In this document: positions 1-64,000 of the stretch, piece by piece
Layout of the letters: each line of letters opens with the position of its first letter
Numbering within the stretch: position 1 is the first letter of the stretch
Origin: an archaeon
GTDB taxonomy: Archaea; Micrarchaeota; Micrarchaeia; Anstonellales; Anstonellaceae
DNA: 64,000 nucleotides
NCBI GenBank assembly: GCA_020056635.1
Contig: JAGVHI010000004.1
Location: 2,782-66,781 of the forward strand
Direction of reading: 5' to 3'
Program-made: the position numbers and the translations under genes
Notes under the pieces: generated by a model
The model's database searches: none
What the model saw: only the letters and a program-made list of their open reading frames with translations
Told to the model about the DNA's origin: nothing

Positions 1-1335
1 TGCGCCAATTCAAGCGAATGCTGCAACTGGAACTGCGGGGAAGCCAGCCCTGGCAAGTTCGCTTGCTGCAATGTAGAAAACCAGAGCTGCTCACATAATT
101 CCGATTGCTGCCTTGGGATGGAATGCGGTGAAGGGGGAAAGTGCTTCTACCCGGTCCCGAACCTACAGGCGGATGCGCAAGTAGCCAATTATACTATGAG
201 GTACGGGTTTGCGCAGAATATACCTGTCCGGACCTGGAATTCAGGCACAGGGCCGAGCGTGAATGTTTCCACTACCAGGGTGGAGTGGGACGGGGTTGAG
301 GTCGCGGCATTTGGCATCCCCTCGCTCATGCCAGCGGAAGAGAACATTCAGAATGTTTCAATCTCGTGCACCACCGCAGGAGTCAAGCAATTGGTGGTCA
401 CTGCGGATTATGGAGGGACAGTCGGAGAAAGCGATGAGAGCGATAACACAGCAACATACTCTATTGCATGCAGCTGCCCGGTATGCGAATACACATCAAG
501 CGTGGACTACCTCAACATGAACATAGGGGAGAATGTCGCGCACCGCGCGTTTGACATAAACATATCAGTTGCCAATGCATATCTTACTGCCCTTTGGTTC
601 GATGATGTGATCCTTAGGGATTATGGGGCGGGGTACCTGAACGGCCAGAGGGTGTTCTATGACGTCTCTCCCGGGCCTGGCGATACAGGGAACTGCGGGA
701 ACGACCCGCACTACGGCCCGTTCTATGTGGACCCTGCTTTGCTGAACCAGAATCCCTACTATGTGAATGCGCTCCATTTTGACATTGTGGATTTCTGCCT
801 TGGCCAGGTGGGGTTCGGGCTGGATGTCGGGTACAATGTGAGTGTAGTTCCGCTTGAGAACCAGAGCTGCGCCTGCCCACCCAGCCCGGAGGGAATAGTG
901 AACATTTCGGACATTTACTTTGCGAGCACCTGCGGCCCCCCAAGGGAGTTTTTCAACACGAGCATATGCCCTTCGGGGGTCTGCGCATGGAACGAACCCC
1001 CCGCACCTGGCGCGTGCACAATATGCAGCACGTTCCCGACCGTGTGCAGCAGCAATGGGCAGTGCTGCAACGGAAGGTGCGAGGATTACAATGGGACTAT
1101 GAGGTGCGCTTATGGGCCGATGAACAGGAATGGAGCTTGCGATGTAGAGTATTCCTCGCCATCCCCGCCGGGCTTCGTTTGCGTCCCGGACTGCAGCGGG
1201 CCTGCGGACTGCCCGCTCCCGCTCCAGTGCGTGTCCGGGAGCTGCCTGTTCCCATGCTCGCCGAACGGGAACCCGAATCCCGACTGCGGTTCGTATACAA
1301 CGCGGTGCAGGAACGGGTATTGCACATATCCTTAA
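1..1335 (+). CDS. Cys-rich secreted surface protein, 5'-truncated by the window edge (CARDB-like domain plus knottin-like Cys modules). Paralogue of the giant proteins at 24.5-36 kb.
   Basis: Frame 1 is open from nt 1 (CANSSECCNWNCGEASPGKFACCNVENQSCSHNSDCCLG...) straight into listed ORF 118..1335. 'GESDESDNTATYSIACS' resembles the E-x-[DN]-E-x-[DN]-N end motif of CARDB-type domains. The C-terminal third is dense in Cys (CSSNGQCCNGRC, CSGPADCPLPLQCVSGSC). Confidence 0.75.
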   Translation, partial: CANSSECCNWNCGEASPGKFACCNVENQSCSHNSDCCLGMECGEGGKCFYPVPNLQADAQVANYTMRYGFAQNIPVRTWNSGTGPSVNVSTTRVEWDGVEVAAFGIPSLMPAEENIQNVSISCTTAGVKQLVVTADYGGTVGESDESDNTATYSIACSCPVCEYTSSVDYLNMNIGENVAHRAFDINISVANAYLTALWFDDVILRDYGAGYLNGQRVFYDVSPGPGDTGNCGNDPHYGPFYVDPALLNQNPYYVNALHFDIVDFCLGQVGFGLDVGYNVSVVPLENQSCACPPSPEGIVNISDIYFASTCGPPREFFNTSICPSGVCAWNEPPAPGACTICSTFPTVCSSNGQCCNGRCEDYNGTMRCAYGPMNRNGACDVEYSSPSPPGFVCVPDCSGPADCPLPLQCVSGSCLFPCSPNGNPNPDCGSYTTRCRNGYCTYP

Positions 1336-1386
1336 GTCCGGGCTGGAACGGCATGAACAAAAGCGTGTTGTTTCCTACTCTAATGC

Positions 1387-2238
1387 ATGAAAGATGCAAA
1401 GTGGATAGTTATTCTTCTGTTTGTAACACTGGTTTGGGGAGCGACTTTCCCCTTGGTTAAGGATACGCTCAAAGTATTTGATGCGTTTGCGATGATGGGG
1501 ATGAGGTTTTTGATTGCTGCAGCGTCTGTTTGGCTGTATCTGAAATTTGCTGGAGGGAAACTGGAGAGGGAGGAATGGAGGCATGGGGCGGTGCTTGGGT
1601 TCCTTTTGTTCGTGGGGTACGGGATGCAAACCTACGGGTTGAATTATACTGAAGCGACAAAGAGCGCATTTATCACAGGGCTGTATGTGATCGGGGTGCC
1701 AGTGCTCTCTGCGCTGCTGTTGTCAAGAAGGAGTGAAAGGAAGATTTGGATTGCGGCTGCGCTTGCGGCCATTGGATTGTGGCTATTGAGCGGCGCGGGA
1801 AGCAATTGGAATTTGGGGGATGGGGTTACACTCATTACTGCAGTCGCGTTCTCATTGCACATAATATATACGGGAATGATTGCAAAAAGATGCGGGCCGG
1901 TCGGGCTTTCGGTTGCGCAATTGCTCGTGTGCGGGGTGCTGTCCTTAGTTCCGATGGTTGCGTTGGGGGAAACCCCAGCTGAGTTCCCGCTTGGGGCGCT
2001 GGGGGCAGTTGTGTTTTTGGGAGTAGTTGCAAACGGATTTGCGATGTGGGCGCAGAGCGCGGCGCAGAGGGTGATGGATGCATCAAGGGTTGCGCTGGTG
2101 TTCATTGGCGAACCGGTGTTTGCTGCAGTCATTTCTGTTATGCTTTTCGGGGAAATTCTGAGGGAGATGCAGATTGTTGGGGCTGGGTTGATACTTGCAG
2201 GGATGGTTGTGGCGGAATGGGAAAAGGTTAAGTTGTAG
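1387..2238 (+). CDS. EamA/DMT-family (drug/metabolite) transporter
   Basis: 283 aa with about 10 hydrophobic segments. The N-terminus 'LLFVTLVWGATFPLVKDTL' and an internal duplication are typical of EamA domains. Confidence 0.8.
   Translation: MKDAKWIVILLFVTLVWGATFPLVKDTLKVFDAFAMMGMRFLIAAASVWLYLKFAGGKLEREEWRHGAVLGFLLFVGYGMQTYGLNYTEATKSAFITGLYVIGVPVLSALLLSRRSERKIWIAAALAAIGLWLLSGAGSNWNLGDGVTLITAVAFSLHIIYTGMIAKRCGPVGLSVAQLLVCGVLSLVPMVALGETPAEFPLGALGAVVFLGVVANGFAMWAQSAAQRVMDASRVALVFIGEPVFAAVISVMLFGEILREMQIVGAGLILAGMVVAEWEKVKL
2212..2238. repeat. 27-bp direct repeat, copy 1 (3' end of the EamA gene including its stop codon)
   Basis: gcggaatgggaaaaggttaagttgtag. It matches 2931..2957 at 26/27 positions. 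Confidence 0.9.
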
Positions 2239-2262
2239 ATAAATTTATCCAGAAAAGATATA

Positions 2263-2270
2263 TTTATATA
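2263..2270 (+). promoter_or_regulatory. TATA-box-like element upstream of the putative antitoxin gene
   Basis: 'tttatata' lies 23-30 nt upstream of the ATG at 2293, a spacing consistent with an archaeal leaderless or short-leader promoter. Confidence 0.4.
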
Positions 2271-2292
2271 CTTATTAAGCATAAATAATGCC

Positions 2293-2568
2293 ATGAAAAG
2301 CAAACAAGTCCAAATGCAGGTAATGCATTCGCCTACCCTGAACACTGTCCTTATGGTGGAAAAAGAATTGCAGGAAGCAAGGGAAATAGTCAAAGTTTCT
2401 GAGCTCAAAGAGAGCCTGCCTAGGAAGGTTATGCATTCCACATTGCTGCAAATCCTTGATTACCTGCAGCAGAGCGGGAAAATAATCATTACAACCAAGG
2501 GAGTAGTTTGGGTATACCGGCCAAGCGCACAAATGGAGGCGCTTCGGGCAAGCGGGCTGGAATTATGA
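2293..2568 (+). CDS. Small protein, putative antitoxin partner of the downstream RelE/ParE-like gene
   Basis: 91 aa. Its stop overlaps the downstream start in an ATGA motif (2565-2568), a typical toxin-antitoxin operon arrangement. No family recognised by eye. Confidence 0.45.
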   Translation: MKSKQVQMQVMHSPTLNTVLMVEKELQEAREIVKVSELKESLPRKVMHSTLLQILDYLQQSGKIIITTKGVVWVYRPSAQMEALRASGLEL

Positions 2569-2927
2569 GCGCACGGCCCGTTAGAGTTGTTTTGCTTGAC
2601 CAGGCAAAAGCCGAATTTGAGGAGCTGAATAGGATTGCTGCGAAGCAGCAGGCAAAAGGGGAAAAAAGTTCGGAAGAGATGCAACTTCTCAAATCGATAA
2701 AGCAGAAAATAGAAATAATAAAGTTAAACCCTGTTTACGGTGACAAAATACCAAAAGAGCAGATTCCGAAAAACCTTGATGTGCCGAATCTATTCCACGT
2801 GGGCCTTACAGGGTATTGGAGGATGGTTTACTCCTTGCAAGGGAACCAGATCGAGATAGTCGCGTTTGTGCTGTATATCGTTGACCATCCGAGTTATGAT
2901 AAAATATTCGGATATCGGAAAAAGTAG
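2565..2927 (+). CDS. RelE/ParE-superfamily toxin-like protein
   Basis: The C-terminal 'GYWRMVYSLQGNQIEIVAFVLYIVDHPSYDKIF' resembles the [Y/W]R-[IV]-[IV]-Y ... I-x-[IV]-x-x-[IV]-x-H ... Y core of RelE/ParE toxins. The start was moved to the ATG at 2565 (ATGA overlap) instead of the listed 2508. Confidence 0.55.
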   Translation: MSARPVRVVLLDQAKAEFEELNRIAAKQQAKGEKSSEEMQLLKSIKQKIEIIKLNPVYGDKIPKEQIPKNLDVPNLFHVGLTGYWRMVYSLQGNQIEIVAFVLYIVDHPSYDKIFGYRKK

Positions 2928-2930
2928 CTT

Positions 2931-2957
2931 GCGGAATGGGAGAAGGTTAAGTTGTAG
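2931..2957. repeat. 27-bp direct repeat, copy 2 (non-coding duplicate of the EamA 3' end)
   Basis: gcggaatgggagaaggttaagttgtag. One mismatch to 2212..2238, and the copies start 719 bp apart. Confidence 0.9.
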
Positions 2958-2975
2958 GAAAGGAAAGCTGGAAAA

Positions 2976-4613
2976 ATGTTTCATGAGCAATATGAAACGA
3001 TGGGCTGGCAAATTTCAGAAATTTACGAACCCCTAAACAGGCACTGGAAAGCCACGTGCAAGGCTATTTTTGGGGAAGAGGTAGGGGAGCTTTCTGAGTT
3101 TGAGGAATGGCTTGCGAAGTACAATAATCCGCTGCCCTCGAGAAAATCATCAGCTTCAGGAAGGAATGTCTCATTCGTGCTTCCGCATTATTCAAAGTCC
3201 GCACCAATTTTCTCCATGGATGAGGTGGATTTCAACAGGAAATTTGAGCCACTGAACATCAATGAGGTCAAGGATATGGATTCCATAGCGGAAGCTGTGA
3301 GGGAAAGGATTGCTTACACAGGGAACATCTGGCTTGGGAATTCGCAGTTTGTGGCTGAGAGCACGGACATAATGGACAGCTTTTACGTATTCAAATCCTC
3401 ACAGATAACCAGCTCGAAATATATCGCGCATGGATTCCATATGGAATTTTCAGAAAATTGCTTTGGGACATTGCACCATGGGAATTGCGTGAATTGCATA
3501 CGCATGATGGATTCGGATTTCCTGAGCAGGTGCTTTGAGGTTTACGGGTGCGAGGAAACAGCAGATTCGTATTACTCACACCATATTTTCAACTGTAAGA
3601 ATTGCCTTTTCTGCTTCAATATCCGCAATGCGCACCATGCAATTGGGAACTTGGAGCTGCCGCAGGAAAAATACCTCGAGCTAAAAAGGAAATTGATGGG
3701 CGAGATGGCGAATGAGCTGCGAACGAAAAAAGAGCTGCCCACCCTGCTTGAATTGGTCGGGAATCCGGAACCGGATATTGCGGAAATGAGGGAAATCAAA
3801 AAGAATCTGGGCAAGAAGCAAGCGGCCCCAATACATCCGGAAATTATTGAGAGCGCATTTTCCAAAACGACAGGGGTTATTCTTGGGAAGAGCCTTACAG
3901 GCATTGAAAAGTACCATAATTGGCTTTCAGAATTCATGAAGCCGACGAAACGCTGCAAGTCCGCGCTCACAGGGGAGGAAATGATTGTGGTTGGAACGCC
4001 GTATTATATCAGGTACCCTGAGAACAGGCTGGCAAGCGAAGAGGAATCCATACTTCTTGGGAATAGTTTGAAGATTGCGCCTGAGGAATTGGAGAGGTTC
4101 GGGCTTGAAAAGGCAAAAAAGTTCATTGGAAAGATTGCGTACTTCCATCCTGGAGTGGATTTCGGAAAGCTATCGAATATCATAGAAAGCCATGAGAACG
4201 TGAATGCAACTGACATGTTCCGGAGCGTGATAAACATTTCATCGAAAAAATGCGCCTACAGCTACGTCATAATCGAATCGGAATCTATATTCGGATGCCA
4301 TTCCATCCGGCAGTCCGGCTTCCTGCTGCGGTGCTATCTGTCTTCCAAGCTCAACAGATGCTTTGAGGTGGATTCATCAAGGGAATGCTTTGACTGTTAC
4401 TTCTGCCATAATTGCGAGAATGTGCAGGATTCGATGTTCTGCTTCAATGTGAAAAATAAGAGGTATGCGATTGGGAATTCGGTTTTCGCAAGGGACGAGT
4501 ACTTGAGGGTGAAGGGGATGCTGCGCGAGGAGCTTGTTTCGAGATTGAAAGAGGGGAAGGGGCTGAAGCTCAATATTTTCAATATTGCAGAATGTGGGAA
4601 AGAAAGGTTGTAG
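2976..4613 (+). CDS. Cys/His-rich protein of unknown function with an internally duplicated C-x2-C module
   Basis: 545 aa. It has two related modules: 'RCFEVYGCEETADSYYSHHIFNCKNCLFCFNIRNAHHAIGN' and 'RCFEVDSSRECFDCYFCHNCENVQDSMFCFNVKNKRYAIGN'. Confidence 0.65.
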   Translation: MFHEQYETMGWQISEIYEPLNRHWKATCKAIFGEEVGELSEFEEWLAKYNNPLPSRKSSASGRNVSFVLPHYSKSAPIFSMDEVDFNRKFEPLNINEVKDMDSIAEAVRERIAYTGNIWLGNSQFVAESTDIMDSFYVFKSSQITSSKYIAHGFHMEFSENCFGTLHHGNCVNCIRMMDSDFLSRCFEVYGCEETADSYYSHHIFNCKNCLFCFNIRNAHHAIGNLELPQEKYLELKRKLMGEMANELRTKKELPTLLELVGNPEPDIAEMREIKKNLGKKQAAPIHPEIIESAFSKTTGVILGKSLTGIEKYHNWLSEFMKPTKRCKSALTGEEMIVVGTPYYIRYPENRLASEEESILLGNSLKIAPEELERFGLEKAKKFIGKIAYFHPGVDFGKLSNIIESHENVNATDMFRSVINISSKKCAYSYVIIESESIFGCHSIRQSGFLLRCYLSSKLNRCFEVDSSRECFDCYFCHNCENVQDSMFCFNVKNKRYAIGNSVFARDEYLRVKGMLREELVSRLKEGKGLKLNIFNIAECGKERL

Positions 4614-4652
4614 TATTAAATAGTTTCATGTGGTAAGTAGTTCGGGAGAGAA

Positions 4653-5084
4653 ATGAACATTTTTAGCAAGTTCGGAAGGAAACCTGTTGCTGATTCCCAT
4701 CATGCGCAGCCAAAGGAAGCGCCGCTTGTTGAAAGGCTGAAACTGTCGGCAATTGAGCTAAGCGAGAGGATTGGGAGGCTGGATCCGAAAGTGAAGCATC
4801 CTTCTTCTTCGCAGGAATCCAAGGATTTGTTCCCGATGGGCGGCATCATTTACCGGAACTCTGCGGAAAGCGCAAGGGGGGAGCCCATTGGGAGGCTCTC
4901 AGAGCGTGAAGACAAAACTAAGCATCGCTACAATTTGGAATATGCAGAGCTTGATGAGCAGGTGCTTGTGCGGGAGATTACAGCTGCGCATTCAAGGGGA
5001 GAGGAAACTTATATCAGGTTCAAAAATTCGGGCGAGGCTGAGCTGCTTATTGTAAAGCTTGTCGCAGATGGAAGGGGGCAGTAG
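4653..5084 (+). CDS. Hypothetical protein
   Basis: 143-aa ORF in an otherwise unoccupied interval. No motif recognised. Confidence 0.4.
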   Translation: MNIFSKFGRKPVADSHHAQPKEAPLVERLKLSAIELSERIGRLDPKVKHPSSSQESKDLFPMGGIIYRNSAESARGEPIGRLSEREDKTKHRYNLEYAELDEQVLVREITAAHSRGEETYIRFKNSGEAELLIVKLVADGRGQ

Positions 5085-5090
5085 CTGTTT

Positions 5091-6143
5091 CTATATTGTA
5101 AGGAAGAACTGCTTAAGCATCAGGCTCACCAGGAAATAGACAAGGAGGGAGATGCCAATCATGAACGGGATGAACTTTATCCCTCCTTTTTTGGAGCCTG
5201 ATTGTATCACCCCTATTATGAAAGAGGAGAAGATTGCAGTCACTACTGAAGAGCCAAGCGTGAAGAGCTGGAATGCGGAAAGGGAAATCGAAACAGGGGC
5301 GGGGCGCGCGAAACCAAGGTCTGGAACTGCGCCTGCGGGCGGGAGAGGGACTTCTTTTAGCACCTCAATGAGCTTTGAGGAGACGCCGAACAGGAACGGG
5401 GTGCCAAGCGCTGCTGCGAACGAGACGAATATCACGTACATCATGAGCGAGGCTGCGATCTCCTTGGAAATCATCTGCATGTTGCGCGTGTCATCCGCAG
5501 TATGCTCGAGTATCTGCGCCATCTCGCCGCCGGATGCTATGCCCTGCTTTAGGAGCGCAACAACGCGCTTTATTGATTTGGAGGAGAAGCGCTCAGCAAA
5601 CCGGTCGATTGCCTGGTTGAAGGGGACTCCCCCGAATGTCTGCTTTGCAACAGTTTCAACTTCTTTTGAGAGCAGGCCGAACTCGGGCTTTGCGGCATAC
5701 CACATGGCCTGGTCCAAAGTCATGCCAGCGCGGACGTTGGAGGCTGCAAGAGTGAGGAAATTGGGGAGCGCATTTTCAACCGAGCGCTTGCGCGCGTCGG
5801 TAACAAGGATTACAAACACATAGACCAGGAGCGAGAGGAGCGCGAATGCGAGAAGCGTGCCCACCACTATTCCAAGCAGGGTCACAAAGAGCGGGCTTGT
5901 AATGGTGAGGGATTGGAATGCGGCAAGCGAAAAGGAAATGAGCAGGCGCTGCAAATCCGGGATTGAGAGGATGGAAAGGGAGAAGAGAACAGAGAGGAGG
6001 GCGCCCATCACAAGGAAGAAGCCTGCGAACGCTTCTGGGACCATGTTCATTCCGGCCGAATCAAGCGCGCTGCCAAGCTCGCGTATCCTAGTGCGCGGGA
6101 AGAGCCGCCCGATTGCCTCGTATGCTTCGAATTTCATAATCAC
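5091..6143 (-). CDS. Type II secretion system F-domain membrane protein (TadC/ArlJ-half-like platform subunit)
   Basis: 350 aa and polytopic. The region 'NFLTLAASNVRAGMTLDQAMWYAAKPEFGLLSKEVETVAKQTFGGVPFNQAIDRFAERF' is T2SSF-like. Its start overlaps the stop of the upstream gene by 4 nt. Confidence 0.8.
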   Translation of the reverse strand: MIMKFEAYEAIGRLFPRTRIRELGSALDSAGMNMVPEAFAGFFLVMGALLSVLFSLSILSIPDLQRLLISFSLAAFQSLTITSPLFVTLLGIVVGTLLAFALLSLLVYVFVILVTDARKRSVENALPNFLTLAASNVRAGMTLDQAMWYAAKPEFGLLSKEVETVAKQTFGGVPFNQAIDRFAERFSSKSIKRVVALLKQGIASGGEMAQILEHTADDTRNMQMISKEIAASLMMYVIFVSFAAALGTPFLFGVSSKLIEVLKEVPLPPAGAVPDLGFARPAPVSISLSAFQLFTLGSSVVTAIFSSFIIGVIQSGSKKGGIKFIPFMIGISLLVYFLVSLMLKQFFLTI

Positions 6144-7051
6144 ACCAAATCAAACTTAGGGCGCGAGGATTCCACGACCGAGAGGAACAGGTATTGTATC
6201 AGGGTCACAAGCGCGAATATCAGCAGGAGCGCGGTGTCGCCTATTTGGAAGCGGCCGCCGCCTACGATTGAGATGAGTATGATCAGGAACGCGACACCGA
6301 GGGAAGGGAGGATGATTCCGAATATCATGTAGAACATCACAATCGGGTTTAGCTTCTGCCCGTATTCCTTGAGCTTTATTATCTGCTCCTTTGTGATCTG
6401 CTCAAGCACGGACTCGAGCGCCTTTGCGCTGTCCGAGCCGGAAACCAATGCGTTTGCAAGCTGGAGTATCACCCTGCGGAACGCGGAAGAGGGGTTGTTC
6501 ATCGCAACCTCGTGCATCGCAAGCGTTGCTGGAACCCCGAGCGCAATCTTCTCAACTATCTTGTTGAACTCCACTGAGACCTCGCCGTAATCGCGCGAAA
6601 CCCCGAGCATCGCATCAAACAGCGGGACTCCGGATTTGAGCTCGATTAGCATGTGCCTGCAGGCAAATACCAGCTCCTGGTCTATGGCGCGCTCGCGCTG
6701 CATTATCTTCACATCCGGGTAGAACATGAAATAGAAGAATGAGAGCACAAGGAATATCGGGGCAAGCGGGAGCAGGAATATTATCGAAACATTTAGCGAG
6801 TTGAATGCGATGAAGAGGCCGAATAGGATTAGGATGGTGGCGACGGTTGCGCCTTGGAGCGCAAGTGAGATGAATTTCGTGTTGTCGTAGGGCAGGTTCG
6901 CCTGCTGCAGCTTTGTTTTGAGCTCAGGGAAGTAGGAGGAGATGTATTGGAGCAGGTTTCGCAGCGGCGAGGGGGCGGATTCCTGCACAGACTCGCGGAT
7001 TGGGGAGGAAATAAGCGGGTGAGGCGACTTGTCCTTGTGCTTTTCCTTCAT
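6140..7051 (-). CDS. Type II secretion system F-domain membrane protein (TadB/ArlJ-half-like platform subunit)
   Basis: 303 aa. The region 'LVFACRHMLIELKSGVPLFDAMLGVSRDYGEVSVEFNKIVEKIALGVPATLAMHEVA' is T2SSF-like and is followed by C-terminal TM helices. Confidence 0.8.
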   Translation of the reverse strand: MKEKHKDKSPHPLISSPIRESVQESAPSPLRNLLQYISSYFPELKTKLQQANLPYDNTKFISLALQGATVATILILFGLFIAFNSLNVSIIFLLPLAPIFLVLSFFYFMFYPDVKIMQRERAIDQELVFACRHMLIELKSGVPLFDAMLGVSRDYGEVSVEFNKIVEKIALGVPATLAMHEVAMNNPSSAFRRVILQLANALVSGSDSAKALESVLEQITKEQIIKLKEYGQKLNPIVMFYMIFGIILPSLGVAFLIILISIVGGGRFQIGDTALLLIFALVTLIQYLFLSVVESSRPKFDLV

Positions 7052-7057
7052 GCGTTA

Positions 7058-8884
7058 TCACTTCTTGCGGAACTTCTTAATATTATCTTCCAATTCCGAG
7101 AATGCGGAACCGGAGGATGGGCCTTGCGAAGGGACATCCATCTGGGGGGAGGTGGATTCCTGCTCGACGCCCCCGCGCCCCATATGCGCCTTTACCTGCT
7201 TTCGCAGGTCATCGAGGGAAACCCCCTTCATGTTGTATATTTCAATGAGCCAAGGCATATATTGCCTTGCGTATCCCAGAACCTGCGTGTCGTCCTCTCC
7301 CCCGAGCGAGGCTGCGTTGAGCGGCTTTACAATTCCAGGAGGCTGCGCACCCTTAGGCTTTAGGGAGAGGGGTTCTGGAGCTAAAGCTTCCTTGGGGGCA
7401 ACAAGCTCTTCTATCTCATCCACTATTTGCGGCTTGGTTTTTGCAATCGATTCCGGAACATCGAACAGCCTTTTCTTTTCAGGAGCGGCTTTTGGAGCCG
7501 GCTTGTCCTCATCGCCCCAGTAAAATTCCTCGCTCTTGCTTGTGGGTTGCGTGGCTGGCGCTTCCTCTTGAGCGATCGCGTCTGCTGGCTCGGGAGTTTG
7601 TAATGTGCGCTTTGGGGCAGGGGGTTCATCTGTTTCGAGTTTCATTCTTTGCACAGGGGAGTATGTTTCAACTTGGTTTTTTGCTGCAGCGGCTCGCACC
7701 GGCTTTGGGACCACTTTTGGGGCAGGGGGTTCCTGCTCCTCTTGGGAAACAGGCGGGGGCTGAGCTTTCTTTTGAGCTGGCTTTTTCGCAGGGGTTCTTG
7801 GAAGCCAGGGAGAAGCAGAAGCTGATTTTGAGGGGGGTTGCGAGGGGGCAGTGCGGGATTGGGTGAGCCAGGGGAGCGAAGAGGGAACTGTGCGGGAGTC
7901 GGTTTGGGCGAGAGGTTGCTTTGCAACTGGAGCAGCCTCAGGCTCTTGCGAAGAAACAAGAGCGGAGGGCGCTATTGCAGGTTCGGGCTTAAAGCGTGAT
8001 TTTGCAAGCGAGGGCTTGGGAATTTCCAGCTCATCCTCAAGTGCGCGCGCTTTTGGAGCGGAATATGGTTCAGGCTCGAATTGCTTTGGCGCGGGTTTGG
8101 CAATCACTGGTGCGGGAGCTGTTGTGGGTTCGCTGGAGAGCGTTGCAATTGAAGCGGGGAGTGTTTCATTTGGAATTGAAATGGATGAGGCAGTGGGCTT
8201 TGCTGCTGGCGAGGGGGGGATTTGAGGGGCGAATATGCGCTGCGAGGGCTTTGTGATTTCCTGCCAGGGTTCTTGTGAGTAGGGGGCTTCTGCGGGCAGC
8301 GCTTGCGAAGCTGGTTGAGGAGATTGCACTTTGGGGGGAAGTTCTGCTTGCTCCGGGACTGAAATCACTTGGAGTTTTGCGGCCTGGGGGGCGGCTGCGG
8401 CCTTCTGCTGCGAAGGCTTTTTTGCGAATGAGTTTTTGAGCTTTGCGAAAAGCGATTTGTCCTCTTGCGCAAGCTGGGGAATTGAAACAGGCATAGCAGT
8501 TTCCTCCTCAAGCTTTTCAGGCGGGCGAAGCTCAATCGGGATGGAGCTTTGATCCTTTTTCCCGGTGCGCCGCTCCCGTATTTTTGCCTCTTCCTTTGAG
8601 TACTTGCCAAGCATCTCAAGCTCGGTTTGCGAAAGCGCCTGGGGTGCCTGCTGAATTGTCTTGTCGTATGAGCGGGCAGCGAGCCTGCGCTCAACCGATT
8701 GGGAGGAAATGAGCAGGTAGGAGTAGGAAAGATCGTTTAGGTCCTTGGGCTCGTAGTCTATGGGCTTTAAGTCCCCGGGCTTTACCGCAACCGGGCGGGA
8801 GGGGACCTGCATGGGCTGGCGCTCGATGGTGCGCACATAGTTGATTAGGGCGCCCAGGTCAGGGAGAGAGAGTTCCTCTGCCAT
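7058..8884 (-). CDS. P/A/Q-rich low-complexity protein with small structured N- and C-terminal ends (pilus-operon accessory protein)
   Basis: 608 aa. Its ATG shares one base with the ATPase stop (TAATG at 8882-8886). The central region of roughly 400 aa is proline/alanine-rich. Co-directional and tightly packed within the operon. Confidence 0.6.
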   Translation of the reverse strand: MAEELSLPDLGALINYVRTIERQPMQVPSRPVAVKPGDLKPIDYEPKDLNDLSYSYLLISSQSVERRLAARSYDKTIQQAPQALSQTELEMLGKYSKEEAKIRERRTGKKDQSSIPIELRPPEKLEEETAMPVSIPQLAQEDKSLFAKLKNSFAKKPSQQKAAAAPQAAKLQVISVPEQAELPPKVQSPQPASQALPAEAPYSQEPWQEITKPSQRIFAPQIPPSPAAKPTASSISIPNETLPASIATLSSEPTTAPAPVIAKPAPKQFEPEPYSAPKARALEDELEIPKPSLAKSRFKPEPAIAPSALVSSQEPEAAPVAKQPLAQTDSRTVPSSLPWLTQSRTAPSQPPSKSASASPWLPRTPAKKPAQKKAQPPPVSQEEQEPPAPKVVPKPVRAAAAKNQVETYSPVQRMKLETDEPPAPKRTLQTPEPADAIAQEEAPATQPTSKSEEFYWGDEDKPAPKAAPEKKRLFDVPESIAKTKPQIVDEIEELVAPKEALAPEPLSLKPKGAQPPGIVKPLNAASLGGEDDTQVLGYARQYMPWLIEIYNMKGVSLDDLRKQVKAHMGRGGVEQESTSPQMDVPSQGPSSGSAFSELEDNIKKFRKK

Positions 8885-10434
8885 TACTTATACACCGTGC
8901 TCCATTCGGAATTTTTCTTTGCCGCGGAAAGCACTTCATCCGGGTTCACGTAATAGCGCGAAACTATCTCGCCCACAGTGTTCACGTCCTTGTGATTGCG
9001 CTTGACCATCCATTTTATGATTTCGCTCTTGTCTTCCACGTCCTGGTCTATCTCTTTTTGCGTGAGCCCTGCGTAGAGCGAGAGGGTCGCGGCAAGCGTG
9101 ACCATCTTGTTCGCCTCCATCACCTTGTCTGATTTCACGTCCCAGCGGTAGAGCACATTGGGGTCACCGCCCTTCTGCACCTCTGCAAATTCCAGGGTGC
9201 GGCGGATGTTGAAGCGCCTGTGCCTGTACTGCACCACTATCCCTGAGAGCGCATCTATCATCTGCTTGGGAACGTTTATGGGCGCGTTTGTGAGCCTCTG
9301 CACAGTCTGCGCAGCATTGTCCGCATGCAGCGTTGCGTAGACCGCATGCCCGGTGTGCATAGCCTCGAAAAGGATTTCCGCCTCGCGCTGCTTTCGCACC
9401 TCCCCCACTATTATGCGATCAGGGCGCTGGCGCAATGCGTTTGCAAGCAGGTCGAGCATGGTGATTTCCCCTTTCCCCTCTGCGTTGGGCTCGCGCGTGA
9501 CCATCGGGACCCATTGCAGGAAAGAGGGGAGAGTAAGCTCGCGCGTGTCCTCAATCGAAATTATCCTGTGGTTTGCTGGAATCAGGCAGGAAATCGCATT
9601 TAGGAAAGAGGTTTTCCCAGAGCCTGTCCCTCCGGAAACCAGAAGCGACATCTCGTTCTGTATGCAGAGCCAGATGAGCGCCGCAACGTTGGGCGAGATG
9701 CAGTTGAGCTCAACCAAATAGGGAATGGTCCAGGGGTTCTTGGAGAATTTGCGTATGGTTATGGTGTTCCCGAAAGAGGAAATCGGCGCGAGGGTTGCGT
9801 TCACACGCTCGCCTGACCCAAGGTGCGCGTCCATGAGCGGGTTTAGGATGTTTATCTGCTTTCCCACTTTCCTGCCAATCATAGCTGCGTAATCGTAAAT
9901 CGACTCCTCGTTCTTGAGCGCGATGTTGGTGCGGCACCAGCCGTATTTCTTGTGGTACACCCACACGGGGTCGGTGGAAGAGTTGATTGCGACCTCTTCT
10001 AGGTGCTCATCGTGCAGCGGGGCTTCAAGCTCGCCTAGACCGAGCGTGTTCTGTATAAGATAGGAGGAGAGCACGGATTTTGTCTCATCCGAGAGAGAGG
10101 GGAAGTGCTTTGTGAGAAGCGACATCGCCTTTGCGTCGAATTTTGCGCGCACCTCTTCCCTTCGCTTCTGGTCCATTATTTCAGTGATTTCAAGCTTCAC
10201 GTTTGTGATGAGCTCGCCTTTCAGCGTGTTCAGCACGAGCTTGGTTCCCTCGGAAAGCCCGCGGACGGACATTTCGTAGTGCGGCACGAACTCTCCCTTG
10301 CGGTAGAGGATGCGCACCGAAACCGGGATTCCCTCGTTGTCAAACGAGTAGGACTCGATTTCCTTGCCTTTCATCGCTTCCGGCACAGGTATCTGCCCGG
10401 GCATGTCACGTTTTGCTTCGACCATCCAAACCAC
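8884..10434 (-). CDS. Type II/IV secretion-family ATPase (ArlI/FlaI/PilB/CpaF-like assembly ATPase)
   Basis: Walker A 'LVSGGTGSGKTSFLNAI', Walker B/Asp-box region 'RIISIEDTRELTL', 'PDRIIVGEVR' and a His-box 'TGHAVYATLHA'. Confidence 0.9.
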   Translation of the reverse strand: MVWMVEAKRDMPGQIPVPEAMKGKEIESYSFDNEGIPVSVRILYRKGEFVPHYEMSVRGLSEGTKLVLNTLKGELITNVKLEITEIMDQKRREEVRAKFDAKAMSLLTKHFPSLSDETKSVLSSYLIQNTLGLGELEAPLHDEHLEEVAINSSTDPVWVYHKKYGWCRTNIALKNEESIYDYAAMIGRKVGKQINILNPLMDAHLGSGERVNATLAPISSFGNTITIRKFSKNPWTIPYLVELNCISPNVAALIWLCIQNEMSLLVSGGTGSGKTSFLNAISCLIPANHRIISIEDTRELTLPSFLQWVPMVTREPNAEGKGEITMLDLLANALRQRPDRIIVGEVRKQREAEILFEAMHTGHAVYATLHADNAAQTVQRLTNAPINVPKQMIDALSGIVVQYRHRRFNIRRTLEFAEVQKGGDPNVLYRWDVKSDKVMEANKMVTLAATLSLYAGLTQKEIDQDVEDKSEIIKWMVKRNHKDVNTVGEIVSRYYVNPDEVLSAAKKNSEWSTVYK

Positions 10435-10508
10435 ATCCGGTATTATTGATTATCTACTGGCGTCCAGTTACTTCTTGTCCCCGTTATTGTTCCTCTGATA
10501 GTTTACGA

Positions 10509-11978
10509 TCACTTCTTGTCCTCTTCCCACATCTTGCGGATGAGCCCTCGCAGCTCCTCGCGCTTTTGTTCAAAATCCTTTTCCTCATCAGTGGTGAGCT
10601 GCACCCTCTGCTCGATTGCCTGCACCTGCGGGCCCTGCGACTCAAGGTTCACTATCGCGGCCTCGCCCTCTATTGCGCGCAGCTTGAGCGAGAGCTCCTG
10701 CTGGCGCGCGCGAAGCTGCTCTGTAGCCTCCATCACTTTCCGAATCTCATCCTGCTTGCCCTTTGCCTGCGAAAGCCGCGAGAGCACCTGCTTGCCGGAA
10801 TCTATCTCAGCCCTTATTTCCTCGTGCAGCGGGCCTGCGTAGGACTCGAGCTCTGAAGCGTATTCAGTCAGCTTGCGAAGCGATTCGGAAATTTCGGAGC
10901 GGATTTGCGACAGCCTTTGCAGGTCTGAATCTGTTACGCCCTTTGCGCCCACAGCAGGCTTGGAAACCTGCTGCGCCTTGTAAGCGGACTCGAACTTTGC
11001 AAGCAATTTTGAAACGGTTGCGGCGTTTGCACCAAGCTCGCGCTCAAGCTTCTTCTTCTCCTCCTTTGCAGCCGCATGGAGCTCGCGCAGCTGCGCGAGC
11101 GATTCCTCAATAGCATCGGAAACTATTTTCGGGGACTGCGCGCTTGAGAGCTCTTCGGAAATTTTTTCAGTGTCCTCCGCGATTATCTCCTGCTCCTGCG
11201 CAAGCGCCTCAATCTGCGCCTCCATCTTCTCCACTTTCTCAATAAGCGAATCGAGCTTGGATTGAAGCGCGTCCGCTTTCTGCATGTAGCCGGATTTCGC
11301 CTCCTCCTCTGCGGCTGATACTTTTGCCTCGATGTCCGAGTACACGGATTCGGACTGCGCAATCAGGTCCTGTATGTCGTCGCGGAAGCGCGCAAGGTCC
11401 GAAATCTGCTCGCGCTCAATCGTAATCCCGGAAGTTGAGGGGCCTTTTGCGCCTTTTGAGCGCTCAATCGAGCCTGAGAGCCGCGCTTCAAGCTCGGAGA
11501 ACTCCTTTCGAAGCGTTGCAAGCCGCGCAGCCTCGGAATTGAACAGGTTCTGCGTTTTCGCATCCATGTCCTCAAGCGCGGAGAGCTTTTCGTGCAGGGC
11601 GTGAAGCCTGTCCTCAACATCGCCAAGCATGCCTGAGTATTCGGTTTGCAATGATTCCAAGTCGCCGGACTGCTCCTCGACCCGCTGCTCGAGCGAGTGT
11701 ATCTGCTCGGCCACTTCCGATTTGCGCTCGGTGATTTGCGCTGCGCGCGCCTCAAGCTTCTTTGGCTCAGGCTCAATCCAAACAAGGTAGGCTTTTGTGA
11801 GCTTGTACTCTATTGTGATTATCCCTTCCTGCTCGAGCACCGCTGCCCAGTCCTGCACGTTTTGCGGGGTGAGAGAAAGCGCCTTAGCTGCGGAATTGAG
11901 CTCGATTTTGCCTTTTTCGCGCACAAGCTTGATTAGGCTGTCAACTCCCGTGGAAATAAGCAGGTCGTCGATTGCCAT
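10509..11978 (-). CDS. Coiled-coil protein with an N-terminal wHTH-like module
   Basis: 489 aa. The N-terminal ~65 aa 'LIKLVREKGKIELNSAAKALSLTPQNVQDWAAVLEQEGIITIEY' is wHTH-like. The remainder has a heptad-like, E/K/L/A-rich composition. Confidence 0.65.
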   Translation of the reverse strand: MAIDDLLISTGVDSLIKLVREKGKIELNSAAKALSLTPQNVQDWAAVLEQEGIITIEYKLTKAYLVWIEPEPKKLEARAAQITERKSEVAEQIHSLEQRVEEQSGDLESLQTEYSGMLGDVEDRLHALHEKLSALEDMDAKTQNLFNSEAARLATLRKEFSELEARLSGSIERSKGAKGPSTSGITIEREQISDLARFRDDIQDLIAQSESVYSDIEAKVSAAEEEAKSGYMQKADALQSKLDSLIEKVEKMEAQIEALAQEQEIIAEDTEKISEELSSAQSPKIVSDAIEESLAQLRELHAAAKEEKKKLERELGANAATVSKLLAKFESAYKAQQVSKPAVGAKGVTDSDLQRLSQIRSEISESLRKLTEYASELESYAGPLHEEIRAEIDSGKQVLSRLSQAKGKQDEIRKVMEATEQLRARQQELSLKLRAIEGEAAIVNLESQGPQVQAIEQRVQLTTDEEKDFEQKREELRGLIRKMWEEDKK

Positions 11979-12097
11979 CAGGGGAAACTGTATATCGAAA
12001 TATTATAAAGATGTAGGGCATGCTTACGGATGAGGGGCGGGAGCGAGATTATTAAGTTTCCCGTGCGAGACATGGATTAGGAAATTGGGGATTTTTC

Positions 12098-13747
12098 ATG
12101 GATGCTGGGCAAAATTCGTACCCGAAAAAGACCGAGCGGCGGCCGCTTGACCGGTTTAGGAACCAAAGCGCGCTATTGCAGCAGTTCGGGGAAGACGGGA
12201 TTCGGGTTTATGATGCGATTGACGGGAGGAAGAGCTCCGGGGAGATCGCCGCCTCGCTTGGAATCGAGTGGGGGAAGTATGACCAGATTGCCTCCTTTAT
12301 GGCGCAGAATGGGATGATTTCGTATTCTGATTCCAAAGAGGCGCCTGCGCCTTTTTCCGCGCCGAGCTACCCCCAGGCGCCAGCGTATCCAAGGGAGCAG
12401 CCGCAAGCGCCAGCTTCAGGTGCGCAGCAACCCGCATACCCAAGGCAGCCCTCACAGTACTCGCAGCCGCCCCCTTCGGCAGCCTATCCAAGCGCGCAGC
12501 AGCCATCGGCTGCGCGATATCCTTCAAGGGCGCAGCCATCGCAATATTCACAGCCTTCTCCCGCACCGAAGTACGGGCAGCCTGAGCAAAAAGCGCCCGG
12601 AGCGCAGTATGCTTCAAACGAATCCCGGGGAACCCCTGCAATTCAGCCAGAGAGGCCGTGGGCGCCCAAGCCTACTATATATGGGAGGGAAGAGCCGCAG
12701 GAAAAAGGGACAGAACAGGAACCCTACACAAGGCCGGTGCCTGCGGAAAGGATACAGCCAGGCGAGCGTGAGGAGAGGCCGTTTGCGCCAACTCCCCCGA
12801 AGCAGCCCCCCGAGCTTGGGAACATCGCACCCCCGTATAACCCAAGTGACGAAGGGCACCCGGTGATTGCACCGCAGAGCGGGAGGGGGGAGCAGAAACA
12901 GGAGGTGGAAACCTCAGGGGTTGCGGCAATGTCCCCGCTGGAAAAGCTCATCTTCGGGAAATACGGGGAGCTTGGGATATTGGTGTATAATTTGATTGAC
13001 GGGCAGAAAACAGCGGAAGAGATAATGATGGAGACAGGGATTTCGGAAGTGAAATTAGTCGAGATACTTGAGTTCATGGACAGCCAGGGGATAATCAAGC
13101 TTGAGAGGCCGGAGGAGGAAAGCATTGCACCGCCGCCCCAGACCGAACAGCCTGAGCTTCGGCCCATGGTTGAGGAGAAGGGGATAGAGAATGTGCCTGA
13201 GGAGCCAAGCGATGAGAAGCTGGGAATTGTGCCAATCGATGTGCCGGTGCTGAATAAGGGGAACATATTGCAGAAGGTGGAGATTAACGCGCTGCTCACT
13301 TTCAAGTACGGAAAGCAGGGGCCTGCATTGCTTGGGATGGTGGATGGGAAAAGGGATTTCGTGCAGCTCTCGCTTGAATCCAGGCTTGCGCTTGTGGAGA
13401 TTGATGCAATCATGGGCTTTGTTGGGACGCATAATTTGGCGACCTTCCGCACCATGACTAGGGAGGAGATAAAGAAGCAGTATGGGGAGGACGGGTATAC
13501 TATTTACAAGAAGTTTGGGAGGGACGGGGTGCTGCTGTACGAGATGATTGGGAAGGAGGGGAACCTGAGAGATATTATTGTGCACTCAAAAATAGACCCG
13601 GAGCGCGCAGTGGAAATATTCATGTTCATACATTCAGTGCTTGGGCTGGAGCTTCCTCTTGACAGGGAGATGCTGTACAAGCAATTGGGGATTAAGAAGC
13701 CGCCTACAAGCAGCTCGCCCTCGAACCCGCCTGCCCCGCCAGCGTAA
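12098..13747 (+). CDS. P/Q-rich protein with four copies of a ~40-aa wHTH-like module
   Basis: Repeated modules: 'VYDAIDGRKSSGEIAASLGIEWGKYDQIASFMAQNGMISY', 'VYNLIDGQKTAEEIMMETGISEVKLVEILEFMDSQGIIKL', 'LLGMVDGKRDFVQLSLESRLALVEIDAIMGFVGTHNLATF' and 'LYEMIGKEGNLRDIIVHSKIDPERAVEIFMFIHSVLGLEL'. Confidence 0.65.
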   Translation: MDAGQNSYPKKTERRPLDRFRNQSALLQQFGEDGIRVYDAIDGRKSSGEIAASLGIEWGKYDQIASFMAQNGMISYSDSKEAPAPFSAPSYPQAPAYPREQPQAPASGAQQPAYPRQPSQYSQPPPSAAYPSAQQPSAARYPSRAQPSQYSQPSPAPKYGQPEQKAPGAQYASNESRGTPAIQPERPWAPKPTIYGREEPQEKGTEQEPYTRPVPAERIQPGEREERPFAPTPPKQPPELGNIAPPYNPSDEGHPVIAPQSGRGEQKQEVETSGVAAMSPLEKLIFGKYGELGILVYNLIDGQKTAEEIMMETGISEVKLVEILEFMDSQGIIKLERPEEESIAPPPQTEQPELRPMVEEKGIENVPEEPSDEKLGIVPIDVPVLNKGNILQKVEINALLTFKYGKQGPALLGMVDGKRDFVQLSLESRLALVEIDAIMGFVGTHNLATFRTMTREEIKKQYGEDGYTIYKKFGRDGVLLYEMIGKEGNLRDIIVHSKIDPERAVEIFMFIHSVLGLELPLDREMLYKQLGIKKPPTSSSPSNPPAPPA

Positions 13748-14017
13748 TTACTTTTTACGGAACGATGCAAGCCAGAGCGATTTGAAAAAAGGAAGCGTGA
13801 GAGTCCCGAGCATGAACGCAAGCGCTGGAACGATTGCATTTAGCCAGGGCTCGGGGATTTTGACTGCCGCAAGGTAGAAGCCGATTGCTAAATAGGTGAA
13901 AAGGGTGAGCAGGCCTCTCCGGGTAAGGCTGGTTTCCCAAGCCTTGTCAGATTCGACCTTTTCGTTTCGCGACTTGAGCGTTTTGATTTCGCGCTCAAGC
14001 GATTTTATTGAAGCCAT
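13748..14017 (-). CDS. Small membrane protein (2 predicted TM) downstream of a KaiC-like ATPase
   Basis: 89 aa with a charged N-terminal helix followed by hydrophobic segments 'LLTLFTYLAIGFYLAAV' and 'AIVPALAFMLGTLTLPFF'. Confidence 0.45.
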   Translation of the reverse strand: MASIKSLEREIKTLKSRNEKVESDKAWETSLTRRGLLTLFTYLAIGFYLAAVKIPEPWLNAIVPALAFMLGTLTLPFFKSLWLASFRKK

Positions 14018-14026
14018 AGTGTGTGG

Positions 14027-14764
14027 TTAGCCTTCTTTTTCCTCCTCATCCTTCCCGAGCTCGGTGAATATGCCCTGCCCGGGGTATACTTTCATCCCCA
14101 CCCCGGAAACGAATTCGAACGGGGAGAGCTTTTGCGAGTGCGTGCTCCCGCGGATTTTTAGCACCTCAAGCGCGTGTATCCGAACGCCCCCCTGCCGCGG
14201 GTGGTGGAGCGCGATTATCACATCAGGTATGTATTCCATCCCGGCGCTCGTGCGAAGCGGAGCGGCGCGTATTTCCTCCCCTGAGAACATTGCGGTGATG
14301 CTCCACTTGCGCACCATCTCAAAAAGCGATATCTGCGCCTCCCTTGCCTGGTACGCGCTCTCAAAAAGCATCGAGTAGGAGGTGAGGGAGTCTATTGCAA
14401 TCCTTTTTGCGTCTATGCTCTTTATCGAGTCGAAAATCAGCCCGCCTCCCTCATCCACCAGCTTTTTCACCTCGTGGGGCTTGTAGGAGACAGTGAGGAA
14501 CATGTTCTCTTCCTCGAGCTTCTCAAAATCCCAGCCGTATGCCTCGAAATGCTTGTTTATTGCATCTTTCGGCTCCTCGAAAGAGAGGAAAAGCCCTGGC
14601 TCCTTGCGGTTAACCGCGCCGTTGTAAAGGAATTGGAGCAGCATCGTGGTCTTGCCGGTTCCGGTGCCCCCCATCACAAGGACTGTGCTGTTGCGCTCGA
14701 ACCCGCCGCCAAGAAGCTCATCAAGCCCTTCGATTCCCGAGGGCATTCGTTCAACACCGGCCAT
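14027..14764 (-). CDS. Single-domain KaiC/RadA/ArlH-like RecA-superfamily ATPase
   Basis: 'GIEGLDELLGGGFERNSTVLVMGGTGTGKTT' (Walker A). The ATG at 14764 sits 24-31 nt downstream of a TATA element, whereas the listed ORF begins at a TTG at 14785. Confidence 0.8.
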   Translation of the reverse strand: MAGVERMPSGIEGLDELLGGGFERNSTVLVMGGTGTGKTTMLLQFLYNGAVNRKEPGLFLSFEEPKDAINKHFEAYGWDFEKLEEENMFLTVSYKPHEVKKLVDEGGGLIFDSIKSIDAKRIAIDSLTSYSMLFESAYQAREAQISLFEMVRKWSITAMFSGEEIRAAPLRTSAGMEYIPDVIIALHHPRQGGVRIHALEVLKIRGSTHSQKLSPFEFVSGVGMKVYPGQGIFTELGKDEEEKEG

Positions 14765-14787
14765 CGCGCTTTCTATCCGCGTCAATC

Positions 14788-14795
14788 TTTATAAA
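14788..14795. promoter_or_regulatory. TATA-box-like element in the divergent KaiC-like gene pair intergenic region
   Basis: 'tttataaa' lies between the divergently transcribed 14027..14764 (-) and 14847..15551 (+). Confidence 0.4.
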
Positions 14796-14846
14796 TCGTG
14801 GCTGGATTATCTTGGGTTGGATTTACGAGAGGAAGAAGTGCTTGTT

Positions 14847-15551
14847 ATGGTTGCAATCGCGCGCGTGAAAACCGGGATTCCGTCCCTTGATGCAATAATG
14901 GGAGGCGGGCTCCCTCCGCAATCTAACATACTGGTGTATGGCGAGCCCTTGTGCGGGAAGAAACCCCTGATAATGCAGTACATTTACCAGGGGTTGCAGG
15001 AGGGGATGCCGGGCATGTTCGTGCTCACGGATTACGGGGTGGTGGAATGGGCGAACATGATGAGGCAGGGCGGATGGAATTTGGAAACTGTTAAGGACCA
15101 GTCGCTCATACACTTTGTTGATGCGTATACGAAGCAGTTCCAGCCAGGCCTTGAGGACAATCCCAATATCGCGTATGTGGAGCACCCAAGCGCCATCAGT
15201 TCGGTTGCGCTGCACATCTCCTCGATGCAGGATGAGATTTTGAAAGCAGGCGGGAAGGAGCACAGGCTTGCGTTCCATTCCATTTCCTCCTTGCTCGAGG
15301 AGTGCGATTCTAAAACAGTGTTCAACTTTTTGCATTATGTCACTGGAAAATTCAGGATGGCTGGCGCGACTGCGCTCTACACCATGGAAAAGGGGATGCA
15401 CTCGCCTGTAGAAGTGAACATGGTTGAGCATTTGATGGATGGGATAATAGAGTTTGAAGGGGAGAATGTGAAAGTGAAGGGGATTTTTGGTTCGGACGCG
15501 CAGGTGCACGCGTACAAAATTACGCCGAGGGGTATAACGATAAAGGTTTAG
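14847..15551 (+). CDS. Single-domain KaiC/RadA/ArlH-like RecA-superfamily ATPase (degenerate P-loop)
   Basis: 'GIPSLDAIMGGGLPPQSNILVYGEPLCGKKPL'. The P-loop reads GEPLCGKK rather than GxxGxGKT. The start is set at the ATG at 14847, because the listed 14646 start would overlap the divergent gene. Confidence 0.75.
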   Translation: MVAIARVKTGIPSLDAIMGGGLPPQSNILVYGEPLCGKKPLIMQYIYQGLQEGMPGMFVLTDYGVVEWANMMRQGGWNLETVKDQSLIHFVDAYTKQFQPGLEDNPNIAYVEHPSAISSVALHISSMQDEILKAGGKEHRLAFHSISSLLEECDSKTVFNFLHYVTGKFRMAGATALYTMEKGMHSPVEVNMVEHLMDGIIEFEGENVKVKGIFGSDAQVHAYKITPRGITIKV

Positions 15552-15562
15552 GGGTGTTGCGC

Positions 15563-15883
15563 ATGAAGCTTGGAATAATCATTGCAACTGATGAGCCCGA
15601 AACTGCCTGGAACGCGCTTCGGCTTGCGAACTTTTCGCGAAAAGAGGGGGATGAGGTCGGGGTGTTCCTGCTTGGGAGGGGAGTGGACTACGAAAAAACA
15701 AGCGGCGGGAAGTTTGACAGCGTGGGCGAAGCAAGGAAGCTGCTTGCAGCAGGAGGAAGAATAATGGCGTGCGGCACATGCCTGAAAGCAAGGGGCAGCG
15801 AGGGAGACGAGATTTGCCCGATTTCGAGCATGAAGGACTTGCACGCGCTTATTAGGGATTGCGAAAAGACAGTGTCATTCTGA
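15563..15883 (+). CDS. DsrE/DsrF-like family protein
   Basis: 'MKLGIIIATDEPETAWNALRLANFSRKEGDEVGVFLLGRGV' and 'ACGTCLKARG' resemble the DsrE/F sulfur-relay-like fold family. A GGGG Shine-Dalgarno-like motif precedes the ATG at 15563. Confidence 0.6.
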   Translation: MKLGIIIATDEPETAWNALRLANFSRKEGDEVGVFLLGRGVDYEKTSGGKFDSVGEARKLLAAGGRIMACGTCLKARGSEGDEICPISSMKDLHALIRDCEKTVSF

Positions 15884-15898
15884 TGCTGGGTGGTTTGG

Positions 15899-16735
15899 AT
15901 GAAAATAATTGTTTTGATTGCAATATTTGCATTCGGGTTGTTGCTCGTGGGATGCGCAGGGAATCAGCCGCAAACACCCCCTGCAGGCGGAAGCCCGGAG
16001 CAAAATGCGAATCCCAACCAGCAGGCGCAGCCACCTGCCGTGCTTACGCGCGAGGAAATTTGCAATAAAATCCAGGGTGCCGATTACAAGAATTGGTGCC
16101 TGGGATTCGTGACTGGGAAATCATCCTATTGCGATAGCATTGCAGCGGAGAATGACAGGAACGACTGCTATGGGGTCACAGGGATGAATGCAAAGGACGT
16201 TTCAGTATGCGAAAAAATGACGAATGTAAACAAGAAACAAACATGCCTTGCGGTTGCAAGAGACGATATCAAGGAATGCGACGCGACGGACCAGTATGGA
16301 AAAGAGAGATGCGTAAACCAGTTTGCCGCGTATACGAAAGATTTGTCCGTATGCGGGGGCGCAGAGGGCCCAACCAACAGGGAAAATTGCTATTACAACG
16401 TCGCAAAATCGACAGGGGATGAGGATGCCTGCGCACAGTATACTGTAGGTATGAAGGACAAGTGCTACTTTGAAGTTTCAAGGACGATAGATGACATAGG
16501 GCAATGCGGCAATATAGTTGATTCGGGAATGAAAGCAACGTGCACGGCTGTTGCGAAAAAAGACTACTCGCTGTGCCCTGCAAATGACAGCAATTGCATG
16601 GCATTTGTTGCCATGGCGAAATCCGATTGGGGCTATTGCGATGAAACAGCCTTGAAAATGCAATGGGATTCATCGGCAAAGGATGCGTGCTATATGTGGA
16701 TGGCGGTATTCAGGCTTGAGAGGAATCTGGTGTAA
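15899..16735 (+). CDS. Lipobox-bearing Cys-rich repeat protein (~26-aa two-Cys repeats)
   Basis: Signal peptide plus lipobox 'MKIIVLIAIFAFGLLLVGCAG'. Repeated pattern C-x(10-12)-C-[YL]-x2-[VIL]-[AS]-x(4-5)-D-x-[SG]-x-C (e.g. 'CEKMTNVNKKQTCLAVARDDIKEC', 'CGGAEGPTNRENCYYNVAKSTGDEDAC'). Confidence 0.75.
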   Translation: MKIIVLIAIFAFGLLLVGCAGNQPQTPPAGGSPEQNANPNQQAQPPAVLTREEICNKIQGADYKNWCLGFVTGKSSYCDSIAAENDRNDCYGVTGMNAKDVSVCEKMTNVNKKQTCLAVARDDIKECDATDQYGKERCVNQFAAYTKDLSVCGGAEGPTNRENCYYNVAKSTGDEDACAQYTVGMKDKCYFEVSRTIDDIGQCGNIVDSGMKATCTAVAKKDYSLCPANDSNCMAFVAMAKSDWGYCDETALKMQWDSSAKDACYMWMAVFRLERNLV

Positions 16736-16747
16736 GGGGTGGGATTC

Positions 16748-17503
16748 ATGAACAATGGGTTTGTTGCAATTGCCGCACTGCTGCTTTTCGGCTGCTGCTG
16801 CCAGACTATAGGCCAGCCGCCCGCGCTCACTCCTGCGCTTGCCTGCGAGAAAACCAAGGATGCGGACATGATGAACTGGTGCCTTGGAGCCGTTAATTTG
16901 GATTCGGGCTACTGCGACAAAATAGTAGACCCGGGCGGGAGCAAGGGGCAGAAATCGAACTGCTATTTTATCGTGGGAATAAGAAATAAGGACTCGGATG
17001 TGTGCCAGCATGTAACGAAACCCGAGGATATGAATGGCTGCCTTGCGATTGCAGAGGGGAATGTGAGCAGGTGCGATATACTTGAGGACGGTTACAAGGA
17101 GACATGCATAAAATATTTTGCCGCATTCACATTGAATTCGGAACCATGCGCGAACTTGTCAGGAAAGCAGAACTGCTATGAGATGGTTGCAAGGTATTCA
17201 GATGATGCAAGCACATGCGAGATGGATGCGAGCTCGAACAATTCCGGATGTTATTATAATGTGGCAGTGCATGCCATGGATTCGTCAGTTTGCGAGCAGG
17301 TGAGCGATGCGGATTCCAAGAGCACCTGCCTTGCAATCACCAAAAATGACACTTCGCTGTGCCCGAGTGGCGCAAACCATAACTCATGCCTTGGCTATGC
17401 CGCGATGTCGAACGGGGATTATGAGGGGTGCATAAGCGCTACAGGCAATGCAGACCAGTGTTATTTCTACATCGCGACAAAGGGGAAGGAGAGGTTCTTC
17501 TGA
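16748..17503 (+). CDS. Lipobox-bearing Cys-rich repeat protein (paralogue of 15899..16735)
   Basis: 'MNNGFVAIAALLLFGCCCQ' followed by the same repeat ('CQHVTKPEDMNGCLAIAEGNVSRC', 'CANLSGKQNCYEMVARYSDDASTC'). Confidence 0.75.
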   Translation: MNNGFVAIAALLLFGCCCQTIGQPPALTPALACEKTKDADMMNWCLGAVNLDSGYCDKIVDPGGSKGQKSNCYFIVGIRNKDSDVCQHVTKPEDMNGCLAIAEGNVSRCDILEDGYKETCIKYFAAFTLNSEPCANLSGKQNCYEMVARYSDDASTCEMDASSNNSGCYYNVAVHAMDSSVCEQVSDADSKSTCLAITKNDTSLCPSGANHNSCLGYAAMSNGDYEGCISATGNADQCYFYIATKGKERFF

Positions 17504-17507
17504 GAGC

Positions 17508-17530
17508 GCTTTCTTTTTCAAAAAGAAAGC
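17508..17530 (+). terminator. Perfect palindrome / T-rich hairpin immediately after the lipoprotein gene stop
   Basis: gctttcttttt-c-aaaaagaaagc (11-nt arms) starts 5 nt after the TGA at 17501-17503. The 5' arm supplies an oligo-T tract typical of archaeal termination. Confidence 0.45.
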
Positions 17531-17595
17531 CCTCGGCGCAAAGAAAATTCAGGACAGTGCCGAATATCCGGCTTCGCCAGGATTCGTCACCCCAA

Positions 17596-17627
17596 GGATA
17601 ATTAACCATCGCGTGGATAATTAACCA
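17596..17627 (+). promoter_or_regulatory. Duplicated A/T-rich box (ggataattaacca x2) upstream of tRNA-Arg. The distal copy is at TATA-box distance.
   Basis: The copies are at 17596-17608 and 17615-17627. The 'ataattaa' core of copy 1 lies about 26-33 nt upstream of the tRNA 5' end (17631). Confidence 0.4.
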
Positions 17628-17630
17628 GTT

Positions 17631-17702
17631 GCCCCCATAGTTCAACGGATAGAATGCTGGCCTCCGGAGCCGGTGATCGGCGTTCGAATCGCCGTGGGGG
17701 CG
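17631..17702 (+). tRNA. tRNA-Arg (anticodon CCG)
   Basis: Folded by hand. Acceptor GCCCCCA/TGGGGGC, D stem GTTC/GAAT, anticodon stem CTGGC/GCCGG with loop CTCCGGA (CCG), 4-nt variable loop, T stem CGGCG/CGCCG with loop TTCGAAT, discriminator G. CCA is not encoded. Confidence 0.9.
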
Positions 17703-17756
17703 TTCCCATAGCCTTAAAATATACCCAATCTGAAATCCTATTCGGGAGTGAACAAG

Positions 17757-18260
17757 ATGGCAGAGAAGAAGAAATCGCTAGAAGAGATCATTAGGGAGAA
17801 AGTCGCAGAAGGCGGGATACATGCGATGCTCTATTTCGATGTGCATGGGAATTCCGAGCAGGCGCTTCGAACAATCATGGTCGATTTTATAGGAAGGCTT
17901 ACAAAGGAGCCCGGAGTCGAATACGTGGTTGGCGAGATTGAAAAGCCCATTGCGGACGGGGAGCTGTATTCCACTTACGGGGAGGTCAGGATACTGGTGG
18001 ATGACTTCCCGTCGCTTGTGAATGTTTGCTTCAATTTCGCGCCAGTTGGAATCGAGATACTGGACCCGCTTGAGATAAAGCTGCGAAGCGGGAGTGCGCA
18101 GACTGCGCTCATGAACGTGTCCTCAGCAAGCCAGAATTTCACGAAACTGGTGATGGAGAAGATACTTACGCCGCAGCAGAAGGCGGATTTGCAAAGGAAA
18201 ATGGAAGCAAGGAGCAAAATCGGGAAAATGCTCGTGGAGAAGAAGGGAGCTGGGCAGTAG
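17757..18260 (+). CDS. Hypothetical protein upstream of the third KaiC-like ATPase
   Basis: 167 aa from the ATG at 17757 (GGGAG 9 nt upstream). No family recognised. Confidence 0.5.
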   Translation: MAEKKKSLEEIIREKVAEGGIHAMLYFDVHGNSEQALRTIMVDFIGRLTKEPGVEYVVGEIEKPIADGELYSTYGEVRILVDDFPSLVNVCFNFAPVGIEILDPLEIKLRSGSAQTALMNVSSASQNFTKLVMEKILTPQQKADLQRKMEARSKIGKMLVEKKGAGQ

Positions 18261-18349
18261 GCGCGCAAGCATGGGATGAAAATTGGGGAAAGATGCGCAA
18301 TAGAGTAAGGGAGAGGGGAATGCGAGACTGAAAAAATAGCGGTTTGGAG

Positions 18350-19231
18350 ATGGAAACAATGGATGAGCTTTCGAAAAAAACCCAGTCCGGGATTCCGGGC
18401 TTGGATGATTTGATTGGGGGCGGATTCCGCAAGAACAGCATAATTTCCGTGAGCGGGTCCACTGGCTCTGGAAGGACTATTTTCGGGCTGCAGTTCCTTA
18501 TGGGAGGGATTGAGCAGGGGGAAGTGGGGATGTACATTTCATTTGACGAGAAGAAGCACTCATTTTACGAGAACATGAAATCCTGCGGATGGAATTTGGC
18601 TGCAATGGAGGCAAAGAAGCAGTTTGTGTTCATAGAATACCCGGTTCACGAGGTCGAGAGCCTGATCGACCAGGAAAGCGGGATTAGGGATTTGATTGAC
18701 GCAGTGGGGGTCGAGAGGGTGGTGCTTGATTCGGTCACGCCGTTTGCGCTCTCTTTCGATTCAGAGGATGACAGGAGAATAGCGCTGGGAAAGCTTGTTG
18801 AGAAGATGAGGAAGTGGCTCTGCACCGTGCTTGTGATTGCAGAGGATACGGGCGAGCACGGGATTGCGGTCCCGAGGACCAAGGCGGGGATAGAGTATGT
18901 TGCGGATGGGTTCATACACTTGTCTTTCATCAAGGACGGGATGAAAAGAAGCAGGTACCTTGAAGTGGTGAAAATGAGGGGGGCTGCGCACATGCACGAG
19001 ATGTTCCCTGCGAAAATAGATGATGAGGGGTTCTCGGTGATTACCGGGAAGGTGCAAGTGAGGAAAAAGGAAAAGCTAAAGCAGGCAGTTGAGGAGAAGC
19101 AGCAGGTGAAAAAGGAGATTATGCCAGAACAGAGGCCCAAGCTGTCAAAATTTGTGCTTCCAAAGAGCTTTGATTATGGGAAAGAGGAAACTGAGTTAAT
19201 TGAGGAAGAGGAGAAAGATGACATCATTTAA
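18350..19231 (+). CDS. Single-domain KaiC/RadA/ArlH-like RecA-superfamily ATPase with an acidic C-terminal tail
   Basis: 'GIPGLDDLIGGGFRKNSIISVSGSTGSGRTIFGLQF' (Walker A variant GSTGSGRT), 'RVVLDSVTP' (Walker B-like) and 'YLEVVKMRG'. Confidence 0.8.
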   Translation: METMDELSKKTQSGIPGLDDLIGGGFRKNSIISVSGSTGSGRTIFGLQFLMGGIEQGEVGMYISFDEKKHSFYENMKSCGWNLAAMEAKKQFVFIEYPVHEVESLIDQESGIRDLIDAVGVERVVLDSVTPFALSFDSEDDRRIALGKLVEKMRKWLCTVLVIAEDTGEHGIAVPRTKAGIEYVADGFIHLSFIKDGMKRSRYLEVVKMRGAAHMHEMFPAKIDDEGFSVITGKVQVRKKEKLKQAVEEKQQVKKEIMPEQRPKLSKFVLPKSFDYGKEETELIEEEEKDDII

Positions 19232-20303
19232 CCCATGGGGGAGCGAGCTTCCGGAATACGGGAAGCTCTTTTCGGAATTTGGGATGTCCAGGCTGGAGGG
19301 GCCGAAGTTTGAGTCCCTAATGCCAAAGCACAGGCTGTTTAGGAGGGGGTTGATTTTCGCTCACCGGGATTTGGACAAGTTTGTGGATGCGAACAGGCAA
19401 AAGAAGCAGATAGCAGTCATGTCCGGGATAAAGCCATCGAGCGAGTTCCACCTGGGCTCGAAAATGACTGCTGAGGAGCTGATATTCTTCCAAAAAGAAT
19501 TCGGGGCAAAAGTGTTCTACTGCATTGCGGATTTGGAAGCGAATGCGGATAATGGAATAAGCTTAGAAGAGAGCCATAACACCGCTGTTTCGAATGTCGC
19601 GGATTTGCTTGCGCTCGGGCTGGATGCGAAGAATGCGTACATTTACAAGCAGTCGCAGGAGAGGAGGGTTACGAACATGGCGTTCGTGCTTGCAAAAAGG
19701 GTCACTCCTGCAACATTGAGGGCGATATACGGGGAGCGGGAGATGGCATTGTACATGTCTGCGCTTATCCAGGTCGGGGATATTTTGCTTCCGCAGCATG
19801 AGGAGTTTGGGGGGCAGAAACAGGTGCTTGTGCCGATTGGGGCGGACCAGGACCCGCATATTAGGCTAACTCGGGACATTGCGGTGAAGCTGGGGCTGAT
19901 TCCGCCTGCTGCCACTTACCATAAGTTCATGAGGGCGTTGAATGGCGAGGAGAAGATGTCAAAGAGGGACCCGATGGGGGTGCTGAACCTTTCAGATACT
20001 ATTGAGGTTGCGAAAAAGAAAATCATGGGAACGTTTACAGGGGGAAGGACCACTGCGGAGGAGCAGAAGAGGCTGGGCGGGATGATTGACAAGTGCGTGA
20101 TTTACGATTTGGCTGTTTTCCACTTCCTGGAGAAGGATGAGGAATTGCTTGAGATGAAGAGAAGGTGCCTCAAGGGGGAAATTTTGTGCGGCGCGGATAA
20201 GTCTTGGCTTTGGGAAAGGATTGAAGCGTATCTTGTGAAGCACCAGGGGAAGAGGGAAAAGATGCTCCCTAAAGCGGAGAAAATATTAGAGGGGGGAAAT
20301 TAG
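19218..20303 (+). CDS. trpS: Tryptophan--tRNA ligase (archaeal/eukaryotic type)
   Basis: Class I aaRS signatures 'SGIKPSSEFHLGS' (HIGH-region variant) and 'KMSKRD' (KMSKS). The N-terminal 'FNPWGSELPEYGKLFSEFG' is typical of archaeal TrpRS. TyrRS was not formally excluded. Confidence 0.75.
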   Translation: MTSFNPWGSELPEYGKLFSEFGMSRLEGPKFESLMPKHRLFRRGLIFAHRDLDKFVDANRQKKQIAVMSGIKPSSEFHLGSKMTAEELIFFQKEFGAKVFYCIADLEANADNGISLEESHNTAVSNVADLLALGLDAKNAYIYKQSQERRVTNMAFVLAKRVTPATLRAIYGEREMALYMSALIQVGDILLPQHEEFGGQKQVLVPIGADQDPHIRLTRDIAVKLGLIPPAATYHKFMRALNGEEKMSKRDPMGVLNLSDTIEVAKKKIMGTFTGGRTTAEEQKRLGGMIDKCVIYDLAVFHFLEKDEELLEMKRRCLKGEILCGADKSWLWERIEAYLVKHQGKREKMLPKAEKILEGGN

Positions 20304-20304
20304 G

Positions 20305-21177
20305 ATGGACCATATTGAGATGCTTAGGTTCGGGCTGTCCGGGTACAGGCAGGAAGGGGTCCTAAAGTACATGCTGCTGTTCATCCTGGCTTCAGTGGCT
20401 TATACGCTTCTTAGCGCAGCATTGATTGGGGATGCGAGGTATGACGGAAATGTTGGGATTGTGCAGATGGTCCTGTGGTTCGGTCTGACGATCGCGATGG
20501 CGCTCGTTAATGCGCCAATAGCGCTTAGGATTGCCGCGGGGGCGATGAAAAAAATCGGATTGCCTGTGCACAAGGATATGCTAAGGGAGCTTTCATTTTC
20601 ATGGGCGTATGTTTCGGTGAGGTACGTTTTGTACGGGCTGGTCTGGTTCATTTATATGATGCTCTCGTGGTTTGAGAAGAAGTTCCTGGTTGCGCTAGTT
20701 GCGGCAGTGGGGTTTTTTGCAATAAGCATTTCAGCATTCATTTACAAGGAATTTATTATCGGGCTTGTGTGCCTCGGGATTTCAGGGATTGCATTCCTTG
20801 CTTACTCAGTTGTGCTTGCAAGGATTTGGCTGCGGCTGATGTTCGTGTCCAATGTGTTTATCCAGGACCCGTACGGGCCGCTTCGCGCGAATGTTTGGAA
20901 GGCGTGGAACGAGACTAGCGGGAAGGCTTTGCACATATTCGTTGCGCTGGCAGTGTTTTTCATTGCAATATTGCTCCCGCTGGTGTTTGTGGTGCTGCTC
21001 CCTTATGCGGCGTTATCTTTTGTGGAGCCTACAGCTGCCGAGGTTTATCTCAATATATTCATGCCGGCGATTTCGGTCTTCGGGATATACTGCAGCGCAT
21101 ACATGTATAGGAATATTGTGAAATCCGCGAAGCAAAAGCCGGAAGGCAGAAAAGCAGGCAGGAAAAAGAAGCGCTAG
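20305..21177 (+). CDS. Polytopic membrane protein, unknown function
   Basis: 290 aa with at least 6 hydrophobic segments and a basic C-terminal tail 'KQKPEGRKAGRKKKR'. Confidence 0.55.
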   Translation: MDHIEMLRFGLSGYRQEGVLKYMLLFILASVAYTLLSAALIGDARYDGNVGIVQMVLWFGLTIAMALVNAPIALRIAAGAMKKIGLPVHKDMLRELSFSWAYVSVRYVLYGLVWFIYMMLSWFEKKFLVALVAAVGFFAISISAFIYKEFIIGLVCLGISGIAFLAYSVVLARIWLRLMFVSNVFIQDPYGPLRANVWKAWNETSGKALHIFVALAVFFIAILLPLVFVVLLPYAALSFVEPTAAEVYLNIFMPAISVFGIYCSAYMYRNIVKSAKQKPEGRKAGRKKKR

Positions 21178-22142
21178 AGCGGGTGCATCCTCGGGATGAA
21201 TGCGCAAAGGAGAGCCTGCCTGTTCATTTCTTTCCGCTCAAGCAGGCCGTTTGAGAGGAAATGGATTGCGCCCATTTTTGTCCCAATATCAGCTATGCCG
21301 GATAGTTCGGAAACCACTTCGCCCATTGATTTCTTTTCCTTTTTTATCCTGTGGAATATTGAATCTGGCACATGGAAGCCCATCGAGTTGCCAAATGAGA
21401 AATCTGCACCGCCATAGACTGCGCAGAACACTATGTCAAAGCGCTTCCCGCCAAAAAGCAGCAAGCCGCTCTCAAAACCAATGCCGTAATCGCAGTTGGC
21501 AACTGTGTTGAATGCGTTTTTTGCGCGGTTCTTCGCCCCCTTCATGGTTTCCTTCCAGCCTATCGGCTGGTCTGAAACGCCGGAGGGCACGTTTAAGGGG
21601 AGAAGCTCGAATTTGCACTGGAAAAGGCGCGAGGCGGCTTCCCTTGCGCCATCGAGCTTTGAGGGGTTCTCGGTCCCGGCTGCAACCTTGATTGGTAGGA
21701 GGCGCTTTCCATCGGAACCGATCAGCCCTTTTGCAATTGCTTCGCATGAGATTTTTTTGTAATCCTCACCAAGCGAAATAGGGATGATGATTTTATTTAG
21801 AGCTTTCCAGCCTTTCCTTTTGCGGATTGAATTAATGGTTTCAACTGTGTGCTCGGTTTCCTTGCTTGCAACTATTGCATCGAGCTGGGGGTCCGTGACG
21901 CTCTCTCCGTAGTTGTTGCGCAGCGGGAAAATGCGGAAGTTTGCAAAGTTCAGGGAGCGAAGCGCTCGCGTGAGGCCTTCACGCCTGTGCTCATATGAAG
22001 GCAGGGAGTAGCCCTTGGTGCCGGAAGCAAAAGCGTCGCTTGTGAGCCCTATGTGCACCTCATCGAATTTCACTGCCTCTGATAGGAGCGCAAGGTGCCC
22101 TTTGTGTATGCAGGAGAACGTTCCCCCCAGGATTGCCCGCAT
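21174..22142 (-). CDS. Fusion protein with an archaeal-type phosphopantetheine adenylyltransferase-like cytidylyltransferase domain and a DUF84/YjjX-like non-canonical NTPase domain
   Basis: The N-terminal 'AILGGTFSCIHKGHLALL' is a (H/T)xGH nucleotidyltransferase motif. The C-terminal half, 'KVAAGTENPSKLDGAREA ... VPSGVSDQPIGWKETMKGAKNRA ... DYGIGFESGL', matches inosine/xanthosine triphosphatase-type (DUF84) proteins. Confidence 0.65.
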   Translation of the reverse strand: MRAILGGTFSCIHKGHLALLSEAVKFDEVHIGLTSDAFASGTKGYSLPSYEHRREGLTRALRSLNFANFRIFPLRNNYGESVTDPQLDAIVASKETEHTVETINSIRKRKGWKALNKIIIPISLGEDYKKISCEAIAKGLIGSDGKRLLPIKVAAGTENPSKLDGAREAASRLFQCKFELLPLNVPSGVSDQPIGWKETMKGAKNRAKNAFNTVANCDYGIGFESGLLLFGGKRFDIVFCAVYGGADFSFGNSMGFHVPDSIFHRIKKEKKSMGEVVSELSGIADIGTKMGAIHFLSNGLLERKEMNRQALLCAFIPRMHPL

Positions 22143-22175
22143 AGTGATAAAAAGCAGTTTCGGGAATAAAAAGCC

Positions 22176-22505
22176 ATGGCAAAGGGAAATGGGGGGAGGG
22201 CAAAAAGCGAAGCGGGTGTGAGGGGCAAGGGGTTGAAACCCTCAAGGGGGCAATCGGCTGGCGGGAGTCCCCCTTATGGGAGGGATGAGAGAACACGGAT
22301 TGAATCGGATATCGAGCAGTTTTACGCAAATGTGAAGGAAGTGAGGAAAACTGGGGAAAATGCGCATATACTGGAGCTTGCATCGCAGTATTGCGAGGAC
22401 ACAAAATATTTTTTGGGAAAGGGCGATTATGTCACTGCGTTCGGGTGCATTAATTACGCGCACGGGCTTATTGATGCCTTTCGGAAAGCGAACGAGAAAG
22501 ACTGA
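22176..22505 (+). CDS. DUF357-like small archaeal protein (true start may be internal)
   Basis: 'ASQYCEDTKYFLGKGDYVTAFGCINYAHGLIDA' resembles the conserved core of DUF357 proteins, which often neighbour archaeal PPAT. The Gly/Arg-rich first ~40 aa look non-native. Confidence 0.45.
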   Translation: MAKGNGGRAKSEAGVRGKGLKPSRGQSAGGSPPYGRDERTRIESDIEQFYANVKEVRKTGENAHILELASQYCEDTKYFLGKGDYVTAFGCINYAHGLIDAFRKANEKD

Positions 22506-22520
22506 GCCAAAGGGAAAATT

Positions 22521-23624
22521 ATGAAAACCGAATTTGTTTGCGAAGGGAAAGCCAAGCTGCAAAAATCCGGTTCGGTTTTCTACAACCCGCACATGGAGTT
22601 CTGCAGGGATATTTCCTCACTGGCCGTTGGAGCGGTTGGGGAGAAAATTTCAATTTGCGATTCATTCTGCGCAAGCGGAATTAGGGGGATACGGTACAAG
22701 CGCGAAAACGGGAATGCGCAGGAAGTTGCTTTTGTTGATATGAATAAAGAGGCATACGCGCTTGCGAGGAAGAATGCAAAAGCGAATAGAGTGAAGGGGA
22801 AAGTGCATGTGAGCGATGCGAGAAAATTCTTTTTGGAGCATGAATTCGATTTTTTAGAGCTTGACCCGTTCGGGACCCCTGCGCCGTATCTCCCCTATGC
22901 GTTCAATTCGTTCAGGGCTAAGAAAATAGGTTACGTTTCTGCAACTGCAACGGATGTTGCGGTGCTGTGCGGCGCGCACTCGGAAGCTTGCTTGAAAGTT
23001 TACCAGGCTCACCCGATAGACAATGAGTTCTGCCATGAGAATGGGATTAGAATCCTGCTGGGGAAAATGGCGAGGGAAGCGGCAGGTGCGGAATTGGGAA
23101 TTGAACCGTTGGTTTCTTTCTCGCACAGGCATTACATGAAAATTATTGTGAGAGTGAAAAAAGGCGCGAAAGAGGCTGTGGAGAGCGTAAGGAAACTGGG
23201 TTACATTGGATGGTGCTCAAGGTGCCTGTTCCGCAATGCGATAAAATTGCCAGAAACGAAAATCTGCCCTGAGTGCGGGAATTTGCTCGAATTTGCGGGC
23301 CCGCTTTGGCTTGGGGAATTGAGCAATAGGGAATTTGTGGAAAAAATGAGGGAATTGAATAAAGAAAGAAAGTATGCGAATGAAAAGGCGGTTGAAAAAA
23401 TGCTCTCCTTGATTTCGGAGGAGTGCGGGATGCCGCCTGCGTATTATGATTTGCACTCGATTGTGAAAAAGCTGAAGCAGGGGGCGGTCGGGAGCGAACC
23501 GGTCATGGAATCATTGCGCGCGGATGGGTACAGGTGCGCAAAAACGCATTTCAACCCGAATGCGATTAAAACGGATGCTCCGCTCGGGGCGATTAAGGAA
23601 ATAATAAGGGAATTGAAAATTTAG
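22521..23624 (+). CDS. trm1: tRNA (guanine(26)-N2)-dimethyltransferase
   Basis: 'FYNPHMEFCRDISSLAV', 'DSFCASGIRGIRY', 'LELDPFGTPAPYL' and the Cys cluster 'CSRC...CPECG' are typical of Trm1. Confidence 0.85.
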   Translation: MKTEFVCEGKAKLQKSGSVFYNPHMEFCRDISSLAVGAVGEKISICDSFCASGIRGIRYKRENGNAQEVAFVDMNKEAYALARKNAKANRVKGKVHVSDARKFFLEHEFDFLELDPFGTPAPYLPYAFNSFRAKKIGYVSATATDVAVLCGAHSEACLKVYQAHPIDNEFCHENGIRILLGKMAREAAGAELGIEPLVSFSHRHYMKIIVRVKKGAKEAVESVRKLGYIGWCSRCLFRNAIKLPETKICPECGNLLEFAGPLWLGELSNREFVEKMRELNKERKYANEKAVEKMLSLISEECGMPPAYYDLHSIVKKLKQGAVGSEPVMESLRADGYRCAKTHFNPNAIKTDAPLGAIKEIIRELKI

Positions 23625-24004
23625 ACTGCAATCCCGTTTACCACGCCGTCCTGGCCAACGCGGTTTGTGACTTTTACCTTTCCAACCTCAGTATCCAGTA
23701 TTGCGCCCTTTGTGATTATGTTCTGCCTTGCGTGGTGGCGGTTGTCAGGAGTTTCTGTCACGGATTTTATCGAGGCTTTCTTCATCTTCCCGTCCTTCAT
23801 TTTTACATTCGCAAATTGCGCGTGCTTGAGCTTCACCTTGAGCGTATTGCCCATGCCAAAAATGAGCTTGCGTATGTCTTTCTTCCCCACCTTGGTTGCG
23901 GTGAATACCCCGCCCCAGAGGGACAGGCGCTTGTCTGATGCTTTTTTGCGCTTGCCGCCTGTGCCTGTGCGCTTTGATGCTGATGGCCCGTGATACTGCT
24001 CCAA
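23621..24004 (-). CDS. rps8e: 30S ribosomal protein S8e
   Basis: 'YHGPSASKRTGTGGKRKKASDKRL ... VKVTNRVGQDGVVNGIAV' is S8e-like. A TTG start at 24004 is preceded by AGGAGGT (24012-24018, minus strand). The listed longer ORF (to 24088) would overlap the divergent gene. Confidence 0.8.
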   Translation of the reverse strand: MEQYHGPSASKRTGTGGKRKKASDKRLSLWGGVFTATKVGKKDIRKLIFGMGNTLKVKLKHAQFANVKMKDGKMKKASIKSVTETPDNRHHARQNIITKGAILDTEVGKVKVTNRVGQDGVVNGIAV

Positions 24005-24037
24005 GTAAATTACCTCCTTGAAATAGGATTTACGAGA

Positions 24038-24047
24038 GTATATATAC
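24038..24047. promoter_or_regulatory. Palindromic TATA-like element shared by divergent rps8e and cgi121
   Basis: 'gtatatatac' lies 22-31 nt upstream of the ATG at 24069 (+) and about 35-43 nt upstream of the TTG at 24004 (-). Confidence 0.4.
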
Positions 24048-24068
24048 CTTAGGCTTTTTAAAACTCTC

Positions 24069-24503
24069 ATGAAAGCATGGGTTTGCAAAAGCGGCTTTGG
24101 CTCTGTGCAGGAAATGCTGGGGGCTGTAGGCAGGGCTGCGAAAGAGAGCGGAATCGAGGTGGCAGTGGTTTCAAGGGAAGCGCTGGAGGGGGCTGGGGAG
24201 GGAAGGCTGCTCCTTGCCGAACATCTTTCAACTAGCGGGAGGATAAAGCGGGAAAGGATGGCGCATTCTGCTGCAAACGAGTTCCTTCTCTGGCTTGCGT
24301 GCGAGAGGCAGGTAAGCGTTGCAATTGCAAAAGTTGGGGCGACGGATGCAAAAGAGTTCGGGATTGTGGCGATCGGGAAGGGGAGTTCAACGGAGTTTGT
24401 AGCTTATTTGAAAAAAAGCGGAATAGAATGCAAGGAAGCGAAATTTAAGGTAAAGGATGATTTGAAGGAATTGGAAAGGATGGCCGTTTCAAGAATTGAA
24501 TAA
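24069..24503 (+). CDS. cgi121: KEOPS complex subunit Cgi121-like
   Basis: 'NEFLLWLACERQVSVAIAKVGATDAKEFGIVAI' parallels the conserved 'E-[IL]-L-x4-G-x-R-Q-I-x2-A-I-x2-[IL]-G' core of archaeal Cgi121. Size of 144 aa. Confidence 0.6.
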   Translation: MKAWVCKSGFGSVQEMLGAVGRAAKESGIEVAVVSREALEGAGEGRLLLAEHLSTSGRIKRERMAHSAANEFLLWLACERQVSVAIAKVGATDAKEFGIVAIGKGSSTEFVAYLKKSGIECKEAKFKVKDDLKELERMAVSRIE

Positions 24504-24526
24504 GGCACTTCCGCGCTTAGATTAGC

Positions 24527-27500
24527 TTATTCGTCCCTTAGCCTGCCTTTCGGGTCGCCCTGGTAGATGTCCATGTGGCGGGCGTAATTGCTTGAGGAGT
24601 AGAATGCGTCAGCGAGGTTGTAGCCCTGGTAGTAGCGGGGGAATAAGAGGTCGGAGTAGGAGGGTGCATGGACATTGGGCTCGGTCACCTCGCCCATAGC
24701 GCCAGCCGCCCCTTCCGCAACCATGTCGCCTATGTACCCGCCCCATGGGTTGCTGTAGTTCCAGAATTGGGTCTGGTTCACCATCGTGGTTTCATACGCA
24801 AGCAGGGTGCCGTTTGGATAGTATGTGCCGTTCGGAAGCCTATATGAGCCCCATGAGATGAGCGTGCCTGCCGGGAACGTGACATTAGATGAGAGGCGCA
24901 CATTCGGGGTGAAATAATTGTCGTATGAATAATCAATAAAGTAAGAGCTGTAGGAATAGAGGTATTCGCCGATTCCGCCCGGGGCCCAGGTGTTGTTCGG
25001 GGCAGCGTGGTAAGTGTACCATTCCGCCATTGAGCTTCTGCTTTGCGCATCATTGTAGCCCCATGAGATGTACATGAGCACGTTGGGCTGGTTATGGATG
25101 TATATGCTGCCATCCGTATCGACCACGAAGCGCGATGGGTCGACCCCCATTGCCTGCAGGCGGGACATTGCGGTGTCCATCCGCACGTTGTGTGGGTAAT
25201 TGATGTATCCCCCCCACAGGCTCTTATCAAATACGAATATGCCATTGTTCTTATTGCCATAAGCCCGGTCCACCATGGAAGTCGAATTTTGCACAGTGTA
25301 GCCATTGAGGCGCGTGGCTAGGTAGGTGCCGCCCATTTTTGCTGAGGAGAAAACAGGCATGGCGTCATAGGTTCCGCTGTAGTATGGCATAGTCGGGGGG
25401 CCAAGGTGGTTATCGCAGAAATTCTGGGATATTGAAACCAGGTGGGCATCTATGGAATAGTAGTCATCGTATACAGGGCAGCCGTGGAACCTGAATGGGA
25501 CGCCCCTTGTGAGGACGATGTAGTTTATTTTCTGGGTCAGGTTGTTCGAGCTTAGGTAGTCGCGTATGGGCTGCCGTATGTGCGATTCCGCGTAGGGCTC
25601 GGTCACGTCCATGTAAATTGCAGTGAGGTTTGTGATGTTCAGGATGTGCATGACGCCCCGCGCTTGGGCGAAATAGTTGCCTATCTGCTGGCTTTCCGCG
25701 CTGGCATTGTTCAGCACGAGCAGGACATCGTCATAGGATTCGTACGGGCAGCCTGCGCGGCTGCAGAAATCCACAGGGATAGAGAGCGAATTGGAAACCA
25801 CTGGTATTATTGTGCCGTTTGCAAGCATGATGTTTAAGACCAGGCTTACAGGCGCTGGGCCCCCGTATGCTGGGAGCGTCGGGCAGAGGAACCGTATTGA
25901 GGGCGTTGCGTTCTTGTCCATGCCAGCGCCATTATTGAGCGTGCCGTCTGGCAAAACGCCGTCGTAGCAATTCGTAGGCCCGAGATTCCAGGTGAAATCA
26001 ATGGTAGAGCCGACAGGGGCGTCAGGGACAAGCGTATAGTTGAAAAACACTGGGTCAAGGACATCGGGCGCGGTGTTGTTCGCGCTTATTGCAAGCGCAT
26101 AAGTGGATTCGTTTGCGCATTGTGCTGTGTAGTTCCACTGGTTGTTCGTTTCGTCAGATTCATTTATGGAATTGGCAGCATCAGCGAGCAACGTGAACAG
26201 GGCAGGGCCGGGAGCAGTGCAGTTGAGCGTGACATTCTGCGTCTTGTTCATAAGCGGGTAGATAAGGCCTGTTGAGAAGTTCGCAGCCAGGGTATCGTTT
26301 TGATACGCATAGGTCCAAGTGGGATAGGCAATCACATTGCCGAGGTTTTTGGTGTATGTGGTCACTATGAAAGGAACGCCCACAAGGTGCGGTATTGAGA
26401 GGCTTTCAAGGGACGCGCTTGCCGCCAAATCCCCGACCTCTCCACAGTGCACTGTCGCATTCCAGCGGTTGTTGGACTCGTTCTGCTCGAACACCTCGCC
26501 TTGGGCATCCGCAACGGTCTGAAACTCGTACAGGCCGTAATCGGGGCAGGTGATGCTTGTAGAATTGAGCCATGTGCCGTAGCTCATGGTTGGCATGCTG
26601 AAGTTTGCAATAAGCGCGCCATTGAAGAATACGTGCGTGTGCGAAGGGGGCGAGGAATTTGTCCCGTAATTATATGTGTATATGGTTTGTGAGCTTGAGA
26701 CGTTGATTTGCTTGGGCAGCAATAGTTGCAGCATATTGACGCCCGATCTAAGGTCCGGCAGGCTGCCGCACGGGACCGTGTAGTTCCATTCGTTGTTAGC
26801 CTCGTCCCATTCATCAGCTTCAGATGATGCATCCGCAATCACACGGAATTCGAAACCGCCTGATGAAGTGCAGTTGAGCGTGGCGTTGCGGTAGTGGGTG
26901 GCCCCTGGCGCAAGCGGTGCAGTGGTGTTGTAGCTTGTGAGATTGGCCCCTCTGAATTGCACCTGCGCAAGCGTCTGGATTGGGACTGGCTCGTCGCCCT
27001 CATTTTTTATGCTTATGGAAACGTTGAAGGGAATGCTTACATTATGCTGGGATGAGAGCGCCGCGAGGTCTGCGGATGGGGTGAGGTCCGGCTTTCCCGA
27101 GCAGGAGTTGGGGAAAAGACCGGTGTCGCATGTGCCGCTGCAGCAGTCAGAGCCGCTGCTGCATTCGCCCCCTTTCGGAAGGCAGGAGACGCAGTTGCCG
27201 CTATTGAGCGTGTCGCACAGCAGGCCGGAGCAGCATTCGGAAGTGGCAGCGCAGGATTGGCCCTCGGGCAGGCACTGCGAGCAGATGCCCCCGATGCACA
27301 CTAGGCCAAAGCAGCATTCCGGGTTGAGTGCGCATGTGCCGCTGCCTTCCGCATAGCAGCATCTTGCATAAGGCGTTGATTCCCCTTCGCATGTGAGGCC
27401 AGTGCAGCATGTTTCGTTTGAAAACCATGCAGAGCAGTATTGCGTGGCATTGCGGCACGAGATGCATGGGACTGGGATTTCGGCAAAATTGTTAATCTCG

Positions 27501-28441
27501 CTGGATTCGCTGATATTGCCCCCGGAGTCTGCCAGCAGCGCTGCGTATGATGCCTGCACGCATATGAACGGGGTGGAAAAATCCGAGTACTGGCTGCTTG
27601 GAAGGAACCCGATTGAGGCATTGCTTTCGTTTTCGCAGTATTGTGAGGCGCACGGTGGCTGGCGCCAGCTTATATTTGCGGTTGAGGGGCCGGAAGGGCC
27701 TGGCCCTATGTTGAGGATGCGCAAGATGAGGGGCACCGAAGGCTCGCCTGATGAGGAGGGGGAGGAAAGCGCCACAAGGTCCGGGGGCTGCTGGCAGGTT
27801 GAATTCGAAAGGGAGTCCGTGAAGCATGTGAGCGAGACGCAGCAGTCAGAGCTTAAGGAGCATTGCTGGGTTTCTGAGCCGCAGCCGCCGCATGTGCCGT
27901 ACCTGCAAGCCACCCCGCCGCAGCAGTCCGAGCTGTCGATGCAAAACTCGCCTGCTGCGTTGCACACATCTGGAGGCGGGAGAATTAGCGGCTCCCTGCC
28001 GTCCATGCTGTTTCCGCCGCCAGTGGACCTTGAATAGTCAAGCCTTATGTCAAGCGATATATATGGGTCGACCGGCACGTAGCTCGAGGGGACAGTTACC
28101 TTTGCGCTCATGCCCGGGAGAAGCTCGATTGGAGTTGAAAAATTTGTGGAGTTGGTTATGTTCGATGCCCTGTCCCGAATGTATATCGAGTGTAGGAAGA
28201 GCCCCTGCCTTCCTGCGTTTTTTACCATAATGATGAGCCCGTTTTGTATGGCTTTTGCGTCGGTTATTGCAAGCGGCTTCTCATTGAGCCAGTATATTTT
28301 TGACCCTAGGTAGAGGCTCTGCGGGCTTGACGTGAACCCTTGGGTGATGAAATAGACGCAGGACAGGGTGAGTATTATGAGGACTGCAAGCGCGATTAGA
28401 TACTCGGAAGAAGACTGCCCCTTTGAACCTGCGCTGCACAT
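24527..28441 (-). CDS. Giant surface protein (1,304 aa). Order: class III (prepilin-type) signal peptide, conserved N-domain, knottin-like Cys modules, about 4 CARDB-like domains, and a ~410-aa uncharacterised C-terminal domain.
   Basis: 'MCSAGSKG|QSSSEYLIALAVLIILTLSCVYFI' (Q+1, E+5, hydrophobic helix). CARDB-like end motifs 'SEADEWDEANNEWNYTVPCG', 'FEQNESNNRWNATVHCG' and 'INESDETNNQWNYTAQC'. Many N-x-S/T sequons. Confidence 0.85.
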   Translation of the reverse strand: MCSAGSKGQSSSEYLIALAVLIILTLSCVYFITQGFTSSPQSLYLGSKIYWLNEKPLAITDAKAIQNGLIIMVKNAGRQGLFLHSIYIRDRASNITNSTNFSTPIELLPGMSAKVTVPSSYVPVDPYISLDIRLDYSRSTGGGNSMDGREPLILPPPDVCNAAGEFCIDSSDCCGGVACRYGTCGGCGSETQQCSLSSDCCVSLTCFTDSLSNSTCQQPPDLVALSSPSSSGEPSVPLILRILNIGPGPSGPSTANISWRQPPCASQYCENESNASIGFLPSSQYSDFSTPFICVQASYAALLADSGGNISESSEINNFAEIPVPCISCRNATQYCSAWFSNETCCTGLTCEGESTPYARCCYAEGSGTCALNPECCFGLVCIGGICSQCLPEGQSCAATSECCSGLLCDTLNSGNCVSCLPKGGECSSGSDCCSGTCDTGLFPNSCSGKPDLTPSADLAALSSQHNVSIPFNVSISIKNEGDEPVPIQTLAQVQFRGANLTSYNTTAPLAPGATHYRNATLNCTSSGGFEFRVIADASSEADEWDEANNEWNYTVPCGSLPDLRSGVNMLQLLLPKQINVSSSQTIYTYNYGTNSSPPSHTHVFFNGALIANFSMPTMSYGTWLNSTSITCPDYGLYEFQTVADAQGEVFEQNESNNRWNATVHCGEVGDLAASASLESLSIPHLVGVPFIVTTYTKNLGNVIAYPTWTYAYQNDTLAANFSTGLIYPLMNKTQNVTLNCTAPGPALFTLLADAANSINESDETNNQWNYTAQCANESTYALAISANNTAPDVLDPVFFNYTLVPDAPVGSTIDFTWNLGPTNCYDGVLPDGTLNNGAGMDKNATPSIRFLCPTLPAYGGPAPVSLVLNIMLANGTIIPVVSNSLSIPVDFCSRAGCPYESYDDVLLVLNNASAESQQIGNYFAQARGVMHILNITNLTAIYMDVTEPYAESHIRQPIRDYLSSNNLTQKINYIVLTRGVPFRFHGCPVYDDYYSIDAHLVSISQNFCDNHLGPPTMPYYSGTYDAMPVFSSAKMGGTYLATRLNGYTVQNSTSMVDRAYGNKNNGIFVFDKSLWGGYINYPHNVRMDTAMSRLQAMGVDPSRFVVDTDGSIYIHNQPNVLMYISWGYNDAQSRSSMAEWYTYHAAPNNTWAPGGIGEYLYSYSSYFIDYSYDNYFTPNVRLSSNVTFPAGTLISWGSYRLPNGTYYPNGTLLAYETTMVNQTQFWNYSNPWGGYIGDMVAEGAAGAMGEVTEPNVHAPSYSDLLFPRYYQGYNLADAFYSSSNYARHMDIYQGDPKGRLRDE

Positions 28442-28466
28442 CGCACAAATAGGGCGCGCATGCTGC

Positions 28467-28479
28467 TTTTAATATTATA
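28467..28479 (-). promoter_or_regulatory. TATA-like box upstream of the 1,304-aa gene
   Basis: The minus strand reads 'tataatattaaaa', centred about 32 nt upstream of the ATG at 28441. Confidence 0.35.
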
Positions 28480-28552
28480 CTCCAGAGCTTGTGCGGGAGA
28501 ATTGGAATTGGCTGCACATTTTAATTCCCGCGCATGTGTTGCGAGCCGGCTT

Positions 28553-31500
28553 TCATTCATTGTTGGGCTGGGTTGGAGGCTGCTGTTTTTCAATCTCCTC
28601 TAAAGCCTCATCAATGACATGCTGGTCCCAGCCCTCTTCTTTCAGCCTGTCAGTTGTGTATTCGCGCGGGAAGCCCAGCTCCTGCGAGTGCCGCATATAT
28701 GCCTTGATCTCCGCAAGATGCTCCTCCTGCGATTTTATTTTCCGCGCCTCCTGCTTCTTCCTCATTGAGGAGAGGGTGATTGCGGCAAGGCCCGAGAGGA
28801 GAGTGAGTGAGACAATAACCTCGAGCGCAAATTGGGGTATCCGCACTTCCTGCTGCTGGGGCAGCGGTGCGGGCAAGTTAGGAGAGGAGATTGGCGGATT
28901 TAGGATTCGGAGCGCCTGCTCTGAAATTTTGCCGAAGAGCCAGGCGATGGTGCCGCTGGAGCCGTTGCCCCCAAGCGGCGGAGTGATGAGCCCGAACGGG
29001 TCCGATCCCTGGTTTGCAAGCGAGCAGTTGGATAGGAGAGGGGGCATCCCGTCCTCTGTCCCGCATGAGCTCAAGTCTGTGCACAAACGCTCCTGTGTCC
29101 TGTTCTGCAAGCAGGGGCCCCAAAGCGTGCATTCCCAGTTTGGCGTGCAGCCAGAGCCGCCCCTTCCGCCCCCTCCTCCGCCGGAGCTGCCCGAACCGCC
29201 AGAACCTCCCCCGGGGCCTGATGGCGCGCATGCGGCGCACGGGCCGCCGCAATCAACCCCAGCCTCGCCGTTATTCTGAACCCCGTCTGAGCATGTGGGG
29301 CACGCAGCGCATGAGCCTCCGCAATCGATTCCAGTTTCCTGCCCGTTCAGCACGCCATCAGAGCAGGTGGGGCATGTGATGCATGAGCCTCCGCAATCAT
29401 TGCCGGTCTCGTCCCCGTTTTGCATTCCATCGGTGCAGGAGGAGCTTGAGCCGCATGCCCAATAGAGCGTGGGCCGGTCGCTTGCAGTGCCGCAGGAATT
29501 TTCATCGTAGCAAGTGCGTGAGAGCTGCCCGCTCCCTTCACAATCTTCTTCCCAGCCCGAGCATATCCAGGATTCGGGGCAGATGCCATCAAGGCGGAAG
29601 AAGCCAACTTCGAATGGGAGCAGCGTGGGCGAGAACGTAGCGCCCGAATGCGGGATTATTTCGTAGCCCGTTGCAGTGACCTTGGTGATGCCCCCTATAT
29701 TCTCGTTGAAGGTGATTGTTGGGGAAACCGAAACGTTGCGCTTGTTGATAACTGTCATTGCCCTGTGCGGTGAGCTCACTGCGAATATTTCCAGCAAATC
29801 GTCCTGCGAGCCTGCTGCAGCCATCTGGGCGCCGTAGGGGTTGAGAGAGCTGAACAGCTTGCGAACGCCAAACATCGGAGTCGTTGAGAAGTTGTCAAGC
29901 GGCGAGGCTGACCACATGCCGTATCCGTACATGTGCTTGACGCCCCGGTCATGATAAACGCCCGGATAGCCCGACGTGTCGGCAACGTAGCGTGGGTCAG
30001 GGGTGTTGTAGCCGCGCGAATTCCCCTCAAAGTGCATCTCGTGGGTTGCGTTGCTCCTTGCAAGCCAGTTTAGCATTGAAGCCCCCCACATTGCGCCGTA
30101 GTCCCCTTTGAGCGGGTTGAACTCCGGTACGTACATTATTGGCGGGATGCAGGTGTCGCAGAGCGCAAAATTGTATTCCGAGTATGCCATCAGGGGTGTG
30201 TCGTTTCCTGGTCTGAATTGCCTGATTTTTGAGTAAGCCCAGTTCGGGACCACGTAGCCGTAATAGTAGGTGTTGTTGTCGTAGTCGTGCAGCGACACGA
30301 AATCCGCATTCGTGCGGTTCAGGAATTGCGCAAGCTGCGGGTAGGAATCGTCCGCCATTATGCCTGCCGAATCCCATCCGCCGACTTTGGCGGTTGGGAC
30401 GCGCGATTTTATTGCGGAATATGCGGTGTTGAAGAAATTTATGAAATTTTCCGGGCGCGAATCAGACTGGTTGAAGTCTGCCCAGTCGTTCGGGTGATTA
30501 TGGCCCGAGCATCCTTCCTTGCCGTCAACCTCGTTCCCTATTGCCCAGTACCAATCGCTGAAGTTGCCGCAGAAATTCCAGGTCCCGTTCGTGCATAGGC
30601 TGTAGAAATGCTCGGTTACATCGGCAAAGTAGCCCGCACACTGGGCGAAGTCGGTCGGGACGCTGTAGTTTTCGCCGCAGTGGTTCACTCTGGTAACCAT
30701 CATTTCGCCAGGGCACCCGACCCCGTTGGAATCCTCAAAATTCACGTAGGGGGTTGCGCTCAAGTTGAGAAGGACGTGCCTGATGTCGCGCTCCAGGTTG
30801 GTGTAGTTGTACTGGCCGCTTCCGCTCCAGTTGTACGGCACCGTGTTGTAAAGGATGCTCTCGGGTCTTGCGCCGTATGAGTTTATGTACGGGTCAGGAC
30901 CGGGCCAGAAGGCCGCGCCAAACGGGTGTATCCTCACGCGAATGTAGGAAGTGCCCACATCGCGGTAGTGCTGGAGTATCTCGGGTGAGGTCCAGTAGTT
31001 TTCGTCCTTGCCGTTGTAGCCGTAGTGCAGCCCGACCTGCTTTGTGCCCCTTGAGAAATCCACGCTTGCAATAGGGGTTATGCTGAAGTTTCCGGAGAGC
31101 AGAACGCTGTTTATGCTGATTAGGTGGCCCCCGTGAGTGCAGGCGCTTGCCTTGCGCAGCCGGAGAGTGTGGCTCCCTGCAGTTATTGGGATGGTGAGGT
31201 TGAGGTAGGAATAACTGCTGCCGTTCACGTCAAAGACTGCCTGCTGCGCCCCGTCCAGGTCCACTGCAAGCCGCCGAGGTTCAGGCGGGCATAATGAGGC
31301 GCCGCCTGCGGCGGATATTGAAACTGATGCAGAGGAATCGGAATCGAAAGTGATGTTCATGGAGTGGTTGAGGACCTGCCCGTACTGCGGGACGGTGCCT
31401 ATGTAAAGCGCGCGCATCCCATACTGGCCGGCAATCTTGCCGCCCCACAGCATTTCGTAAGAGTGCGTTTCATGGGCCTGCTCCGAAGGGGGGCGAGTGC

Positions 31501-34500
31501 TTGCGGATATCAGGGTTGTGCCGCAGAGGCGGGTGGGGAAATAGATTGTCCCCTGGGATGAGGAGTCGAGCAGCATGTCCTGGGGCAGGCCGCAGCTTTC
31601 TGCCCGTACATAGTATGCTGTTGATGGTCTGAGGTCGGCGAGCAGGATGCTGGTTGCGCCGACGTGCGTGAAAGGCAGCAGGGTGACGTTCTCAAGCTCG
31701 TTCCCGTACGTGGAGAAAACTGCCGCATAGTCGCGGGTTGCAACGCCCTTGGCAGTCCCGTCGGCTGATGAGAGGCGTTCAAAGAACATTGCAGGCGAGC
31801 TGACCTGGCTGCTGTTGAACACATAGAGCACGTTTAGGAAATTGTCAAACGTGCTTGGCACTGTCGGGGATATCTCTATCCTCCACTTTCCAGCATGCTC
31901 GTCCGGCCCCAGAGCAGACGTGTTCGGGTAGTTCCTGCCGTCAACCCAGAACTCGTAGCCGCTGCCGCCTATGCGGGTTAGGTTCCAGCCGTTTGGGCCC
32001 GGAAGGACGGTCTGCACCGCAAGCCCGATGTAGTTTGATTTTATGAAAGTGGTGTTGCTGTAATTGCCGTTGAAAGCCGTGCCGTTGAAAACTTCTATGT
32101 GGCCGGGCACGTCTGAGGAGATTAGGGACCCGACTATGGTGGGCTGGTCCTGGAAGTGCATCACGAAGCTTTTCCTGAAAGACGGGTCGGTTGAGTTGAC
32201 GCGGTCAAATATCACAATGTTCCATACGTTTAGGTTGCTCCAGTTTGACGGCGGGGCATGGTATGGGGAGTACAGGTTTGCTGGCTTTCCATCCTTGAAA
32301 AACACTATTTCGCGCGTGAAATTTGAGAGCTTGGAGCGGTTGTAGGAAAGCGTCGCATCCCCGGAAATATATAAGTAATTTTCGTTTGCTTCATAGTGCG
32401 GTATTGAGCCTGCGTCGTATGCGGGGGTGTTTGTGAGCTGGTCGTACGTGAATATGCGGGGGAACATCATCTGCCCGCCATCATTCGAAACGTTGCGTAT
32501 TATTCCTGAATCGTTCCAAAGCAGGATGTTGCCCTCCCCGTCGCTGAATGACTCGTTCGGGTCATAAACTGTTATTGTGTTGTGCGCTATTGTGCGCTGG
32601 TAGTAGTTGCTCCAGTGAGGTGAGCCGTAACCTCCTGCAGGGCCGTATGCGCCGGAATCCACAACCTGGTCGCCCAAGTAATAAAGCGAGAAGCTGTTTG
32701 CGTCGCGGTGCAGGTGGCCTGAGCGCTGCTTGGGGTTGTTTGAGAAGGTGAGCCAGACCGAGTCATTGCCCCAGCTTGTGCGCGAAACAAGCGTGCCGGA
32801 ATTGCGGGAGAACCAGTCCAGTGGAAGTTCCGTGTAATTCCTCCTGTTTGCAGTCTCGTCAAACCAGAGCAGTTCCCAGAGCCGGTTGTACCAGCGGTAT
32901 GTCTGCTCAAAATTGTTCTGGTGCGTTGAGATGAACCAGTTCGCATATTCGTTGTAGGGCGAATTTCCGTAGTAGGATATTATGGAGGGGGCAGTCTGCC
33001 CAAGCGAGGGAGGGGGGCCGTAAACGTCGTAGTCGCCCCAGCTTGCCTTGTAATCGTTTGGCTTGAGCAGGTAGGCGTTGTGGTTGATTACTCGCAGCTG
33101 CAGCCAGGGGTTCTGCGCAAACCAGTCAGTGCCTGTTGCAGTTGTGAGCTTTGCGGCCATGGAAGTGTGAGTCGGCATTCCGGAGAAGCTGTAGCCTGTG
33201 CCCCAGTTCCATCCCCCATTGTCAGAGCCGGTGTAATTATAGATTCGGTAGAACTCAAGGAAGCGGGCGTATGCGATATCAGTCTGGTTGAGCACCAATT
33301 CAGCAAGCGTTGCGTTCTGTGCCTCAAGGTCAGGGTCGTACGCGAGCGCAAGCAGCGCGGTCGCCCAGCCGGAGTTCACCTCGAAAGAGTGGCTGAACAC
33401 GTTTGCGTCGCTCTCGTCCGCAAAATCACGCCAATGGTAGTAGGTTGAAAAGCGCGCGAGTGCCGTACTGAAGTTGGCGCGCTCCTCAGAGGAAAGGTTG
33501 TTGTAGAGCCAGTCGTACGCAAGCCCGGATTCCGAGCTCCATGCAGTGTAGAAATATTCCGCATCGTCCTTTCCAGAAAGCGCTGTGCTCGGATCGTCGT
33601 CCCAATAGTTCCATGTCGCATTGTACGTTGCAAGCAGCGTGTTTAGCTCGCGGAGCATGAATTTCGAGCGGTTAAGGTATGTTTCGTTGTCCGTCATCCA
33701 GTATAGGAACGTGCCTATCCGGATAAGCGAGCCCCATGAGCCGCCGTATGAAGTCGGGTAGCCCTCTCCACAGACATTTGCCTGCGAGAGGTTGGATGTG
33801 TTTAGCAGCACTGCGACCCAGTTTGCCTGGTTTGGCGAGGACATGTTGCAAGCCCAAGTGGCACGGCCGTTTGTCTGGTTCTCGTATTCTGATTTGAGCA
33901 CGTTGAAATCGTCGGTTAGGAGCGGCGTACCCAAATCGAGCTTCTGCCTGATGACTGGAATCATTTCCTGCGTCACGTAAAGGCGTGGGTGGTCCTCACG
34001 AATCGATATATTGTGCCCGGGGGACTGGAAGTTCATGATAAGGAATTTTGAGCTCACATTGCCGCATTGGATGTAGTATGTGTTGAGGTTGTTAGTCTCG
34101 TCCGACTCGTTCACCTCGAGCCTTGCATCCGCCTCAAGCACAAGCTCAAGCACCCCATCATGCATGCAGCGCAAATTCAATTCATCAATATCCGATTCGC
34201 CCGAAGCAAGCATTGGGGCATCCGCATGCGCAACCTCCTGGCCGTCAAAAGTCGCGTAAGTCGAGGATTCCGAGGCATTTGCGCTGCCCCTGTTCGTTGT
34301 GGTGAGATTGAAGGTGAAAGTCGAGTTCAGCTCGTGGGGGATATAGAATTCCTCTTCGCTTGCAGTCGCAACCAAATCTGGCATCGGGGGGAGGCAGTCC
34401 GCATAGCCATCCCAATGGTTGTTCGATTCGTTGGTCTCGTTTTGCTCGTTTGCCGCATCAACCGACAGTTGCAAATCAAGCCTTCCCTCCTGCCTGCAAG

Positions 34501-36040
34501 AAAGCAGGAGTTCGTGGCTGAGTACTGAATCCGGGGCAAGAGGCGGGATTGAAAGCTCGGTTGGGGAATCCTCGCCTATTTCAATCAGGAGGGACGACTG
34601 GGCGCTCTGCGCGGTCCCAAGGTTCGTAATTGTGAGAGGAAGGCTGAAGAGTTCGCCATATGGCTGCGGCTCGAGAAGCGAAGAGTCATCAACCAGCAGG
34701 CTCAGGTCCGGCGAGCCTGTGCATGATGGGGGGACCAAGAGTATGTTGCACACTTTGCTGCAGCATTCGGCTGGGGAGGAGCATGCGTTCCCTGCTGAGA
34801 GACATGAGTTGCACGTGCTTGTGGCAGGGTCGCAAACGCCCGAGCAGCAGTCCGCACTTGTGGAGCATGCGATTCCGTCTTCAATGCATTTTGAGCATTT
34901 GCCTTCAACACAGAGCAGGGAGGAGCAGCAGCCGTCATTGGAGGAGCAAGCGCTTCCTTCGATTGCGCAGCACGCCCGCATCGGCTTCACTCCGCTTGCG
35001 CACGAAAGCCCTTCGCAGCATGGCTCGGATCTCGAGCAGAGGCCGCCGCCCTTGGCGCACTTGCAAGGGAGCAAAATTTCGGATGAAATAGTGGAAAGCA
35101 AAGCGGGCTGCCTTGCAATCTGATTGGATGCTGCTGCAAGGTACGAAAGCTCGCTGCACTTGAATGGGAGGAGAATGTCCCTTGATTCTCCGCTTTTGAG
35201 CATTGGGACTGCCACAAGGAGCTCTTCTGTGCAATCGGCTTGCTGGCAATCCGAAGGGCTCCAAGTCAGCGTTGCGGAGGAAGGGGGGGATGGGCCAAGC
35301 CCGATATTGGTTGCTTGGAGGATGACCTGCGAATTTGGCTGCTCGCCCTGGCTTGGGGAAAGCGTGATTATCACTTCGGGGGGCTGGGAGCAGGAGAGCT
35401 TATTCCCGCTGCCTGTGCAGAGCAGCTCCCCGCAGCATTCCTGGCTGGTTTTGCAGGATTTGCCTTCGCCCCCGCACCCGCCGCAGAGCCCGTACCTGCA
35501 TTTTTGCGAATCGCAGCATTCCAAATTCGATTTGCATATCTCACCCTGCGAGTTGCACGAGCTTGGCGGGGAGAGGAGGATTTCCTCGCTTGGCGGGGTT
35601 TTTGAGGTTGGGGCGCCGGCCTGCTCAAGCGAGTAGGAGAACCGAAGGTCGATTGGAATTAGAGATGGGCCATAATCCGGAATATCTGCAGGGATTGAAA
35701 CCTTGGCTGCGGAGCCTGGCGAAAGAAATGCAGGGGAATCGAGCTTGATTTCCTGTGCTGTGCCCCCTTGCGCAGTGATTGAAACCTGCTCAAGCGAAAT
35801 CGCCTGCGTGCCGCTATTCTTAATGAGCAGAATTACGCCCCCCTGCACAAGCTTTGCGTCGGTCACAGCAAGCGGCTTTTGCGTTATCCAATAAAGTTTT
35901 GATTGCGCCTGCTTTATCGGGGAGGCCGAGGAAGCCGCCTGGTTTATGAGTGTGGCTGAGATGAGGGCAATCACCAAAACTGCGGAGAAGACAGCTAGGA
36001 ACTCGGAAGAAGACTGACCCCTCGATTCAGACCTCCCCAT
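28553..36040 (-). CDS. Giant surface protein (2,495 aa). Order: class III signal peptide, conserved N-domain, Cys modules, CARDB-like domains, heparinase II/III-like region, clan GH-A-like barrel, Cys-repeat stalk, G/S linker, C-terminal TM anchor and cytoplasmic tail.
   Basis: 'MGRSESRG|QSSSEFLAVFSAVLVIALISATLI'. 'SGHLHRDANSFSLYYLGDQVVDSGAYG...QRTIAHNTITV' is a heparinase II/III C-terminal hallmark. 'WYWAIGNEVDG' is a GH-A NE-type motif. There are three copies of 'C-[ST]-DG-x-[QL]-N-x(1,2)-E-[TA]-G-x-DCGG-x-C'. The TM segment is 'FALEVIVSLTLLSGLAAITLSSM'. Confidence 0.9.
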   Translation of the reverse strand: MGRSESRGQSSSEFLAVFSAVLVIALISATLINQAASSASPIKQAQSKLYWITQKPLAVTDAKLVQGGVILLIKNSGTQAISLEQVSITAQGGTAQEIKLDSPAFLSPGSAAKVSIPADIPDYGPSLIPIDLRFSYSLEQAGAPTSKTPPSEEILLSPPSSCNSQGEICKSNLECCDSQKCRYGLCGGCGGEGKSCKTSQECCGELLCTGSGNKLSCSQPPEVIITLSPSQGEQPNSQVILQATNIGLGPSPPSSATLTWSPSDCQQADCTEELLVAVPMLKSGESRDILLPFKCSELSYLAAASNQIARQPALLSTISSEILLPCKCAKGGGLCSRSEPCCEGLSCASGVKPMRACCAIEGSACSSNDGCCSSLLCVEGKCSKCIEDGIACSTSADCCSGVCDPATSTCNSCLSAGNACSSPAECCSKVCNILLVPPSCTGSPDLSLLVDDSSLLEPQPYGELFSLPLTITNLGTAQSAQSSLLIEIGEDSPTELSIPPLAPDSVLSHELLLSCRQEGRLDLQLSVDAANEQNETNESNNHWDGYADCLPPMPDLVATASEEEFYIPHELNSTFTFNLTTTNRGSANASESSTYATFDGQEVAHADAPMLASGESDIDELNLRCMHDGVLELVLEADARLEVNESDETNNLNTYYIQCGNVSSKFLIMNFQSPGHNISIREDHPRLYVTQEMIPVIRQKLDLGTPLLTDDFNVLKSEYENQTNGRATWACNMSSPNQANWVAVLLNTSNLSQANVCGEGYPTSYGGSWGSLIRIGTFLYWMTDNETYLNRSKFMLRELNTLLATYNATWNYWDDDPSTALSGKDDAEYFYTAWSSESGLAYDWLYNNLSSEERANFSTALARFSTYYHWRDFADESDANVFSHSFEVNSGWATALLALAYDPDLEAQNATLAELVLNQTDIAYARFLEFYRIYNYTGSDNGGWNWGTGYSFSGMPTHTSMAAKLTTATGTDWFAQNPWLQLRVINHNAYLLKPNDYKASWGDYDVYGPPPSLGQTAPSIISYYGNSPYNEYANWFISTHQNNFEQTYRWYNRLWELLWFDETANRRNYTELPLDWFSRNSGTLVSRTSWGNDSVWLTFSNNPKQRSGHLHRDANSFSLYYLGDQVVDSGAYGPAGGYGSPHWSNYYQRTIAHNTITVYDPNESFSDGEGNILLWNDSGIIRNVSNDGGQMMFPRIFTYDQLTNTPAYDAGSIPHYEANENYLYISGDATLSYNRSKLSNFTREIVFFKDGKPANLYSPYHAPPSNWSNLNVWNIVIFDRVNSTDPSFRKSFVMHFQDQPTIVGSLISSDVPGHIEVFNGTAFNGNYSNTTFIKSNYIGLAVQTVLPGPNGWNLTRIGGSGYEFWVDGRNYPNTSALGPDEHAGKWRIEISPTVPSTFDNFLNVLYVFNSSQVSSPAMFFERLSSADGTAKGVATRDYAAVFSTYGNELENVTLLPFTHVGATSILLADLRPSTAYYVRAESCGLPQDMLLDSSSQGTIYFPTRLCGTTLISASTRPPSEQAHETHSYEMLWGGKIAGQYGMRALYIGTVPQYGQVLNHSMNITFDSDSSASVSISAAGGASLCPPEPRRLAVDLDGAQQAVFDVNGSSYSYLNLTIPITAGSHTLRLRKASACTHGGHLISINSVLLSGNFSITPIASVDFSRGTKQVGLHYGYNGKDENYWTSPEILQHYRDVGTSYIRVRIHPFGAAFWPGPDPYINSYGARPESILYNTVPYNWSGSGQYNYTNLERDIRHVLLNLSATPYVNFEDSNGVGCPGEMMVTRVNHCGENYSVPTDFAQCAGYFADVTEHFYSLCTNGTWNFCGNFSDWYWAIGNEVDGKEGCSGHNHPNDWADFNQSDSRPENFINFFNTAYSAIKSRVPTAKVGGWDSAGIMADDSYPQLAQFLNRTNADFVSLHDYDNNTYYYGYVVPNWAYSKIRQFRPGNDTPLMAYSEYNFALCDTCIPPIMYVPEFNPLKGDYGAMWGASMLNWLARSNATHEMHFEGNSRGYNTPDPRYVADTSGYPGVYHDRGVKHMYGYGMWSASPLDNFSTTPMFGVRKLFSSLNPYGAQMAAAGSQDDLLEIFAVSSPHRAMTVINKRNVSVSPTITFNENIGGITKVTATGYEIIPHSGATFSPTLLPFEVGFFRLDGICPESWICSGWEEDCEGSGQLSRTCYDENSCGTASDRPTLYWACGSSSSCTDGMQNGDETGNDCGGSCITCPTCSDGVLNGQETGIDCGGSCAACPTCSDGVQNNGEAGVDCGGPCAACAPSGPGGGSGGSGSSGGGGGGRGGSGCTPNWECTLWGPCLQNRTQERLCTDLSSCGTEDGMPPLLSNCSLANQGSDPFGLITPPLGGNGSSGTIAWLFGKISEQALRILNPPISSPNLPAPLPQQQEVRIPQFALEVIVSLTLLSGLAAITLSSMRKKQEARKIKSQEEHLAEIKAYMRHSQELGFPREYTTDRLKEEGWDQHVIDEALEEIEKQQPPTQPNNE
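29225..29440 (-). repeat. Three tandem ~72-nt (24-aa) coding repeats inside the giant gene
   Basis: aa 2201-2272: 'CTDGMQNGDETGNDCGGSCITCPT / CSDGVLNGQETGIDCGGSCAACPT / CSDGVQNNGEAGVDCGGPCAACAP'. The DNA copies are visibly similar (e.g. gcatgagcctccgcaatc at about 29310 and about 29381). Confidence 0.85.
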
Positions 36041-36126
36041 TGGGGGAAGATAATGGATAGATTGTTTTTAATGCTATTCTCGATGGAACCGAGAGAAAAA
36101 TGTCTCGGGATCGACAATCTCCTGAA

Positions 36127-36200
36127 CGACAAAAAAACTATCGTTCAGTCGAAAAAAAACTATCGTTCAGTCGAAAAAAAACTATCGATGCCTCGAAAAC
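36127..36200. repeat. About 3.4 tandem copies of a 22-bp unit (tcgaaaaaaaactatcgttcag)
   Basis: Units at 36127-36148 (diverged 5' end), 36149-36170, 36171-36192 (diverged 3' end) and a partial unit at 36193-36200 that runs into the att-like repeat. Confidence 0.9.
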
Positions 36201-36347
36201 CAGGTGAGGGAATCGAGTGCTAGGAGGTTAGGTTTTTCTCTCTCTACCTCATAAAAGCCCTATTCTTTTGCCCTCTTTCGCCCTGCTAGGCTGCCAATTA
36301 GGGTGAAACTACCCCGAAGAATGGCTTATTTACTCCCTGAAATTCAT

Positions 36348-36686
36348 CTATATCCAGCTTTGTTGTTTGGTTTTCCGCTTTGCCTTGCGTTTCTTGGGTT
36401 TATAGACACCGAATTTTTTTTGTGCAGCCGCAAGTCCTAATTTATTCTTTAGTCTGTTGCAGCTTCGATGCGCCCACTTAACCGTCTTCCCACCTTTCGC
36501 AAATGCCCGCACATGGTCTAACTCCGCGGCATCAAATGAAGTTATGCGACGAAAGCAAATATGACACATGTGGGAGTATAACATCCAGAGTTTCAGCTTT
36601 AATGCGGGAGATATTGCCTTGCGCTTTTTCTTCTCTTTGGGTTTAAACGGATTCCGTTTGAACGGACTATTTATTTTCATAACCAT
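36348..36686 (-). CDS. HNH endonuclease-family protein with basic N- and C-terminal tails
   Basis: 'CHICFRRITSFDAAELDHVRAFAKGGKTVKWAHRSCNRLKNK' shows a C-x2-C ... D-H ... H-x2-C-N HNH/ββα-Me signature. Confidence 0.7.
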   Translation of the reverse strand: MVMKINSPFKRNPFKPKEKKKRKAISPALKLKLWMLYSHMCHICFRRITSFDAAELDHVRAFAKGGKTVKWAHRSCNRLKNKLGLAAAQKKFGVYKPKKRKAKRKTKQQSWI

Positions 36687-37545
36687 ACCAACCACCTCGA
36701 TTTACAGTAATACTACAATTACCAAGAATACTTTCATCTAAAAATATTTCAGAACGATCCATATAAAATTCGTTGCTCGGTACGCCTTTCTGAATGTGGA
36801 AATATATTCCTTGTTTTGCTTCATTAAGTGTATCTTCATATGATAAGGTTCTTTGCTTATTGCTCTCGATTTTAGCAGTTAAACATCCTTCTTCATCACA
36901 TGCATAGATAGAAAGTTCCTTGCCAATAAATATTTGACTTCCTGCCAAGCCTGTTCCACAACGAAAGATAATTAGTGCAGTACTGCGATTTGCCCCTCTA
37001 ATATCCATGATAATACTAACTTTTTTAGTGGATACCGTATTATTCATAAATTTTGAGAATGGTACTGTTTCATTTGCAGGTTTTGCAAGTTGTTTAGATA
37101 AACTTTCTCCTTGGAAAAAGAGAAGAAAGAGAAATTCACCTATTCCTAAAATTATTAATAATATGAATATAGATGCGCATACCCAATACATACCATCCCA
37201 AATCCAACTGGGCAAGCCAGCTTTGCGTTTGCCTTCTGTTAGGCATTTAACTTCATATAGAAGGTCTGCACGCGTATTTATTCCACCTATCAGAACCGCT
37301 ATAACGACCACAAATGGAAGAAAGAAAAAAGATATGATTGTTTTTAGCCATTTAGTATCTGATTTAAATTCTAAAAATTGGAGATTGTTATCTATTTTAG
37401 CTTTGACGCGCCTAAAAACATACTCCCGCGTAAAACTGCAACTCCCATCAGAATAATGTATTATGTCCTTGAAACCATACTTACCATCCAAGACTGAGAA
37501 TTTGACTGATGATGCGTGTGGAATTTGGTCTGAACGCTCCTTCAT
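36667..37545 (-). CDS. Membrane protein of unknown function (2-3 TM plus a C-terminal soluble domain) within the islet
   Basis: 292 aa with TM segments 'TIISFFFLPFVVVIAVLIGGI' and 'MYWVCASIFILLIILGIGEFLFLLFF'. GGGGTGGAG precedes the ATG, and codon usage is AT-rich. Confidence 0.55.
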   Translation of the reverse strand: MKERSDQIPHASSVKFSVLDGKYGFKDIIHYSDGSCSFTREYVFRRVKAKIDNNLQFLEFKSDTKWLKTIISFFFLPFVVVIAVLIGGINTRADLLYEVKCLTEGKRKAGLPSWIWDGMYWVCASIFILLIILGIGEFLFLLFFQGESLSKQLAKPANETVPFSKFMNNTVSTKKVSIIMDIRGANRSTALIIFRCGTGLAGSQIFIGKELSIYACDEEGCLTAKIESNKQRTLSYEDTLNEAKQGIYFHIQKGVPSNEFYMDRSEIFLDESILGNCSITVNRGGWYGYENK

Positions 37546-37733
37546 TACTCCACCCCATAAGGGTTAAACAAACAGGGCTTTATACGCCTTTCTCTAAGAC
37601 GTGCTAGGCTGCCTTATTTACTGAAAGACTATTTCAAAACAAAGACTAAAATATTGGTTTTATGGCTTTTACGTCGGTAAATCGGATAAACTGAACCTGG
37701 CGTTTTCTATTCTCCGACGTAAAAATAACTTTA

Positions 37734-37825
37734 AGCCAGGTGAGGGAATCGAACCCCCCTAAGCCGCTTTCCGCACTTGCAGATAAATGCTGCAGGCGGC
37801 TGCATAGCCTCTCTGCCAACCTGGC
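37734..37825 (-). tRNA. tRNA-Cys (anticodon GCA) with a 21-nt intron at the canonical 37/38 position
   Basis: Folded by hand. Acceptor GCCAGGT/ACCTGGC, discriminator U73 (a Cys identity element), anticodon stem GCCGC/GCGGC, loop CTGCAG^[intron]^A, T stem GGGGG/CCCTC with loop TTCGATT. The intron, catttatctgcaagtgcggaa, is at 37769-37789. Confidence 0.85.
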
Positions 37826-37879
37826 GAATAGAATAACTGATAAAAATTAGGGGAAACTAGGTTAAAAAGGGTTTAGCGC

Positions 37880-39055
37880 CTAGGCAGGTTTGCCGAAGAC
37901 CGCTCCATATCCGTGCTCCGTTGCAACAAATGATGCGGCTGCAACTACGAGCGCTGCGCGCTCGCCTGCGGCGACCATCCGCTCTTCTTGTTCGCATGTG
38001 GGATAGCCCTCTCCTGGAACTGGCCCGATTTTTATGTAAATTGCCCCAGTCTGCATTAGGGCGGAACTATTTTCCATATTGATTTTTGCACCTTCCAGGT
38101 TCAGCATGATGCCTTCCATTTCTGTTGATTTGCAGCCGTGGTCATCATGGAGGTGATGTATCAGATGCGTGGACATGTGCTCGGTATAGAGATAATCCTT
38201 TGAAACTGCATTTCCGATTTCGATCTTAGGGCTTGAGCTGCCACCCATAATAGCTTGGCCTGTCCGGAAAAGGGTATCGACCAAACTCGGAGTACTCCTT
38301 GTTTTTGCCCACGCAAATCCCCCTACATTAATGATTTTGAAACCGTCATCATAGGAGAGGAACTCGCGCACGAATTCCTCGAAGTGTGACTTGCCGGCAA
38401 GGCCCTTGAGTGCATCTGCAACCCGGGCGATTTTTGAATACAGCATCGTGCCAAGCGGCTTGTTCACCGCGCTTGCGATAGCATCGGCACGGGCAATATG
38501 ATTTTCGGCAACTACCAAGTCCCCAGACTCAAGCCAGGGGGCCGTAGGATCTGCGCTGTTTTTTCCAAGCAGGCCGCCTGACGTGCCCACCCGCACGATG
38601 ATTGTGCCATTATGCCCCAGTTTTTTCCCATTGAATGTGTATCCGGCCGTGCAGGAATAACCTGCGATTTCCCGGACGTATATTTGGGTGGGCGGAAACC
38701 CCATTTCAGTCGAGGCTAGGAGGATCGGCACTTGATAGCCGTTGAAAGAGTAGGTGCCTACGATAACTGGGACCCGTTCGCGGTCGTTTCGCCGCCCGGT
38801 GAGATTCGGAACTATTTCATCAAGGACGATGGCGTCTCTGAGAGCGAGGGCATCATAAGCGTCTTCCACACGGTTCCTTGAGCCAAAAATGATGGCAAAC
38901 GGCGGCCCGCCTGCAGGGCTGAAGTACCGCGCTATTCTGGAATCAGATTCCCACAATTTCTTGTTGAATATGGCGATAAGGGCAGTGTGCGGCCCGCGGA
39001 CATCGGAATTGGGCTGTTTTGTGTCGGTGCGGGTCCTAGAGATAATCATAAGCAT
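37880..39055 (-). CDS. Nucleoside phosphorylase-superfamily (PNP/UDP-type) protein, unusually long
   Basis: 'STEMGFPPTQIYVREI', 'IIVRVGTSGGL', 'SGDLVV' and 'STEMEGIML' parallel the conserved phosphate/ribose-binding motifs of PNP_UDP_1-family enzymes. Confidence 0.55.
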   Translation of the reverse strand: MLMIISRTRTDTKQPNSDVRGPHTALIAIFNKKLWESDSRIARYFSPAGGPPFAIIFGSRNRVEDAYDALALRDAIVLDEIVPNLTGRRNDRERVPVIVGTYSFNGYQVPILLASTEMGFPPTQIYVREIAGYSCTAGYTFNGKKLGHNGTIIVRVGTSGGLLGKNSADPTAPWLESGDLVVAENHIARADAIASAVNKPLGTMLYSKIARVADALKGLAGKSHFEEFVREFLSYDDGFKIINVGGFAWAKTRSTPSLVDTLFRTGQAIMGGSSSPKIEIGNAVSKDYLYTEHMSTHLIHHLHDDHGCKSTEMEGIMLNLEGAKINMENSSALMQTGAIYIKIGPVPGEGYPTCEQEERMVAAGERAALVVAAASFVATEHGYGAVFGKPA

Positions 39056-39163
39056 TCTCCTATCATGTTATACAAAGTGGAATTTAAAAAACCAGCCGAA
39101 GTTGGCTGAAATTAGGTATTGATATTTATAGTTTGGGAGTGAGTTCTAGGAACAGGTGGTAGG

Positions 39164-40234
39164 ATGGAAGTCGTTCCAGCAACCGTGCTTGATGCGTCAG
39201 AGCCTGTTTCCAAAGCCGCGTCCGAGATTACGAAGAACGGGACCCTCGTGATTGTGACAAAGGGGAAGAGGTACCACGGGATTATTGATGACAGGGCGCT
39301 TCGCAATTCGAGGAACGACACCTCGAAAACCAAGTGCGAGGCGCTCTGCGAGCGCGCGCCGTTCGTGAAGATAAATGACACGCTAGTTGAAATATGCAAG
39401 GCATTTTTTGCCGGGAGGTTCAGCGCGCTTCCCGTCGTGAGCGGGAATACCATAGAGGGCGTGATAACCCGGGCTGATGTGATAAAGCTGCTGCTTGCAG
39501 AAAAGCTGCTTGATGGGAAAAAGGTGTCCGAGGCAATGAGCTCCCCTGTGCTCACGATTGCGCACAATGCGGGGATGGGCACTGCGCGAAAGCTTATGAG
39601 GGAGAAGAACGTGCGGCGGCTCGTGGTGACCAAGAACGAGAGGCTTGCAGGGATAATATCGACTTTCGATTTGGCATCTATAGCGGCGCATGAGCGCGAT
39701 GTGAGGCCGTCGGGAATGAGCGAAAAGTACAGCGCAGAGAAGGAATGGGTGGAGCGGTTCATGCGAGATTCGATTGAAACCATCACGCCAGACGCGCCCC
39801 TAGGCGACGCGGCAAGGAAAATGCTGGACACGAAAGTTGCGTCCGTGGTCGTCGTAGGCGGGGGGAAGGCAGTCGGGATAATCACTGCAAAGGACCTGTT
39901 CGAAACTGCGCTGGTGCTAAAGGAGGCGGACAGGGTTTTCATTTCCGGCTTGCACGACTTGGAGAAGGAATATTACCACGAGGTGCACGAGGAGTGCGAG
40001 AAAACGCTTTCCAAGCTCTCGAAAATCGAGAGGATTGGCTCGCTTGCGCTGCATATCAAGAAATACGGGAACCAGTATGCCATACATGCGAGGCTGAATG
40101 CAAGGCAGCTCACAACCGCAAGCGCAAACGGGTTTGATTTGCACGCATGCGTCGCGCAGGTGCTGGAGGAATTAAAAACACAGGTGGAAAAAAGGAAACC
40201 TAACAAGATGCATGAAAGAGGGCATAGAAGATGA
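39164..40234 (+). CDS. Protein with four CBS domains and a C-terminal HPF/RaiA-like (ribosome hibernation factor-like) domain
   Basis: Four CBS-like units (e.g. 'GIIDDRALR', 'GVITRADVIKLL', 'GIISTFDLASI', 'GIITAKDLFE'). The C-terminus 'VFISGLHDLEKEYYHEVHEECEKTLSKLSK...ALHIKKYGNQYAIHARLNARQLTTASANGFDLHACVAQVLEELKTQVEKRK' follows the HPF/RaiA pattern. Confidence 0.7.
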   Translation: MEVVPATVLDASEPVSKAASEITKNGTLVIVTKGKRYHGIIDDRALRNSRNDTSKTKCEALCERAPFVKINDTLVEICKAFFAGRFSALPVVSGNTIEGVITRADVIKLLLAEKLLDGKKVSEAMSSPVLTIAHNAGMGTARKLMREKNVRRLVVTKNERLAGIISTFDLASIAAHERDVRPSGMSEKYSAEKEWVERFMRDSIETITPDAPLGDAARKMLDTKVASVVVVGGGKAVGIITAKDLFETALVLKEADRVFISGLHDLEKEYYHEVHEECEKTLSKLSKIERIGSLALHIKKYGNQYAIHARLNARQLTTASANGFDLHACVAQVLEELKTQVEKRKPNKMHERGHRR

Positions 40235-40647
40235 AAAAAGCCCAGGTGAGCGCGGAGCTCCTAATAATTGTCGGGTTCATCGCGCTTGTGATGGTCCCGG
40301 TCCTTTTCTCAATATATGTTCGGGGCGGGGAATACAAGGATAGGATAGGGGTATCGCAGGTTAACATTGCCGCGGGAAGGATTGCGCAGGCAGTGGATTC
40401 GGTAGGGTTCCTCGGGGGCAGGGCGAAAATCGTGCTTGAGGTGCAGATGCCAAAGGGCGTGAGCGCCAGGGCGCAAGGAAAGGAGATCCTTTTCTCATTT
40501 GAGAACTCGGGGCAGAGGAACGACATTGTGAAAACAACCCGGTTTGCGATGAGCGCTCCAGACCTTGATAGGCTCAATGCGACCGGGACTTATTTTGTTG
40601 AAGTGATGAATGAGGATGGGATTGTGTCGCTCGATGTAAGGGAGTAG
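40231..40647 (+). CDS. Small class III signal peptide (archaeal type IV pilin-like) protein
   Basis: 'MKKA|QVSAELLIIVGFIALVMVPVLF' has Q+1, E+5 and a hydrophobic helix (DUF361-type Q-x-S-x-E motif). ATGA overlap with the upstream CBS gene. Confidence 0.6.
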   Translation: MKKAQVSAELLIIVGFIALVMVPVLFSIYVRGGEYKDRIGVSQVNIAAGRIAQAVDSVGFLGGRAKIVLEVQMPKGVSARAQGKEILFSFENSGQRNDIVKTTRFAMSAPDLDRLNATGTYFVEVMNEDGIVSLDVRE

Positions 40648-40667
40648 GGGCTGCCCGGTTGCAGGCT

Positions 40668-41984
40668 CTAGTAGGAGACCATCTTGCCAGAGCCCCTGCC
40701 CGCAAGAACATTGCCTGAATCGAACGCAAGCTCGCCGCGCACAATTGCCTTTGACACTTTGCCCCTAAGTTTCCTTCCTGAAAATGGGGACCACTTGCAC
40801 TTTGTGAAAAGCTCTTCGTTCTTCACAATCCATTCCTGCTTCGGGTCCACCAGGCAGAGGTCAGCATCAAAGCCCGGGAAAATCGAGCCCTTGAGCTTAA
40901 GGCCGAATATTTTTGCGGGAATGAGCGATGTCATTTTTGCGATTTGGGAAAGCGGAAGAGAGCCTGATTTGAAAGAGTAGTCAAGCAGAAGCGGGAGCGC
41001 TGTTTCAAGCCCGGGCACTCCGGAAGGCGCAAGCCTTACGGGCGTATTCGGAGAAGCCGAATCACGACCGGATGCGCCGGACTGCTTCTGTAGGAGGGTG
41101 TGGGGCGCGTGGTCCGTTGCAATAATGTCGATTTTGCCAAGCGAGGAGAGGAGCGATTTGCGGCCTGAATCGCCCCTGATTGGCGGGTTGGTCTGCGCAA
41201 GCGGCCCGAGAACCGCGATTTCCTTTTCAGAGAGGAACAGGTGGTGGGGAGTCACTTCGCAAGTGGCTTTGGGATAGGCGCGCACAAGCGAAACTTCCTG
41301 AGAAGAGGTAACGTGGCAGATGTGGACAGGGCGGGAGGCTGATTTGGCGCATGCGATTGCCGCTTTCACCCCTGCAATTGCCGCCTTTAGCCCTCGGAGC
41401 TCGTAATGCGAGCTGGCGCCCTTTGATTTTGCGAGGTCTATTTCCTCCTGGAGCTCGCAGTGCACAAGCACTGGGCGCGCTTTGGGGAATTTTTTCATGT
41501 GCGCCAAAAGCGATTTGGGGGGGATTGTAAGCTCGCTTCCGGTCTGGGCAAGGAACGCCTTTATCGAAAGCGGCTTTGCGCGCGAAACCTCTTCGAAATT
41601 GCCCGCGGTTGCGCCCATGTGAAGCCCGAAATCGCAAACTGCTTTTTTGGATGCAAGCGCGAGCTTCTCAAGGTATGCGCCCGCAGTAGTGGTCGGGGGG
41701 TTGCGGTAGTTTGGCATGTCCAGCACTGTGGTGAAGCCGCCTGCAAGCGCAGCGCATGTGCCTGTATAAAAATCCTCTTTTTCGGCTGCTTCAGGGTCGC
41801 GCAAGTGGACGTGGGAATCGATTAAGCCCGGGAAAACAAGCAGCCCCTCAGCATCGATTATTTCGTGCCCGGATGATTCGCGGGCGGCAATTCTCCCGAT
41901 TTTTTTGAATTTGCCGCCTTCAACCAATATGTCGGCCTCCGCGATTTTATCCGGGAGGATTAAGGTGCCGTTCTTTATCAGCAT
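40668..41984 (-). CDS. pyrC: Dihydroorotase
   Basis: 'PGLIDSHVHLRDP' (metal-binding HxH), 'DHAPH' and the overall amidohydrolase pattern. ATG at 41984 ('MLIKNGTLILPD'). Confidence 0.85.
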   Translation of the reverse strand: MLIKNGTLILPDKIAEADILVEGGKFKKIGRIAARESSGHEIIDAEGLLVFPGLIDSHVHLRDPEAAEKEDFYTGTCAALAGGFTTVLDMPNYRNPPTTTAGAYLEKLALASKKAVCDFGLHMGATAGNFEEVSRAKPLSIKAFLAQTGSELTIPPKSLLAHMKKFPKARPVLVHCELQEEIDLAKSKGASSHYELRGLKAAIAGVKAAIACAKSASRPVHICHVTSSQEVSLVRAYPKATCEVTPHHLFLSEKEIAVLGPLAQTNPPIRGDSGRKSLLSSLGKIDIIATDHAPHTLLQKQSGASGRDSASPNTPVRLAPSGVPGLETALPLLLDYSFKSGSLPLSQIAKMTSLIPAKIFGLKLKGSIFPGFDADLCLVDPKQEWIVKNEELFTKCKWSPFSGRKLRGKVSKAIVRGELAFDSGNVLAGRGSGKMVSY

Positions 41985-41995
41985 GAGACCAGCCG

Positions 41996-42766
41996 TCAAA
42001 TCGGGATGCGCTCGCTTGTCCGGTCGAGCTTTGTGGCCCCGAAATCCGCAAACGAAAGCGCTTCAATGCCGAACATCGGCCCATCGCGGCAAACCAGGCG
42101 GTCGCCAATCACGCACTGCCCGCAGACCCCGATTCCGCATTTCATGTACCGCTCAAGGAGCATCTGGCACCCTATTTTCCTATCCTTGCAAATCTCAGCG
42201 ATTGCCTTCATCATGCGCTCTGGGCCGCAGGTGAATATGGTGTCGAATTTTTCCCCTGAATCAAACAGCCCCAAAAGCGCATCTGTCACAAGCCCCTTTT
42301 TCCCAGAGCTGCCGTCGTTTGTGGTGATTATGGTTTCGCACCCTGCCGCAGGCCTAAGCAGCCAGTCCTTGTTCTTTGCGCCAAGGATGGCTTTTGTCTT
42401 TGCGCCTTTTTTCTGCATCTCCAAAAGAGCGTAGCGCACCGGGCCAAACCCGTACCCTCCGCCTATCCCGAGCACGGATTTTCCCTCGAGCCGAAAGCCT
42501 TTCCCAAGAGGGCCGCGAAGGAACATGCACTCGCCCTCCTTGTATTCATTCATGCGGATGCTTGCAGGCCCTATCCCGCAGATGGTGAGCGAAAGAGGGC
42601 GCGTACCTGAAACCGACATCGGCTTTTCCTCAAGCCCGGGGACCCAGACCATGTAGAACTGCCCAGGGATGGCGTATGACTGGTCATCGAAGTAGTATGT
42701 CTTCACGGTTTTGGTCTCCTGCTCGACCCGTGTTATCTTAGTAGGGGTGGGAAGCATCCGAACCAT
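41996..42766 (-). CDS. pyrK: Dihydroorotate dehydrogenase electron-transfer subunit
   Basis: FAD/NAD-binding ferredoxin-reductase-like 'GPLGKGF' and 'GGGYGFGP', plus the C-terminal 2Fe-2S cluster 'CGIGVCGQCVIGDRLVCRDGP'. Overlaps pyrD. Confidence 0.8.
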   Translation of the reverse strand: MVRMLPTPTKITRVEQETKTVKTYYFDDQSYAIPGQFYMVWVPGLEEKPMSVSGTRPLSLTICGIGPASIRMNEYKEGECMFLRGPLGKGFRLEGKSVLGIGGGYGFGPVRYALLEMQKKGAKTKAILGAKNKDWLLRPAAGCETIITTNDGSSGKKGLVTDALLGLFDSGEKFDTIFTCGPERMMKAIAEICKDRKIGCQMLLERYMKCGIGVCGQCVIGDRLVCRDGPMFGIEALSFADFGATKLDRTSERIPI

Positions 42767-43673
42767 CCTCTATCAGTTTCAAATCCTTAAGCGAACGGTA
42801 ATTGTTCTCTGACATGAATTTCTCAAGCTCCAAGCACAGGGAAGAGAATAGGTTTTCCCTGCCCATCGCAGCAGTGCCAACGCCGATTGCGTTCGCGCCT
42901 GCGCAGAACATTTCAGCAGCATCCTTCCCAACCGAGATTCCGCCTGTGCCTATTACCGGGATTTTAACCCCCCTCCTCCGGATTTCCCAAACAGCCTTTA
43001 GCGCAACAGGCTTAATGAGCGAGCCTGAGAGCCCGCCCACCTTGTTTGAGAGCAGCGGGCGGCGCGCGATCGGGTCTATGAACATCCCGCCAACCGTGTT
43101 TATTGCCGTGATGCAGTCTGCGCCTGCAGCCTCAACCGCATGCGCAATTTCTGCGATGTCGGTGACATTGGGAGAGAGCTTGATTGAAATCGGGATTGAG
43201 GTTGCTTTTTTCACTGCGTGGGTGACATCTGCCGCATCAGGCGCACATGCGGAGAACATCCTCCCTTCGTTCGCAACATTCGGGCAGGAGATGTTCACCT
43301 CTATCATTTCTGGCTCTGCTTCAGAAATGCGGTAGGCAAGCTCGTAGAAATCCTCAACCGACTGCGCGAATACGCTTGCAATTATCGGGACGCCTGCTGC
43401 GCGCTTTGCGGCTTTCAGCTCCTTAATCTCCGCATCGATGCCAGGGCCTGAGAGCCCTACTGCGTTCAGCATGATGCCGCCGTGGAAAACCACAGTGGGG
43501 TTCGGGTGCCCAAGCCTGGGGGCAAGCGAAACCGATTTGGAAGTGACTGCGCCAGCCCCTTCTTTTGCTGCGCGCACTAGCAAGGCAGAATTGAGGTCCC
43601 TTATGCCAGAGGCCAGTATGAAGGGGTTGTGGAGGGTTATGCCGCACAGGCTTGTTTCAAGCACGCTTGCCAT
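42738..43673 (-). CDS. pyrD: Dihydroorotate dehydrogenase catalytic subunit (class 1B)
   Basis: 'LHNPFILASG', 'IEVNISCPN', 'NTVGGM', 'GGLSG..IKP' and 'IGTGGI' are classical PyrD motifs. Confidence 0.9.
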   Translation of the reverse strand: MASVLETSLCGITLHNPFILASGIRDLNSALLVRAAKEGAGAVTSKSVSLAPRLGHPNPTVVFHGGIMLNAVGLSGPGIDAEIKELKAAKRAAGVPIIASVFAQSVEDFYELAYRISEAEPEMIEVNISCPNVANEGRMFSACAPDAADVTHAVKKATSIPISIKLSPNVTDIAEIAHAVEAAGADCITAINTVGGMFIDPIARRPLLSNKVGGLSGSLIKPVALKAVWEIRRRGVKIPVIGTGGISVGKDAAEMFCAGANAIGVGTAAMGRENLFSSLCLELEKFMSENNYRSLKDLKLIEDGSDASHPY

Positions 43674-43715
43674 AGTTTGACCTATTCTCCCGGATTGTTT
43701 AAAACCGCTGCCATT

Positions 43716-45194
43716 TCAGGCTTTCCTGTGGTTTTGCAAAGGGTGCGCCACCTGTGCGCGCATCTTGTCAGCCTCGCTTTTTGAGTATGCGAAAGCGGCG
43801 ATGAAAAGCACCGCAAGCACCAGGAGCGAGGCCGGGTTGAAAATGAAAATCGGGAAATTGTTGTTTATCACAGTCTGGTCCGCAATCGCGCTCATGTTGA
43901 AAATCGAGTGGAGCATCACTGCTATGAAAATGCCAGGGATGATTCCGAATTTCGCAAATTGTGAGTAGTTCTTGTGGGATTTGAAATAGCCTATGAGCGC
44001 GCCTGTTGCTGCAGTGAAGCACCCGTGGCCCAGGGAATTGAAGAACGAGCGGTAGAGCATGAGCCCTACCCAGGGGGCCACCCCGTAATCGAACGGGCTT
44101 GATTTGGAGGTGAAGTAGAACCAGTTCTCGACAAAAGAGAACCCCACCCCCGCGGTGAAGCCGAAGAGGAGGCCTGTGAACATGCTGTCGTACTCGTGGT
44201 GGCCGGAAACGAAATAAACCCCCAGCCCCTTTAGCGTCTCCTCAATCAGAGGCGCAATCAGGATTGCGGTAATAGTGAGAGTGTAGCCTACAGGAATGTA
44301 GAATAGGAGGGACTGGAGCTCGATTGAGGAGTTGAGCAGGAGAGCGAAAAATGCCGAGTACATGCCCCACACGAAAAGGCCGATGAAAAAGCGGAGCGGC
44401 TTTTGGGTGTAGGATTCGGCATAGTAGACAACTATGAGATAAAAGAGCGGCATCATGAATGCGCCTGCCCCGGCAATCAGGAATACCGGGATGATGCCAG
44501 TGTCGCCCATTTTCTCAGTATAGCTTAATAGGAGAATCCATATCAGGACAATGAGGGAGATAAGCTCAACCGACCAGAAGAACGGGGTGATGAAAAGGTC
44601 CGCAATCTTTTCCTCAAACGGCCTGCCTGCCATCCTCGGGAAGAAAAGCGAGGTGTTCGTGAATTCGCCTTCAGCAAACCCGGTTTCATGGCGCTTTTGG
44701 GCGTAAGCGACCACCACCGCAAGAAGAATGAGTATGAAAATCACAATTATTGGAATGACTGAGAGCGAAACGCCTGAGAGGTATTCTGAAACCTGGTCGC
44801 GGTAGCCGGTCCAGTCCTCCACAACCTCAAACTCCTTCCCCTTGACCGAAAGCGGGGATGCGGCAATAAGGGCATAGTGCGAAATTTTTTTCATGTATCC
44901 CTCGTAGGTGAGGTGGAGCACTATTGTCGCGTTGAGCGCGCCGTAAGGCTCAAGCTCGCCTATTTCACGAAGCAACGACCACTGGCCGTCGTTTTCATAG
45001 TAGAGCTGGATTGAGTAGTTTATCGGGTCGGTGTTCTCCAAGTAGGCGTATATGGTCACATTGTCGCGCTTTTGCGTGAGCGTTTTTTCCTCAACCGAGA
45101 TTATCCCGTTTAGGGGGTAATCGAAAGGCTGCTCCGCAAGGAGAAGGAAGGTGAATGAGAGAAGCGCGAGGAGCAGTTTCCAGTTCGTTCCCAT
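43716..45194 (-). CDS. PrsW-family intramembrane protease-like protein with an N-terminal extracellular domain
   Basis: 'APLIEETLKGLGVYFV' (EExxK), 'FGFTAGVGFSFVEN' and 'HSIFN' (HxxxN) match PrsW-type signatures. ATG at 45194 avoids overlap with the upstream gene. Confidence 0.6.
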   Translation of the reverse strand: MGTNWKLLLALLSFTFLLLAEQPFDYPLNGIISVEEKTLTQKRDNVTIYAYLENTDPINYSIQLYYENDGQWSLLREIGELEPYGALNATIVLHLTYEGYMKKISHYALIAASPLSVKGKEFEVVEDWTGYRDQVSEYLSGVSLSVIPIIVIFILILLAVVVAYAQKRHETGFAEGEFTNTSLFFPRMAGRPFEEKIADLFITPFFWSVELISLIVLIWILLLSYTEKMGDTGIIPVFLIAGAGAFMMPLFYLIVVYYAESYTQKPLRFFIGLFVWGMYSAFFALLLNSSIELQSLLFYIPVGYTLTITAILIAPLIEETLKGLGVYFVSGHHEYDSMFTGLLFGFTAGVGFSFVENWFYFTSKSSPFDYGVAPWVGLMLYRSFFNSLGHGCFTAATGALIGYFKSHKNYSQFAKFGIIPGIFIAVMLHSIFNMSAIADQTVINNNFPIFIFNPASLLVLAVLFIAAFAYSKSEADKMRAQVAHPLQNHRKA

Positions 45195-45222
45195 GTTGCA
45201 CCCGATTAATGCATGCGCGGCG

Positions 45223-46896
45223 CTAGAACGGCAGCCACACATACAGGTTGATATTCTTGTTGAGCCAGGCCCATGCCTTGTACCAGAGCTCGTTGCGCCT
45301 CTTTATCACGTCTAAGAGCTCCTTGAACTGCTCTTTTTCCCCTGCCGCAAGCTTGCTCTCCGTGATTTTTATGTGCTCCTTCCCGTCCACTACCGTTTTT
45401 TCCTCCTGCTGCCCGATCTGCTTTTTCGCCTGCTCGTACCAGGGGGGAAGCGAGCTTTTCTTTTTCCGGATTGCGTTTATGAAATCGCGGGTAGTGACCT
45501 CGCGCTGCTTCCCTGTTTTGAATGCCGCACGCCACGGGATTGAGCATGCCTCATCCACTATTGCCTTTAGGTCCGAGCTTGCGTAACCTATCGTTGCGCG
45601 CGCAAGCCGCGCGTAGTTTATGCCCTTGCCCACGGGGCGGTTCTTCGCATGGAGCTTGAGTATGTCCAGCCTGCTTACGTAATCCGGCTCGCCTATGAAA
45701 ATCGCCTTCCCGAACCGCCCGGAGCGCCTTGCAGCCGGGTCCACGTCCCAGGGGGCGTTGGTCGCGCCCACCACAAGCACGTTTGCGTTGTTTGCCTCAA
45801 TCCCGTCCATCTCAAAGAGCATCTGGTTCACTGCCATCTTCATGTACTGCGTGCTCTGCGTCATCTCATCCCTTCTTCCGCCTATCCCCTCCATTTCATC
45901 GAAGAATACTATGCACGGGGAATTCTTCCTCCCAGTTTCGAATATGTTGTGCAGGTTCTTTTCCGTGTTCCCAACGTACATGTCCACCACGTCGGAAATT
46001 TTCGCGTTTATGAAGTTGGACTGGCACTCGCCTGCGGCTGATTTCATTATGAATGTTTTTCCGCACCCAGGAGGGCCGTAGAGCATGATGCCGCCGCCGC
46101 CAAGCTTGCCGTATTTGCGCGCAAGGTCGGGCTTGAGCATCGGGTAAACTATTGCCTCGCGTATCTCTTCTTTCAGCTTCTCCATCCCCGCAACATCCTT
46201 GAATGTGACTGAGGGCTTCTGCAGCAGCTTCACTGCGTTTATCCCCTGGTTCTGCTGCCCGGCTGCCATGCCAGAGCTGTCTATGTTCCCCCCGGGAGGG
46301 CCGGTGTAGCCAGAATCCTTCTTTGACTTTGCAAGCTCGCGGTGGGATTTTGCCTCCTCGAAATTCGGGTTGAGCTCGATTGCCTTGTCATAGTCCGCAA
46401 TCGCCTTGTCAAAATTGTTCATGTAATCGTAGGCAAGGCCGCGTATGTGGTATGCTTCCGAGAAGCTCGGGTTTAGCTTGATTACCTCATCGAAATCAAC
46501 TATTGCCTTTTCGTAATCCTGCAAGCAAGCGTACGCAAGCCCGCGGTTGTAATAGGCTTTGAGGTAGCGGGGGTTGAGAGCAAGAGCCTTGTCATAGTCC
46601 TTTATCGCAGCCTGGAAATCCTGCTTGCGGTAGTATGCGTCGCCCCTGTTGTTGTAAATCACAGGGTTCTTCGGGTCAAGGTCAGCGCTCTTCGCGTAAT
46701 CGGAAATCGACTTGTCGAAGTTCTTTAGGTTGTAGTAGCACAGCCCCCGGTTGAAATACGCCTCTGAGAAGTTCTGGTTGAGTATGATTGCCTTGTTGTA
46801 GGAGTCTATTGCCTTGTCGTAGCTGCCCTTCTCGTAATAGTCGTTGCCGGCGTGGTAGTAGGCGCGCGCATCCGTTGGGTTGGGCTTGTCTGGCAT
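45223..46896 (-). CDS. TPR-repeat / AAA+ ATPase fusion protein
   Basis: At least 6 TPR units (e.g. 'AYFNRGLCYYNLKNFDKSISDYAKSADLDPKN'), followed by Walker A 'LYGPPGCGKTF', Walker B 'IVFFDEME' and the second region of homology 'VVGATNAPWDVDPAARRSGRF'. Confidence 0.85.
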   Translation of the reverse strand: MPDKPNPTDARAYYHAGNDYYEKGSYDKAIDSYNKAIILNQNFSEAYFNRGLCYYNLKNFDKSISDYAKSADLDPKNPVIYNNRGDAYYRKQDFQAAIKDYDKALALNPRYLKAYYNRGLAYACLQDYEKAIVDFDEVIKLNPSFSEAYHIRGLAYDYMNNFDKAIADYDKAIELNPNFEEAKSHRELAKSKKDSGYTGPPGGNIDSSGMAAGQQNQGINAVKLLQKPSVTFKDVAGMEKLKEEIREAIVYPMLKPDLARKYGKLGGGGIMLYGPPGCGKTFIMKSAAGECQSNFINAKISDVVDMYVGNTEKNLHNIFETGRKNSPCIVFFDEMEGIGGRRDEMTQSTQYMKMAVNQMLFEMDGIEANNANVLVVGATNAPWDVDPAARRSGRFGKAIFIGEPDYVSRLDILKLHAKNRPVGKGINYARLARATIGYASSDLKAIVDEACSIPWRAAFKTGKQREVTTRDFINAIRKKKSSLPPWYEQAKKQIGQQEEKTVVDGKEHIKITESKLAAGEKEQFKELLDVIKRRNELWYKAWAWLNKNINLYVWLPF

Positions 46897-46956
46897 CGAA
46901 TCGCCGTATATGTCGGAATAAGAATGGTCGTTTTATTTAAAAAGCTGATTGGGGAG

Positions 46957-47107
46957 CTAGCAGTAGCCGCGTATGGTTTGGTTTGAGATCATTTCACAGA
47001 GCGATTTGTCGTTCCAGTTCCTTGCGAGGCCGAGGTAGCATTGGTCTTTCTCGTTCGAGGAGGGTATTTTAGCGCAATAAGAGGAATCGCGGCGTGAGAT
47101 TGCCAGA
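46957..47107 (-). pseudogene. Out-of-frame terminal repeat units of the 927-aa Cys-repeat lipoprotein gene (frameshifted 3' extension)
   Basis: The listed 124-aa ORF ends '...LAISRRDSSYCAKIPSSNEKDQCYLGLARNWNDKSLCEMISNQTIRGYC', which is the same repeat as the upstream gene. Joining at the TAA (47108-47110) by +1 gives 'KTACYSQLH-NLAISRRDSSYC', restoring the repeat register. Confidence 0.45.
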
Positions 47108-49891
47108 TTAGTGTAATTGAGAGTAACATGCTGTTTTGAAAGCACCAGCATTTTCGCAGTCTGCAGGATTGTGCGTGTATTGCATTGCAGTATTGTAATA
47201 GCAATAATCCCGTTTGCTTGAATCGTTAATTTTGCCGCAATCCGATATATTGAGCTTGAGGTTCTGGATAATTTCAAAGCATCTGGTTTTTGCGGTTGAA
47301 TCGCTGAGCCTGCTGCAGCCCGAATCGTCATCCCTTTTCTGCCCGTAGGTTATGTAGCACTCGCCACGGTATGCCTCATCGGGTATTTTGTCACAAGCTT
47401 CAAGGCTGTCCTGCACCCTCGCGATATCAAGATAGCAGCTGTAGCGCCTGAAGTACGGCACCTGGGGGGACTCCTGCAGTGACGGGCCTATAAGCGCGCA
47501 TATGGAGAAATTCTGGGCTGATGTTGCTATTTCAGCATAGCATGAGTCCTTGGTGATACCAGTTTGCATGGCGCCACAATCTGAGATTGTTTTAGGACCG
47601 CTAGGAGTTCCTCCGCTTGCTAACCACTGGCAATAGCTTTTCTGGGCAGGCCAACTTATGCCTTCGCACAAGGAAGAATTTTTAGTGAGGTTGGCCACAT
47701 CGGTAAGGCATAGGCCTTTGCCAGAGGAATCTGAAATTTTGTCGCACAGGCTTCCATCCTTGTTTGTTTTAGCCGCTAGTGAAAAGCAGAACTCCCGAGT
47801 GCTTAGAGTGGGTATTTTATTGCATATCGACAAATCGCCCGTCTGCCCGCCGAAGCGCGCATAGCACGATTCCTTTGCCCGGTTGGACTGCTGGCCGTCA
47901 CAGAATTGGATATTTGGTATTTGCGCTCTTCCAACAAGCAGAGTGGTCGAGTAGCATATGTCTTTCAAATCCCTTTGGCCAATTTTATCGCAAAGAGAAA
48001 GATTACCTGTTCCTGGCGCAACATTGGCATAACAGTTGTCGCCCGAGTACTGGTCGCTTATCCTATCACAAAGCGAAGAGTCAAGCAGCTGTGGCGCGAC
48101 CCCTGCGTAACAGCTATCTTTAGAACGAGATGTGGGGGCCTTGAGGCAGACATTAGGGTCTTTCGTTGCCTGACCCACCATAAGATAACAATTGTCCATT
48201 GTTTCGTTTTTCTTGATTAACAGGCATGTATCCGCATCGCGCCTGTTCTCAGCGACTTTTAAGAGGCAATCATCCTTCCATCCGCTGGATTGGATTTTTT
48301 CGCATGCAAGGATAACTGTGCTTTTTTCGGCTGACTTGTAATAGCACTGGTCCCTTGCCTCGCCTGCAGAGAGGCTGTCGCATGAACTGGAACCGCTTAT
48401 TGAGGAGCCTATTATCCCTCTGCATGTTTCCTGCACTGTCGCATTTGATATTTTGGAGCATATTGAAGCATCTTTTTTCTGTTGCGCCATTCTTGAATAG
48501 CAGTCGTCCTTTGACCATGTGGGCATACCGTCACAGGTGGACGAATCGACCATGTTAACCGCCCCAAATTCCCAGTAGCATTGGTTTTGCTTGCTGTCAT
48601 CGGTGATTTTGAGGCATATGGAACGGTCGTTTGAACTCTTTGCTGCATCATAGTAGCACGCATCCCTTTCATTTGCAAATCGAATTTTCTCGCAAACAGT
48701 CAAATCGGACTTGGGAGGAGATGCAGAATAGCATCCTTCTGGAGTATTTGCGCAGCCTCCAGCTTTTTCCCGCATTACATCCGATCTGCATGAGGCTTTC
48801 CAGTAATCGAGACTGATTTCTTCGCAAACAGATGCATCCTTCCTAGCCATTGCCAGTGCGTTCAAGCAATAGTTTTTGTGGTAGGATTGGTTGAGTTTTT
48901 TGCATATGGAATTATCTGCCTTGGATATTGCCACAGCAGAATAACATTTGGATTTGCCATCTTCCTCAACGGAAAATGGATAACCGTCGCATATTGTTAG
49001 ATCCCCATCCGCTACAGCAAATCCATAGCGACAGCTTGAACTATCACATCCGTCCAGCCGATTAAAGCTTGACTCTTGGGCACGGCTGAAGTATTCCTCG
49101 CATTTTTCCCTTGCCTGGCGGTTTAGGTCTGAATCTGTTGGGTAATCGTCTATGTTATTGCATATCGTAGGATCGGACTTCAGTATTGCTACGAGAGCAT
49201 AGCACTCGTCTCCAAACCCAAAGGACGTATTTTCGCAGAATGACACATCCTTTAATGAGAGGAGCGAAGCCCTGCACTGAAACCCATATTGGTAAGGAGA
49301 TTTGATTTTTTGGCATATGCTAAGGTCTTGCCTGACCGGACCAATTTCAGAATAACATTCCTCCTGCCTTAGCGTATCGCCAGTCTTAAGGCAGAGATCG
49401 GCATCTTGCTTGGCTGTAGCAATGGAATAGTAGCACTGCTCCCGCAATTGACCGGCAAGTTTATCACATAGGGAAAGATTGTTGGTCTTGAATGCCAAAT
49501 CTTTATAGCATTTTGATAAATCGTTCGCATTGCTTAACTTCTCGCATAGGCCTGTTTCAACTTTTGAAGTTCCAAGCTTGAGGTAACAATCGTCCTTGCG
49601 GGTTTGGAGCGTAATTTTATCGCAGAGATTGGAGTCCTTTTTTGCGGTGGCAACCCAAAAGTAACAGTCATCCAGAAGATCTTGCTTGTCAAGATTTGAG
49701 CAGATCCCGATGTCCTGATTTTTTATAGCCAATTCCATATAGCAGAGGTTCCGCTTTCCCTGATCTTGGGATGTTGTGCAATCCGAAGCAGATAGGGGAT
49801 TTCCTGGGCTAGGCTCTATTGGGCCAACCCCGGTGCAGCCAAAAAATAATACTGCTAGAACAACGATCGCTATTGGAATATATTTTTTCAT
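47108..49891 (-). CDS. Large lipobox-bearing Cys-rich repeat protein (about 30+ copies of the ~26-aa two-Cys repeat)
   Basis: 'MKKYIPIAIVVLAVLFFGCTG' followed by repeats such as 'CDKITLQTRKDDCYLKLGTSKVETGL / CEKLSNANDLSKCYKDLAFKTNNLSL / CDKLAGQLREQCYYSIATAKQDADL'. Confidence 0.8.
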   Translation of the reverse strand: MKKYIPIAIVVLAVLFFGCTGVGPIEPSPGNPLSASDCTTSQDQGKRNLCYMELAIKNQDIGICSNLDKQDLLDDCYFWVATAKKDSNLCDKITLQTRKDDCYLKLGTSKVETGLCEKLSNANDLSKCYKDLAFKTNNLSLCDKLAGQLREQCYYSIATAKQDADLCLKTGDTLRQEECYSEIGPVRQDLSICQKIKSPYQYGFQCRASLLSLKDVSFCENTSFGFGDECYALVAILKSDPTICNNIDDYPTDSDLNRQAREKCEEYFSRAQESSFNRLDGCDSSSCRYGFAVADGDLTICDGYPFSVEEDGKSKCYSAVAISKADNSICKKLNQSYHKNYCLNALAMARKDASVCEEISLDYWKASCRSDVMREKAGGCANTPEGCYSASPPKSDLTVCEKIRFANERDACYYDAAKSSNDRSICLKITDDSKQNQCYWEFGAVNMVDSSTCDGMPTWSKDDCYSRMAQQKKDASICSKISNATVQETCRGIIGSSISGSSSCDSLSAGEARDQCYYKSAEKSTVILACEKIQSSGWKDDCLLKVAENRRDADTCLLIKKNETMDNCYLMVGQATKDPNVCLKAPTSRSKDSCYAGVAPQLLDSSLCDRISDQYSGDNCYANVAPGTGNLSLCDKIGQRDLKDICYSTTLLVGRAQIPNIQFCDGQQSNRAKESCYARFGGQTGDLSICNKIPTLSTREFCFSLAAKTNKDGSLCDKISDSSGKGLCLTDVANLTKNSSLCEGISWPAQKSYCQWLASGGTPSGPKTISDCGAMQTGITKDSCYAEIATSAQNFSICALIGPSLQESPQVPYFRRYSCYLDIARVQDSLEACDKIPDEAYRGECYITYGQKRDDDSGCSRLSDSTAKTRCFEIIQNLKLNISDCGKINDSSKRDYCYYNTAMQYTHNPADCENAGAFKTACYSQLH

Positions 49892-49897
49892 GGAGCA

Positions 49898-50572
49898 TCA
49901 ACCCCTGAAAGGATGCAGAATATAGCGGGTGCATTGATCCTTAAAGCTCGAATCTGATAGCTTGTAGCAAATTGATGGATCATTTAGCTTGCGGGCAAGT
50001 CCGTAATAGCATTCATCGCGAGATCCAGGATAGTAGTTGCTAATCTTGCCGCAATAGAATGTGTTGTTTTGCACAGTTGCCATCTTGCTATAGCAATCAT
50101 CGGCCCAGTTCTGATCAGGCATCCCATCACATATTGAACTATCATTCAAATGCCCTGCCACCGTTCCATAACAGTTTAGTTTGGAGTTCGCTGGACAGAG
50201 AGATAAGTCTTTCTTTGCAGCAGCATATTCTCCGTAGCACCAAGTTGACCAATATTCATCAGGTATTTTGCTGCATAGTGGCTGGTTATCTGTGGCGATG
50301 GCAACACCAAAATAGCAAAATGCCTTGAAATCGATTGCCTCGATTTTTTCGCATAGGGAGCTATCTTTCATTTTTGGTCCGACTTTGGCATAACACTGGT
50401 CATCCAATAGATATTCGTTATTTGGCAATTTTTCACAATCTGCTACCGTCTCCATAGGCTGCGGCGTCCATCCGCCAACATTGCCGATGCAGCCAAAAAA
50501 CAGAAATACATTGAATAAGACAGCTGCAAAAATCAATAAAGAGGAGTTTTTGACCCAATTCCCGTTATGCAC
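49898..50572 (-). CDS. Lipobox-bearing Cys-rich repeat protein (short paralogue, tandem with the 927-aa gene)
   Basis: 'LLIFAAVLFNVFLFFGCIG' and repeats 'CEKIEAIDFKAFCYFGVAIATDNQPLC' and 'CDGMPDQNWADDCYSKMATVQNNTFYC'. Confidence 0.75.
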   Translation of the reverse strand: MHNGNWVKNSSLLIFAAVLFNVFLFFGCIGNVGGWTPQPMETVADCEKLPNNEYLLDDQCYAKVGPKMKDSSLCEKIEAIDFKAFCYFGVAIATDNQPLCSKIPDEYWSTWCYGEYAAAKKDLSLCPANSKLNCYGTVAGHLNDSSICDGMPDQNWADDCYSKMATVQNNTFYCGKISNYYPGSRDECYYGLARKLNDPSICYKLSDSSFKDQCTRYILHPFRG

Positions 50573-50604
50573 ACCTTATCAGCGAGAGTTATGAATAAAT
50601 AGCT

Positions 50605-51387
50605 TTACTTTTTCTTGAAAACAGCCGGCTTTCTCGCTTCGGGTGGCATTGCAGCCGCTTTTGCTGCAGGTTTTGCGCTTTCCTTTGCTTCGGGTTTGAG
50701 TGTGAGAGCTTGGTTTTTTGCATCCGCTTTTTTCCCATCCGCCATGGGCTTTATTTCTTTTATTTCGGGAATGTACGCCTTCACTGATGCAAGAAGCGAC
50801 TGCTCCATGATCGCCTGGTCAGGGGTTTTGTCGCGGTTCAAAAACCGGATTTCAAGCGAGCTTCCGGAAATTTTGTATTCCGCCTCAAGGAACGCGGAAT
50901 CGAGCAGCGCCTGCACCTTCTTCCCAGTATCCGAAATTACTTCCTCAAGCTTAATCGAGTACACCACGTTCTCGCCTGCAAGAGGGTGGTTCAAATCAAC
51001 GGTCACGCGCCCGCCTGCAACAGATTTTACCTTTGCAGCCAGCCGGTTGTCAAGCGCCACCATCATCCCAGGGGAGGGGTTCACCCCCTGGGAGTGGAAC
51101 TTTGAAAGCGGGATTACGCGCACGAGCTCCGGGTTGCGCTCCCCGAACGCCTTGTTGGGGTGAAAAAGGAAGCTCTCCTGCTTTCCAGGGGAAAGCGTGC
51201 GGACTGCCTCCTCAATCCCGCGTATCATCTGCCCTAAGCCCAGCGCCACCACTTTCTGCCCGTACCTGCCCTTCAGTGCGTATATGCCTGCCTGCTTTGC
51301 AAGGGGCTCGTCCGTGGTCTCGAATACCTCCCCTGTCGAGGCAAGCTTGCCTGTGTATGTGATTTTTACAAAATCGCCGTTCTTCAT
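50605..51387 (-). CDS. FKBP-type peptidyl-prolyl isomerase (SlyD-like, with an insert-in-flap domain) and a K/A-rich C-terminal tail
   Basis: 'MKNGDFVKITYTGKL..GEVFETT', 'LGLGQMIRGIEEAV' and 'GGRVTVDLNHPLAGENVVYSIKLEEV' are archaeal FKBP/SlyD patterns. ATG at 51387. Confidence 0.8.
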   Translation of the reverse strand: MKNGDFVKITYTGKLASTGEVFETTDEPLAKQAGIYALKGRYGQKVVALGLGQMIRGIEEAVRTLSPGKQESFLFHPNKAFGERNPELVRVIPLSKFHSQGVNPSPGMMVALDNRLAAKVKSVAGGRVTVDLNHPLAGENVVYSIKLEEVISDTGKKVQALLDSAFLEAEYKISGSSLEIRFLNRDKTPDQAIMEQSLLASVKAYIPEIKEIKPMADGKKADAKNQALTLKPEAKESAKPAAKAAAMPPEARKPAVFKKK

Positions 51388-51455
51388 CAAAACCGCCCTT
51401 GCGCGGGCAAACCATTTCTGCAATATTATTAATCTTGCCCGAGCAAGCTACTTTT

Positions 51456-52634
51456 ATGGACAAATCATTATTAATCAAATTGGCAGTAGTCGGAATAATT
51501 CTCGCGTTCGTGATTCAGACTTTTGCATTCGGCATGCTCAACAACCCGAATTCCGGGATAGGAGGGGGCGGGAACGCGATAAGCAATGTGGCATTCCAGG
51601 GGACCGTGGTAGTGCCTGCAACAGTGACCTCGTACAAGCCGGTGATTATTTTGCAGGGAACCAGGGGGCAGGTTGCAGAGGCGGTAAAGCCGCTTGTTGC
51701 GTCCGGTGCCGTCATTTACACAGGAGAGCCGGACGAGGAGAACATGACCCTTGTGAACCTAGCAGGGGATGCGGATGTGAGGGCGGTTGCAAAGAGCCTG
51801 GAAGGCGGGAATGTGACCGTTTATACCACTGCAGTAATCAGCCTGCCATCCAGGTTCAACATCACCACCCCGGAAGGGCAGCGGGAGATAGAAGGGACCA
51901 CCTTCGACCTTGGGACACCAGAAATATTGGGGGAGAATGAAACGCTGCAGATGAGCGTCTACCTCTACGTGCAGAACGGGAAAATAGTGCAGCTCCAGAA
52001 TCCGGTTTTCATGCAGGAGAAAAAGGCGCTTTTGCTTGAGGGGACCGTGTCAGGGGGGGTTGGGGCTAGCTATGCGGTTCTCATACCATTTGAGCAGAGG
52101 AGGATTGATAAGGAAAAGGCAAAGGCGATTTTCAGCGCTGAAAATTATTCCATTGAGATAAAGGAGATATCTTACATAGCGTTCGACCCGCCGCTATCGC
52201 AGGAGCAGCTCTCGAAATTGAATTTCCCGTATGTCACGTATTCCCAGCCTGCAAGCGTCTCGATCAGCCCAACATTTACTGACGGCGCGAAGCTCAGGTC
52301 GGACTTTGAGCTTGCCGGAGTGAATGCCACGCCCCCGTATTCGTTTATCAGAGTGGCGGGGAATGCAAACGAGGATTTGGAAAATGAGAGCGCGAAAATT
52401 GCAGGGCTTGGGAAGCTTGTTGCAAACGAATCGTCCTTGCAGATTGCATACCGCGCAGAGCTATCGCTTCCGGATTATATGGAGCTGGATGGGAAGAGGA
52501 TTACTGGCTTTCCGCAAAAGGTGAATGCCATTGTGGATTCGAAACCTAATATTGGGGATAAGATTTCTGTGACAATAACAGCGTGGGTTTCCGGAAGCAG
52601 GATTGTGAAAATAGAAACGATTGGAACAGGCTAG
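51456..52634 (+). CDS. N-terminally membrane-anchored protein, unknown function
   Basis: 'MDKSLLIKLAVVGIILAFVIQTFAF' is a signal anchor, followed by a soluble region of about 370 aa. No family recognised. Confidence 0.55.
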   Translation: MDKSLLIKLAVVGIILAFVIQTFAFGMLNNPNSGIGGGGNAISNVAFQGTVVVPATVTSYKPVIILQGTRGQVAEAVKPLVASGAVIYTGEPDEENMTLVNLAGDADVRAVAKSLEGGNVTVYTTAVISLPSRFNITTPEGQREIEGTTFDLGTPEILGENETLQMSVYLYVQNGKIVQLQNPVFMQEKKALLLEGTVSGGVGASYAVLIPFEQRRIDKEKAKAIFSAENYSIEIKEISYIAFDPPLSQEQLSKLNFPYVTYSQPASVSISPTFTDGAKLRSDFELAGVNATPPYSFIRVAGNANEDLENESAKIAGLGKLVANESSLQIAYRAELSLPDYMELDGKRITGFPQKVNAIVDSKPNIGDKISVTITAWVSGSRIVKIETIGTG

Positions 52635-53140
52635 CCAAGTTTTGCGAGCAGTGCTTGCAGTTTTTTCCCTTCAAGCATCCTTGAGACTGCGGTTGGCACA
52701 CGGTTCCTCCATTTTTTCCCTGCAAGCATGAGCTTCCTTATTTTGGTCCCTTCAAGCTCAGCGCGGCGCAAATAAGGGGGGATGAGAACTTGGAGCCCTT
52801 TCCCCTCCGCCAGTTTTTTCACAAGGGGGTTTGCGGAAAAAACCGCATCGAAGCGCGGGAGGTTCTTTTGCAAATGTGCGACCCATTTGGAATCGTCAGG
52901 AATGTCGCGTAAGGGAATAATTTTGCAGCGGGAGAGAAGAGAGGGAGGAATGGAGCGCTTGAGCATTTGGATTCTTTCGCTGGCAGAAAATGGATTTTTT
53001 CTGGTTCTGGATTCGTTTGCAGTCCCAACCATGATGATTAGCTGTTTGCACCGCGCAAGCGACCAGCGGATTGCCCCTATGTGCCCCTTGTGAAGCGGCT
53101 GGAAGCGGCCCGGAAGCAGGCCTGTGGGGAATTTTTGCAT
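52631..53140 (-). CDS. Nicotinamide-nucleotide adenylyltransferase (archaeal type)
   Basis: 'GLLPGRFQPLHKGHIGAIRW' (GRFQPxHxGH) and a size of 169 aa. Confidence 0.8.
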   Translation of the reverse strand: MQKFPTGLLPGRFQPLHKGHIGAIRWSLARCKQLIIMVGTANESRTRKNPFSASERIQMLKRSIPPSLLSRCKIIPLRDIPDDSKWVAHLQKNLPRFDAVFSANPLVKKLAEGKGLQVLIPPYLRRAELEGTKIRKLMLAGKKWRNRVPTAVSRMLEGKKLQALLAKLG

Positions 53141-53171
53141 AAGGAAGAAGGGAGATGCGCTGTTAATTAAA

Positions 53172-54728
53172 CTAGTGCTTGAAGTGGCGCAGCCCGGTGA
53201 AAATCATTGCCATGCCACGCTCGTTTGCCGCGTCTATTATATCAGAGTCGCGCAGCGAGCCTCCTGGCTGGCAAAGCGCTGTGACCCCGGCATCCGCAAG
53301 CTCATCCAGTGTGTCGCGGAAAGGCAGGAACGCATCGGAGGAGGCGACCGTTCCGCGCAAATCAAACTTGTTCGCCTTTGCTTTTGCAATTGCAATCCGG
53401 CAGGAGTCAATCCTGCTCATCTGCCCTGCCCCGACCCCGATTAGCTGGTCCGAGTTTGAGATTATCACTGCATTTGATTTGGCGTGCTTTGCGAAAATGG
53501 TCGCGAAGAACATGGAATCCAGCTCCTGCTTGGTGGGGGCGCGCTTGCTCACCACTTTTGCGTCCCTGCTTGAGTAGACCCTGCCGTCCTCCTCCTGGTA
53601 GAGCATGCCGCCTGCCACCCATGAGTAGCGTTTTTTCCGCTCAAGCACTACACCAAGAAGAGACGTGACGTCCAGAATCCTCCTTGCTTCTTTCCGCTTA
53701 AGGTATTCAAGCGCATCGTCATCGTAGCCCGGCGCGACAATCACATCCAGGAACTTGTCCCCTATCACTTCCGCGGTCTCCAGGTCCACGCGCTTGGAGA
53801 ATGCGATTATGCCGCCGAATGCCGCCAAAGGGTCGGTCCGGTACGCCTTTTCGCAGGATTCTGCCAGCGTGTCCGCGGTTGCGCCGCCGCAGGGGTTCGT
53901 GTGCTTAATGATTACAGTTGCAGTGTTGCCGAAGAATTCCTTTATCAGGTCAAGCGCCGCATTCGCATCCACGAAATTGTTGTATGACATCTGCTTTGCA
54001 GAATGGATTTTCGAATCGAATATCGAAATCTTGCCGAGCTGGCGGTACGCCAGAGCGCGCTGGTGAGGGTTCTCGCCATACCGGAGGTCATAGGCTTTCT
54101 GCAACCTAAGCTCGAGGTATTCCGGGAATTCCTCTTGCACCTGCTTTGCAAAATGCCGCGAAATCGCCCAATCGTAATCCGAGGTTCGCGCAAACGCCTT
54201 TAGCATGAGTGAGTAGCGGGTCTTGTCTGAGAGAGCGCCGTTGCCCTCCCTAAGCTCGGAAACAATCGAATCATAGTCCTCTGGGTCGGTGACCACCGCA
54301 ACGTGCTCGAAGTTCTTTGCGGCTGCGCGCAAGAGCGAGGGGCCGCCTATGTCTATGTTCTCAACTATGTCCGATTGGGAGGACTTGTGGTCGGCCGCGA
54401 CCTTCTCGAACGGGTAGAGGTTCACCACCACCATGTCGATTGGCTCAATCCCGTTCTTCTGCGCCTCGTCCTCGTCTGCCTTGTTGCCGCGCCTGAAAAG
54501 AATGCCCCCGTGCACTTTAGGGTGCAGGGTTTTCACCCTTCCCCCGAACATCTCAGGAGAGCCCGTGAATTCCGAAACATCGGTTATTTGCATTCCGGCT
54601 TTCCGGAGTGCAGAGGCAGTGCCCCCGCTGGAGAGTATTTTGATGCCCATGCTGGATAGCGCAAGGCAGAATTGGGTTATGTTGCGCTTATCCGAAACAG
54701 ATATGAGTGCGGTCCGTACCCTCATCAT
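53172..54728 (-). CDS. purH: Bifunctional AICAR transformylase / IMP cyclohydrolase
   Basis: 'ALISVSDK', 'SSGGTA', 'GGRVKTLHPKVHGGIL', 'VVVNLYPF' and 'KHTNPCG' are canonical PurH motifs. Confidence 0.9.
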   Translation of the reverse strand: MMRVRTALISVSDKRNITQFCLALSSMGIKILSSGGTASALRKAGMQITDVSEFTGSPEMFGGRVKTLHPKVHGGILFRRGNKADEDEAQKNGIEPIDMVVVNLYPFEKVAADHKSSQSDIVENIDIGGPSLLRAAAKNFEHVAVVTDPEDYDSIVSELREGNGALSDKTRYSLMLKAFARTSDYDWAISRHFAKQVQEEFPEYLELRLQKAYDLRYGENPHQRALAYRQLGKISIFDSKIHSAKQMSYNNFVDANAALDLIKEFFGNTATVIIKHTNPCGGATADTLAESCEKAYRTDPLAAFGGIIAFSKRVDLETAEVIGDKFLDVIVAPGYDDDALEYLKRKEARRILDVTSLLGVVLERKKRYSWVAGGMLYQEEDGRVYSSRDAKVVSKRAPTKQELDSMFFATIFAKHAKSNAVIISNSDQLIGVGAGQMSRIDSCRIAIAKAKANKFDLRGTVASSDAFLPFRDTLDELADAGVTALCQPGGSLRDSDIIDAANERGMAMIFTGLRHFKH

Positions 54729-54784
54729 TATTACCGAATATATTGCATGATACAGGTTAAAGAAGGTTGCTTATTTTGTCCCTC

Positions 54785-55450
54785 TCAAGGCCCAGCACAT
54801 CTGTCTTCGCAGACTCCGGCTTGGCATGAACAACATATGTCACCATAGCAGCAGCAATCGGTTGCAGCCGTGCAACCCCCGACTCTATTTGGTATGCAGC
54901 ATTTGCTAGAAGAGCAGGAAACATTGGTTGCAGTGCAGCAGTCTCCAACAACTGAGCAGCCGCTCGAGCCCAGCGCGATGCATACCTGAGTTATGCTCGT
55001 TGGGGCGTTGACCGCAAAATTCCTGTTCCCGCCCTGCACGAGGTTTGAAAATGAGGCGGAGTTATATGTGAATGAAACATTCCCCTCATAATAGCCCGAG
55101 CCCGAGCTTATGTTTGCGCTTAGCGATACTGTGGCGCTCCCTCCCGGACTCACGTATATGGAGCCGAGCGAGTAGGATGCATTGCCAAGCGAAATTGTTT
55201 TGAGCACAAGCGATTCGGCTGCATTGTTCTGTATCTTAAGCGAAAGGGTCCCGTTGCTGCCTGCGCTTGCGCCCACTATCGCAAATGGCTGTGTGGAGCG
55301 CCAGTATGCTTCGCTCTGCCTAATCTTTGCATCCTTGCTCAAGCCCGCGTTCCAGGTAAGAAGCGTGGTTGAGGCAAGCGCCACCATCAGCACAACAGCA
55401 AGGAGAATAACGTATTCGGTGGAGGTTTGGCCGCGGAAAGAGAGACCCAT
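54785..55450 (-). CDS. Class III signal peptide (pilin-like) protein with the conserved N-domain and a Cys-rich C-terminus. Minimal member of the giant-protein family.
   Basis: 'MGLSFRG|QTSTEYVILLAVVLMVALASTTLL'. 'SEAYWRSTQPFAIVGASAGSNGTLSLKIQNNAAESLVLKTISL' aligns with the N-domains of the 1,304- and 2,495-aa proteins. C-terminus 'CCTATNVSCSSSKCCIPNRVGGCTAATDCCCYGDICCSCQAGVCEDRC'. Confidence 0.7.
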   Translation of the reverse strand: MGLSFRGQTSTEYVILLAVVLMVALASTTLLTWNAGLSKDAKIRQSEAYWRSTQPFAIVGASAGSNGTLSLKIQNNAAESLVLKTISLGNASYSLGSIYVSPGGSATVSLSANISSGSGYYEGNVSFTYNSASFSNLVQGGNRNFAVNAPTSITQVCIALGSSGCSVVGDCCTATNVSCSSSKCCIPNRVGGCTAATDCCCYGDICCSCQAGVCEDRCAGP

Positions 55451-55491
55451 GCCCAGCTAGGGGGAGGAAAAGTAAAAAAACCGTTGGTAGC

Positions 55492-55767
55492 TTACTTGCA
55501 GACCATCGGGTGGATGATTGCCATGAGCCCGGTGAGGGCTATCCCAAGGCCGACCACGCTCCAGACAGAAACGCCTTTTAGCATGTCGACTAGCTGGAAG
55601 TAGCCAAGCCCGTACGCAAGCAGGATTGCACCCCAGACCAGGAAATACCAGCCGCAGACCTTCCCACCTGCGCAGCTCATGCACGACATCCAGTCGCATC
55701 CGGAGTTGCAGCACTCGCCGCAACATTCAGAATCCATCCCTTTCTTTTTCATAGCCATCAAAACCAC
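55492..55767 (-). CDS. Small membrane protein with a Cys-rich N-terminal segment
   Basis: 'DSECCGECCNSGCDWMSCMSCAGGKVC' followed by two hydrophobic helices. Lies between the pilin-like gene and ccdA. Confidence 0.5.
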   Translation of the reverse strand: MVLMAMKKKGMDSECCGECCNSGCDWMSCMSCAGGKVCGWYFLVWGAILLAYGLGYFQLVDMLKGVSVWSVVGLGIALTGLMAIIHPMVCK

Positions 55768-55816
55768 CTCGGAAGTGCGGGAGATAAGAAGCGCGCTTTG
55801 CTTATAAAGCGATTGC

Positions 55817-56527
55817 TTATTGGAGCCTGAGGGATTTTAGCACGAAAGTAAAATCCGAGAAGCGCGAGAGCTGGCCCGTGAAAACCAGGATGCCAAGCGC
55901 TATGAGAAGTATTCCTATGAGCTTGTTGAAGTAGCCCATGAATTTTCCGTGCCTTGCAACCAGCCCTGCAAATTCGGATGCGAAAAACCCTGCCATCAAA
56001 AACGGGATTCCCAGGCCGAGCGAATAGGAGAAGAGGAGCGCAAACGCCATCCCCGGGCTTGCGACCGCAAGCGTGAGTATGCTGCCCAGTATCGCGCCAA
56101 CGCATGGGGACCAGCCGGCTGCAAAGCTTGCGCCGAACAAAAATGAGGTGAGGTAGGAGTAGCGGGTTTTTTTCACAGGGAGCTTGTATTCCTTCTCGAG
56201 GAATTGGAGCTTGAGAACCCCGAGCACGAAGAGGCCGAATGCGATTATCAAAAGCCCGCCTATGCGCGAAACCAGGCTGCGCAAATCGTACGAGATGCCG
56301 GTGAATGCCTCGTTTAGCAATAGGCCAAGGAAGCTGAATATGAGGGAGAAGCCAAGTACGAAAAAAAGCGCGTTTAGGAAAGTTTTTGTGCGCGCCTGCG
56401 CGGATTTGTCCTTCAGCCCGACACCGGAGAGGTAGGAGAGGAAGCCTGGCAGCACAGGAAGTATGCACGGGGAGAAAAAAGAGACCATCCCGGCAAGGAA
56501 AGCTATTGCAATGTTCACATCTGCCAT
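55817..56527 (-). CDS. ccdA: CcdA/DsbD-family thiol:disulfide electron-transfer membrane protein
   Basis: 'AFLAGMVSFFSPCILPVLPGFLSY' and 'AAGWSPCVGAILG' are the two conserved Cys-containing CcdA motifs. About 6 TM. Confidence 0.8.
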   Translation of the reverse strand: MADVNIAIAFLAGMVSFFSPCILPVLPGFLSYLSGVGLKDKSAQARTKTFLNALFFVLGFSLIFSFLGLLLNEAFTGISYDLRSLVSRIGGLLIIAFGLFVLGVLKLQFLEKEYKLPVKKTRYSYLTSFLFGASFAAGWSPCVGAILGSILTLAVASPGMAFALLFSYSLGLGIPFLMAGFFASEFAGLVARHGKFMGYFNKLIGILLIALGILVFTGQLSRFSDFTFVLKSLRLQ

Positions 56528-56592
56528 TGGACCACAGGTCTGTTCTCCTGCTTTCTTGCAGGTTAAAAAGATTTGCCAGGTAATTTTGGGCT

Positions 56593-56895
56593 ATGCCGTT
56601 TGCCTCTTTCGATTCGATACTCACGCACATGTTCGTGGGAACAAGGGGAGGGGACAATAGGCTTCGGATAATCAAGAAGCTGGAGAGGAGGCAGTTCAAC
56701 CCAAACCAGCTTGTGAAGGAGCTGGGGCTCGATTACAAGACCATTGTGCACCATTTGGAAATACTTGAGGAGAACGGGCTTGTGGAGCGGGCGGGCAACA
56801 AGACATATGGCGGGATATTCTCGATGACGGAATTCGGGAAATCGAACATGGGGCTGATAAACAGGCTTATTCGGGATTTGGGGGAAGGTAAATAA
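56593..56895 (+). CDS. ArsR-family winged-helix transcriptional regulator
   Basis: 'RLRIIKKLERRQFNPNQLVKELGLDYKTIVHHLEILEENGLVE' shows the typical ArsR/SmtB HTH layout. Divergent from ccdA. Confidence 0.7.
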   Translation: MPFASFDSILTHMFVGTRGGDNRLRIIKKLERRQFNPNQLVKELGLDYKTIVHHLEILEENGLVERAGNKTYGGIFSMTEFGKSNMGLINRLIRDLGEGK

Positions 56896-56919
56896 ACAGT
56901 GGTAATCAGAGGTGGTAGT

Positions 56920-57210
56920 ATGCATGAGTTCCTGCAACTGTCGTTTGTATTCGAAGCCGTCACAGCGCTCGCGCTTCTTGTGCTGCTTTACATCTATCTT
57001 CGGAACATCAAGAAAATCAAGTGCCACTTCACCATAGGGCTAGTGGTGTTTGCCGCGCTGCTCTTCCTCAACAGCGTCGGGACGCTGTATACGCACAGCT
57101 GCATGGCCGCCGCGTACCAAAGCGAATTGGTGACGTATGAGATGGTGACTGCGGTGCTCAAGCTTGCTGCAATTGGCGCCCTGCTGTACATCACCTGGAA
57201 GGGAAGCTAG
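56920..57210 (+). CDS. Small membrane protein (3 TM) downstream of the ArsR-like regulator
   Basis: ATG at 56920 preceded by GAGGTGG. Has three hydrophobic segments. Confidence 0.4.
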   Translation: MHEFLQLSFVFEAVTALALLVLLYIYLRNIKKIKCHFTIGLVVFAALLFLNSVGTLYTHSCMAAAYQSELVTYEMVTAVLKLAAIGALLYITWKGS

Positions 57211-57611
57211 AGCTTCTCGTGCTCCTTTTTCATGCATTTATTCATTATTATGAGGAGCCCATGTTTTCTTGCAAGCGCCGCTGCTTCCTCGTTGATTACC
57301 CCTTCCTGCATCCAGACCGCTTTTGCGCCTATTGAAATCGCTTCCTGCACTATTGGCAAAACCGATTCGCTTTTGCGGAAAACATCCACAATTTCTATTC
57401 GATTCTCTTCCGCAGCGTCCGTTAGCGTTGCGTATGATTTCTTTCCGTTCCAGCCGGTGGAAATGAGAGCGGGATTGATTGGGATTATTTCATAGCCGTG
57501 AGAAGAGAGGTATGATGCAACAATTGAGGAGGGGCGGGAGGGGTCTGCTGAGATGCCCACTACTGCAACTGCGCGCATTTTCAGGATTTTTTCAATAACT
57601 GAAGCTGGCAT
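57207..57611 (-). CDS. CoA-binding domain protein (YccU-like)
   Basis: 'MRAVAVVGISADPSRPSSIVASYLSSHGYEIIPINP' and 'VDVFRKSE...GAKAVWMQEG' are typical of the CoA_binding_2 family. Confidence 0.7.
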   Translation of the reverse strand: MPASVIEKILKMRAVAVVGISADPSRPSSIVASYLSSHGYEIIPINPALISTGWNGKKSYATLTDAAEENRIEIVDVFRKSESVLPIVQEAISIGAKAVWMQEGVINEEAAALARKHGLLIIMNKCMKKEHEKL

Positions 57612-57659
57612 GACTAAAAGTAGGGAAGAAGAAAATAAAAAGTAAAAGAGGCGTTCTGC

Positions 57660-58079
57660 TTACGCCTCTAACCTTGAGCGCATCATCTCGAGCATCTGCT
57701 TGTTGCGCTCCACGTCCTTGGGGAAGTGCCTTCCCCTCATGAAGAAGTTCTTCTCTGTGGCCTTTGCCTCGAACATGGAGATGATGAAGTCCTCGGCTTT
57801 CTCAGTGTCGAAATCCTTGCATGAGAATATGTCTACTGACGCATACCCCTTGTCCACGAAAGTGTGGATTGAGATGTGCGACTCTGCTATGAGCACTATG
57901 CCAGACACGCCCCAGTCCTCGGGTTTCAGGCCCGAATATGAGAACACATAGGGCGGCATTATCTTGTGCATCCCAATTTGCTCAGGGAGCGAATCCAGGA
58001 ACGTTGAGACAAAAGCAACGTCTTTCAATTTTTTCTTGTTGCATCCATACAGGTCAAGCGTTAGGTGCGGACCGAACAT
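57660..58079 (-). CDS. speH: S-adenosylmethionine decarboxylase proenzyme (pyruvoyl-dependent, class 1)
   Basis: 'GVSGIVLIAESHISIHTF' contains the E-S self-cleavage site. 'SVDIFSC' and a size of 139 aa also fit. Confidence 0.8.
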   Translation of the reverse strand: MFGPHLTLDLYGCNKKKLKDVAFVSTFLDSLPEQIGMHKIMPPYVFSYSGLKPEDWGVSGIVLIAESHISIHTFVDKGYASVDIFSCKDFDTEKAEDFIISMFEAKATEKNFFMRGRHFPKDVERNKQMLEMMRSRLEA

Positions 58080-58140
58080 TTCTTTCTTTTCCTCCGTAAT
58101 TCCCCTCGGGAATTCACTGGAACTTTGAATCGGGCTTTAT

Positions 58141-58290
58141 TTTTAAATGTATCGCCATTTTGGCAAAAAAGGAACGCTAATAACCGTTCTAATGCAATCG
58201 GGAACGCTAATAACTGTTTTAACTTAATTGAGAGCCTCAATAGCTGTTTTAATGCAAAACGGGGCAGTTATAGCGTTATTTGGCAAAATC
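58141..58290. repeat. About five degenerate tandem units with 30-bp periodicity in the 300-bp speH/MNT intergenic region
   Basis: Units start at 58141, 58171, 58201, 58231 and 58261. Units 2 and 3 share ggaacgctaataacYgttYtaa. Unit 5 contains an inverted copy (cagttatagcgtt). tttggcaaaa occurs in the first and last units. Confidence 0.7.
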
Positions 58291-58382
58291 GGCTCGATTT
58301 CCGTGTGTTTCACTCGGAGGTTTGTTGGCGGGATAAATATGAGAACATTTATAAGCTGGTTCTGTCATAGAACACTCGTTCT

Positions 58383-58979
58383 ATGAAAAAACCGCTTGTT
58401 CGAAAAAAGAACCGCTTGTCCAGAAGTCTTTTCGAGATTGAGGCAGCGAGACAAAGAGTTCTGACTGTTATTTTTCTTTCCCCGAATGAGGAATTCAGCC
58501 TCACGGATTTGGCAAAAACTGCGGGTGTTTCAAAGAGCTCGGCAAGCAGAGTGGCCTGGGAGCTTGAACAGGAGGGCGTGGTCAAGATTATAGAGAGGCC
58601 GATTCTCCTTAGGATAAAGGCGAACAGAGGAAGCGCCCCATATTTGAAGGAAAAGATTGCATTCAATTTGTCCGTCATTTACAGGAGCGGGCTTGTGGAG
58701 GCGCTGGTGGAGAGATTCAACAATCCGAAAGCAATCGTGCTGTTCGGGAGTTTCCGGTGGGGGGACGATATCGCCGGTTCCGATGTAGACATAGCCATCG
58801 AATCAGGGGAACCTAGCGAGCCTGAAATTGTCCGCGTGGATGAGCTTAGGCAACTCGAGGGGCAGATAGGGAGGGAGATTAGGATTTTGATTTTTAATAG
58901 GGACAAATGCGACTTGAACGTGTTCAATAATATTGCGAATGGTATTGTGCTTGCTGGCTTTTTGGAGGTCAGGTCATGA
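58383..58979 (+). CDS. Minimal nucleotidyltransferase (MNT)-type protein with an N-terminal wHTH domain
   Basis: 'VLFGSFRWGDDIAGSDVDIAI' is the G-S-x(n)-D-x-D polymerase-beta-type NTase motif. N-terminal 'FSLTDLAKTAGVSKSSASRVAWELEQEGVV'. Confidence 0.75.
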   Translation: MKKPLVRKKNRLSRSLFEIEAARQRVLTVIFLSPNEEFSLTDLAKTAGVSKSSASRVAWELEQEGVVKIIERPILLRIKANRGSAPYLKEKIAFNLSVIYRSGLVEALVERFNNPKAIVLFGSFRWGDDIAGSDVDIAIESGEPSEPEIVRVDELRQLEGQIGREIRILIFNRDKCDLNVFNNIANGIVLAGFLEVRS

Positions 58980-59413
58980 GACAGGATGAAATAGATGACA
59001 TGGTGGAGGATGGAGTTCTTGTCAAGCGGAACAGGGATGCTGCGAGGGCAAGGACCCTGCTGGAATCTTCCGATGAAGTTTCCAGAGTCATGCTAAAAAT
59101 AGTGCTCGATGAACATTCGGCCAACCCCATCTTCCGGGAGCTCTACGAATGCATACGGCAGCTTGGTGAGGCAAAATTATGGTTAAGCGGCCTTGAAACC
59201 AAGACCCATGAGCCGTGCATGAGGGCGCTGATGGATGAAGATGTGAAGGACAGGCTTAAGCTAAAGCAACTGGATAGGTTTCGGCAGATAAGAAATTCCT
59301 CGCATTATAGGGGCATCAGGGTTTCGGTTGCTACCGCCAATGAAATAATCTATTTCTGGCAAACCTGCGGCGTAGAAATCCTTGAGAGATTGAAAAAGCG
59401 GGCGGCAGTTTAG
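58976..59413 (+). CDS. HEPN-domain protein (partner of the MNT)
   Basis: All-helical, 145 aa. 'RQIRNSSHY' fits the R-x(4-6)-H HEPN motif. ATGA overlap with the MNT gene. Confidence 0.6.
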   Translation: MRQDEIDDMVEDGVLVKRNRDAARARTLLESSDEVSRVMLKIVLDEHSANPIFRELYECIRQLGEAKLWLSGLETKTHEPCMRALMDEDVKDRLKLKQLDRFRQIRNSSHYRGIRVSVATANEIIYFWQTCGVEILERLKKRAAV

Positions 59414-59685
59414 GGGAGTTTTTGCCAAAAATTACGGGAACACCATCCCGTAACCTTGGCTAGTGGGCGATGCGTTTTGGAAAAAACTAAAAGAGCGAGT
59501 AAATGTCCGAGAACAGCGGCTTGGTTTCGCTCACGCTTGCATCATAGGTCTGCAGCACTGTGTTCTGCTCCAAGCGCGAGATGTACGATTCGAGCTTGAG
59601 CGTGCGCAAGCGCTCAACTATTTCGCGCACTTCATTAGTGGACAGGCCGTTTATGTCAATTTTCATTTTTCTCACCAAGCAATAA

Positions 59686-60279
59686 GTGAGTGAATTTTGG
59701 TATTTAAAGCGCCCGAGGCGCCACCTTTCCGGCGGAAAAGACAGAAACTGCAACATGCGGCTGTGCAAACGATATAAACATTCAAGGCAAAAGAGGCCCA
59801 TGCACCCCTTGCCGCCCATTGAAGTGCCCATACGCTCGAATTCACAGAACCATTTCCTGTTCCGGTTCCCGCCCATGGTAGTGCTAATGGCCTCCACCCT
59901 GCCCATGATGGCGTTGGGTTACTATGGGACTAGGAATGGCATGCTTACGAGATCCATCCCTTTCCTGGTTATTTTCATTTCGTCATTCCTTATTGCACCT
60001 GCGTATTTCGTGGTTAGCCTGTTTTTGGCGCGGGGCTACGGAATTAGGGAAGGAAAAGTAAGGTTATACCGCGACATGCGATATGGGAACGCGTGTCGGG
60101 TGCAGCTTGGGAAAAGCGCGCTTTGGGTGCATCCATTTTTTGGCGGGGCGCCCGAAATTGCCGGAACCGGGAGGGATTCCCAGGGGGGTTATGTTCTTCT
60201 TGGAAAGCTGAAACTGAAAGTGTATGCAAGGAAAGAGGAGATGGAGAATGCGATAGAGAAGCTTTCAGCCCGGAATTGA
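59686..60279 (+). CDS. Hypothetical membrane protein (start uncertain, probably internal)
   Basis: Two hydrophobic segments ('MVVLMASTLPMMALGYY', 'IPFLVIFISSFLIAPAYFVVSLFLA') followed by a soluble tail of about 90 aa. The basic first ~60 aa look non-native. Confidence 0.35.
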   Translation: MSEFWYLKRPRRHLSGGKDRNCNMRLCKRYKHSRQKRPMHPLPPIEVPIRSNSQNHFLFRFPPMVVLMASTLPMMALGYYGTRNGMLTRSIPFLVIFISSFLIAPAYFVVSLFLARGYGIREGKVRLYRDMRYGNACRVQLGKSALWVHPFFGGAPEIAGTGRDSQGGYVLLGKLKLKVYARKEEMENAIEKLSARN

Positions 60280-60285
60280 TTTCGC

Positions 60286-61734
60286 TTACCGCACAAACCA
60301 GGGCAGGAAATTCGTAACGAAAGAGAGCAGGATTATCCCTGTAATCGCTTTTTTGAGCAAGGGGCTCTGCACTGAGATGTCCATCACGCGGTAGCCGTCG
60401 AACATCGGGACAGGAAGCAGGTTCACCGCGCCCACGATGAAATTGAGAGCGAATGTGAGCGCGAGTGTCGTGTAAATGAATGCTAGCCACTCGAATCCTG
60501 AGAGAAAGCGCATCCTGCCGAATGCAGAATTCTTGGAAACCGGGTCTAAGTATGCCCCAATCTTGCCATCCTTGTTCGCAATTGCATCGTACGTGCCCTT
60601 GTTGGATTCTATTTTCACAGTGCTCCCAGGCTTGAATTTCTCACCTGTGAACGTGAGCGCGTCCTTCCCGTTTATCGTTTTAATGAGCGTGCCTTGCGGG
60701 ATTATGCTTGTGCCGCTTGTAACGAGCATCCCCGAATCGCGAACATTGTATGTGAGGAATGCAAATGAGATTAGCAGGAAGAATGCAAGAAGCGAGGTCG
60801 CGAAATTGGCAGTCGAGCCTGCAACAAGCACGCGGTGCTGGTCTATGTGCTTTGCGCGCGCAAGCTGCTTCTCATCAGGGTCAATGAATGCGCCTGCCGG
60901 GAGTATTCCGAAAAGCACTACGCCTGCGGAATCAAGCCGGATTTTTGCAATGCGCGCAAGTATCCCGTGGGATGACTCGTGCACTACAAGCAATATTGCA
61001 AGCGCGAGAACTCCCTCAAATAGGGGGAGGTTTATCCCAGGTATTATGAGCGCCGCCCCGGGCTGCGTGCCTGCAAGCGGCGCTGAGTTGCCGAGCATGA
61101 AGTGTGCTATGTTTGAGAGTATGATTGCAGCGTAGGAGATTACGCCTGTTGCGGTAGTGAGCGCGATTCCCCCAAGCACGAGTATGAGAAGGCTTGCAGC
61201 CATTGCAACAAGCTGGTTAGGGCCGAACACGCCGCGCGCCTGCTGCGTTGCGGAAGTGATATCGATTGAGGTCAGCTGGGAGGCGAGCACTGAGAATATT
61301 GCGGGGGAAACGAAAACTGAGAAGAGTATTAGCGCCAAGGTGGAAGCTGCAAGCAATTTTGCCTTGTATTGCAGAGGCTTTCCCTTGAGGAGCGGGACCG
61401 AGAGGAGGCCGAAGCCGAATGCAAGCCCGAAATCTGCAAACAGCGCCCAGAATTTCGGGTGCGAGCGCGCAATCCTATCAAGCAATTCCAATCCCCGCCT
61501 GTCCTTGAGCATGATGATGCCCCATTCCCCGTGCAATTTGAGCAGGGATTTTAGGGCCATGCCGGTGGCTATGAAAAGCGCGATGCACAGGATGAATTTT
61601 GCAACCCCTCCCAAATCTGAGCCCAGTATCCCGAGAAACGAGAACACTGATGCGATTATTACTAATAGGGAAAGCAGTTTCTTCAGGGATGCGATTATTA
61701 CTAATAGGGAAAGCAGTTTCTTGTGCGCCATCAA
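60286..61734 (-). CDS. Site-2 protease (M50 family) with a PDZ-like insert
   Basis: 'LLVVHESSHGILA' (HExxH), '...NLLPVPMFDGYRV' (the LDG-type third ligand motif) and a polytopic membrane profile. Confidence 0.85.
   Translation of the reverse strand: MMAHKKLLSLLVIIASLKKLLSLLVIIASVFSFLGILGSDLGGVAKFILCIALFIATGMALKSLLKLHGEWGIIMLKDRRGLELLDRIARSHPKFWALFADFGLAFGFGLLSVPLLKGKPLQYKAKLLAASTLALILFSVFVSPAIFSVLASQLTSIDITSATQQARGVFGPNQLVAMAASLLILVLGGIALTTATGVISYAAIILSNIAHFMLGNSAPLAGTQPGAALIIPGINLPLFEGVLALAILLVVHESSHGILARIAKIRLDSAGVVLFGILPAGAFIDPDEKQLARAKHIDQHRVLVAGSTANFATSLLAFFLLISFAFLTYNVRDSGMLVTSGTSIIPQGTLIKTINGKDALTFTGEKFKPGSTVKIESNKGTYDAIANKDGKIGAYLDPVSKNSAFGRMRFLSGFEWLAFIYTTLALTFALNFIVGAVNLLPVPMFDGYRVMDISVQSPLLKKAITGIILLSFVTNFLPWFVR
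61649..61722. repeat. In-frame tandem duplication (39-bp period) inside the 5' end of the site-2 protease gene
   Basis: gatgcgattattactaatagggaaagcagtttctt occurs at 61649-61683 and again at 61688-61722. It encodes 'KKLLSLLVIIAS' twice. Confidence 0.9.
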
Positions 61735-61808
61735 ACCCTCTTGCTGCGTGCTATATTAATAAGCCTAGACCAAAATGTTTGGGTTCAATTTAGCGGGGGG
61801 AATGAAAA

Positions 61809-62270
61809 ATGCCTGAGTGCGAAATCTGCGGCAAGCCCAGCGACGGGAGAATCGCAATAGTGGAAGGGGCGAAAATGCAGGTGTGCCCCCAGTGCGAGCA
61901 CCTGGGCAGGACTGTGTGGGTGCCGCAGCCTGAGAGAAGAGAGGAGCCCGCCCGTTCGCGCGCGCCAATGGAATTTGAAGTGATTGAGGGGTACGGGCAG
62001 AAAGTGAAGAGCACAAGGGAAAAGAGAGGGCTTTCGATTGAGGAGCTTGCGAAAAAGATAAATGAGAAAGCGAACTACTTGGAGAGGGTGGAGCACGAGA
62101 AGACGCTTCCGTCAGAGAGCCTGTGCCACAGGTTGCAGAAGGAGCTTGGGATAAAATTGATGGAGCCTGTCGGCAGCGGGAGCGGCCCTGCCTCCAAAAG
62201 CGGGGAGGGAGGGGGAGTGACGCTTGGGGACATCCTGGAAATTGCGGAGAAAAAGAAGAAAGATGATTAA
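61809..62270 (+). CDS. mbf1: Archaeal multiprotein-bridging factor 1 (zinc ribbon plus HTH_3)
   Basis: 'CEICGK...CPQCEHLG' zinc ribbon and 'REKRGLSIEELAKKINEKANYLERVEHEK' cro/C1-type HTH. Confidence 0.8.
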   Translation: MPECEICGKPSDGRIAIVEGAKMQVCPQCEHLGRTVWVPQPERREEPARSRAPMEFEVIEGYGQKVKSTREKRGLSIEELAKKINEKANYLERVEHEKTLPSESLCHRLQKELGIKLMEPVGSGSGPASKSGEGGGVTLGDILEIAEKKKKDD

Positions 62271-63109
62271 TGCGCGTTTGGGCGGCGGCCCCCGTGGCGG
62301 TGCGTGAAATTAGCACTATGCGTTGGCCTTGCCGCTCGCGCGGCAAGCAGCCTTCCCATATCCCTGTCATTCTTGAAATCCGCATATCGGTGCAGGTCTG
62401 AATCACGGGTGGTGTCGCCAAGCATCTTGAAATGGAAAATGCCGGAGTTGTGAAGCCTGTCTAATGTGCTGCCATTTTTATAGATGCGGTCAAATGCGTC
62501 TGCAAGTATTTCTAGCAGCTTGATTTCAGCGATTGAATATTTTCTGGTAAGACTGGAGAATGCAGGGATGTCAGCCTCGCAACCACCTGATAAAATTCCT
62601 GAGAAGCATTCCTTCAGCAGTTCTGCAGCCCTGATTGAGGGGTGCATCCAGGCAACCTCTTGGATAATGTATGCCAATTCCTTGCGCGCGGAAAACATTT
62701 CATAATCGTGTGTCTGGCGCGCGAACCCGAATATTGCAATAAGCAGCCTTCCTTCTTCTGTTTTTTCAGCCTCAAGCCCAGCCTGGAGCAATATGCTGCC
62801 AACCCCATCCAACCCGATTTCCAGGTACCGGTTTGCCAAATATTCTTTGGCTGGAAGGCTGCCCACATGGCCGATTAGGAAATATTGGTCGCGCAGCACC
62901 CCTAGCACGTGTTCCTCGCCGAATTTTGCAACAAGTTCTTGGCCCGGGGCGGATTTAATGAAGCTTGAGAAGATTGCTTCCATGCCCTTTGCTTCATCCG
63001 CGCTGAATATGCCGTTTTTTGAGCCTGAAGGGGCGTCCTTTTTCAATAACGCGCCCCTAAAACCCGCTGGCGGAATGGAATCTTGACCGTTCCCTTCGCC
63101 AGTTCCCAC
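62267..63109 (-). CDS. Hypothetical protein
   Basis: 280-aa ORF with 4-nt end-to-end overlap with mbf1 on the opposite strand. No family recognised. Confidence 0.45.
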   Translation of the reverse strand: MGTGEGNGQDSIPPAGFRGALLKKDAPSGSKNGIFSADEAKGMEAIFSSFIKSAPGQELVAKFGEEHVLGVLRDQYFLIGHVGSLPAKEYLANRYLEIGLDGVGSILLQAGLEAEKTEEGRLLIAIFGFARQTHDYEMFSARKELAYIIQEVAWMHPSIRAAELLKECFSGILSGGCEADIPAFSSLTRKYSIAEIKLLEILADAFDRIYKNGSTLDRLHNSGIFHFKMLGDTTRDSDLHRYADFKNDRDMGRLLAARAARPTHSANFTHRHGGRRPNAH

Positions 63110-63222
63110 GATTTGATTTATTCAACCAATGGTATATATAGATTGCGATATGGTGGGATGGGATTGCTGGCAGGAAACTGGAGATACATTTTATAATCTC
63201 GTCTTGCAAGCAAACTTAGGTG

Positions 63223-64000
63223 GTGCCCGTGCCCAACATTTTATGGTTCAACCAAATCACAAAAGACAACATCCCGCAGGCTGGCGGGAAGGGCGCGAAC
63301 CTTGGGGAGATGACACAGGCGGGTTTTCCCATTCCGCCAGGCTTTGTAGTGACATCTGACGCGTATTTTGCATTCATCAAGCACAATAGGATAGATGCGT
63401 TCATAATTGACCAAACTACTGATTTGGACACTTCGAAAATGGACCAGCTGAATCTTGTTGCAGAGGCGGTTAAGAACAGGATACTTTCTGGCGAAATCCC
63501 GTCCCAAATCAGGAAAGATATAGTGAGTTCTTACATGGGGATGGAAAAGGGCAGGGAGCCGTATGTTGCAGTGCGCTCGAGCGCAACTGCAGAGGATTTG
63601 CCTGATGCGTCATTTGCAGGCCAGCAGTCCACCTACCTCAATATCAAGGGCCCGAACAATGTGGTGCAGGCGGTGAAAGAGTGCTGGGCATCGCTGTTCG
63701 AGCCAAGGGCGATTTTTTATCGGGTGGAAAACAAGTTTGAGCATATGAAAGTGGGGCTGGCTGCAGTTGTGCAGGAGATGGTGCAGTCCGAGAAATCAGG
63801 CGTGATATTCACAGTGGAGCCTGTTGAGGAGGACCACAACCTGATTTCAATTGAGGCGGCTTATGGATTGGGCGAGATTGTGGTGTCCGGCTCAGTAACC
63901 CCGGATAGGTATCTTGTGAGCAAGAAGAATTTTGAAATTGTGAGCAAGGAAATTTTCAAGCAGACCTGGATGATTACCAAGGTGAATGAGGAGAATGTGC
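63223..64000 (+). CDS. ppsA: Phosphoenolpyruvate synthase / pyruvate, water dikinase, N-terminal part (3'-truncated by the window edge)
   Basis: Not in the ORF track because it has no stop in the window. Frame 1 after the stop at 63217-63219 reads 'VPNILWFNQITKDNIPQAGGKGANLGEMTQAGFPIPPGFVVTSDAYF...AVRSSATAEDLPDASFAGQQSTYLNI', the classic PPDK_N ATP-grasp motifs. GTG starts are possible at 63220, 63223 or 63229. Confidence 0.85.
   Translation, partial: MPVPNILWFNQITKDNIPQAGGKGANLGEMTQAGFPIPPGFVVTSDAYFAFIKHNRIDAFIIDQTTDLDTSKMDQLNLVAEAVKNRILSGEIPSQIRKDIVSSYMGMEKGREPYVAVRSSATAEDLPDASFAGQQSTYLNIKGPNNVVQAVKECWASLFEPRAIFYRVENKFEHMKVGLAAVVQEMVQSEKSGVIFTVEPVEEDHNLISIEAAYGLGEIVVSGSVTPDRYLVSKKNFEIVSKEIFKQTWMITKVNEENV

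Follow-up and report, generated by a model that had tools for sequence, protein, structure and literature searches.

The window analysed here, a stretch of 64,000 nucleotides, comes from a 1.1-Mb MAG of the Micrarchaeia (DPANN), which consists of 27 contigs and is 79% complete. The host is a tiny symbiotic-type archaeon. In the middle of a 94-kb contig, a short AT-rich islet adjoins a tRNA-Cys gene. The features of this locus are the following:

36131-36196: 22-bp tandem array of three units, outside the att-bounded islet
36197-36216: distal att-type repeat, a displaced partial tRNA 3' end in which C72 is replaced by T
36217-37735: AT-rich islet proper, 1,519 bp, GC 0.38
36218-36224: heptamer TGCTAGG, copy 1, 1 nt from the distal core
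36284-36334: inner repeat R', the 21 nt of R with a 29-nt insert, downstream of the HNH gene and containing heptamer copy 2
36348-36695, minus strand: HNH-like (His-Me finger) ORF of 110-115 aa, whose two termini both bear KKRK-rich tails
36667-37545, minus strand: 292-aa chimeric membrane protein
37602-37622: inner repeat R (TGCTAGGCTGCCTTATTTACT), which precedes the putative promoter of the 292-aa gene and contains heptamer copy 3
37667-37724: long hairpin, its 16-nt arms having 88% complementarity, which immediately follows the tRNA and a T5 run
37733-37752: proximal att-type repeat, the tRNA 3' part (T-loop end, T-stem 3' strand, acceptor 3' strand and discriminator) plus 1 nt
37734-37825, minus strand: tRNA-Cys(GCA) gene, predicted by ARAGORN with introns allowed

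The tRNA-Cys gene was found intact, ARAGORN giving a complete cloverleaf with a GCA anticodon, discriminator U73 and a 21-nt intron in the canonical region of the anticodon loop (about 37769-37791). Because of this intron, the gene was missed by ARAGORN run with default settings and by Rfam. It is the sole credible tRNA-Cys gene of the assembly, and homologues are present in 40 of the 42 genomes of the family. A second 'Cys' call, on contig C9, was discarded as not Cys-like in view of its long variable arm and its discriminator A.

A sequence-only reading of this DNA had reported that the 3' part of tRNA-Cys is duplicated 1,536 bp away. Both copies of the 17-mer, CCAGGTGAGGGAATCGA, were in fact found at 36200-36216 and 37736-37752, exact and in direct orientation, with the partial copy on the 3' side of tRNA-Cys. 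The repeat could be widened to 20 nt with 19/20 identity (36197-36216 vs. 37733-37752), and its identity ends abruptly in the T-loop. Two matches to the 17-mer in the window compare with 0.02 expected, and the chance expectation, taken over any tRNA word in a span of 3 kb, is about 1e-5. When the whole 1.1-Mb assembly was searched, only these two core copies were found, even with 2 mismatches allowed; the 17-mer is not a common motif in this genome. A 14-nt match on contig C2 was set aside as a coincidence at a gene end, and the 8-nt acceptor-like word 'GCCAGGTT' that follows the tRNA lies in a hairpin loop and is probably due to chance. A genome assembled as a 27-contig MAG might contain a chimera, and the locus could then be an assembly artefact or a chance repeat; we find this scarcely credible, given that the repeat is far beyond chance, that the islet lies well inside its contig, that the only tRNA-Cys gene is intact and that one module of the islet's membrane protein is sister to a paralog of the same genome (see below).

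The claim that the DNA between the copies is AT-rich was borne out by its composition. Its GC content is 0.38, as compared to 0.544 and 0.525 in the flanks, so that DNA of foreign composition fills exactly the interval between the repeat copies. The islet belongs to the 12 patches with the lowest GC in the genome. Both ORFs that had been placed inside it, the HNH-like one and the 292-aa one, are present, intact and co-oriented, and they share 12-29 nt, from the start of the HNH gene to the stop of the 292-aa gene. The coding part spans 36348-37545 and leaves non-coding remainders of 131 and 190 nt. The GC3 is 0.26 in the 292-aa gene and 0.47 in the HNH gene, whereas native genes have 0.56-0.68, those set against the 292-aa gene having 0.66-0.68. 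Since the two genes differ in this way, the islet is a mosaic.

The heptamer TGCTAGG occurs in three same-strand copies within 1.5 kb (Poisson P ~1e-5), and this cluster is limited to the non-coding ends of the islet. A pair of TGCTAGG copies with the same 66-nt spacing was noticed on contig C20; it lies inside a coding region and was considered coincidental. Inverted repeats pairing the two ends of the islet, as looked for in a transposon or MITE, were not found.

The nested repeat pair described earlier around the two genes could also be located. Its parts, TGCTAGGCTGCC and CTTATTTACT, are split by 29 nt at 36284-36334 and contiguous at 37602-37622, and the pair brackets exactly the promoter and both genes; the regions following R and R' have no non-coding similarity beyond the repeat itself. 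Short duplicates of the tRNA-Cys 3' end (13-16 nt) also lie 69-146 nt downstream of tRNA-Cys in three relatives, similar ones follow tRNA-Ser in L021 and tRNA-Leu in the present genome, and two hairpins lie between tRNA and duplicate in each such case. These duplicates and the fit of the inner repeat would suit a history in two steps, in which a short tRNA 3'-end duplicate pre-existed and the promoter and two-gene cassette was inserted later, R and R' marking the junction. On the other hand, a profile of the hairpin module did not match the islet and matched this genome only once, at tRNA-Leu, so that the module was rejected as a part of the islet. Moreover, the non-coding ends of the islet are AT-rich too (0.37-0.45) and carry heptamer copies, and for this reason seem to belong to the same foreign piece as the genes. 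We regard a two-step history as improbable, and also as a variant of insertion by a recombinase rather than a true alternative to it, since the small duplicates are best explained by recombinase events.

The absence of an integrase from the islet, which the sequence-only reading had noted, also holds. No islet ORF matches Phage_integrase of Pfam, no integrase fragments were found in the islet, where the coding part leaves no room for them, and an SSV-type split integrase ORF over the att copies is absent, the distal copy being crossed only by a 56-aa ORF that matches no family. Elsewhere in the genome we found three tyrosine recombinases of about 400 aa each:

C20:92649-93803: tyrosine recombinase
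C12:4811-6004: tyrosine recombinase
C4:1624-2823: tyrosine recombinase

One of them is located on the 3' side of tRNA-Leu, and AT-rich patches lie beside two of the three. None is associated with the tRNA-Cys core, and as no other core copy exists in the assembly, which is 79% complete, no helper of this specificity is visible.

Relatives carrying the same genes at the same place would count against an insertion. Within 8 kb of tRNA-Cys in 12 relatives, neither the islet nor an HNH gene, a 292-aa homologue or an integrase was found; these flanks are not syntenic and are too scrambled to be called true empty sites. Metagenome contigs were scanned for two exact patterns, the predicted empty site and the exon/intron junction of the tRNA, with 0 matches, and no attP junction was found in such scans.

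Archaeal integrases favour tRNA 3' ends and reconstitute the gene (PMC8371274), and partial tRNA gene fragments left by archaeal integrative elements are the subject of another study (PMC9897764). The islet resembles the tRNA-targeting elements and proviruses of archaea (PMC8371274) in that both its borders carry the 3' part of the tRNA as a direct repeat, with a core from the T-loop to the 3' end, that its tRNA has remained intact and is apparently reconstituted, and that the foreign insert lies 3' of the tRNA and is confined between the repeats. It differs from them in having no integrase gene inside, in being 1.5 kb long with two genes only and in containing no replication, capsid or conjugation genes. 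The hosts differ as well, the islet residing in a Micrarchaeia genome, of the DPANN; the word 'DPANN' does not occur in that review (PMC8371274).

The 292-aa protein was found to be composed of two modules that match two separate protein families. In the N-module (aa ~9-122), a soluble part is accompanied by TM1 (aa ~69-89) and by an NTRxDLxYEV motif, and the C-module (aa ~125-284) contains TM2 (aa ~119-144) and a Cys-containing alpha/beta domain. Hydropathy gives two TM segments, the lower of the two or three proposed at first, and not three. The C-module is a copy of a host envelope domain that is conserved, 35 of 41 relatives having it, and this genome has a paralog of native GC at C11:48950-49429. 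The islet C-module is sister to this paralog with 98/92 support, which fits capture by a lineage-specific element, and the GC3 of the islet copy is 0.20, as compared to 0.66 of the host's own gene. In the AF2 model the C-domain has a pLDDT above 95; a fold comparison with the PDB gave no match to it below E=0.05.

The HNH assignment relies on a conserved motif and on weak profile matches. The Pfam HNH profile gave E=0.019 and 15.5 bits, below the curated cut-off of 21.4, and PHROG HNH families gave E=3e-4 to 0.03. The residues CHxC...DH...GG...SCNRLK are kept throughout the family, and C44, H45, C47, D60, H61, G68, G69, C79 and N80, which correspond to the catalytic and metal-binding motif, are invariant in 5-7 homologues. 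These motif residues align to PDB 4H9D, the nearest solved structure by sequence, which is Gmet_0936 of Geobacter metallireducens. The two proteins share a size of ~110 aa, a basic N-terminal part and the pattern CxxC...DH...GG...CN. Unlike Gmet_0936, to which the match is marginal (E=0.11), the islet protein has (H/C)xxC as its second zinc pair and a long KKRK-rich C-terminal tail, and its family occurs in few genomes, all of the DPANN. Modelled with AF2, the protein reached a mean pLDDT of 58.7, too low to judge the beta-beta-alpha-metal fold. With a dN/dS of about 0.29 with respect to L014, the family is, by this codon comparison, under purifying selection.

This family is rare and patchy, being found in 11 of 401 genomes and 11 of 155 genera, in single copy each, and each of its genes shows up as a dip in GC of about the length of the gene. 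Most genomes have HNH as a solitary gene. Three of the four closest members with usable flanks are situated 0.3-1.1 kb from a tRNA, on its 3' side, the tRNAs being Cys (here), Ser-GCT (L013) and Ser-TGA (L021), and a more distant member lies 1.3 kb from tRNA-Tyr. A sister HNH islet is present beside tRNA-Ser in G030 and missing from the congeneric G038, the variable spot being the same spacer, from a giant gene to tRNA-Ser. The G030 islet has neither an att duplication nor an integrase within 8 kb; this HNH gene can therefore reach tRNA flanks by another route. A giant surface-protein gene adjoins the HNH islet both here and in G030. Repeats bracketing the HNH homologues elsewhere were not above chance. 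The nearest HNH homologue (72% identity), on a metagenome contig, is 200 bp from a Phage_integrase gene (Pfam E=9e-29). Viral contigs and phage or plasmid records yielded no relatives of either islet protein, with the sole exception of one marginal HNH match on a Clostridium plasmid.

These observations led us to consider the nuclease itself as the agent of insertion. Free-standing homing endonuclease genes adjoin their targets, as in the case of SegB, a GIY-YIG enzyme of phage T4, in the T4 tRNA gene cluster. A homing-type enzyme acting at or near tRNA 3' ends might similarly have brought in the islet through double-strand-break repair, and the 17-20-nt duplicate would be a by-product of an illegitimate first invasion and not the work of a recombinase. 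The rarity of the family, its GC dips, its positions 3' of tRNAs, the G030/G038 difference and purifying selection all agree with such an origin, and the likeness to SegB extends to a small, patchy nuclease gene in tRNA spacers that varies between congeners at one sister locus. However, homing normally makes no 17-20-nt direct repeat of its target, the stronger AT-richness of the 292-aa gene and the heptamer cluster are left unexplained, and the nearest homologue adjoins an integrase. In addition, tRNA adjacency counted over all loci with flanks (4 of 14) is not significant (about P=0.12, an estimate), and both the nuclease activity and its target are putative, the structural model being too poor to judge the fold. 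The islet also differs from the SegB case in its predicted HNH protein, archaeal chromosome, att-type duplicate and second, unrelated gene. On balance, insertion driven by the nuclease seems doubtful to us.

The intact, overlapping and co-oriented genes, together with predicted membrane proteins that neighbour an HNH homologue in three other loci, might instead suggest a pair of nuclease and membrane effector kept for a defence- or toxin-like function, whatever its route into the genome; a minimal cassette of this kind had been proposed from the sequence. The comparisons speak against it. Neither protein matched PADLOC-DB, in which 0 families were obtained up to E=1, and the neighbours in L013 (131 aa) and L015 (304 aa) are not homologous to the 292-aa protein, so that a conserved pair of HNH and membrane protein was rejected. 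Furthermore, the HNH gene has no such partner in the genomes where it stands alone, and the 292-aa protein is a chimera whose C-module is a paralog of a conserved envelope protein and no known effector. A defence role is, in our opinion, very unlikely.

Taken together, the layout and length of the repeat, the abrupt change in composition and the uniqueness of the core agree with the proposal of an integrative element at the tRNA 3' end that has decayed or is mobilised in trans, and the nearest HNH homologue beside a tyrosine integrase and the tRNA-adjacent integrases of the genome lend it further support. The heptamer cluster, the short tRNA 3'-end duplicates that recur in this genome and family and the 12 relatives that have no islet also speak for it. 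Points against it are the lack of an integrase inside, the lack of a third core copy in the assembly, the negative scans for an empty site and an attP junction, the mosaic composition, the G030 islet with no att duplication and the lack of relatives on viral contigs, phages or plasmids. We give a probability of about 0.58 to the islet descending from an element of the tyrosine-recombinase type, either as its remnant or as a non-autonomous derivative, the HNH gene being a selfish passenger. A dead remnant is, within this explanation, about twice as likely as a satellite that can still be mobilised.

The islet may have formed as follows. Site-specific recombination would have put a mobile element into the 3' end of the single tRNA-Cys gene, whose sequence would now be completed by the attP copy of the element. 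The native 3' end, with its C-to-T change at position 72, would have been displaced to the distal border and would there be followed by the native oligo-T trailer, that is, the 22-bp array. Deletion may have removed the integrase together with the remainder of the element, or these may never have been carried, and the three TGCTAGG copies in the non-coding ends could be former arm-type recombinase sites. The surviving cargo would be a two-gene operon, with the chimeric membrane protein first and the small HNH nuclease second. The ectodomain of the former was probably copied from the lineage's own conserved envelope protein and then drifted to the AT-richness of mobile elements, and the latter may behave as a selfish passenger, in keeping with its rare and patchy occurrence and with its location in short AT-rich patches, of which several adjoin tRNA genes.

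A more specific version of this explanation takes the islet to be a live, miniature integrase-less cassette, which would have a full attP-like layout of a tRNA-Cys core and three flanking TGCTAGG arms and would be moved in trans by a Micrarchaeia integrase, and at the same time takes the HNH family to be a DPANN-specific selfish endonuclease homing to tRNA 3' flanks. We consider it rather unlikely that all of this holds jointly.

The 22-bp array, which is unique in the genome, was confirmed, with three units (36131-36196), two of them identical and one at 82%, and not the 3.4 copies counted previously. Each unit ends in a T7-T8 run on the tRNA/gene strand. The array is probably the native tRNA trailer plus terminators preceding the promoter of the 2,495-aa gene. 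The sequence-only reading had suggested that the islet could influence the expression of this gene; with its three T7-T8 runs on the strand that is transcribed, the array can be expected to insulate the gene from it.

Integrase-less islands with partial tRNA copies are found at integration hot spots, for instance in marine Prochlorococcus. Integrative elements of these bacteria, which leave cargo at tRNA sites, are the subject of a preprint (bioRxiv 10.1101/2020.12.28.424599). With respect to integrase-less islands of this kind, the islet is similar in its foreign-composition cargo beside a tRNA, its partial tRNA repeat and the lack of a recombinase of its own, and differs in being a single small archaeal cassette rather than an array, with no cognate element of the same core in the genome. 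Most likely, the islet records an event of an ordinary kind, for which other archaea provide good documentation, and is an unusually small example that has no integrase.

In DPANN archaea, whose genomes are tiny, gene acquisition is little known. At this locus a Micrarchaeia genome appears to use a classic tRNA 3'-end integration site, and the cargo that persists there is the gene of a surface or membrane protein, apparently derived from the host envelope, together with a rare nuclease gene that is probably selfish. If the islet were a satellite moved in trans and the HNH family homed to tRNA 3' flanks, the two together would represent an unrecognised route by which DPANN swap single surface-protein genes at tRNA hot spots. 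Should similar islets prove common, tRNA flanks would be sites at which cell-surface variants are swapped in these symbionts.

Default ARAGORN and Rfam both missed the tRNA-Cys gene bordering the AT-rich islet, which was recovered when ARAGORN was run with introns allowed. The window corresponds to C20:2782-66781 of a Micrarchaeia assembly (1.10 Mb, 27 contigs, 52% GC), a lineage that is likewise the source name given for one HNH homolog. The only other 'Cys' call in the assembly is not credible, as its variable arm is long and its discriminator is A; therefore, the integration target is a single-copy tRNA gene. The islet and its borders comprise the following features:

36131-36196, 22-bp array of three units, unique in the genome, beyond the distal core and outside the islet
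36197-36216, distal repeat, direct orientation, one mismatch to the proximal 20 nt, 17 nt exact
36284-36334, inner repeat R', TGCTAGGCTGCC and CTTATTTACT separated by 29 nt
36348-36695, minus strand (that of the tRNA), 110-115-aa ORF (HNH gene), candidate starts overlapping the 292-aa gene stop by 12-29 nt
36667-37545, minus strand (that of the tRNA), 292-aa ORF, first of the two co-oriented ORFs
37602-37622, inner repeat R, TGCTAGGCTGCC plus CTTATTTACT, contiguous
37733-37752, proximal repeat, direct, last 20 nt of tRNA-Cys (T-loop end, T-stem and acceptor 3' strands, U73 and one base)
37734-37825, complementary strand, tRNA-Cys(GCA), 21-nt intron, discriminator U

The 17-mer of the repeat was observed twice in the window, as compared to 0.02 matches expected, and the duplication noticed in the sequence-only reading proved to be confined to these two copies, no third one being found in the whole assembly with up to two mismatches allowed. 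Upstream of the distal copy, tRNA identity ends abruptly inside the T-loop. The single mismatch in this copy is a change from C to T at tRNA position 72, where all relatives have C, and it fits a displaced copy that would be free of selection. Across one family (tRNA-Cys loci L023-L052), the gene has either no intron or an anticodon-loop intron of 17 to about 122 nt, and its 3' 22 nt are nearly invariant despite this variation; the long-intron copies are frequently mislabelled as other tRNAs by ARAGORN.

The islet (36217-37735, 1,519 bp) has a GC content of 0.38 vs. 0.544 and 0.525 in the flanks, and is among twelve patches of at least 600 bp with GC below 40% in the genome. GC3 is 0.47 in the HNH gene and 0.26 in the 292-aa gene, falling to 0.20 in the C-terminal part of the latter, with respect to 0.56-0.68 in neighbouring and paralogous native genes. 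Therefore, the islet is foreign in composition and internally mosaic. Site-specific integration at the tRNA-Cys 3' end is indicated by the repeat, through its geometry, its length and its lack of further copies, and by the compositional boundary that coincides with it exactly; this mode is the commonest among archaeal elements (PMC8371274). An element integrating at this position would have displaced the native 3' end of the gene. That the arrangement is an artefact is hardly credible. The reading that we favour, with a probability of about 0.58, is an integrative element of which the islet is the remnant or a non-autonomous derivative, the HNH gene being a selfish passenger; within this reading, a remnant is given about twice the weight of a satellite. 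On the 5' side of tRNA-Cys, a 391-aa gene of native composition (37880-39055, minus strand), present in 3 of 41 related genomes, shows a faint likeness to DeoD-type purine-nucleoside phosphorylase as its sole family signal.

The nested repeat reported to bracket the two genes is real, and it also encloses their putative promoter, which we read as TATAAA about 40 nt ahead of the ATG. TGCTAGG, the first seven bases of the inner repeat, has a third copy at 36218-36224, one base off the distal core, and the plus strand of the 64-kb window has no copy besides these three; at the genome-wide rate of 0.026 per kb per strand, the probability of the islet cluster is about 1e-5. In an attP, arm-type recombinase sites are arranged as a short word repeated in one sense through the two arms that flank the core, and we infer that the three heptamers may be sites of this type. 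The tandem array adjoining the distal repeat was confirmed, with three units instead of about 3.4. On the tRNA strand it reads TCGA...TAG, then T8, T8 and T7, and it resembles the oligo-T trailers found directly after tRNA-Cys in relatives; in our reading, it is probably the native tRNA trailer with its terminators. The array lies between the islet operon and the promoter of the giant 2,495-aa gene, for which TTAAAAA about 30 nt ahead of the ATG is the candidate.

The Pfam HNH match of the HNH-like protein is weak and under the cut-off (E=0.019); PHROG HNH families match down to 3e-4. CHxC ... DH ... GG ... (H/C)xSCNRLK, flanked by KKRK-rich tails, is invariant in the few homologs. The alignment of the family profile with 4H9D, a small HNH nuclease, is marginal, and the quality of the AF2 model is insufficient for fold confirmation. 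With respect to the closest homolog, dN/dS is about 0.29. KKRKA in both tails is coded by a 16-nt near-repeat (14/16; 36380-36395 and 36614-36629), which points to a possible internal tail duplication. The family is very rare: four clusters were found among 5.8 billion proteins, three loci in GTDB species genomes and, within the phylum, single copies in 11 of 401 genomes (11 of 155 genera); viral contigs, phages and plasmids gave no member.

The closest homolog (72% identity) is encoded on a metagenome contig of 2 kb, where a Phage_integrase gene of 246 aa lies 200 bp upstream of it. Other homologs lie 326 nt 3' of tRNA-Ser(TGA) in G004, a genome of the same family (locus L021), and 1.3 kb from tRNA-Tyr on an Aenigmatarchaeota contig. 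In genome G030 (locus L013), the homolog is in an AT-rich patch of 0.9 kb, with a 4,017-aa gene on one side and tRNA-Ser(GCT) on the other, the 3' end of this tRNA facing the patch; the remaining ones are solitary genes, each a gene-sized GC dip. In G038, a congener of G030, both anchors were found (giant-gene end 80% identical, tRNA-Ser 86% identical), and their spacing is about 255 nt without the HNH gene, as compared to about 1,015 nt in G030. This comparison demonstrates that the HNH gene is gained or lost beside a tRNA. Since the G030 locus has no att-type repeat and no integrase nearby, such a gene can reach a tRNA flank leaving no tRNA duplicate. This presence/absence pattern is the main evidence for a homing-type insertion driven by the HNH protein itself, which we consider unlikely for the islet. 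The patch missing from G038 (contig C142, L085) corresponds to L013:5960-6976, where it carries the HNH and a 131-aa gene and has the 4,017-aa gene and tRNA-Ser(GCT)/SRP RNA on its two sides, and the G038 spacer contains a tandem duplication of about 56 nt of the tRNA trailer.

The search for a tyrosine integrase in the rest of the genome gave three recombinases of about 400 aa each, all outside the window:

C4:1624-2823, tyrosine integrase
C12:4811-6004, tyrosine integrase
C20:92649-93803, tyrosine integrase

DNA identity between the C4 and C12 genes is 82%, and two further short segments are common to them, which suggests that one element type may be present twice. A predicted tRNA-Leu with an intron has the C4 gene on its 3' side, and two of the three integrases are adjoined by AT-rich patches. 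No copy of the tRNA-Cys core was linked to any of them, and this assembly, 79% complete, therefore shows no helper with the specificity required.

Within 8 kb of tRNA-Cys, twelve relatives lack an integrase, an HNH gene, a homolog of the 292-aa protein and a GC islet. The gene order there is unlike that of this genome, with a neighbouring gene cluster inverted and on the other side, and therefore no relative locus is a strict empty site. A CBS-domain gene cluster (39164-43700) is 5' of tRNA-Cys here and 3', in opposite relative orientation, in two relatives (L062 and L067), which implies a local inversion or rearrangement. Short duplicates of the tRNA's own 3' end (13-16 nt, 69-146 nt downstream, two hairpins between) follow tRNA-Cys in three relatives, and the same type occurs at tRNA-Ser in L021 and at tRNA-Leu(TAA) in this genome. 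Duplication of tRNA 3' ends has thus recurred within the family. A two-step origin, with insertion inside a pre-existing short duplicate of this kind, appears distinctly unlikely. The module that recurs after some tRNA genes in different Micrarchaeia genomes has the following order: (C)TCGG about 15-25 nt after the tRNA, a TTTT-stem-AAAA hairpin, a 7-bp hairpin and the 13-16-nt copy. Its loci are:

C5:21177-21456, tRNA-Leu locus of this genome, outside the window, the one copy found here with the module profile
L021:2779-2860, tRNA-Ser locus
L033, L036 and L045, tRNA-Cys loci

The module may represent either a scar or an integrated element in miniature form.

An exhaustive HMMER scan showed that the 292-aa protein is a fusion of two families otherwise found apart; no fitting family was found in Pfam, PHROG, PADLOC or NCBIfam. 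Two TM segments are predicted from hydropathy, at the lower end of the two to three proposed. The N-module (residues ~9-122) matches small proteins (95-142 aa) that combine a single TM helix with a soluble part and carry an NTRxDLxYEV motif, and whose stand-alone genes in other DPANN genomes are AT-rich single-gene patches. One of them (L053:4680-5340, 142 aa, GC 0.32-0.39 in a 0.53 genome) is enclosed by an imperfect direct repeat of about 44 nt, and further small membrane ORFs that are AT-rich come after it. The C-module (residues ~125-284) matches a family found in 35 of 41 relatives, whose proteins are about 160 aa long, start with a TM helix and have conserved cysteines. Its AF2 model has pLDDT >95, and no PDB fold match with E <0.05 was obtained. 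This genome has a paralog of native GC (C11:48950-49429), adjoining a 737-aa protein with a similar terminal domain, and the islet C-module is its sister in the ML tree (support 98/92). Therefore, the donor is this lineage or something living with it. At C11:46736-49429 and in 35 of 41 relatives, the membrane-anchored ~160-aa protein with conserved cysteines, whose alpha/beta domain is predicted with confidence and has no PDB fold match, stands beside a ~710-737-aa protein with a similar end domain; they are an uncharacterised core envelope pair of the order.

At L013 and L015, the membrane proteins adjacent to the HNH gene show no homology to the 292-aa protein, and therefore there is no conserved nuclease-effector pair. 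The proposal of a minimal defence-like cassette of nuclease and membrane effector is not supported, and a functional defence-like gene pair is very unlikely. The other proposal of the sequence-only reading, a decayed or trans-mobilised integrative element at the tRNA 3' end, is the one we favour, although a matching helper integrase was not seen. The islet is unusual, as just 1.5 kb is left, without an integrase, yet both genes are intact, and it falls within known kinds.

Follow-up and report, generated by a model that had tools for sequence, protein, structure and literature searches.

How a pair of cysteine-rich repeat genes came to lie between housekeeping genes (Pfam) in a Micrarchaeota genome, and whether their repeats are still multiplying, are the questions raised by positions 46957-50572 of the window (the whole 64,000-nucleotide stretch of DNA analysed here). 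An earlier note had described two tandem minus-strand genes for lipobox-bearing proteins, more AT-rich than their surroundings, and had suggested repeat expansion together with a more recent or foreign origin. Our analysis favours, with a probability of roughly 0.6, a lineage-acquired cassette encoding lipid-tethered, disulfide-stapled solenoids with old repeats and a surface binding or spacer role.

The open reading frames of the two genes and the gap between them were as first described. The gene for the 224-aa protein (49898-50572, minus strand) has a GTG start and is followed, after 6 nt, by the gene for the 927-aa protein (47108-49891, minus strand); the two are probably co-transcribed. 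Both proteins do carry the reported FFGC, which closes a hydrophobic stretch at the N-terminus. Their N-terminal sequences, MKKYIPIAIVVLAVLFFGC and ...LLIFAAVLFNVFLFFGC, show the layout of signal peptides, a short charged n-region preceding a hydrophobic h-region (MKK + YIPIAIVVLAVLFF and ...K + NSSLLIFAAVLFNVFLFF), and in the structure models of the two proteins a predicted helix covers these segments (residues 5-17 and 10-27). Read from the sequence, the signal peptide of the 224-aa protein with its lipobox-like FLFFGC spans residues 1-28 (50489-50572, minus strand), ending on Cys28, and is followed by a linker and 7 two-Cys units; in the 927-aa protein the corresponding segment, with VLFFGC, spans residues 1-19 (49835-49891, minus strand), ending on Cys19, and is followed by a Pro/Gly/Ser linker and 34 two-Cys units. 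The 32-nt spacer 3' of the FKBP stop (50573-50604, minus strand) contains, some 25 nt 5' of the GTG, an A/T-rich box, GCTATTTATTCAT (50589-50602), which is a candidate archaeal TATA box of a leaderless transcript. A sigma-70 promoter scan was set aside as inapplicable to archaea, and a terminator scan returned none at the cassette junctions.

The repeat unit comprises 26 residues with two cysteines, which alternate almost perfectly at 12- and 14-residue spacing in both proteins. The 69 cysteines of the 927-aa protein correspond to Cys19 plus 34 pairs and the 15 of the 224-aa protein to Cys28 plus 7 pairs, the number after the lipobox Cys thus being even in each. An HMM of the unit, built from the two window proteins themselves, scored E = 3e-150 on the longer and 1e-45 on the shorter protein and found 30 domains in the longer one, about 25 of them with i-E < 0.01. 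Together, the HMM and the 12/14 spacing uphold the description of an almost uninterrupted array of a unit of about 26 aa, five or six units being degenerate or bearing inserts. The conserved positions of the unit (C, K-I, D-x-C-Y, A, D-x-S-L) seem to have a structural role, and the variable positions between them would provide a binding surface.

AlphaFold models were all-alpha for both the 224-aa protein (pLDDT 89.9, pTM 0.75) and the 927-aa protein (pLDDT 78.6), with short and long helices alternating regularly. Tandem helix-turn-helix units in an elongated array place the models among the alpha-solenoids, a structural class rather than a homologous family. Each 26-residue unit, with its two cysteines, would consist of a short and a long helix, and the units would stack into a rod or superhelix stapled by disulfides between paired cysteines. 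Metal binding by the cysteines was considered and rejected, because disulfides, rather than CxxC-type sites, are the better fit to cysteines that are spaced by 12 and 14 residues, even in number and located outside the cytoplasm. Foldseek searches against the PDB and BFVD gave only non-specific solenoid matches, headed by consensus-TPR and designed helical repeat proteins, CRM1 and SKI3; the best E-values, 0.15 for the 224-aa model and 1.3e-3 (with a TM of 0.11) for the 927-aa model, marked none of these as a specific relative.

The left edge of the locus, placed by the earlier note at 46957, had to be moved, since a different frame ends at this position and the 927-aa gene stops at the TAA at 47108-47110. 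Past this codon the repeat goes on in the +1 frame as far as 46957; the out-of-frame continuation (46957-47112, minus strand, closing with ...TNLAISRRDSSYCAKIPSSNEKDQCYLGLARNWNDKSLCEMISNQTIRGYC and a stop) contains 4 Cys and roughly two additional units, including one full unit that is significant by the unit HMM (i-E 9e-6) plus partial units. From this continuation it follows that the 927-aa gene has a 3' frameshift, which was read directly from the sequence at 47105-47130 (minus strand, GCATGTTACTCTCAATTACACTAATCTG) as a 1-nt indel or a 10-nt TACTCTCAAT insertion between the frames and may be either a genuine mutation or an assembly error. Programmed +1 frameshifting at CAC-UAA was rejected: nothing supports it, and the site offers no slippery re-pairing. 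Roughly the final two units of the array would now be severed, and the frameshift could represent the onset of gene decay. The further step, that the cassette has lost its function and the 927-aa gene is decaying as a pseudogene, would account for the roughly 50 residues (two units) lost at the 3' end and for the atypical codon usage described below. It is nevertheless improbable, given that the open 927-codon frame retains the unit consensus and every one of the 34 Cys pairs, that the truncated product still finishes on a complete Cys pair, that the upstream 224-aa gene is intact, and that an assembly error could itself produce the shift.

The proposed recent or ongoing expansion of the repeat found no support. 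Tandem Repeats Finder reported 0 arrays at score >= 30 in the cassette DNA, a blastn comparison of the cassette with itself gave 0 matches, and the longest DNA words shared within it were short, motif-level matches. Comparison of the individual units gave a mean identity of 27% and a maximum of 52%, adjacent units being no more similar than distant ones. Without DNA-level repeats and at such low unit identity there is no substrate for slippage or unequal recombination, so that a strain-variable repeat number arising in these ways is, judging by the DNA, unlikely. A fast-evolving contingency locus, in which the array grows and shrinks by recombination or slippage and repeat number varies between strains, would fit the long array of units of the same length, the very different lengths of the two tandem genes and the position of the frameshift inside the array. 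Such a locus (or VNTR) requires near-identical DNA repeats, and the cassette has none: the absence of tandem repeats and of self-similarity at blastn sensitivity, the short shared words and the divergent units, neighbours included, make this explanation very improbable. The repeats are more plausibly old, the array having been long already on arrival and not built in this lineage. A metagenome scan yielded no orthologue of the 927-aa protein for a comparison of repeat number; no relatives of the cassette genes above about 42% identity and no AAA orthologue closer than 80% were found.

The composition of the cassette sets it apart from its neighbours, as had been judged by eye. The GC content of the 927-aa gene (0.464) and the 224-aa gene (0.431) lies below that of the flanking AAA (0.536) and FKBP (0.538) genes, of the window (0.520) and of both genes of locus 1 (0.487 and 0.506), a pair of distant paralogues from the same repeat superfamily (15890-16735 and 16739-17503, plus strand; 281 and 254 aa, with LVGC and LFGC lipoboxes). 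The low-GC stretch matches the extent of the two cassette genes. Codon usage departed strongly from that of the window: when synonymous codons were redrawn according to the codon usage of the window while each protein kept its amino-acid composition, the expected GC3 was 0.646 for the 927-aa gene against 0.486 observed (z = -10.8) and 0.656 for the 224-aa gene against 0.444 observed (z = -7.1). Only one other window gene (36667-37545) was more extreme in GC3. TGT makes up 25% of the Cys codons in the cassette vs. 5% in the window and 5% in locus 1, and the rare codons CTA, TTA, GGT and CGT are also elevated. The GC3 of locus 1 is somewhat low as well (z = -4.2 and -1.9). The dinucleotide signature of the cassette is no outlier (delta* 50-62 vs. 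a window mean of 54).

The gene for the TPR-containing AAA ATPase (45223-46896, minus strand; Pfam), which forms the conserved downstream flank, served as the synteny anchor; its orthologues, at 57-80% identity, were present in 160 loci. Gene order in nine related Micrarchaeota genomes is PurH> NMNAT> <FKBP 411aa> AAA> PrsW>, with the 411-aa gene directly adjoining AAA and no gene between them in all nine, while the window has PurH> NMNAT> <411aa FKBP> 224> 927> AAA> PrsW>. The divergent pair of the FKBP gene (50605-51423, minus strand) and the gene for the 411-aa membrane protein (51399-52634, plus strand), together 50605-52634, is therefore inverted relative to the nine genomes, and the cassette lies at the breakpoint of the inversion. 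Searching 1.98 of 2.04 Mb with the unit HMM revealed 0 family members in the 160 AAA-anchored loci of relatives, whereas all three homologue loci included as positive controls (L081-L083) were detected. In the closest relative (L001) the same junction holds other cargo, namely two giant Cys-rich proteins. AAA-anchored scans of genomes and metagenomes yielded no relative closer than 76-80% in the AAA protein and no cassette. With the nearest genomes just 76-80% identical in this protein, 'recent' is a relative term for the insertion.

The ancestral alternative holds that the cassette was inherited vertically and lost by the relatives, its low GC3 being due to low expression of an accessory surface protein or to relaxed selection on its codons. 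The unremarkable dinucleotide signature and the somewhat low GC3 of locus 1, a member of the same family, are consistent with this, as is the lack of a mobility signature: scans for inverted repeats, tRNAs and Rfam families at the junctions found no mobility gene, tRNA or flanking direct or inverted repeat marking an insertion, and direct repeats within 46900-50650 were limited to short motif-level matches. We consider it unlikely, since it needs independent losses, or one early loss, across nine genomes that all have the 411-aa gene adjoining AAA, as well as absence from all 160 AAA-anchored loci; it also has to accommodate the coincidence of the cassette with an inversion breakpoint and a Cys codon shift that is absent from locus 1. 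An assembly or binning artefact, by which a lower-GC fragment of another organism was joined into the contig, would explain why the GC step coincides with gene boundaries and why all close relatives lack the cassette. It is the least probable of the explanations weighed here, as the DNA on either side is host-like and keeps synteny with relatives, as it would take two improbable chimeric joins, each placed exactly within a short intergenic spacer (32 nt; 60-210 nt), and as a distant paralogous locus is found in the same window.

Of the combined claim of the earlier note, then, the more recent or foreign origin is borne out by codon usage, by absence at the syntenic site and by the inversion breakpoint, and the recent repeat expansion is not. 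A foreign or lineage-specific origin is supported. Under the acquisition reading that we prefer, a two-gene accessory cassette would have been gained by this Micrarchaeota lineage after its split from all sampled relatives and placed in a variable junction just upstream of the conserved TPR-AAA gene, the neighbouring FKBP/411-aa pair being inverted at the same site. Neither a donor nor a close homologue was found, the best outside match being about 30-42% identical, and phage and plasmid collections gave no match. Looking up the exact 927-aa product likewise yielded no record. Contigs bearing family members span 30-57% GC, which makes a lower-GC donor plausible.

Exhaustive HMMER searching of metagenomic proteins revealed a large family around the cassette, with at least 2,822 cluster representatives when clustered at 50% identity; a word-indexed search had recovered almost none of these homologues. 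The repeat family matched nothing in Pfam or NCBIfam when the four window proteins (cassette and locus 1) were searched, and Pfam searches of 94 homologues (E <= 0.001) likewise gave no repeat family, only sporadic N-terminal extras (DUF2330, DUF5667). Sequence searches of the PDB with a single protein or a profile gave no match, a literature search found no description of the 26-residue repeat, and the only name encountered was 'hypothetical protein'. The gene neighbourhoods of homologues showed nothing conserved that points to function. In all homologues inspected the repeats are preceded by an N-terminal signal or membrane anchor, and in the family consensus G-C ends the N-terminal hydrophobic segment. 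A lipobox-like motif (LSGC, FSGC, LFGC, FFGC and others) was present in 65 of 152 homologues, 59 of which (59/65) have an even Cys count after the lipobox Cys.

As the signal peptides end in a lipobox-like FFGC, the mature proteins are most likely lipid-tethered through that Cys. Both would be exported and held by the lipid at the outer face of the cell membrane, and they would most likely serve this host-dependent archaeon as a sturdy extracellular scaffold for binding or spacing, e.g., in contact with a host cell or envelope. DPANN archaea, Micrarchaeota among them, live attached to host cells, and to our knowledge very little is known of the surface molecules they use. A more speculative extension, which we regard as doubtful, is that the 26-residue two-Cys unit defines a large undescribed family of disulfide-stapled alpha-solenoid surface proteins that is characteristic of ultra-small host-dependent prokaryotes, is horizontally exchanged and forms lipid-anchored rods for host attachment or spanning the envelope, the cassette being a recently acquired host-interaction module. 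The cassette by itself reveals no new mechanism. It does constitute a clean example of accessory surface-protein insertion at a variable junction in an otherwise syntenic region, and an entry to a large unannotated repeat family, confidently predicted to form a compact helical rod, probably rich in disulfides, that merits a curated model.

Several described groups have features in common with these proteins. TPR, HEAT and designed helical repeats share the overall layout, an elongated superhelix in which helix-turn-helix units are stacked. The TPR unit has 34 aa vs. 26 here, and neither a conserved Cys pair in each unit nor a position outside the cytoplasm is characteristic of TPRs; a TPR relationship was rejected by hhalign against the TPR domain of the neighbouring AAA protein (probability 0.1%), and no TPR or Sel1 Pfam model matched the window repeat proteins at E <= 0.1. 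Sel1-like repeat (SLR)/Hcp proteins are likewise exported alpha/alpha solenoids with a Cys pair once per repeat and are thought to be binding scaffolds; in Helicobacter Hcp structures, paired cysteines staple the helices through disulfides. Their unit has about 36-44 residues, whereas that of the cassette has 26 (short plus long helix), and the cassette proteins are archaeal and putatively lipobox-anchored; Sel1/HCP-like models were insignificant in Foldseek (E about 0.5, TM about 0.2), and the Sel1 profile PF08238 gave no Pfam match to the four window proteins or the 94 homologues (E <= 0.001).

Archaeal lipoproteins processed through the AliA/AliB pathway in Haloferax volcanii, with AliA-type lipidation reported in Euryarchaeota and DPANN (PMC12462473), resemble the cassette proteins in having a signal peptide that ends in a small residue and Cys, followed by a flexible linker. 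The canonical lipobox is quoted as [LVI][ASTVI][GAS]C at positions -3 to +1 (PMC12462473); the G at -1 and C at +1 of FFGC fit it, whereas Phe-Phe at -3 and -2 falls outside the [LVI][ASTVI] of these lipoproteins. FFGC, LFGC and FSGC recur among the homologues, and the cassette proteins are candidate DPANN substrates of this newly found pathway with an unusual Phe-rich lipobox. Locus 1 and the metagenomic family share with the cassette proteins the 12/14 Cys spacing, the CY...A....D...C consensus, the N-terminal lipobox and the tandem-pair arrangement. Locus 1 differs in being only 23-28% identical to the cassette proteins, with host-like Cys codons and nearly host-like GC3, and the metagenomic family in that its members outside the window reach at most about 42% identity to them.

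The minus-strand cassette comprises a 224-aa ORF with a GTG start (49898–50572) and a 927-aa ORF (47108–49891), separated by a gap of 6 nt. Both proteins begin with a short polar stretch and a hydrophobic segment ending in FFGC, followed by a Pro/Gly/Ser-rich linker and the repeats. From 32 aligned units, picked out by pattern, the consensus C-x-K-I-x(6-8)-[KR]-D-x-C-Y-x3-A-x4-[DN]-x-S-[LI] was obtained, and the profile built from this alignment (unit HMM) matched the 927-aa protein at E = 3e-150 (30 domains, approximately 25 with i-E < 0.01) and the 224-aa protein at E = 1e-45. Beyond the lipobox cysteine, spacings between cysteines alternated nearly unbroken as 12, 14, 12, 14 in both proteins, with 34 cysteine pairs in the long and 7 in the short one. 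The cassette proteins are acidic (pI 5.2), and 11 N-x-S/T sequons occur in the 927-aa protein, several of them where the unit has its [DN]-x-S. The two-gene Cys-repeat locus described in the earlier note was confirmed in its ORFs, intergenic gap, FFGC motifs, near-unbroken repeats and low GC. The left coordinate given there, 46957, lies outside the 927-aa ORF on account of a 3′ frameshift: the ORF stops at TAA (47108–47110), and the repeat goes on in the +1 frame, reading ...TNLAISRRDSSYCAKIPSSNEKDQCYLGLARNWNDKSLCEMISNQTIRGYC up to a TAG at 46957, with one full unit detected by the unit HMM (i-E 9e-6). At the frameshift site, GCATGTTACTCTCAATTACACTAATCTG, one frame can be restored either by removing one base, giving a slightly long unit, or by removing 10 bases (TACTCTCAAT), giving a perfect CYTNLAISRRDSSYC unit; the frame-restored protein would have approximately 976 aa and 36 cysteine pairs. 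The frameshift may be a real mutation or an assembly error, and programmed frameshifting is an unlikely cause.

An exhaustive search with the 224-aa protein against 1.84 billion cluster representatives returned 2,822 matches at E <= 1e-3 and 733 at E <= 1e-10. The best partner was the adjoining 927-aa protein (2e-59), and identity to outside proteins did not exceed approximately 42%. The distant paralogues of locus 1 (281 and 254 aa; 15890–17503, plus strand) shared 33% identity between them and 23–28% with locus 2. No model for the repeat was found in Pfam or NCBIfam and no relative in the PDB by sequence or profile, phage and plasmid records gave no match to the family, and homologues were named only 'hypothetical protein' at their source. 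Every homologue inspected had an N-terminal signal peptide or membrane anchor. A lipobox-like motif (LFGC and FFGC among them) was present in 65 of 152, and the cysteine count after the lipobox was even in 59 of these 65, as expected from full disulfide pairing plus one lipidated cysteine. Cysteine spacing across the family peaked at 14 and 12. The homologue contigs ranged from 30% to 57% GC, some were archaeal (RFC, fibrillarin and TFIIE genes nearby), and no conserved neighbour gene common to them was found. In P0002, a metagenomic homologue of 609 aa, seven units of the Cys repeat make up the C-terminal half and are preceded by a DUF2330 domain and a membrane segment, indicating that the repeat also serves as a module on other extracytoplasmic domains.

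Because the amino-acid content of the cassette proteins is unusual, expected GC3 was calculated by resampling each gene's synonymous codons according to the codon table of the window. Observed GC3 was far below expectation in the 927-aa gene (0.486 vs. 0.646, z = −10.8; GC 0.464) and the 224-aa gene (0.444 vs. 0.656, z = −7.1; GC 0.431), against a window GC of 0.520. The flanking AAA gene (GC 0.536) was above expectation (0.725 vs. 0.629, z = 4.8) and the FKBP gene (GC 0.538) at it (0.631 vs. 0.624, z = 0.2). In locus 1, values were 0.546 vs. 0.656 for the 281-aa gene (z = −4.2; GC 0.487) and 0.605 vs. 0.657 for the 254-aa gene (z = −1.9; GC 0.506). Codons rare in the window were raised in locus 2 for Cys (TGT, 25% vs. 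5%), Leu (CTA, 18% vs. 6%; TTA, 12% vs. 3%), Gly (GGT, 17% vs. 5%) and Arg (CGT, 10% vs. 3%); the Cys codons of locus 1 were host-like, with 95% TGC. The low-GC stretch coincided with the extent of the two genes and was lowest on their 5′ side. The dinucleotide relative-abundance distance of locus 2 was ordinary, so the signal is one of synonymous sites and not of the overall signature. Among the 44 genes compared, the only stronger GC3 outlier was 36667–37545 (z = −14). This 292-aa ORF (GC 0.35, GC3 0.25) overlaps a basic 115-aa ORF with an HNH-like ending (HRSCNRLK); neither matched Pfam. No region of the window deviates more in composition than this one (36348–37545), and it resembles a small insert of foreign DNA in its own right, beside the giant 2,495-aa gene. 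A further lower-GC stretch (0.45–0.46) at 2508–4613 holds 139-aa and 545-aa ORFs without Pfam match, the latter with many Cys/His-rich motifs (CxxC, HHxxxC).

Directly downstream of the cassette lies a TPR-AAA ATPase gene (45223–46896; Pfam), with orthologues (57–80% identity) in 80 genomes of Micrarchaeota and in 80 metagenomic contigs; the window therefore derives from a member of the Micrarchaeota (DPANN) that lacks a closely related sequenced genome. Nine genomes in which the flank was long enough (AAA 72–76% identical; handles L002–L005, L007, L008, L012, L076) had the order PurH> NMNAT> <FKBP 411aa> AAA> PrsW> in common, with the 411-aa gene directly upstream of AAA. In the same orientation the window reads PurH> NMNAT> <411aa FKBP> 224> 927> AAA> PrsW>; here the FKBP/411-aa pair has the reverse orientation, with both repeat genes between this pair and AAA. 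In the closest genome (L001; AAA 80%) the pair retains its ancestral orientation, and the same junction carries two giant, unrelated Cys-rich proteins encoded on the opposite strand. The site upstream of AAA therefore takes variable surface-protein cargo. The unit HMM found no family member in the 160 AAA-anchored loci (1.98 of 2.04 Mb searched), and it detected the three homologue loci used as controls (L081–L083) as well as locus 1. No tRNA, integrase, or flanking direct or inverted repeat was found at the cassette junctions. Judging from gene order, the cassette is a lineage-specific insertion, and codon usage together with synteny supported the foreign or more recent origin proposed earlier.

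At the breakpoints of the divergent FKBP/411-aa pair (50605–52634) no inverted repeats were detectable; taken as longest ORFs, the two genes overlap at their 5′ ends (51399–51423), which makes it probable that translation begins further inside each of them (MKNGDF... and MDKSLL...). The ATPase and PrsW-family intramembrane protease genes (43716–46896) are adjacent in most closer Micrarchaeota loci and may be a conserved functional pair. The sole tRNA or Rfam match in the window, tRNA-Arg(CCG) at 17630–17703, lies approximately 130 nt downstream of locus 1; tRNA genes are common integration sites, and locus 1 may therefore also occupy an islet.

The repeat expansion and strain-variable copy number suggested by the earlier note were not supported by the DNA: on locus 2, Tandem Repeats Finder reported nothing at score >= 30, blastn self-comparison (word size 7) gave zero matches, and a direct-repeat finder returned only motif-level matches (15–37 nt, 68–94% identity). 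Unit-to-unit identity averaged 27%, three fixed positions included (maximum 52%), and did not drop with distance along the array (0.26 at lag 1, 0.28–0.30 at lags 3–4). By these sequence comparisons the array is ancient, with no sign of recent duplication or of a mechanism by which copy number could change fast. No cassette orthologue for strain comparison was found in the collections searched (a metagenome scan with the 927-aa protein and the AAA-anchored loci).

Two giant secreted proteins rich in Cys (1,304 and 2,495 aa; 24527–36040) and one of 405 aa (118–1335) contain CxxC-rich modules behind N-termini that look like archaeal pilin-type signal peptides; the giants at the L001 junction (2698–9907; 1,343 and 1,040 aa) are similar. 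A type IV pilus/archaellum-like assembly cluster (5091–10434, minus strand) encodes two T2SSF-type membrane proteins, a T2SSE-type ATPase and a 608-aa protein without Pfam match.

An A/T-rich box (GCTATTTATTCAT) approximately 25 nt upstream of the GTG of the 224-aa gene fits a leaderless archaeal transcript, and a dedicated promoter for the cassette is probable. The 6-nt gap suggests co-transcription of the two genes. Both products are exported and most likely carry a lipid anchor on the FFGC cysteine; lipidation by AliA at archaeal lipoboxes has been reported for Euryarchaeota and DPANN (PMC12462473). The anchored proteins would fold outside the membrane into helical rods stapled by putative disulfides. 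The conserved consensus residues appear to be structural; the variable positions would be exposed on the surface. A conserved structural core with a variable surface is typical of binding scaffolds, and on a host-dependent archaeon we infer, as a guess at function, host or envelope contact. The cassette is of interest mainly as a handle on a large unannotated family and as a DPANN module that may act at the cell surface or in host interaction.

The AlphaFold2 model of the 224-aa protein (39-sequence alignment; mean pLDDT 89.9, pTM 0.75) predicted each unit as a helix of 4–6 residues with the first Cys, followed by one of 13–15 residues with C-Y. The 927-aa model (pLDDT 78.6, pTM 0.60) had the same helix periodicity, with low-confidence breaks at residues 274–294, 434–456, 564–588, 655–683 and 803–808, suggesting that this protein probably forms several solenoid segments. 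Foldseek returned generic alpha-solenoids only (consensus TPR, designed helical repeats, CRM1, SKI3) and no match significant as a specific relative; kinship with TPRs was rejected, as an hhalign comparison with the TPR domain in the adjacent AAA protein gave a probability of 0.1%. Compared with these known folds, the repeat is an alpha-solenoid of an uncatalogued kind: archaeal, most likely lipobox-anchored and built from a short 26-residue unit with two cysteines.
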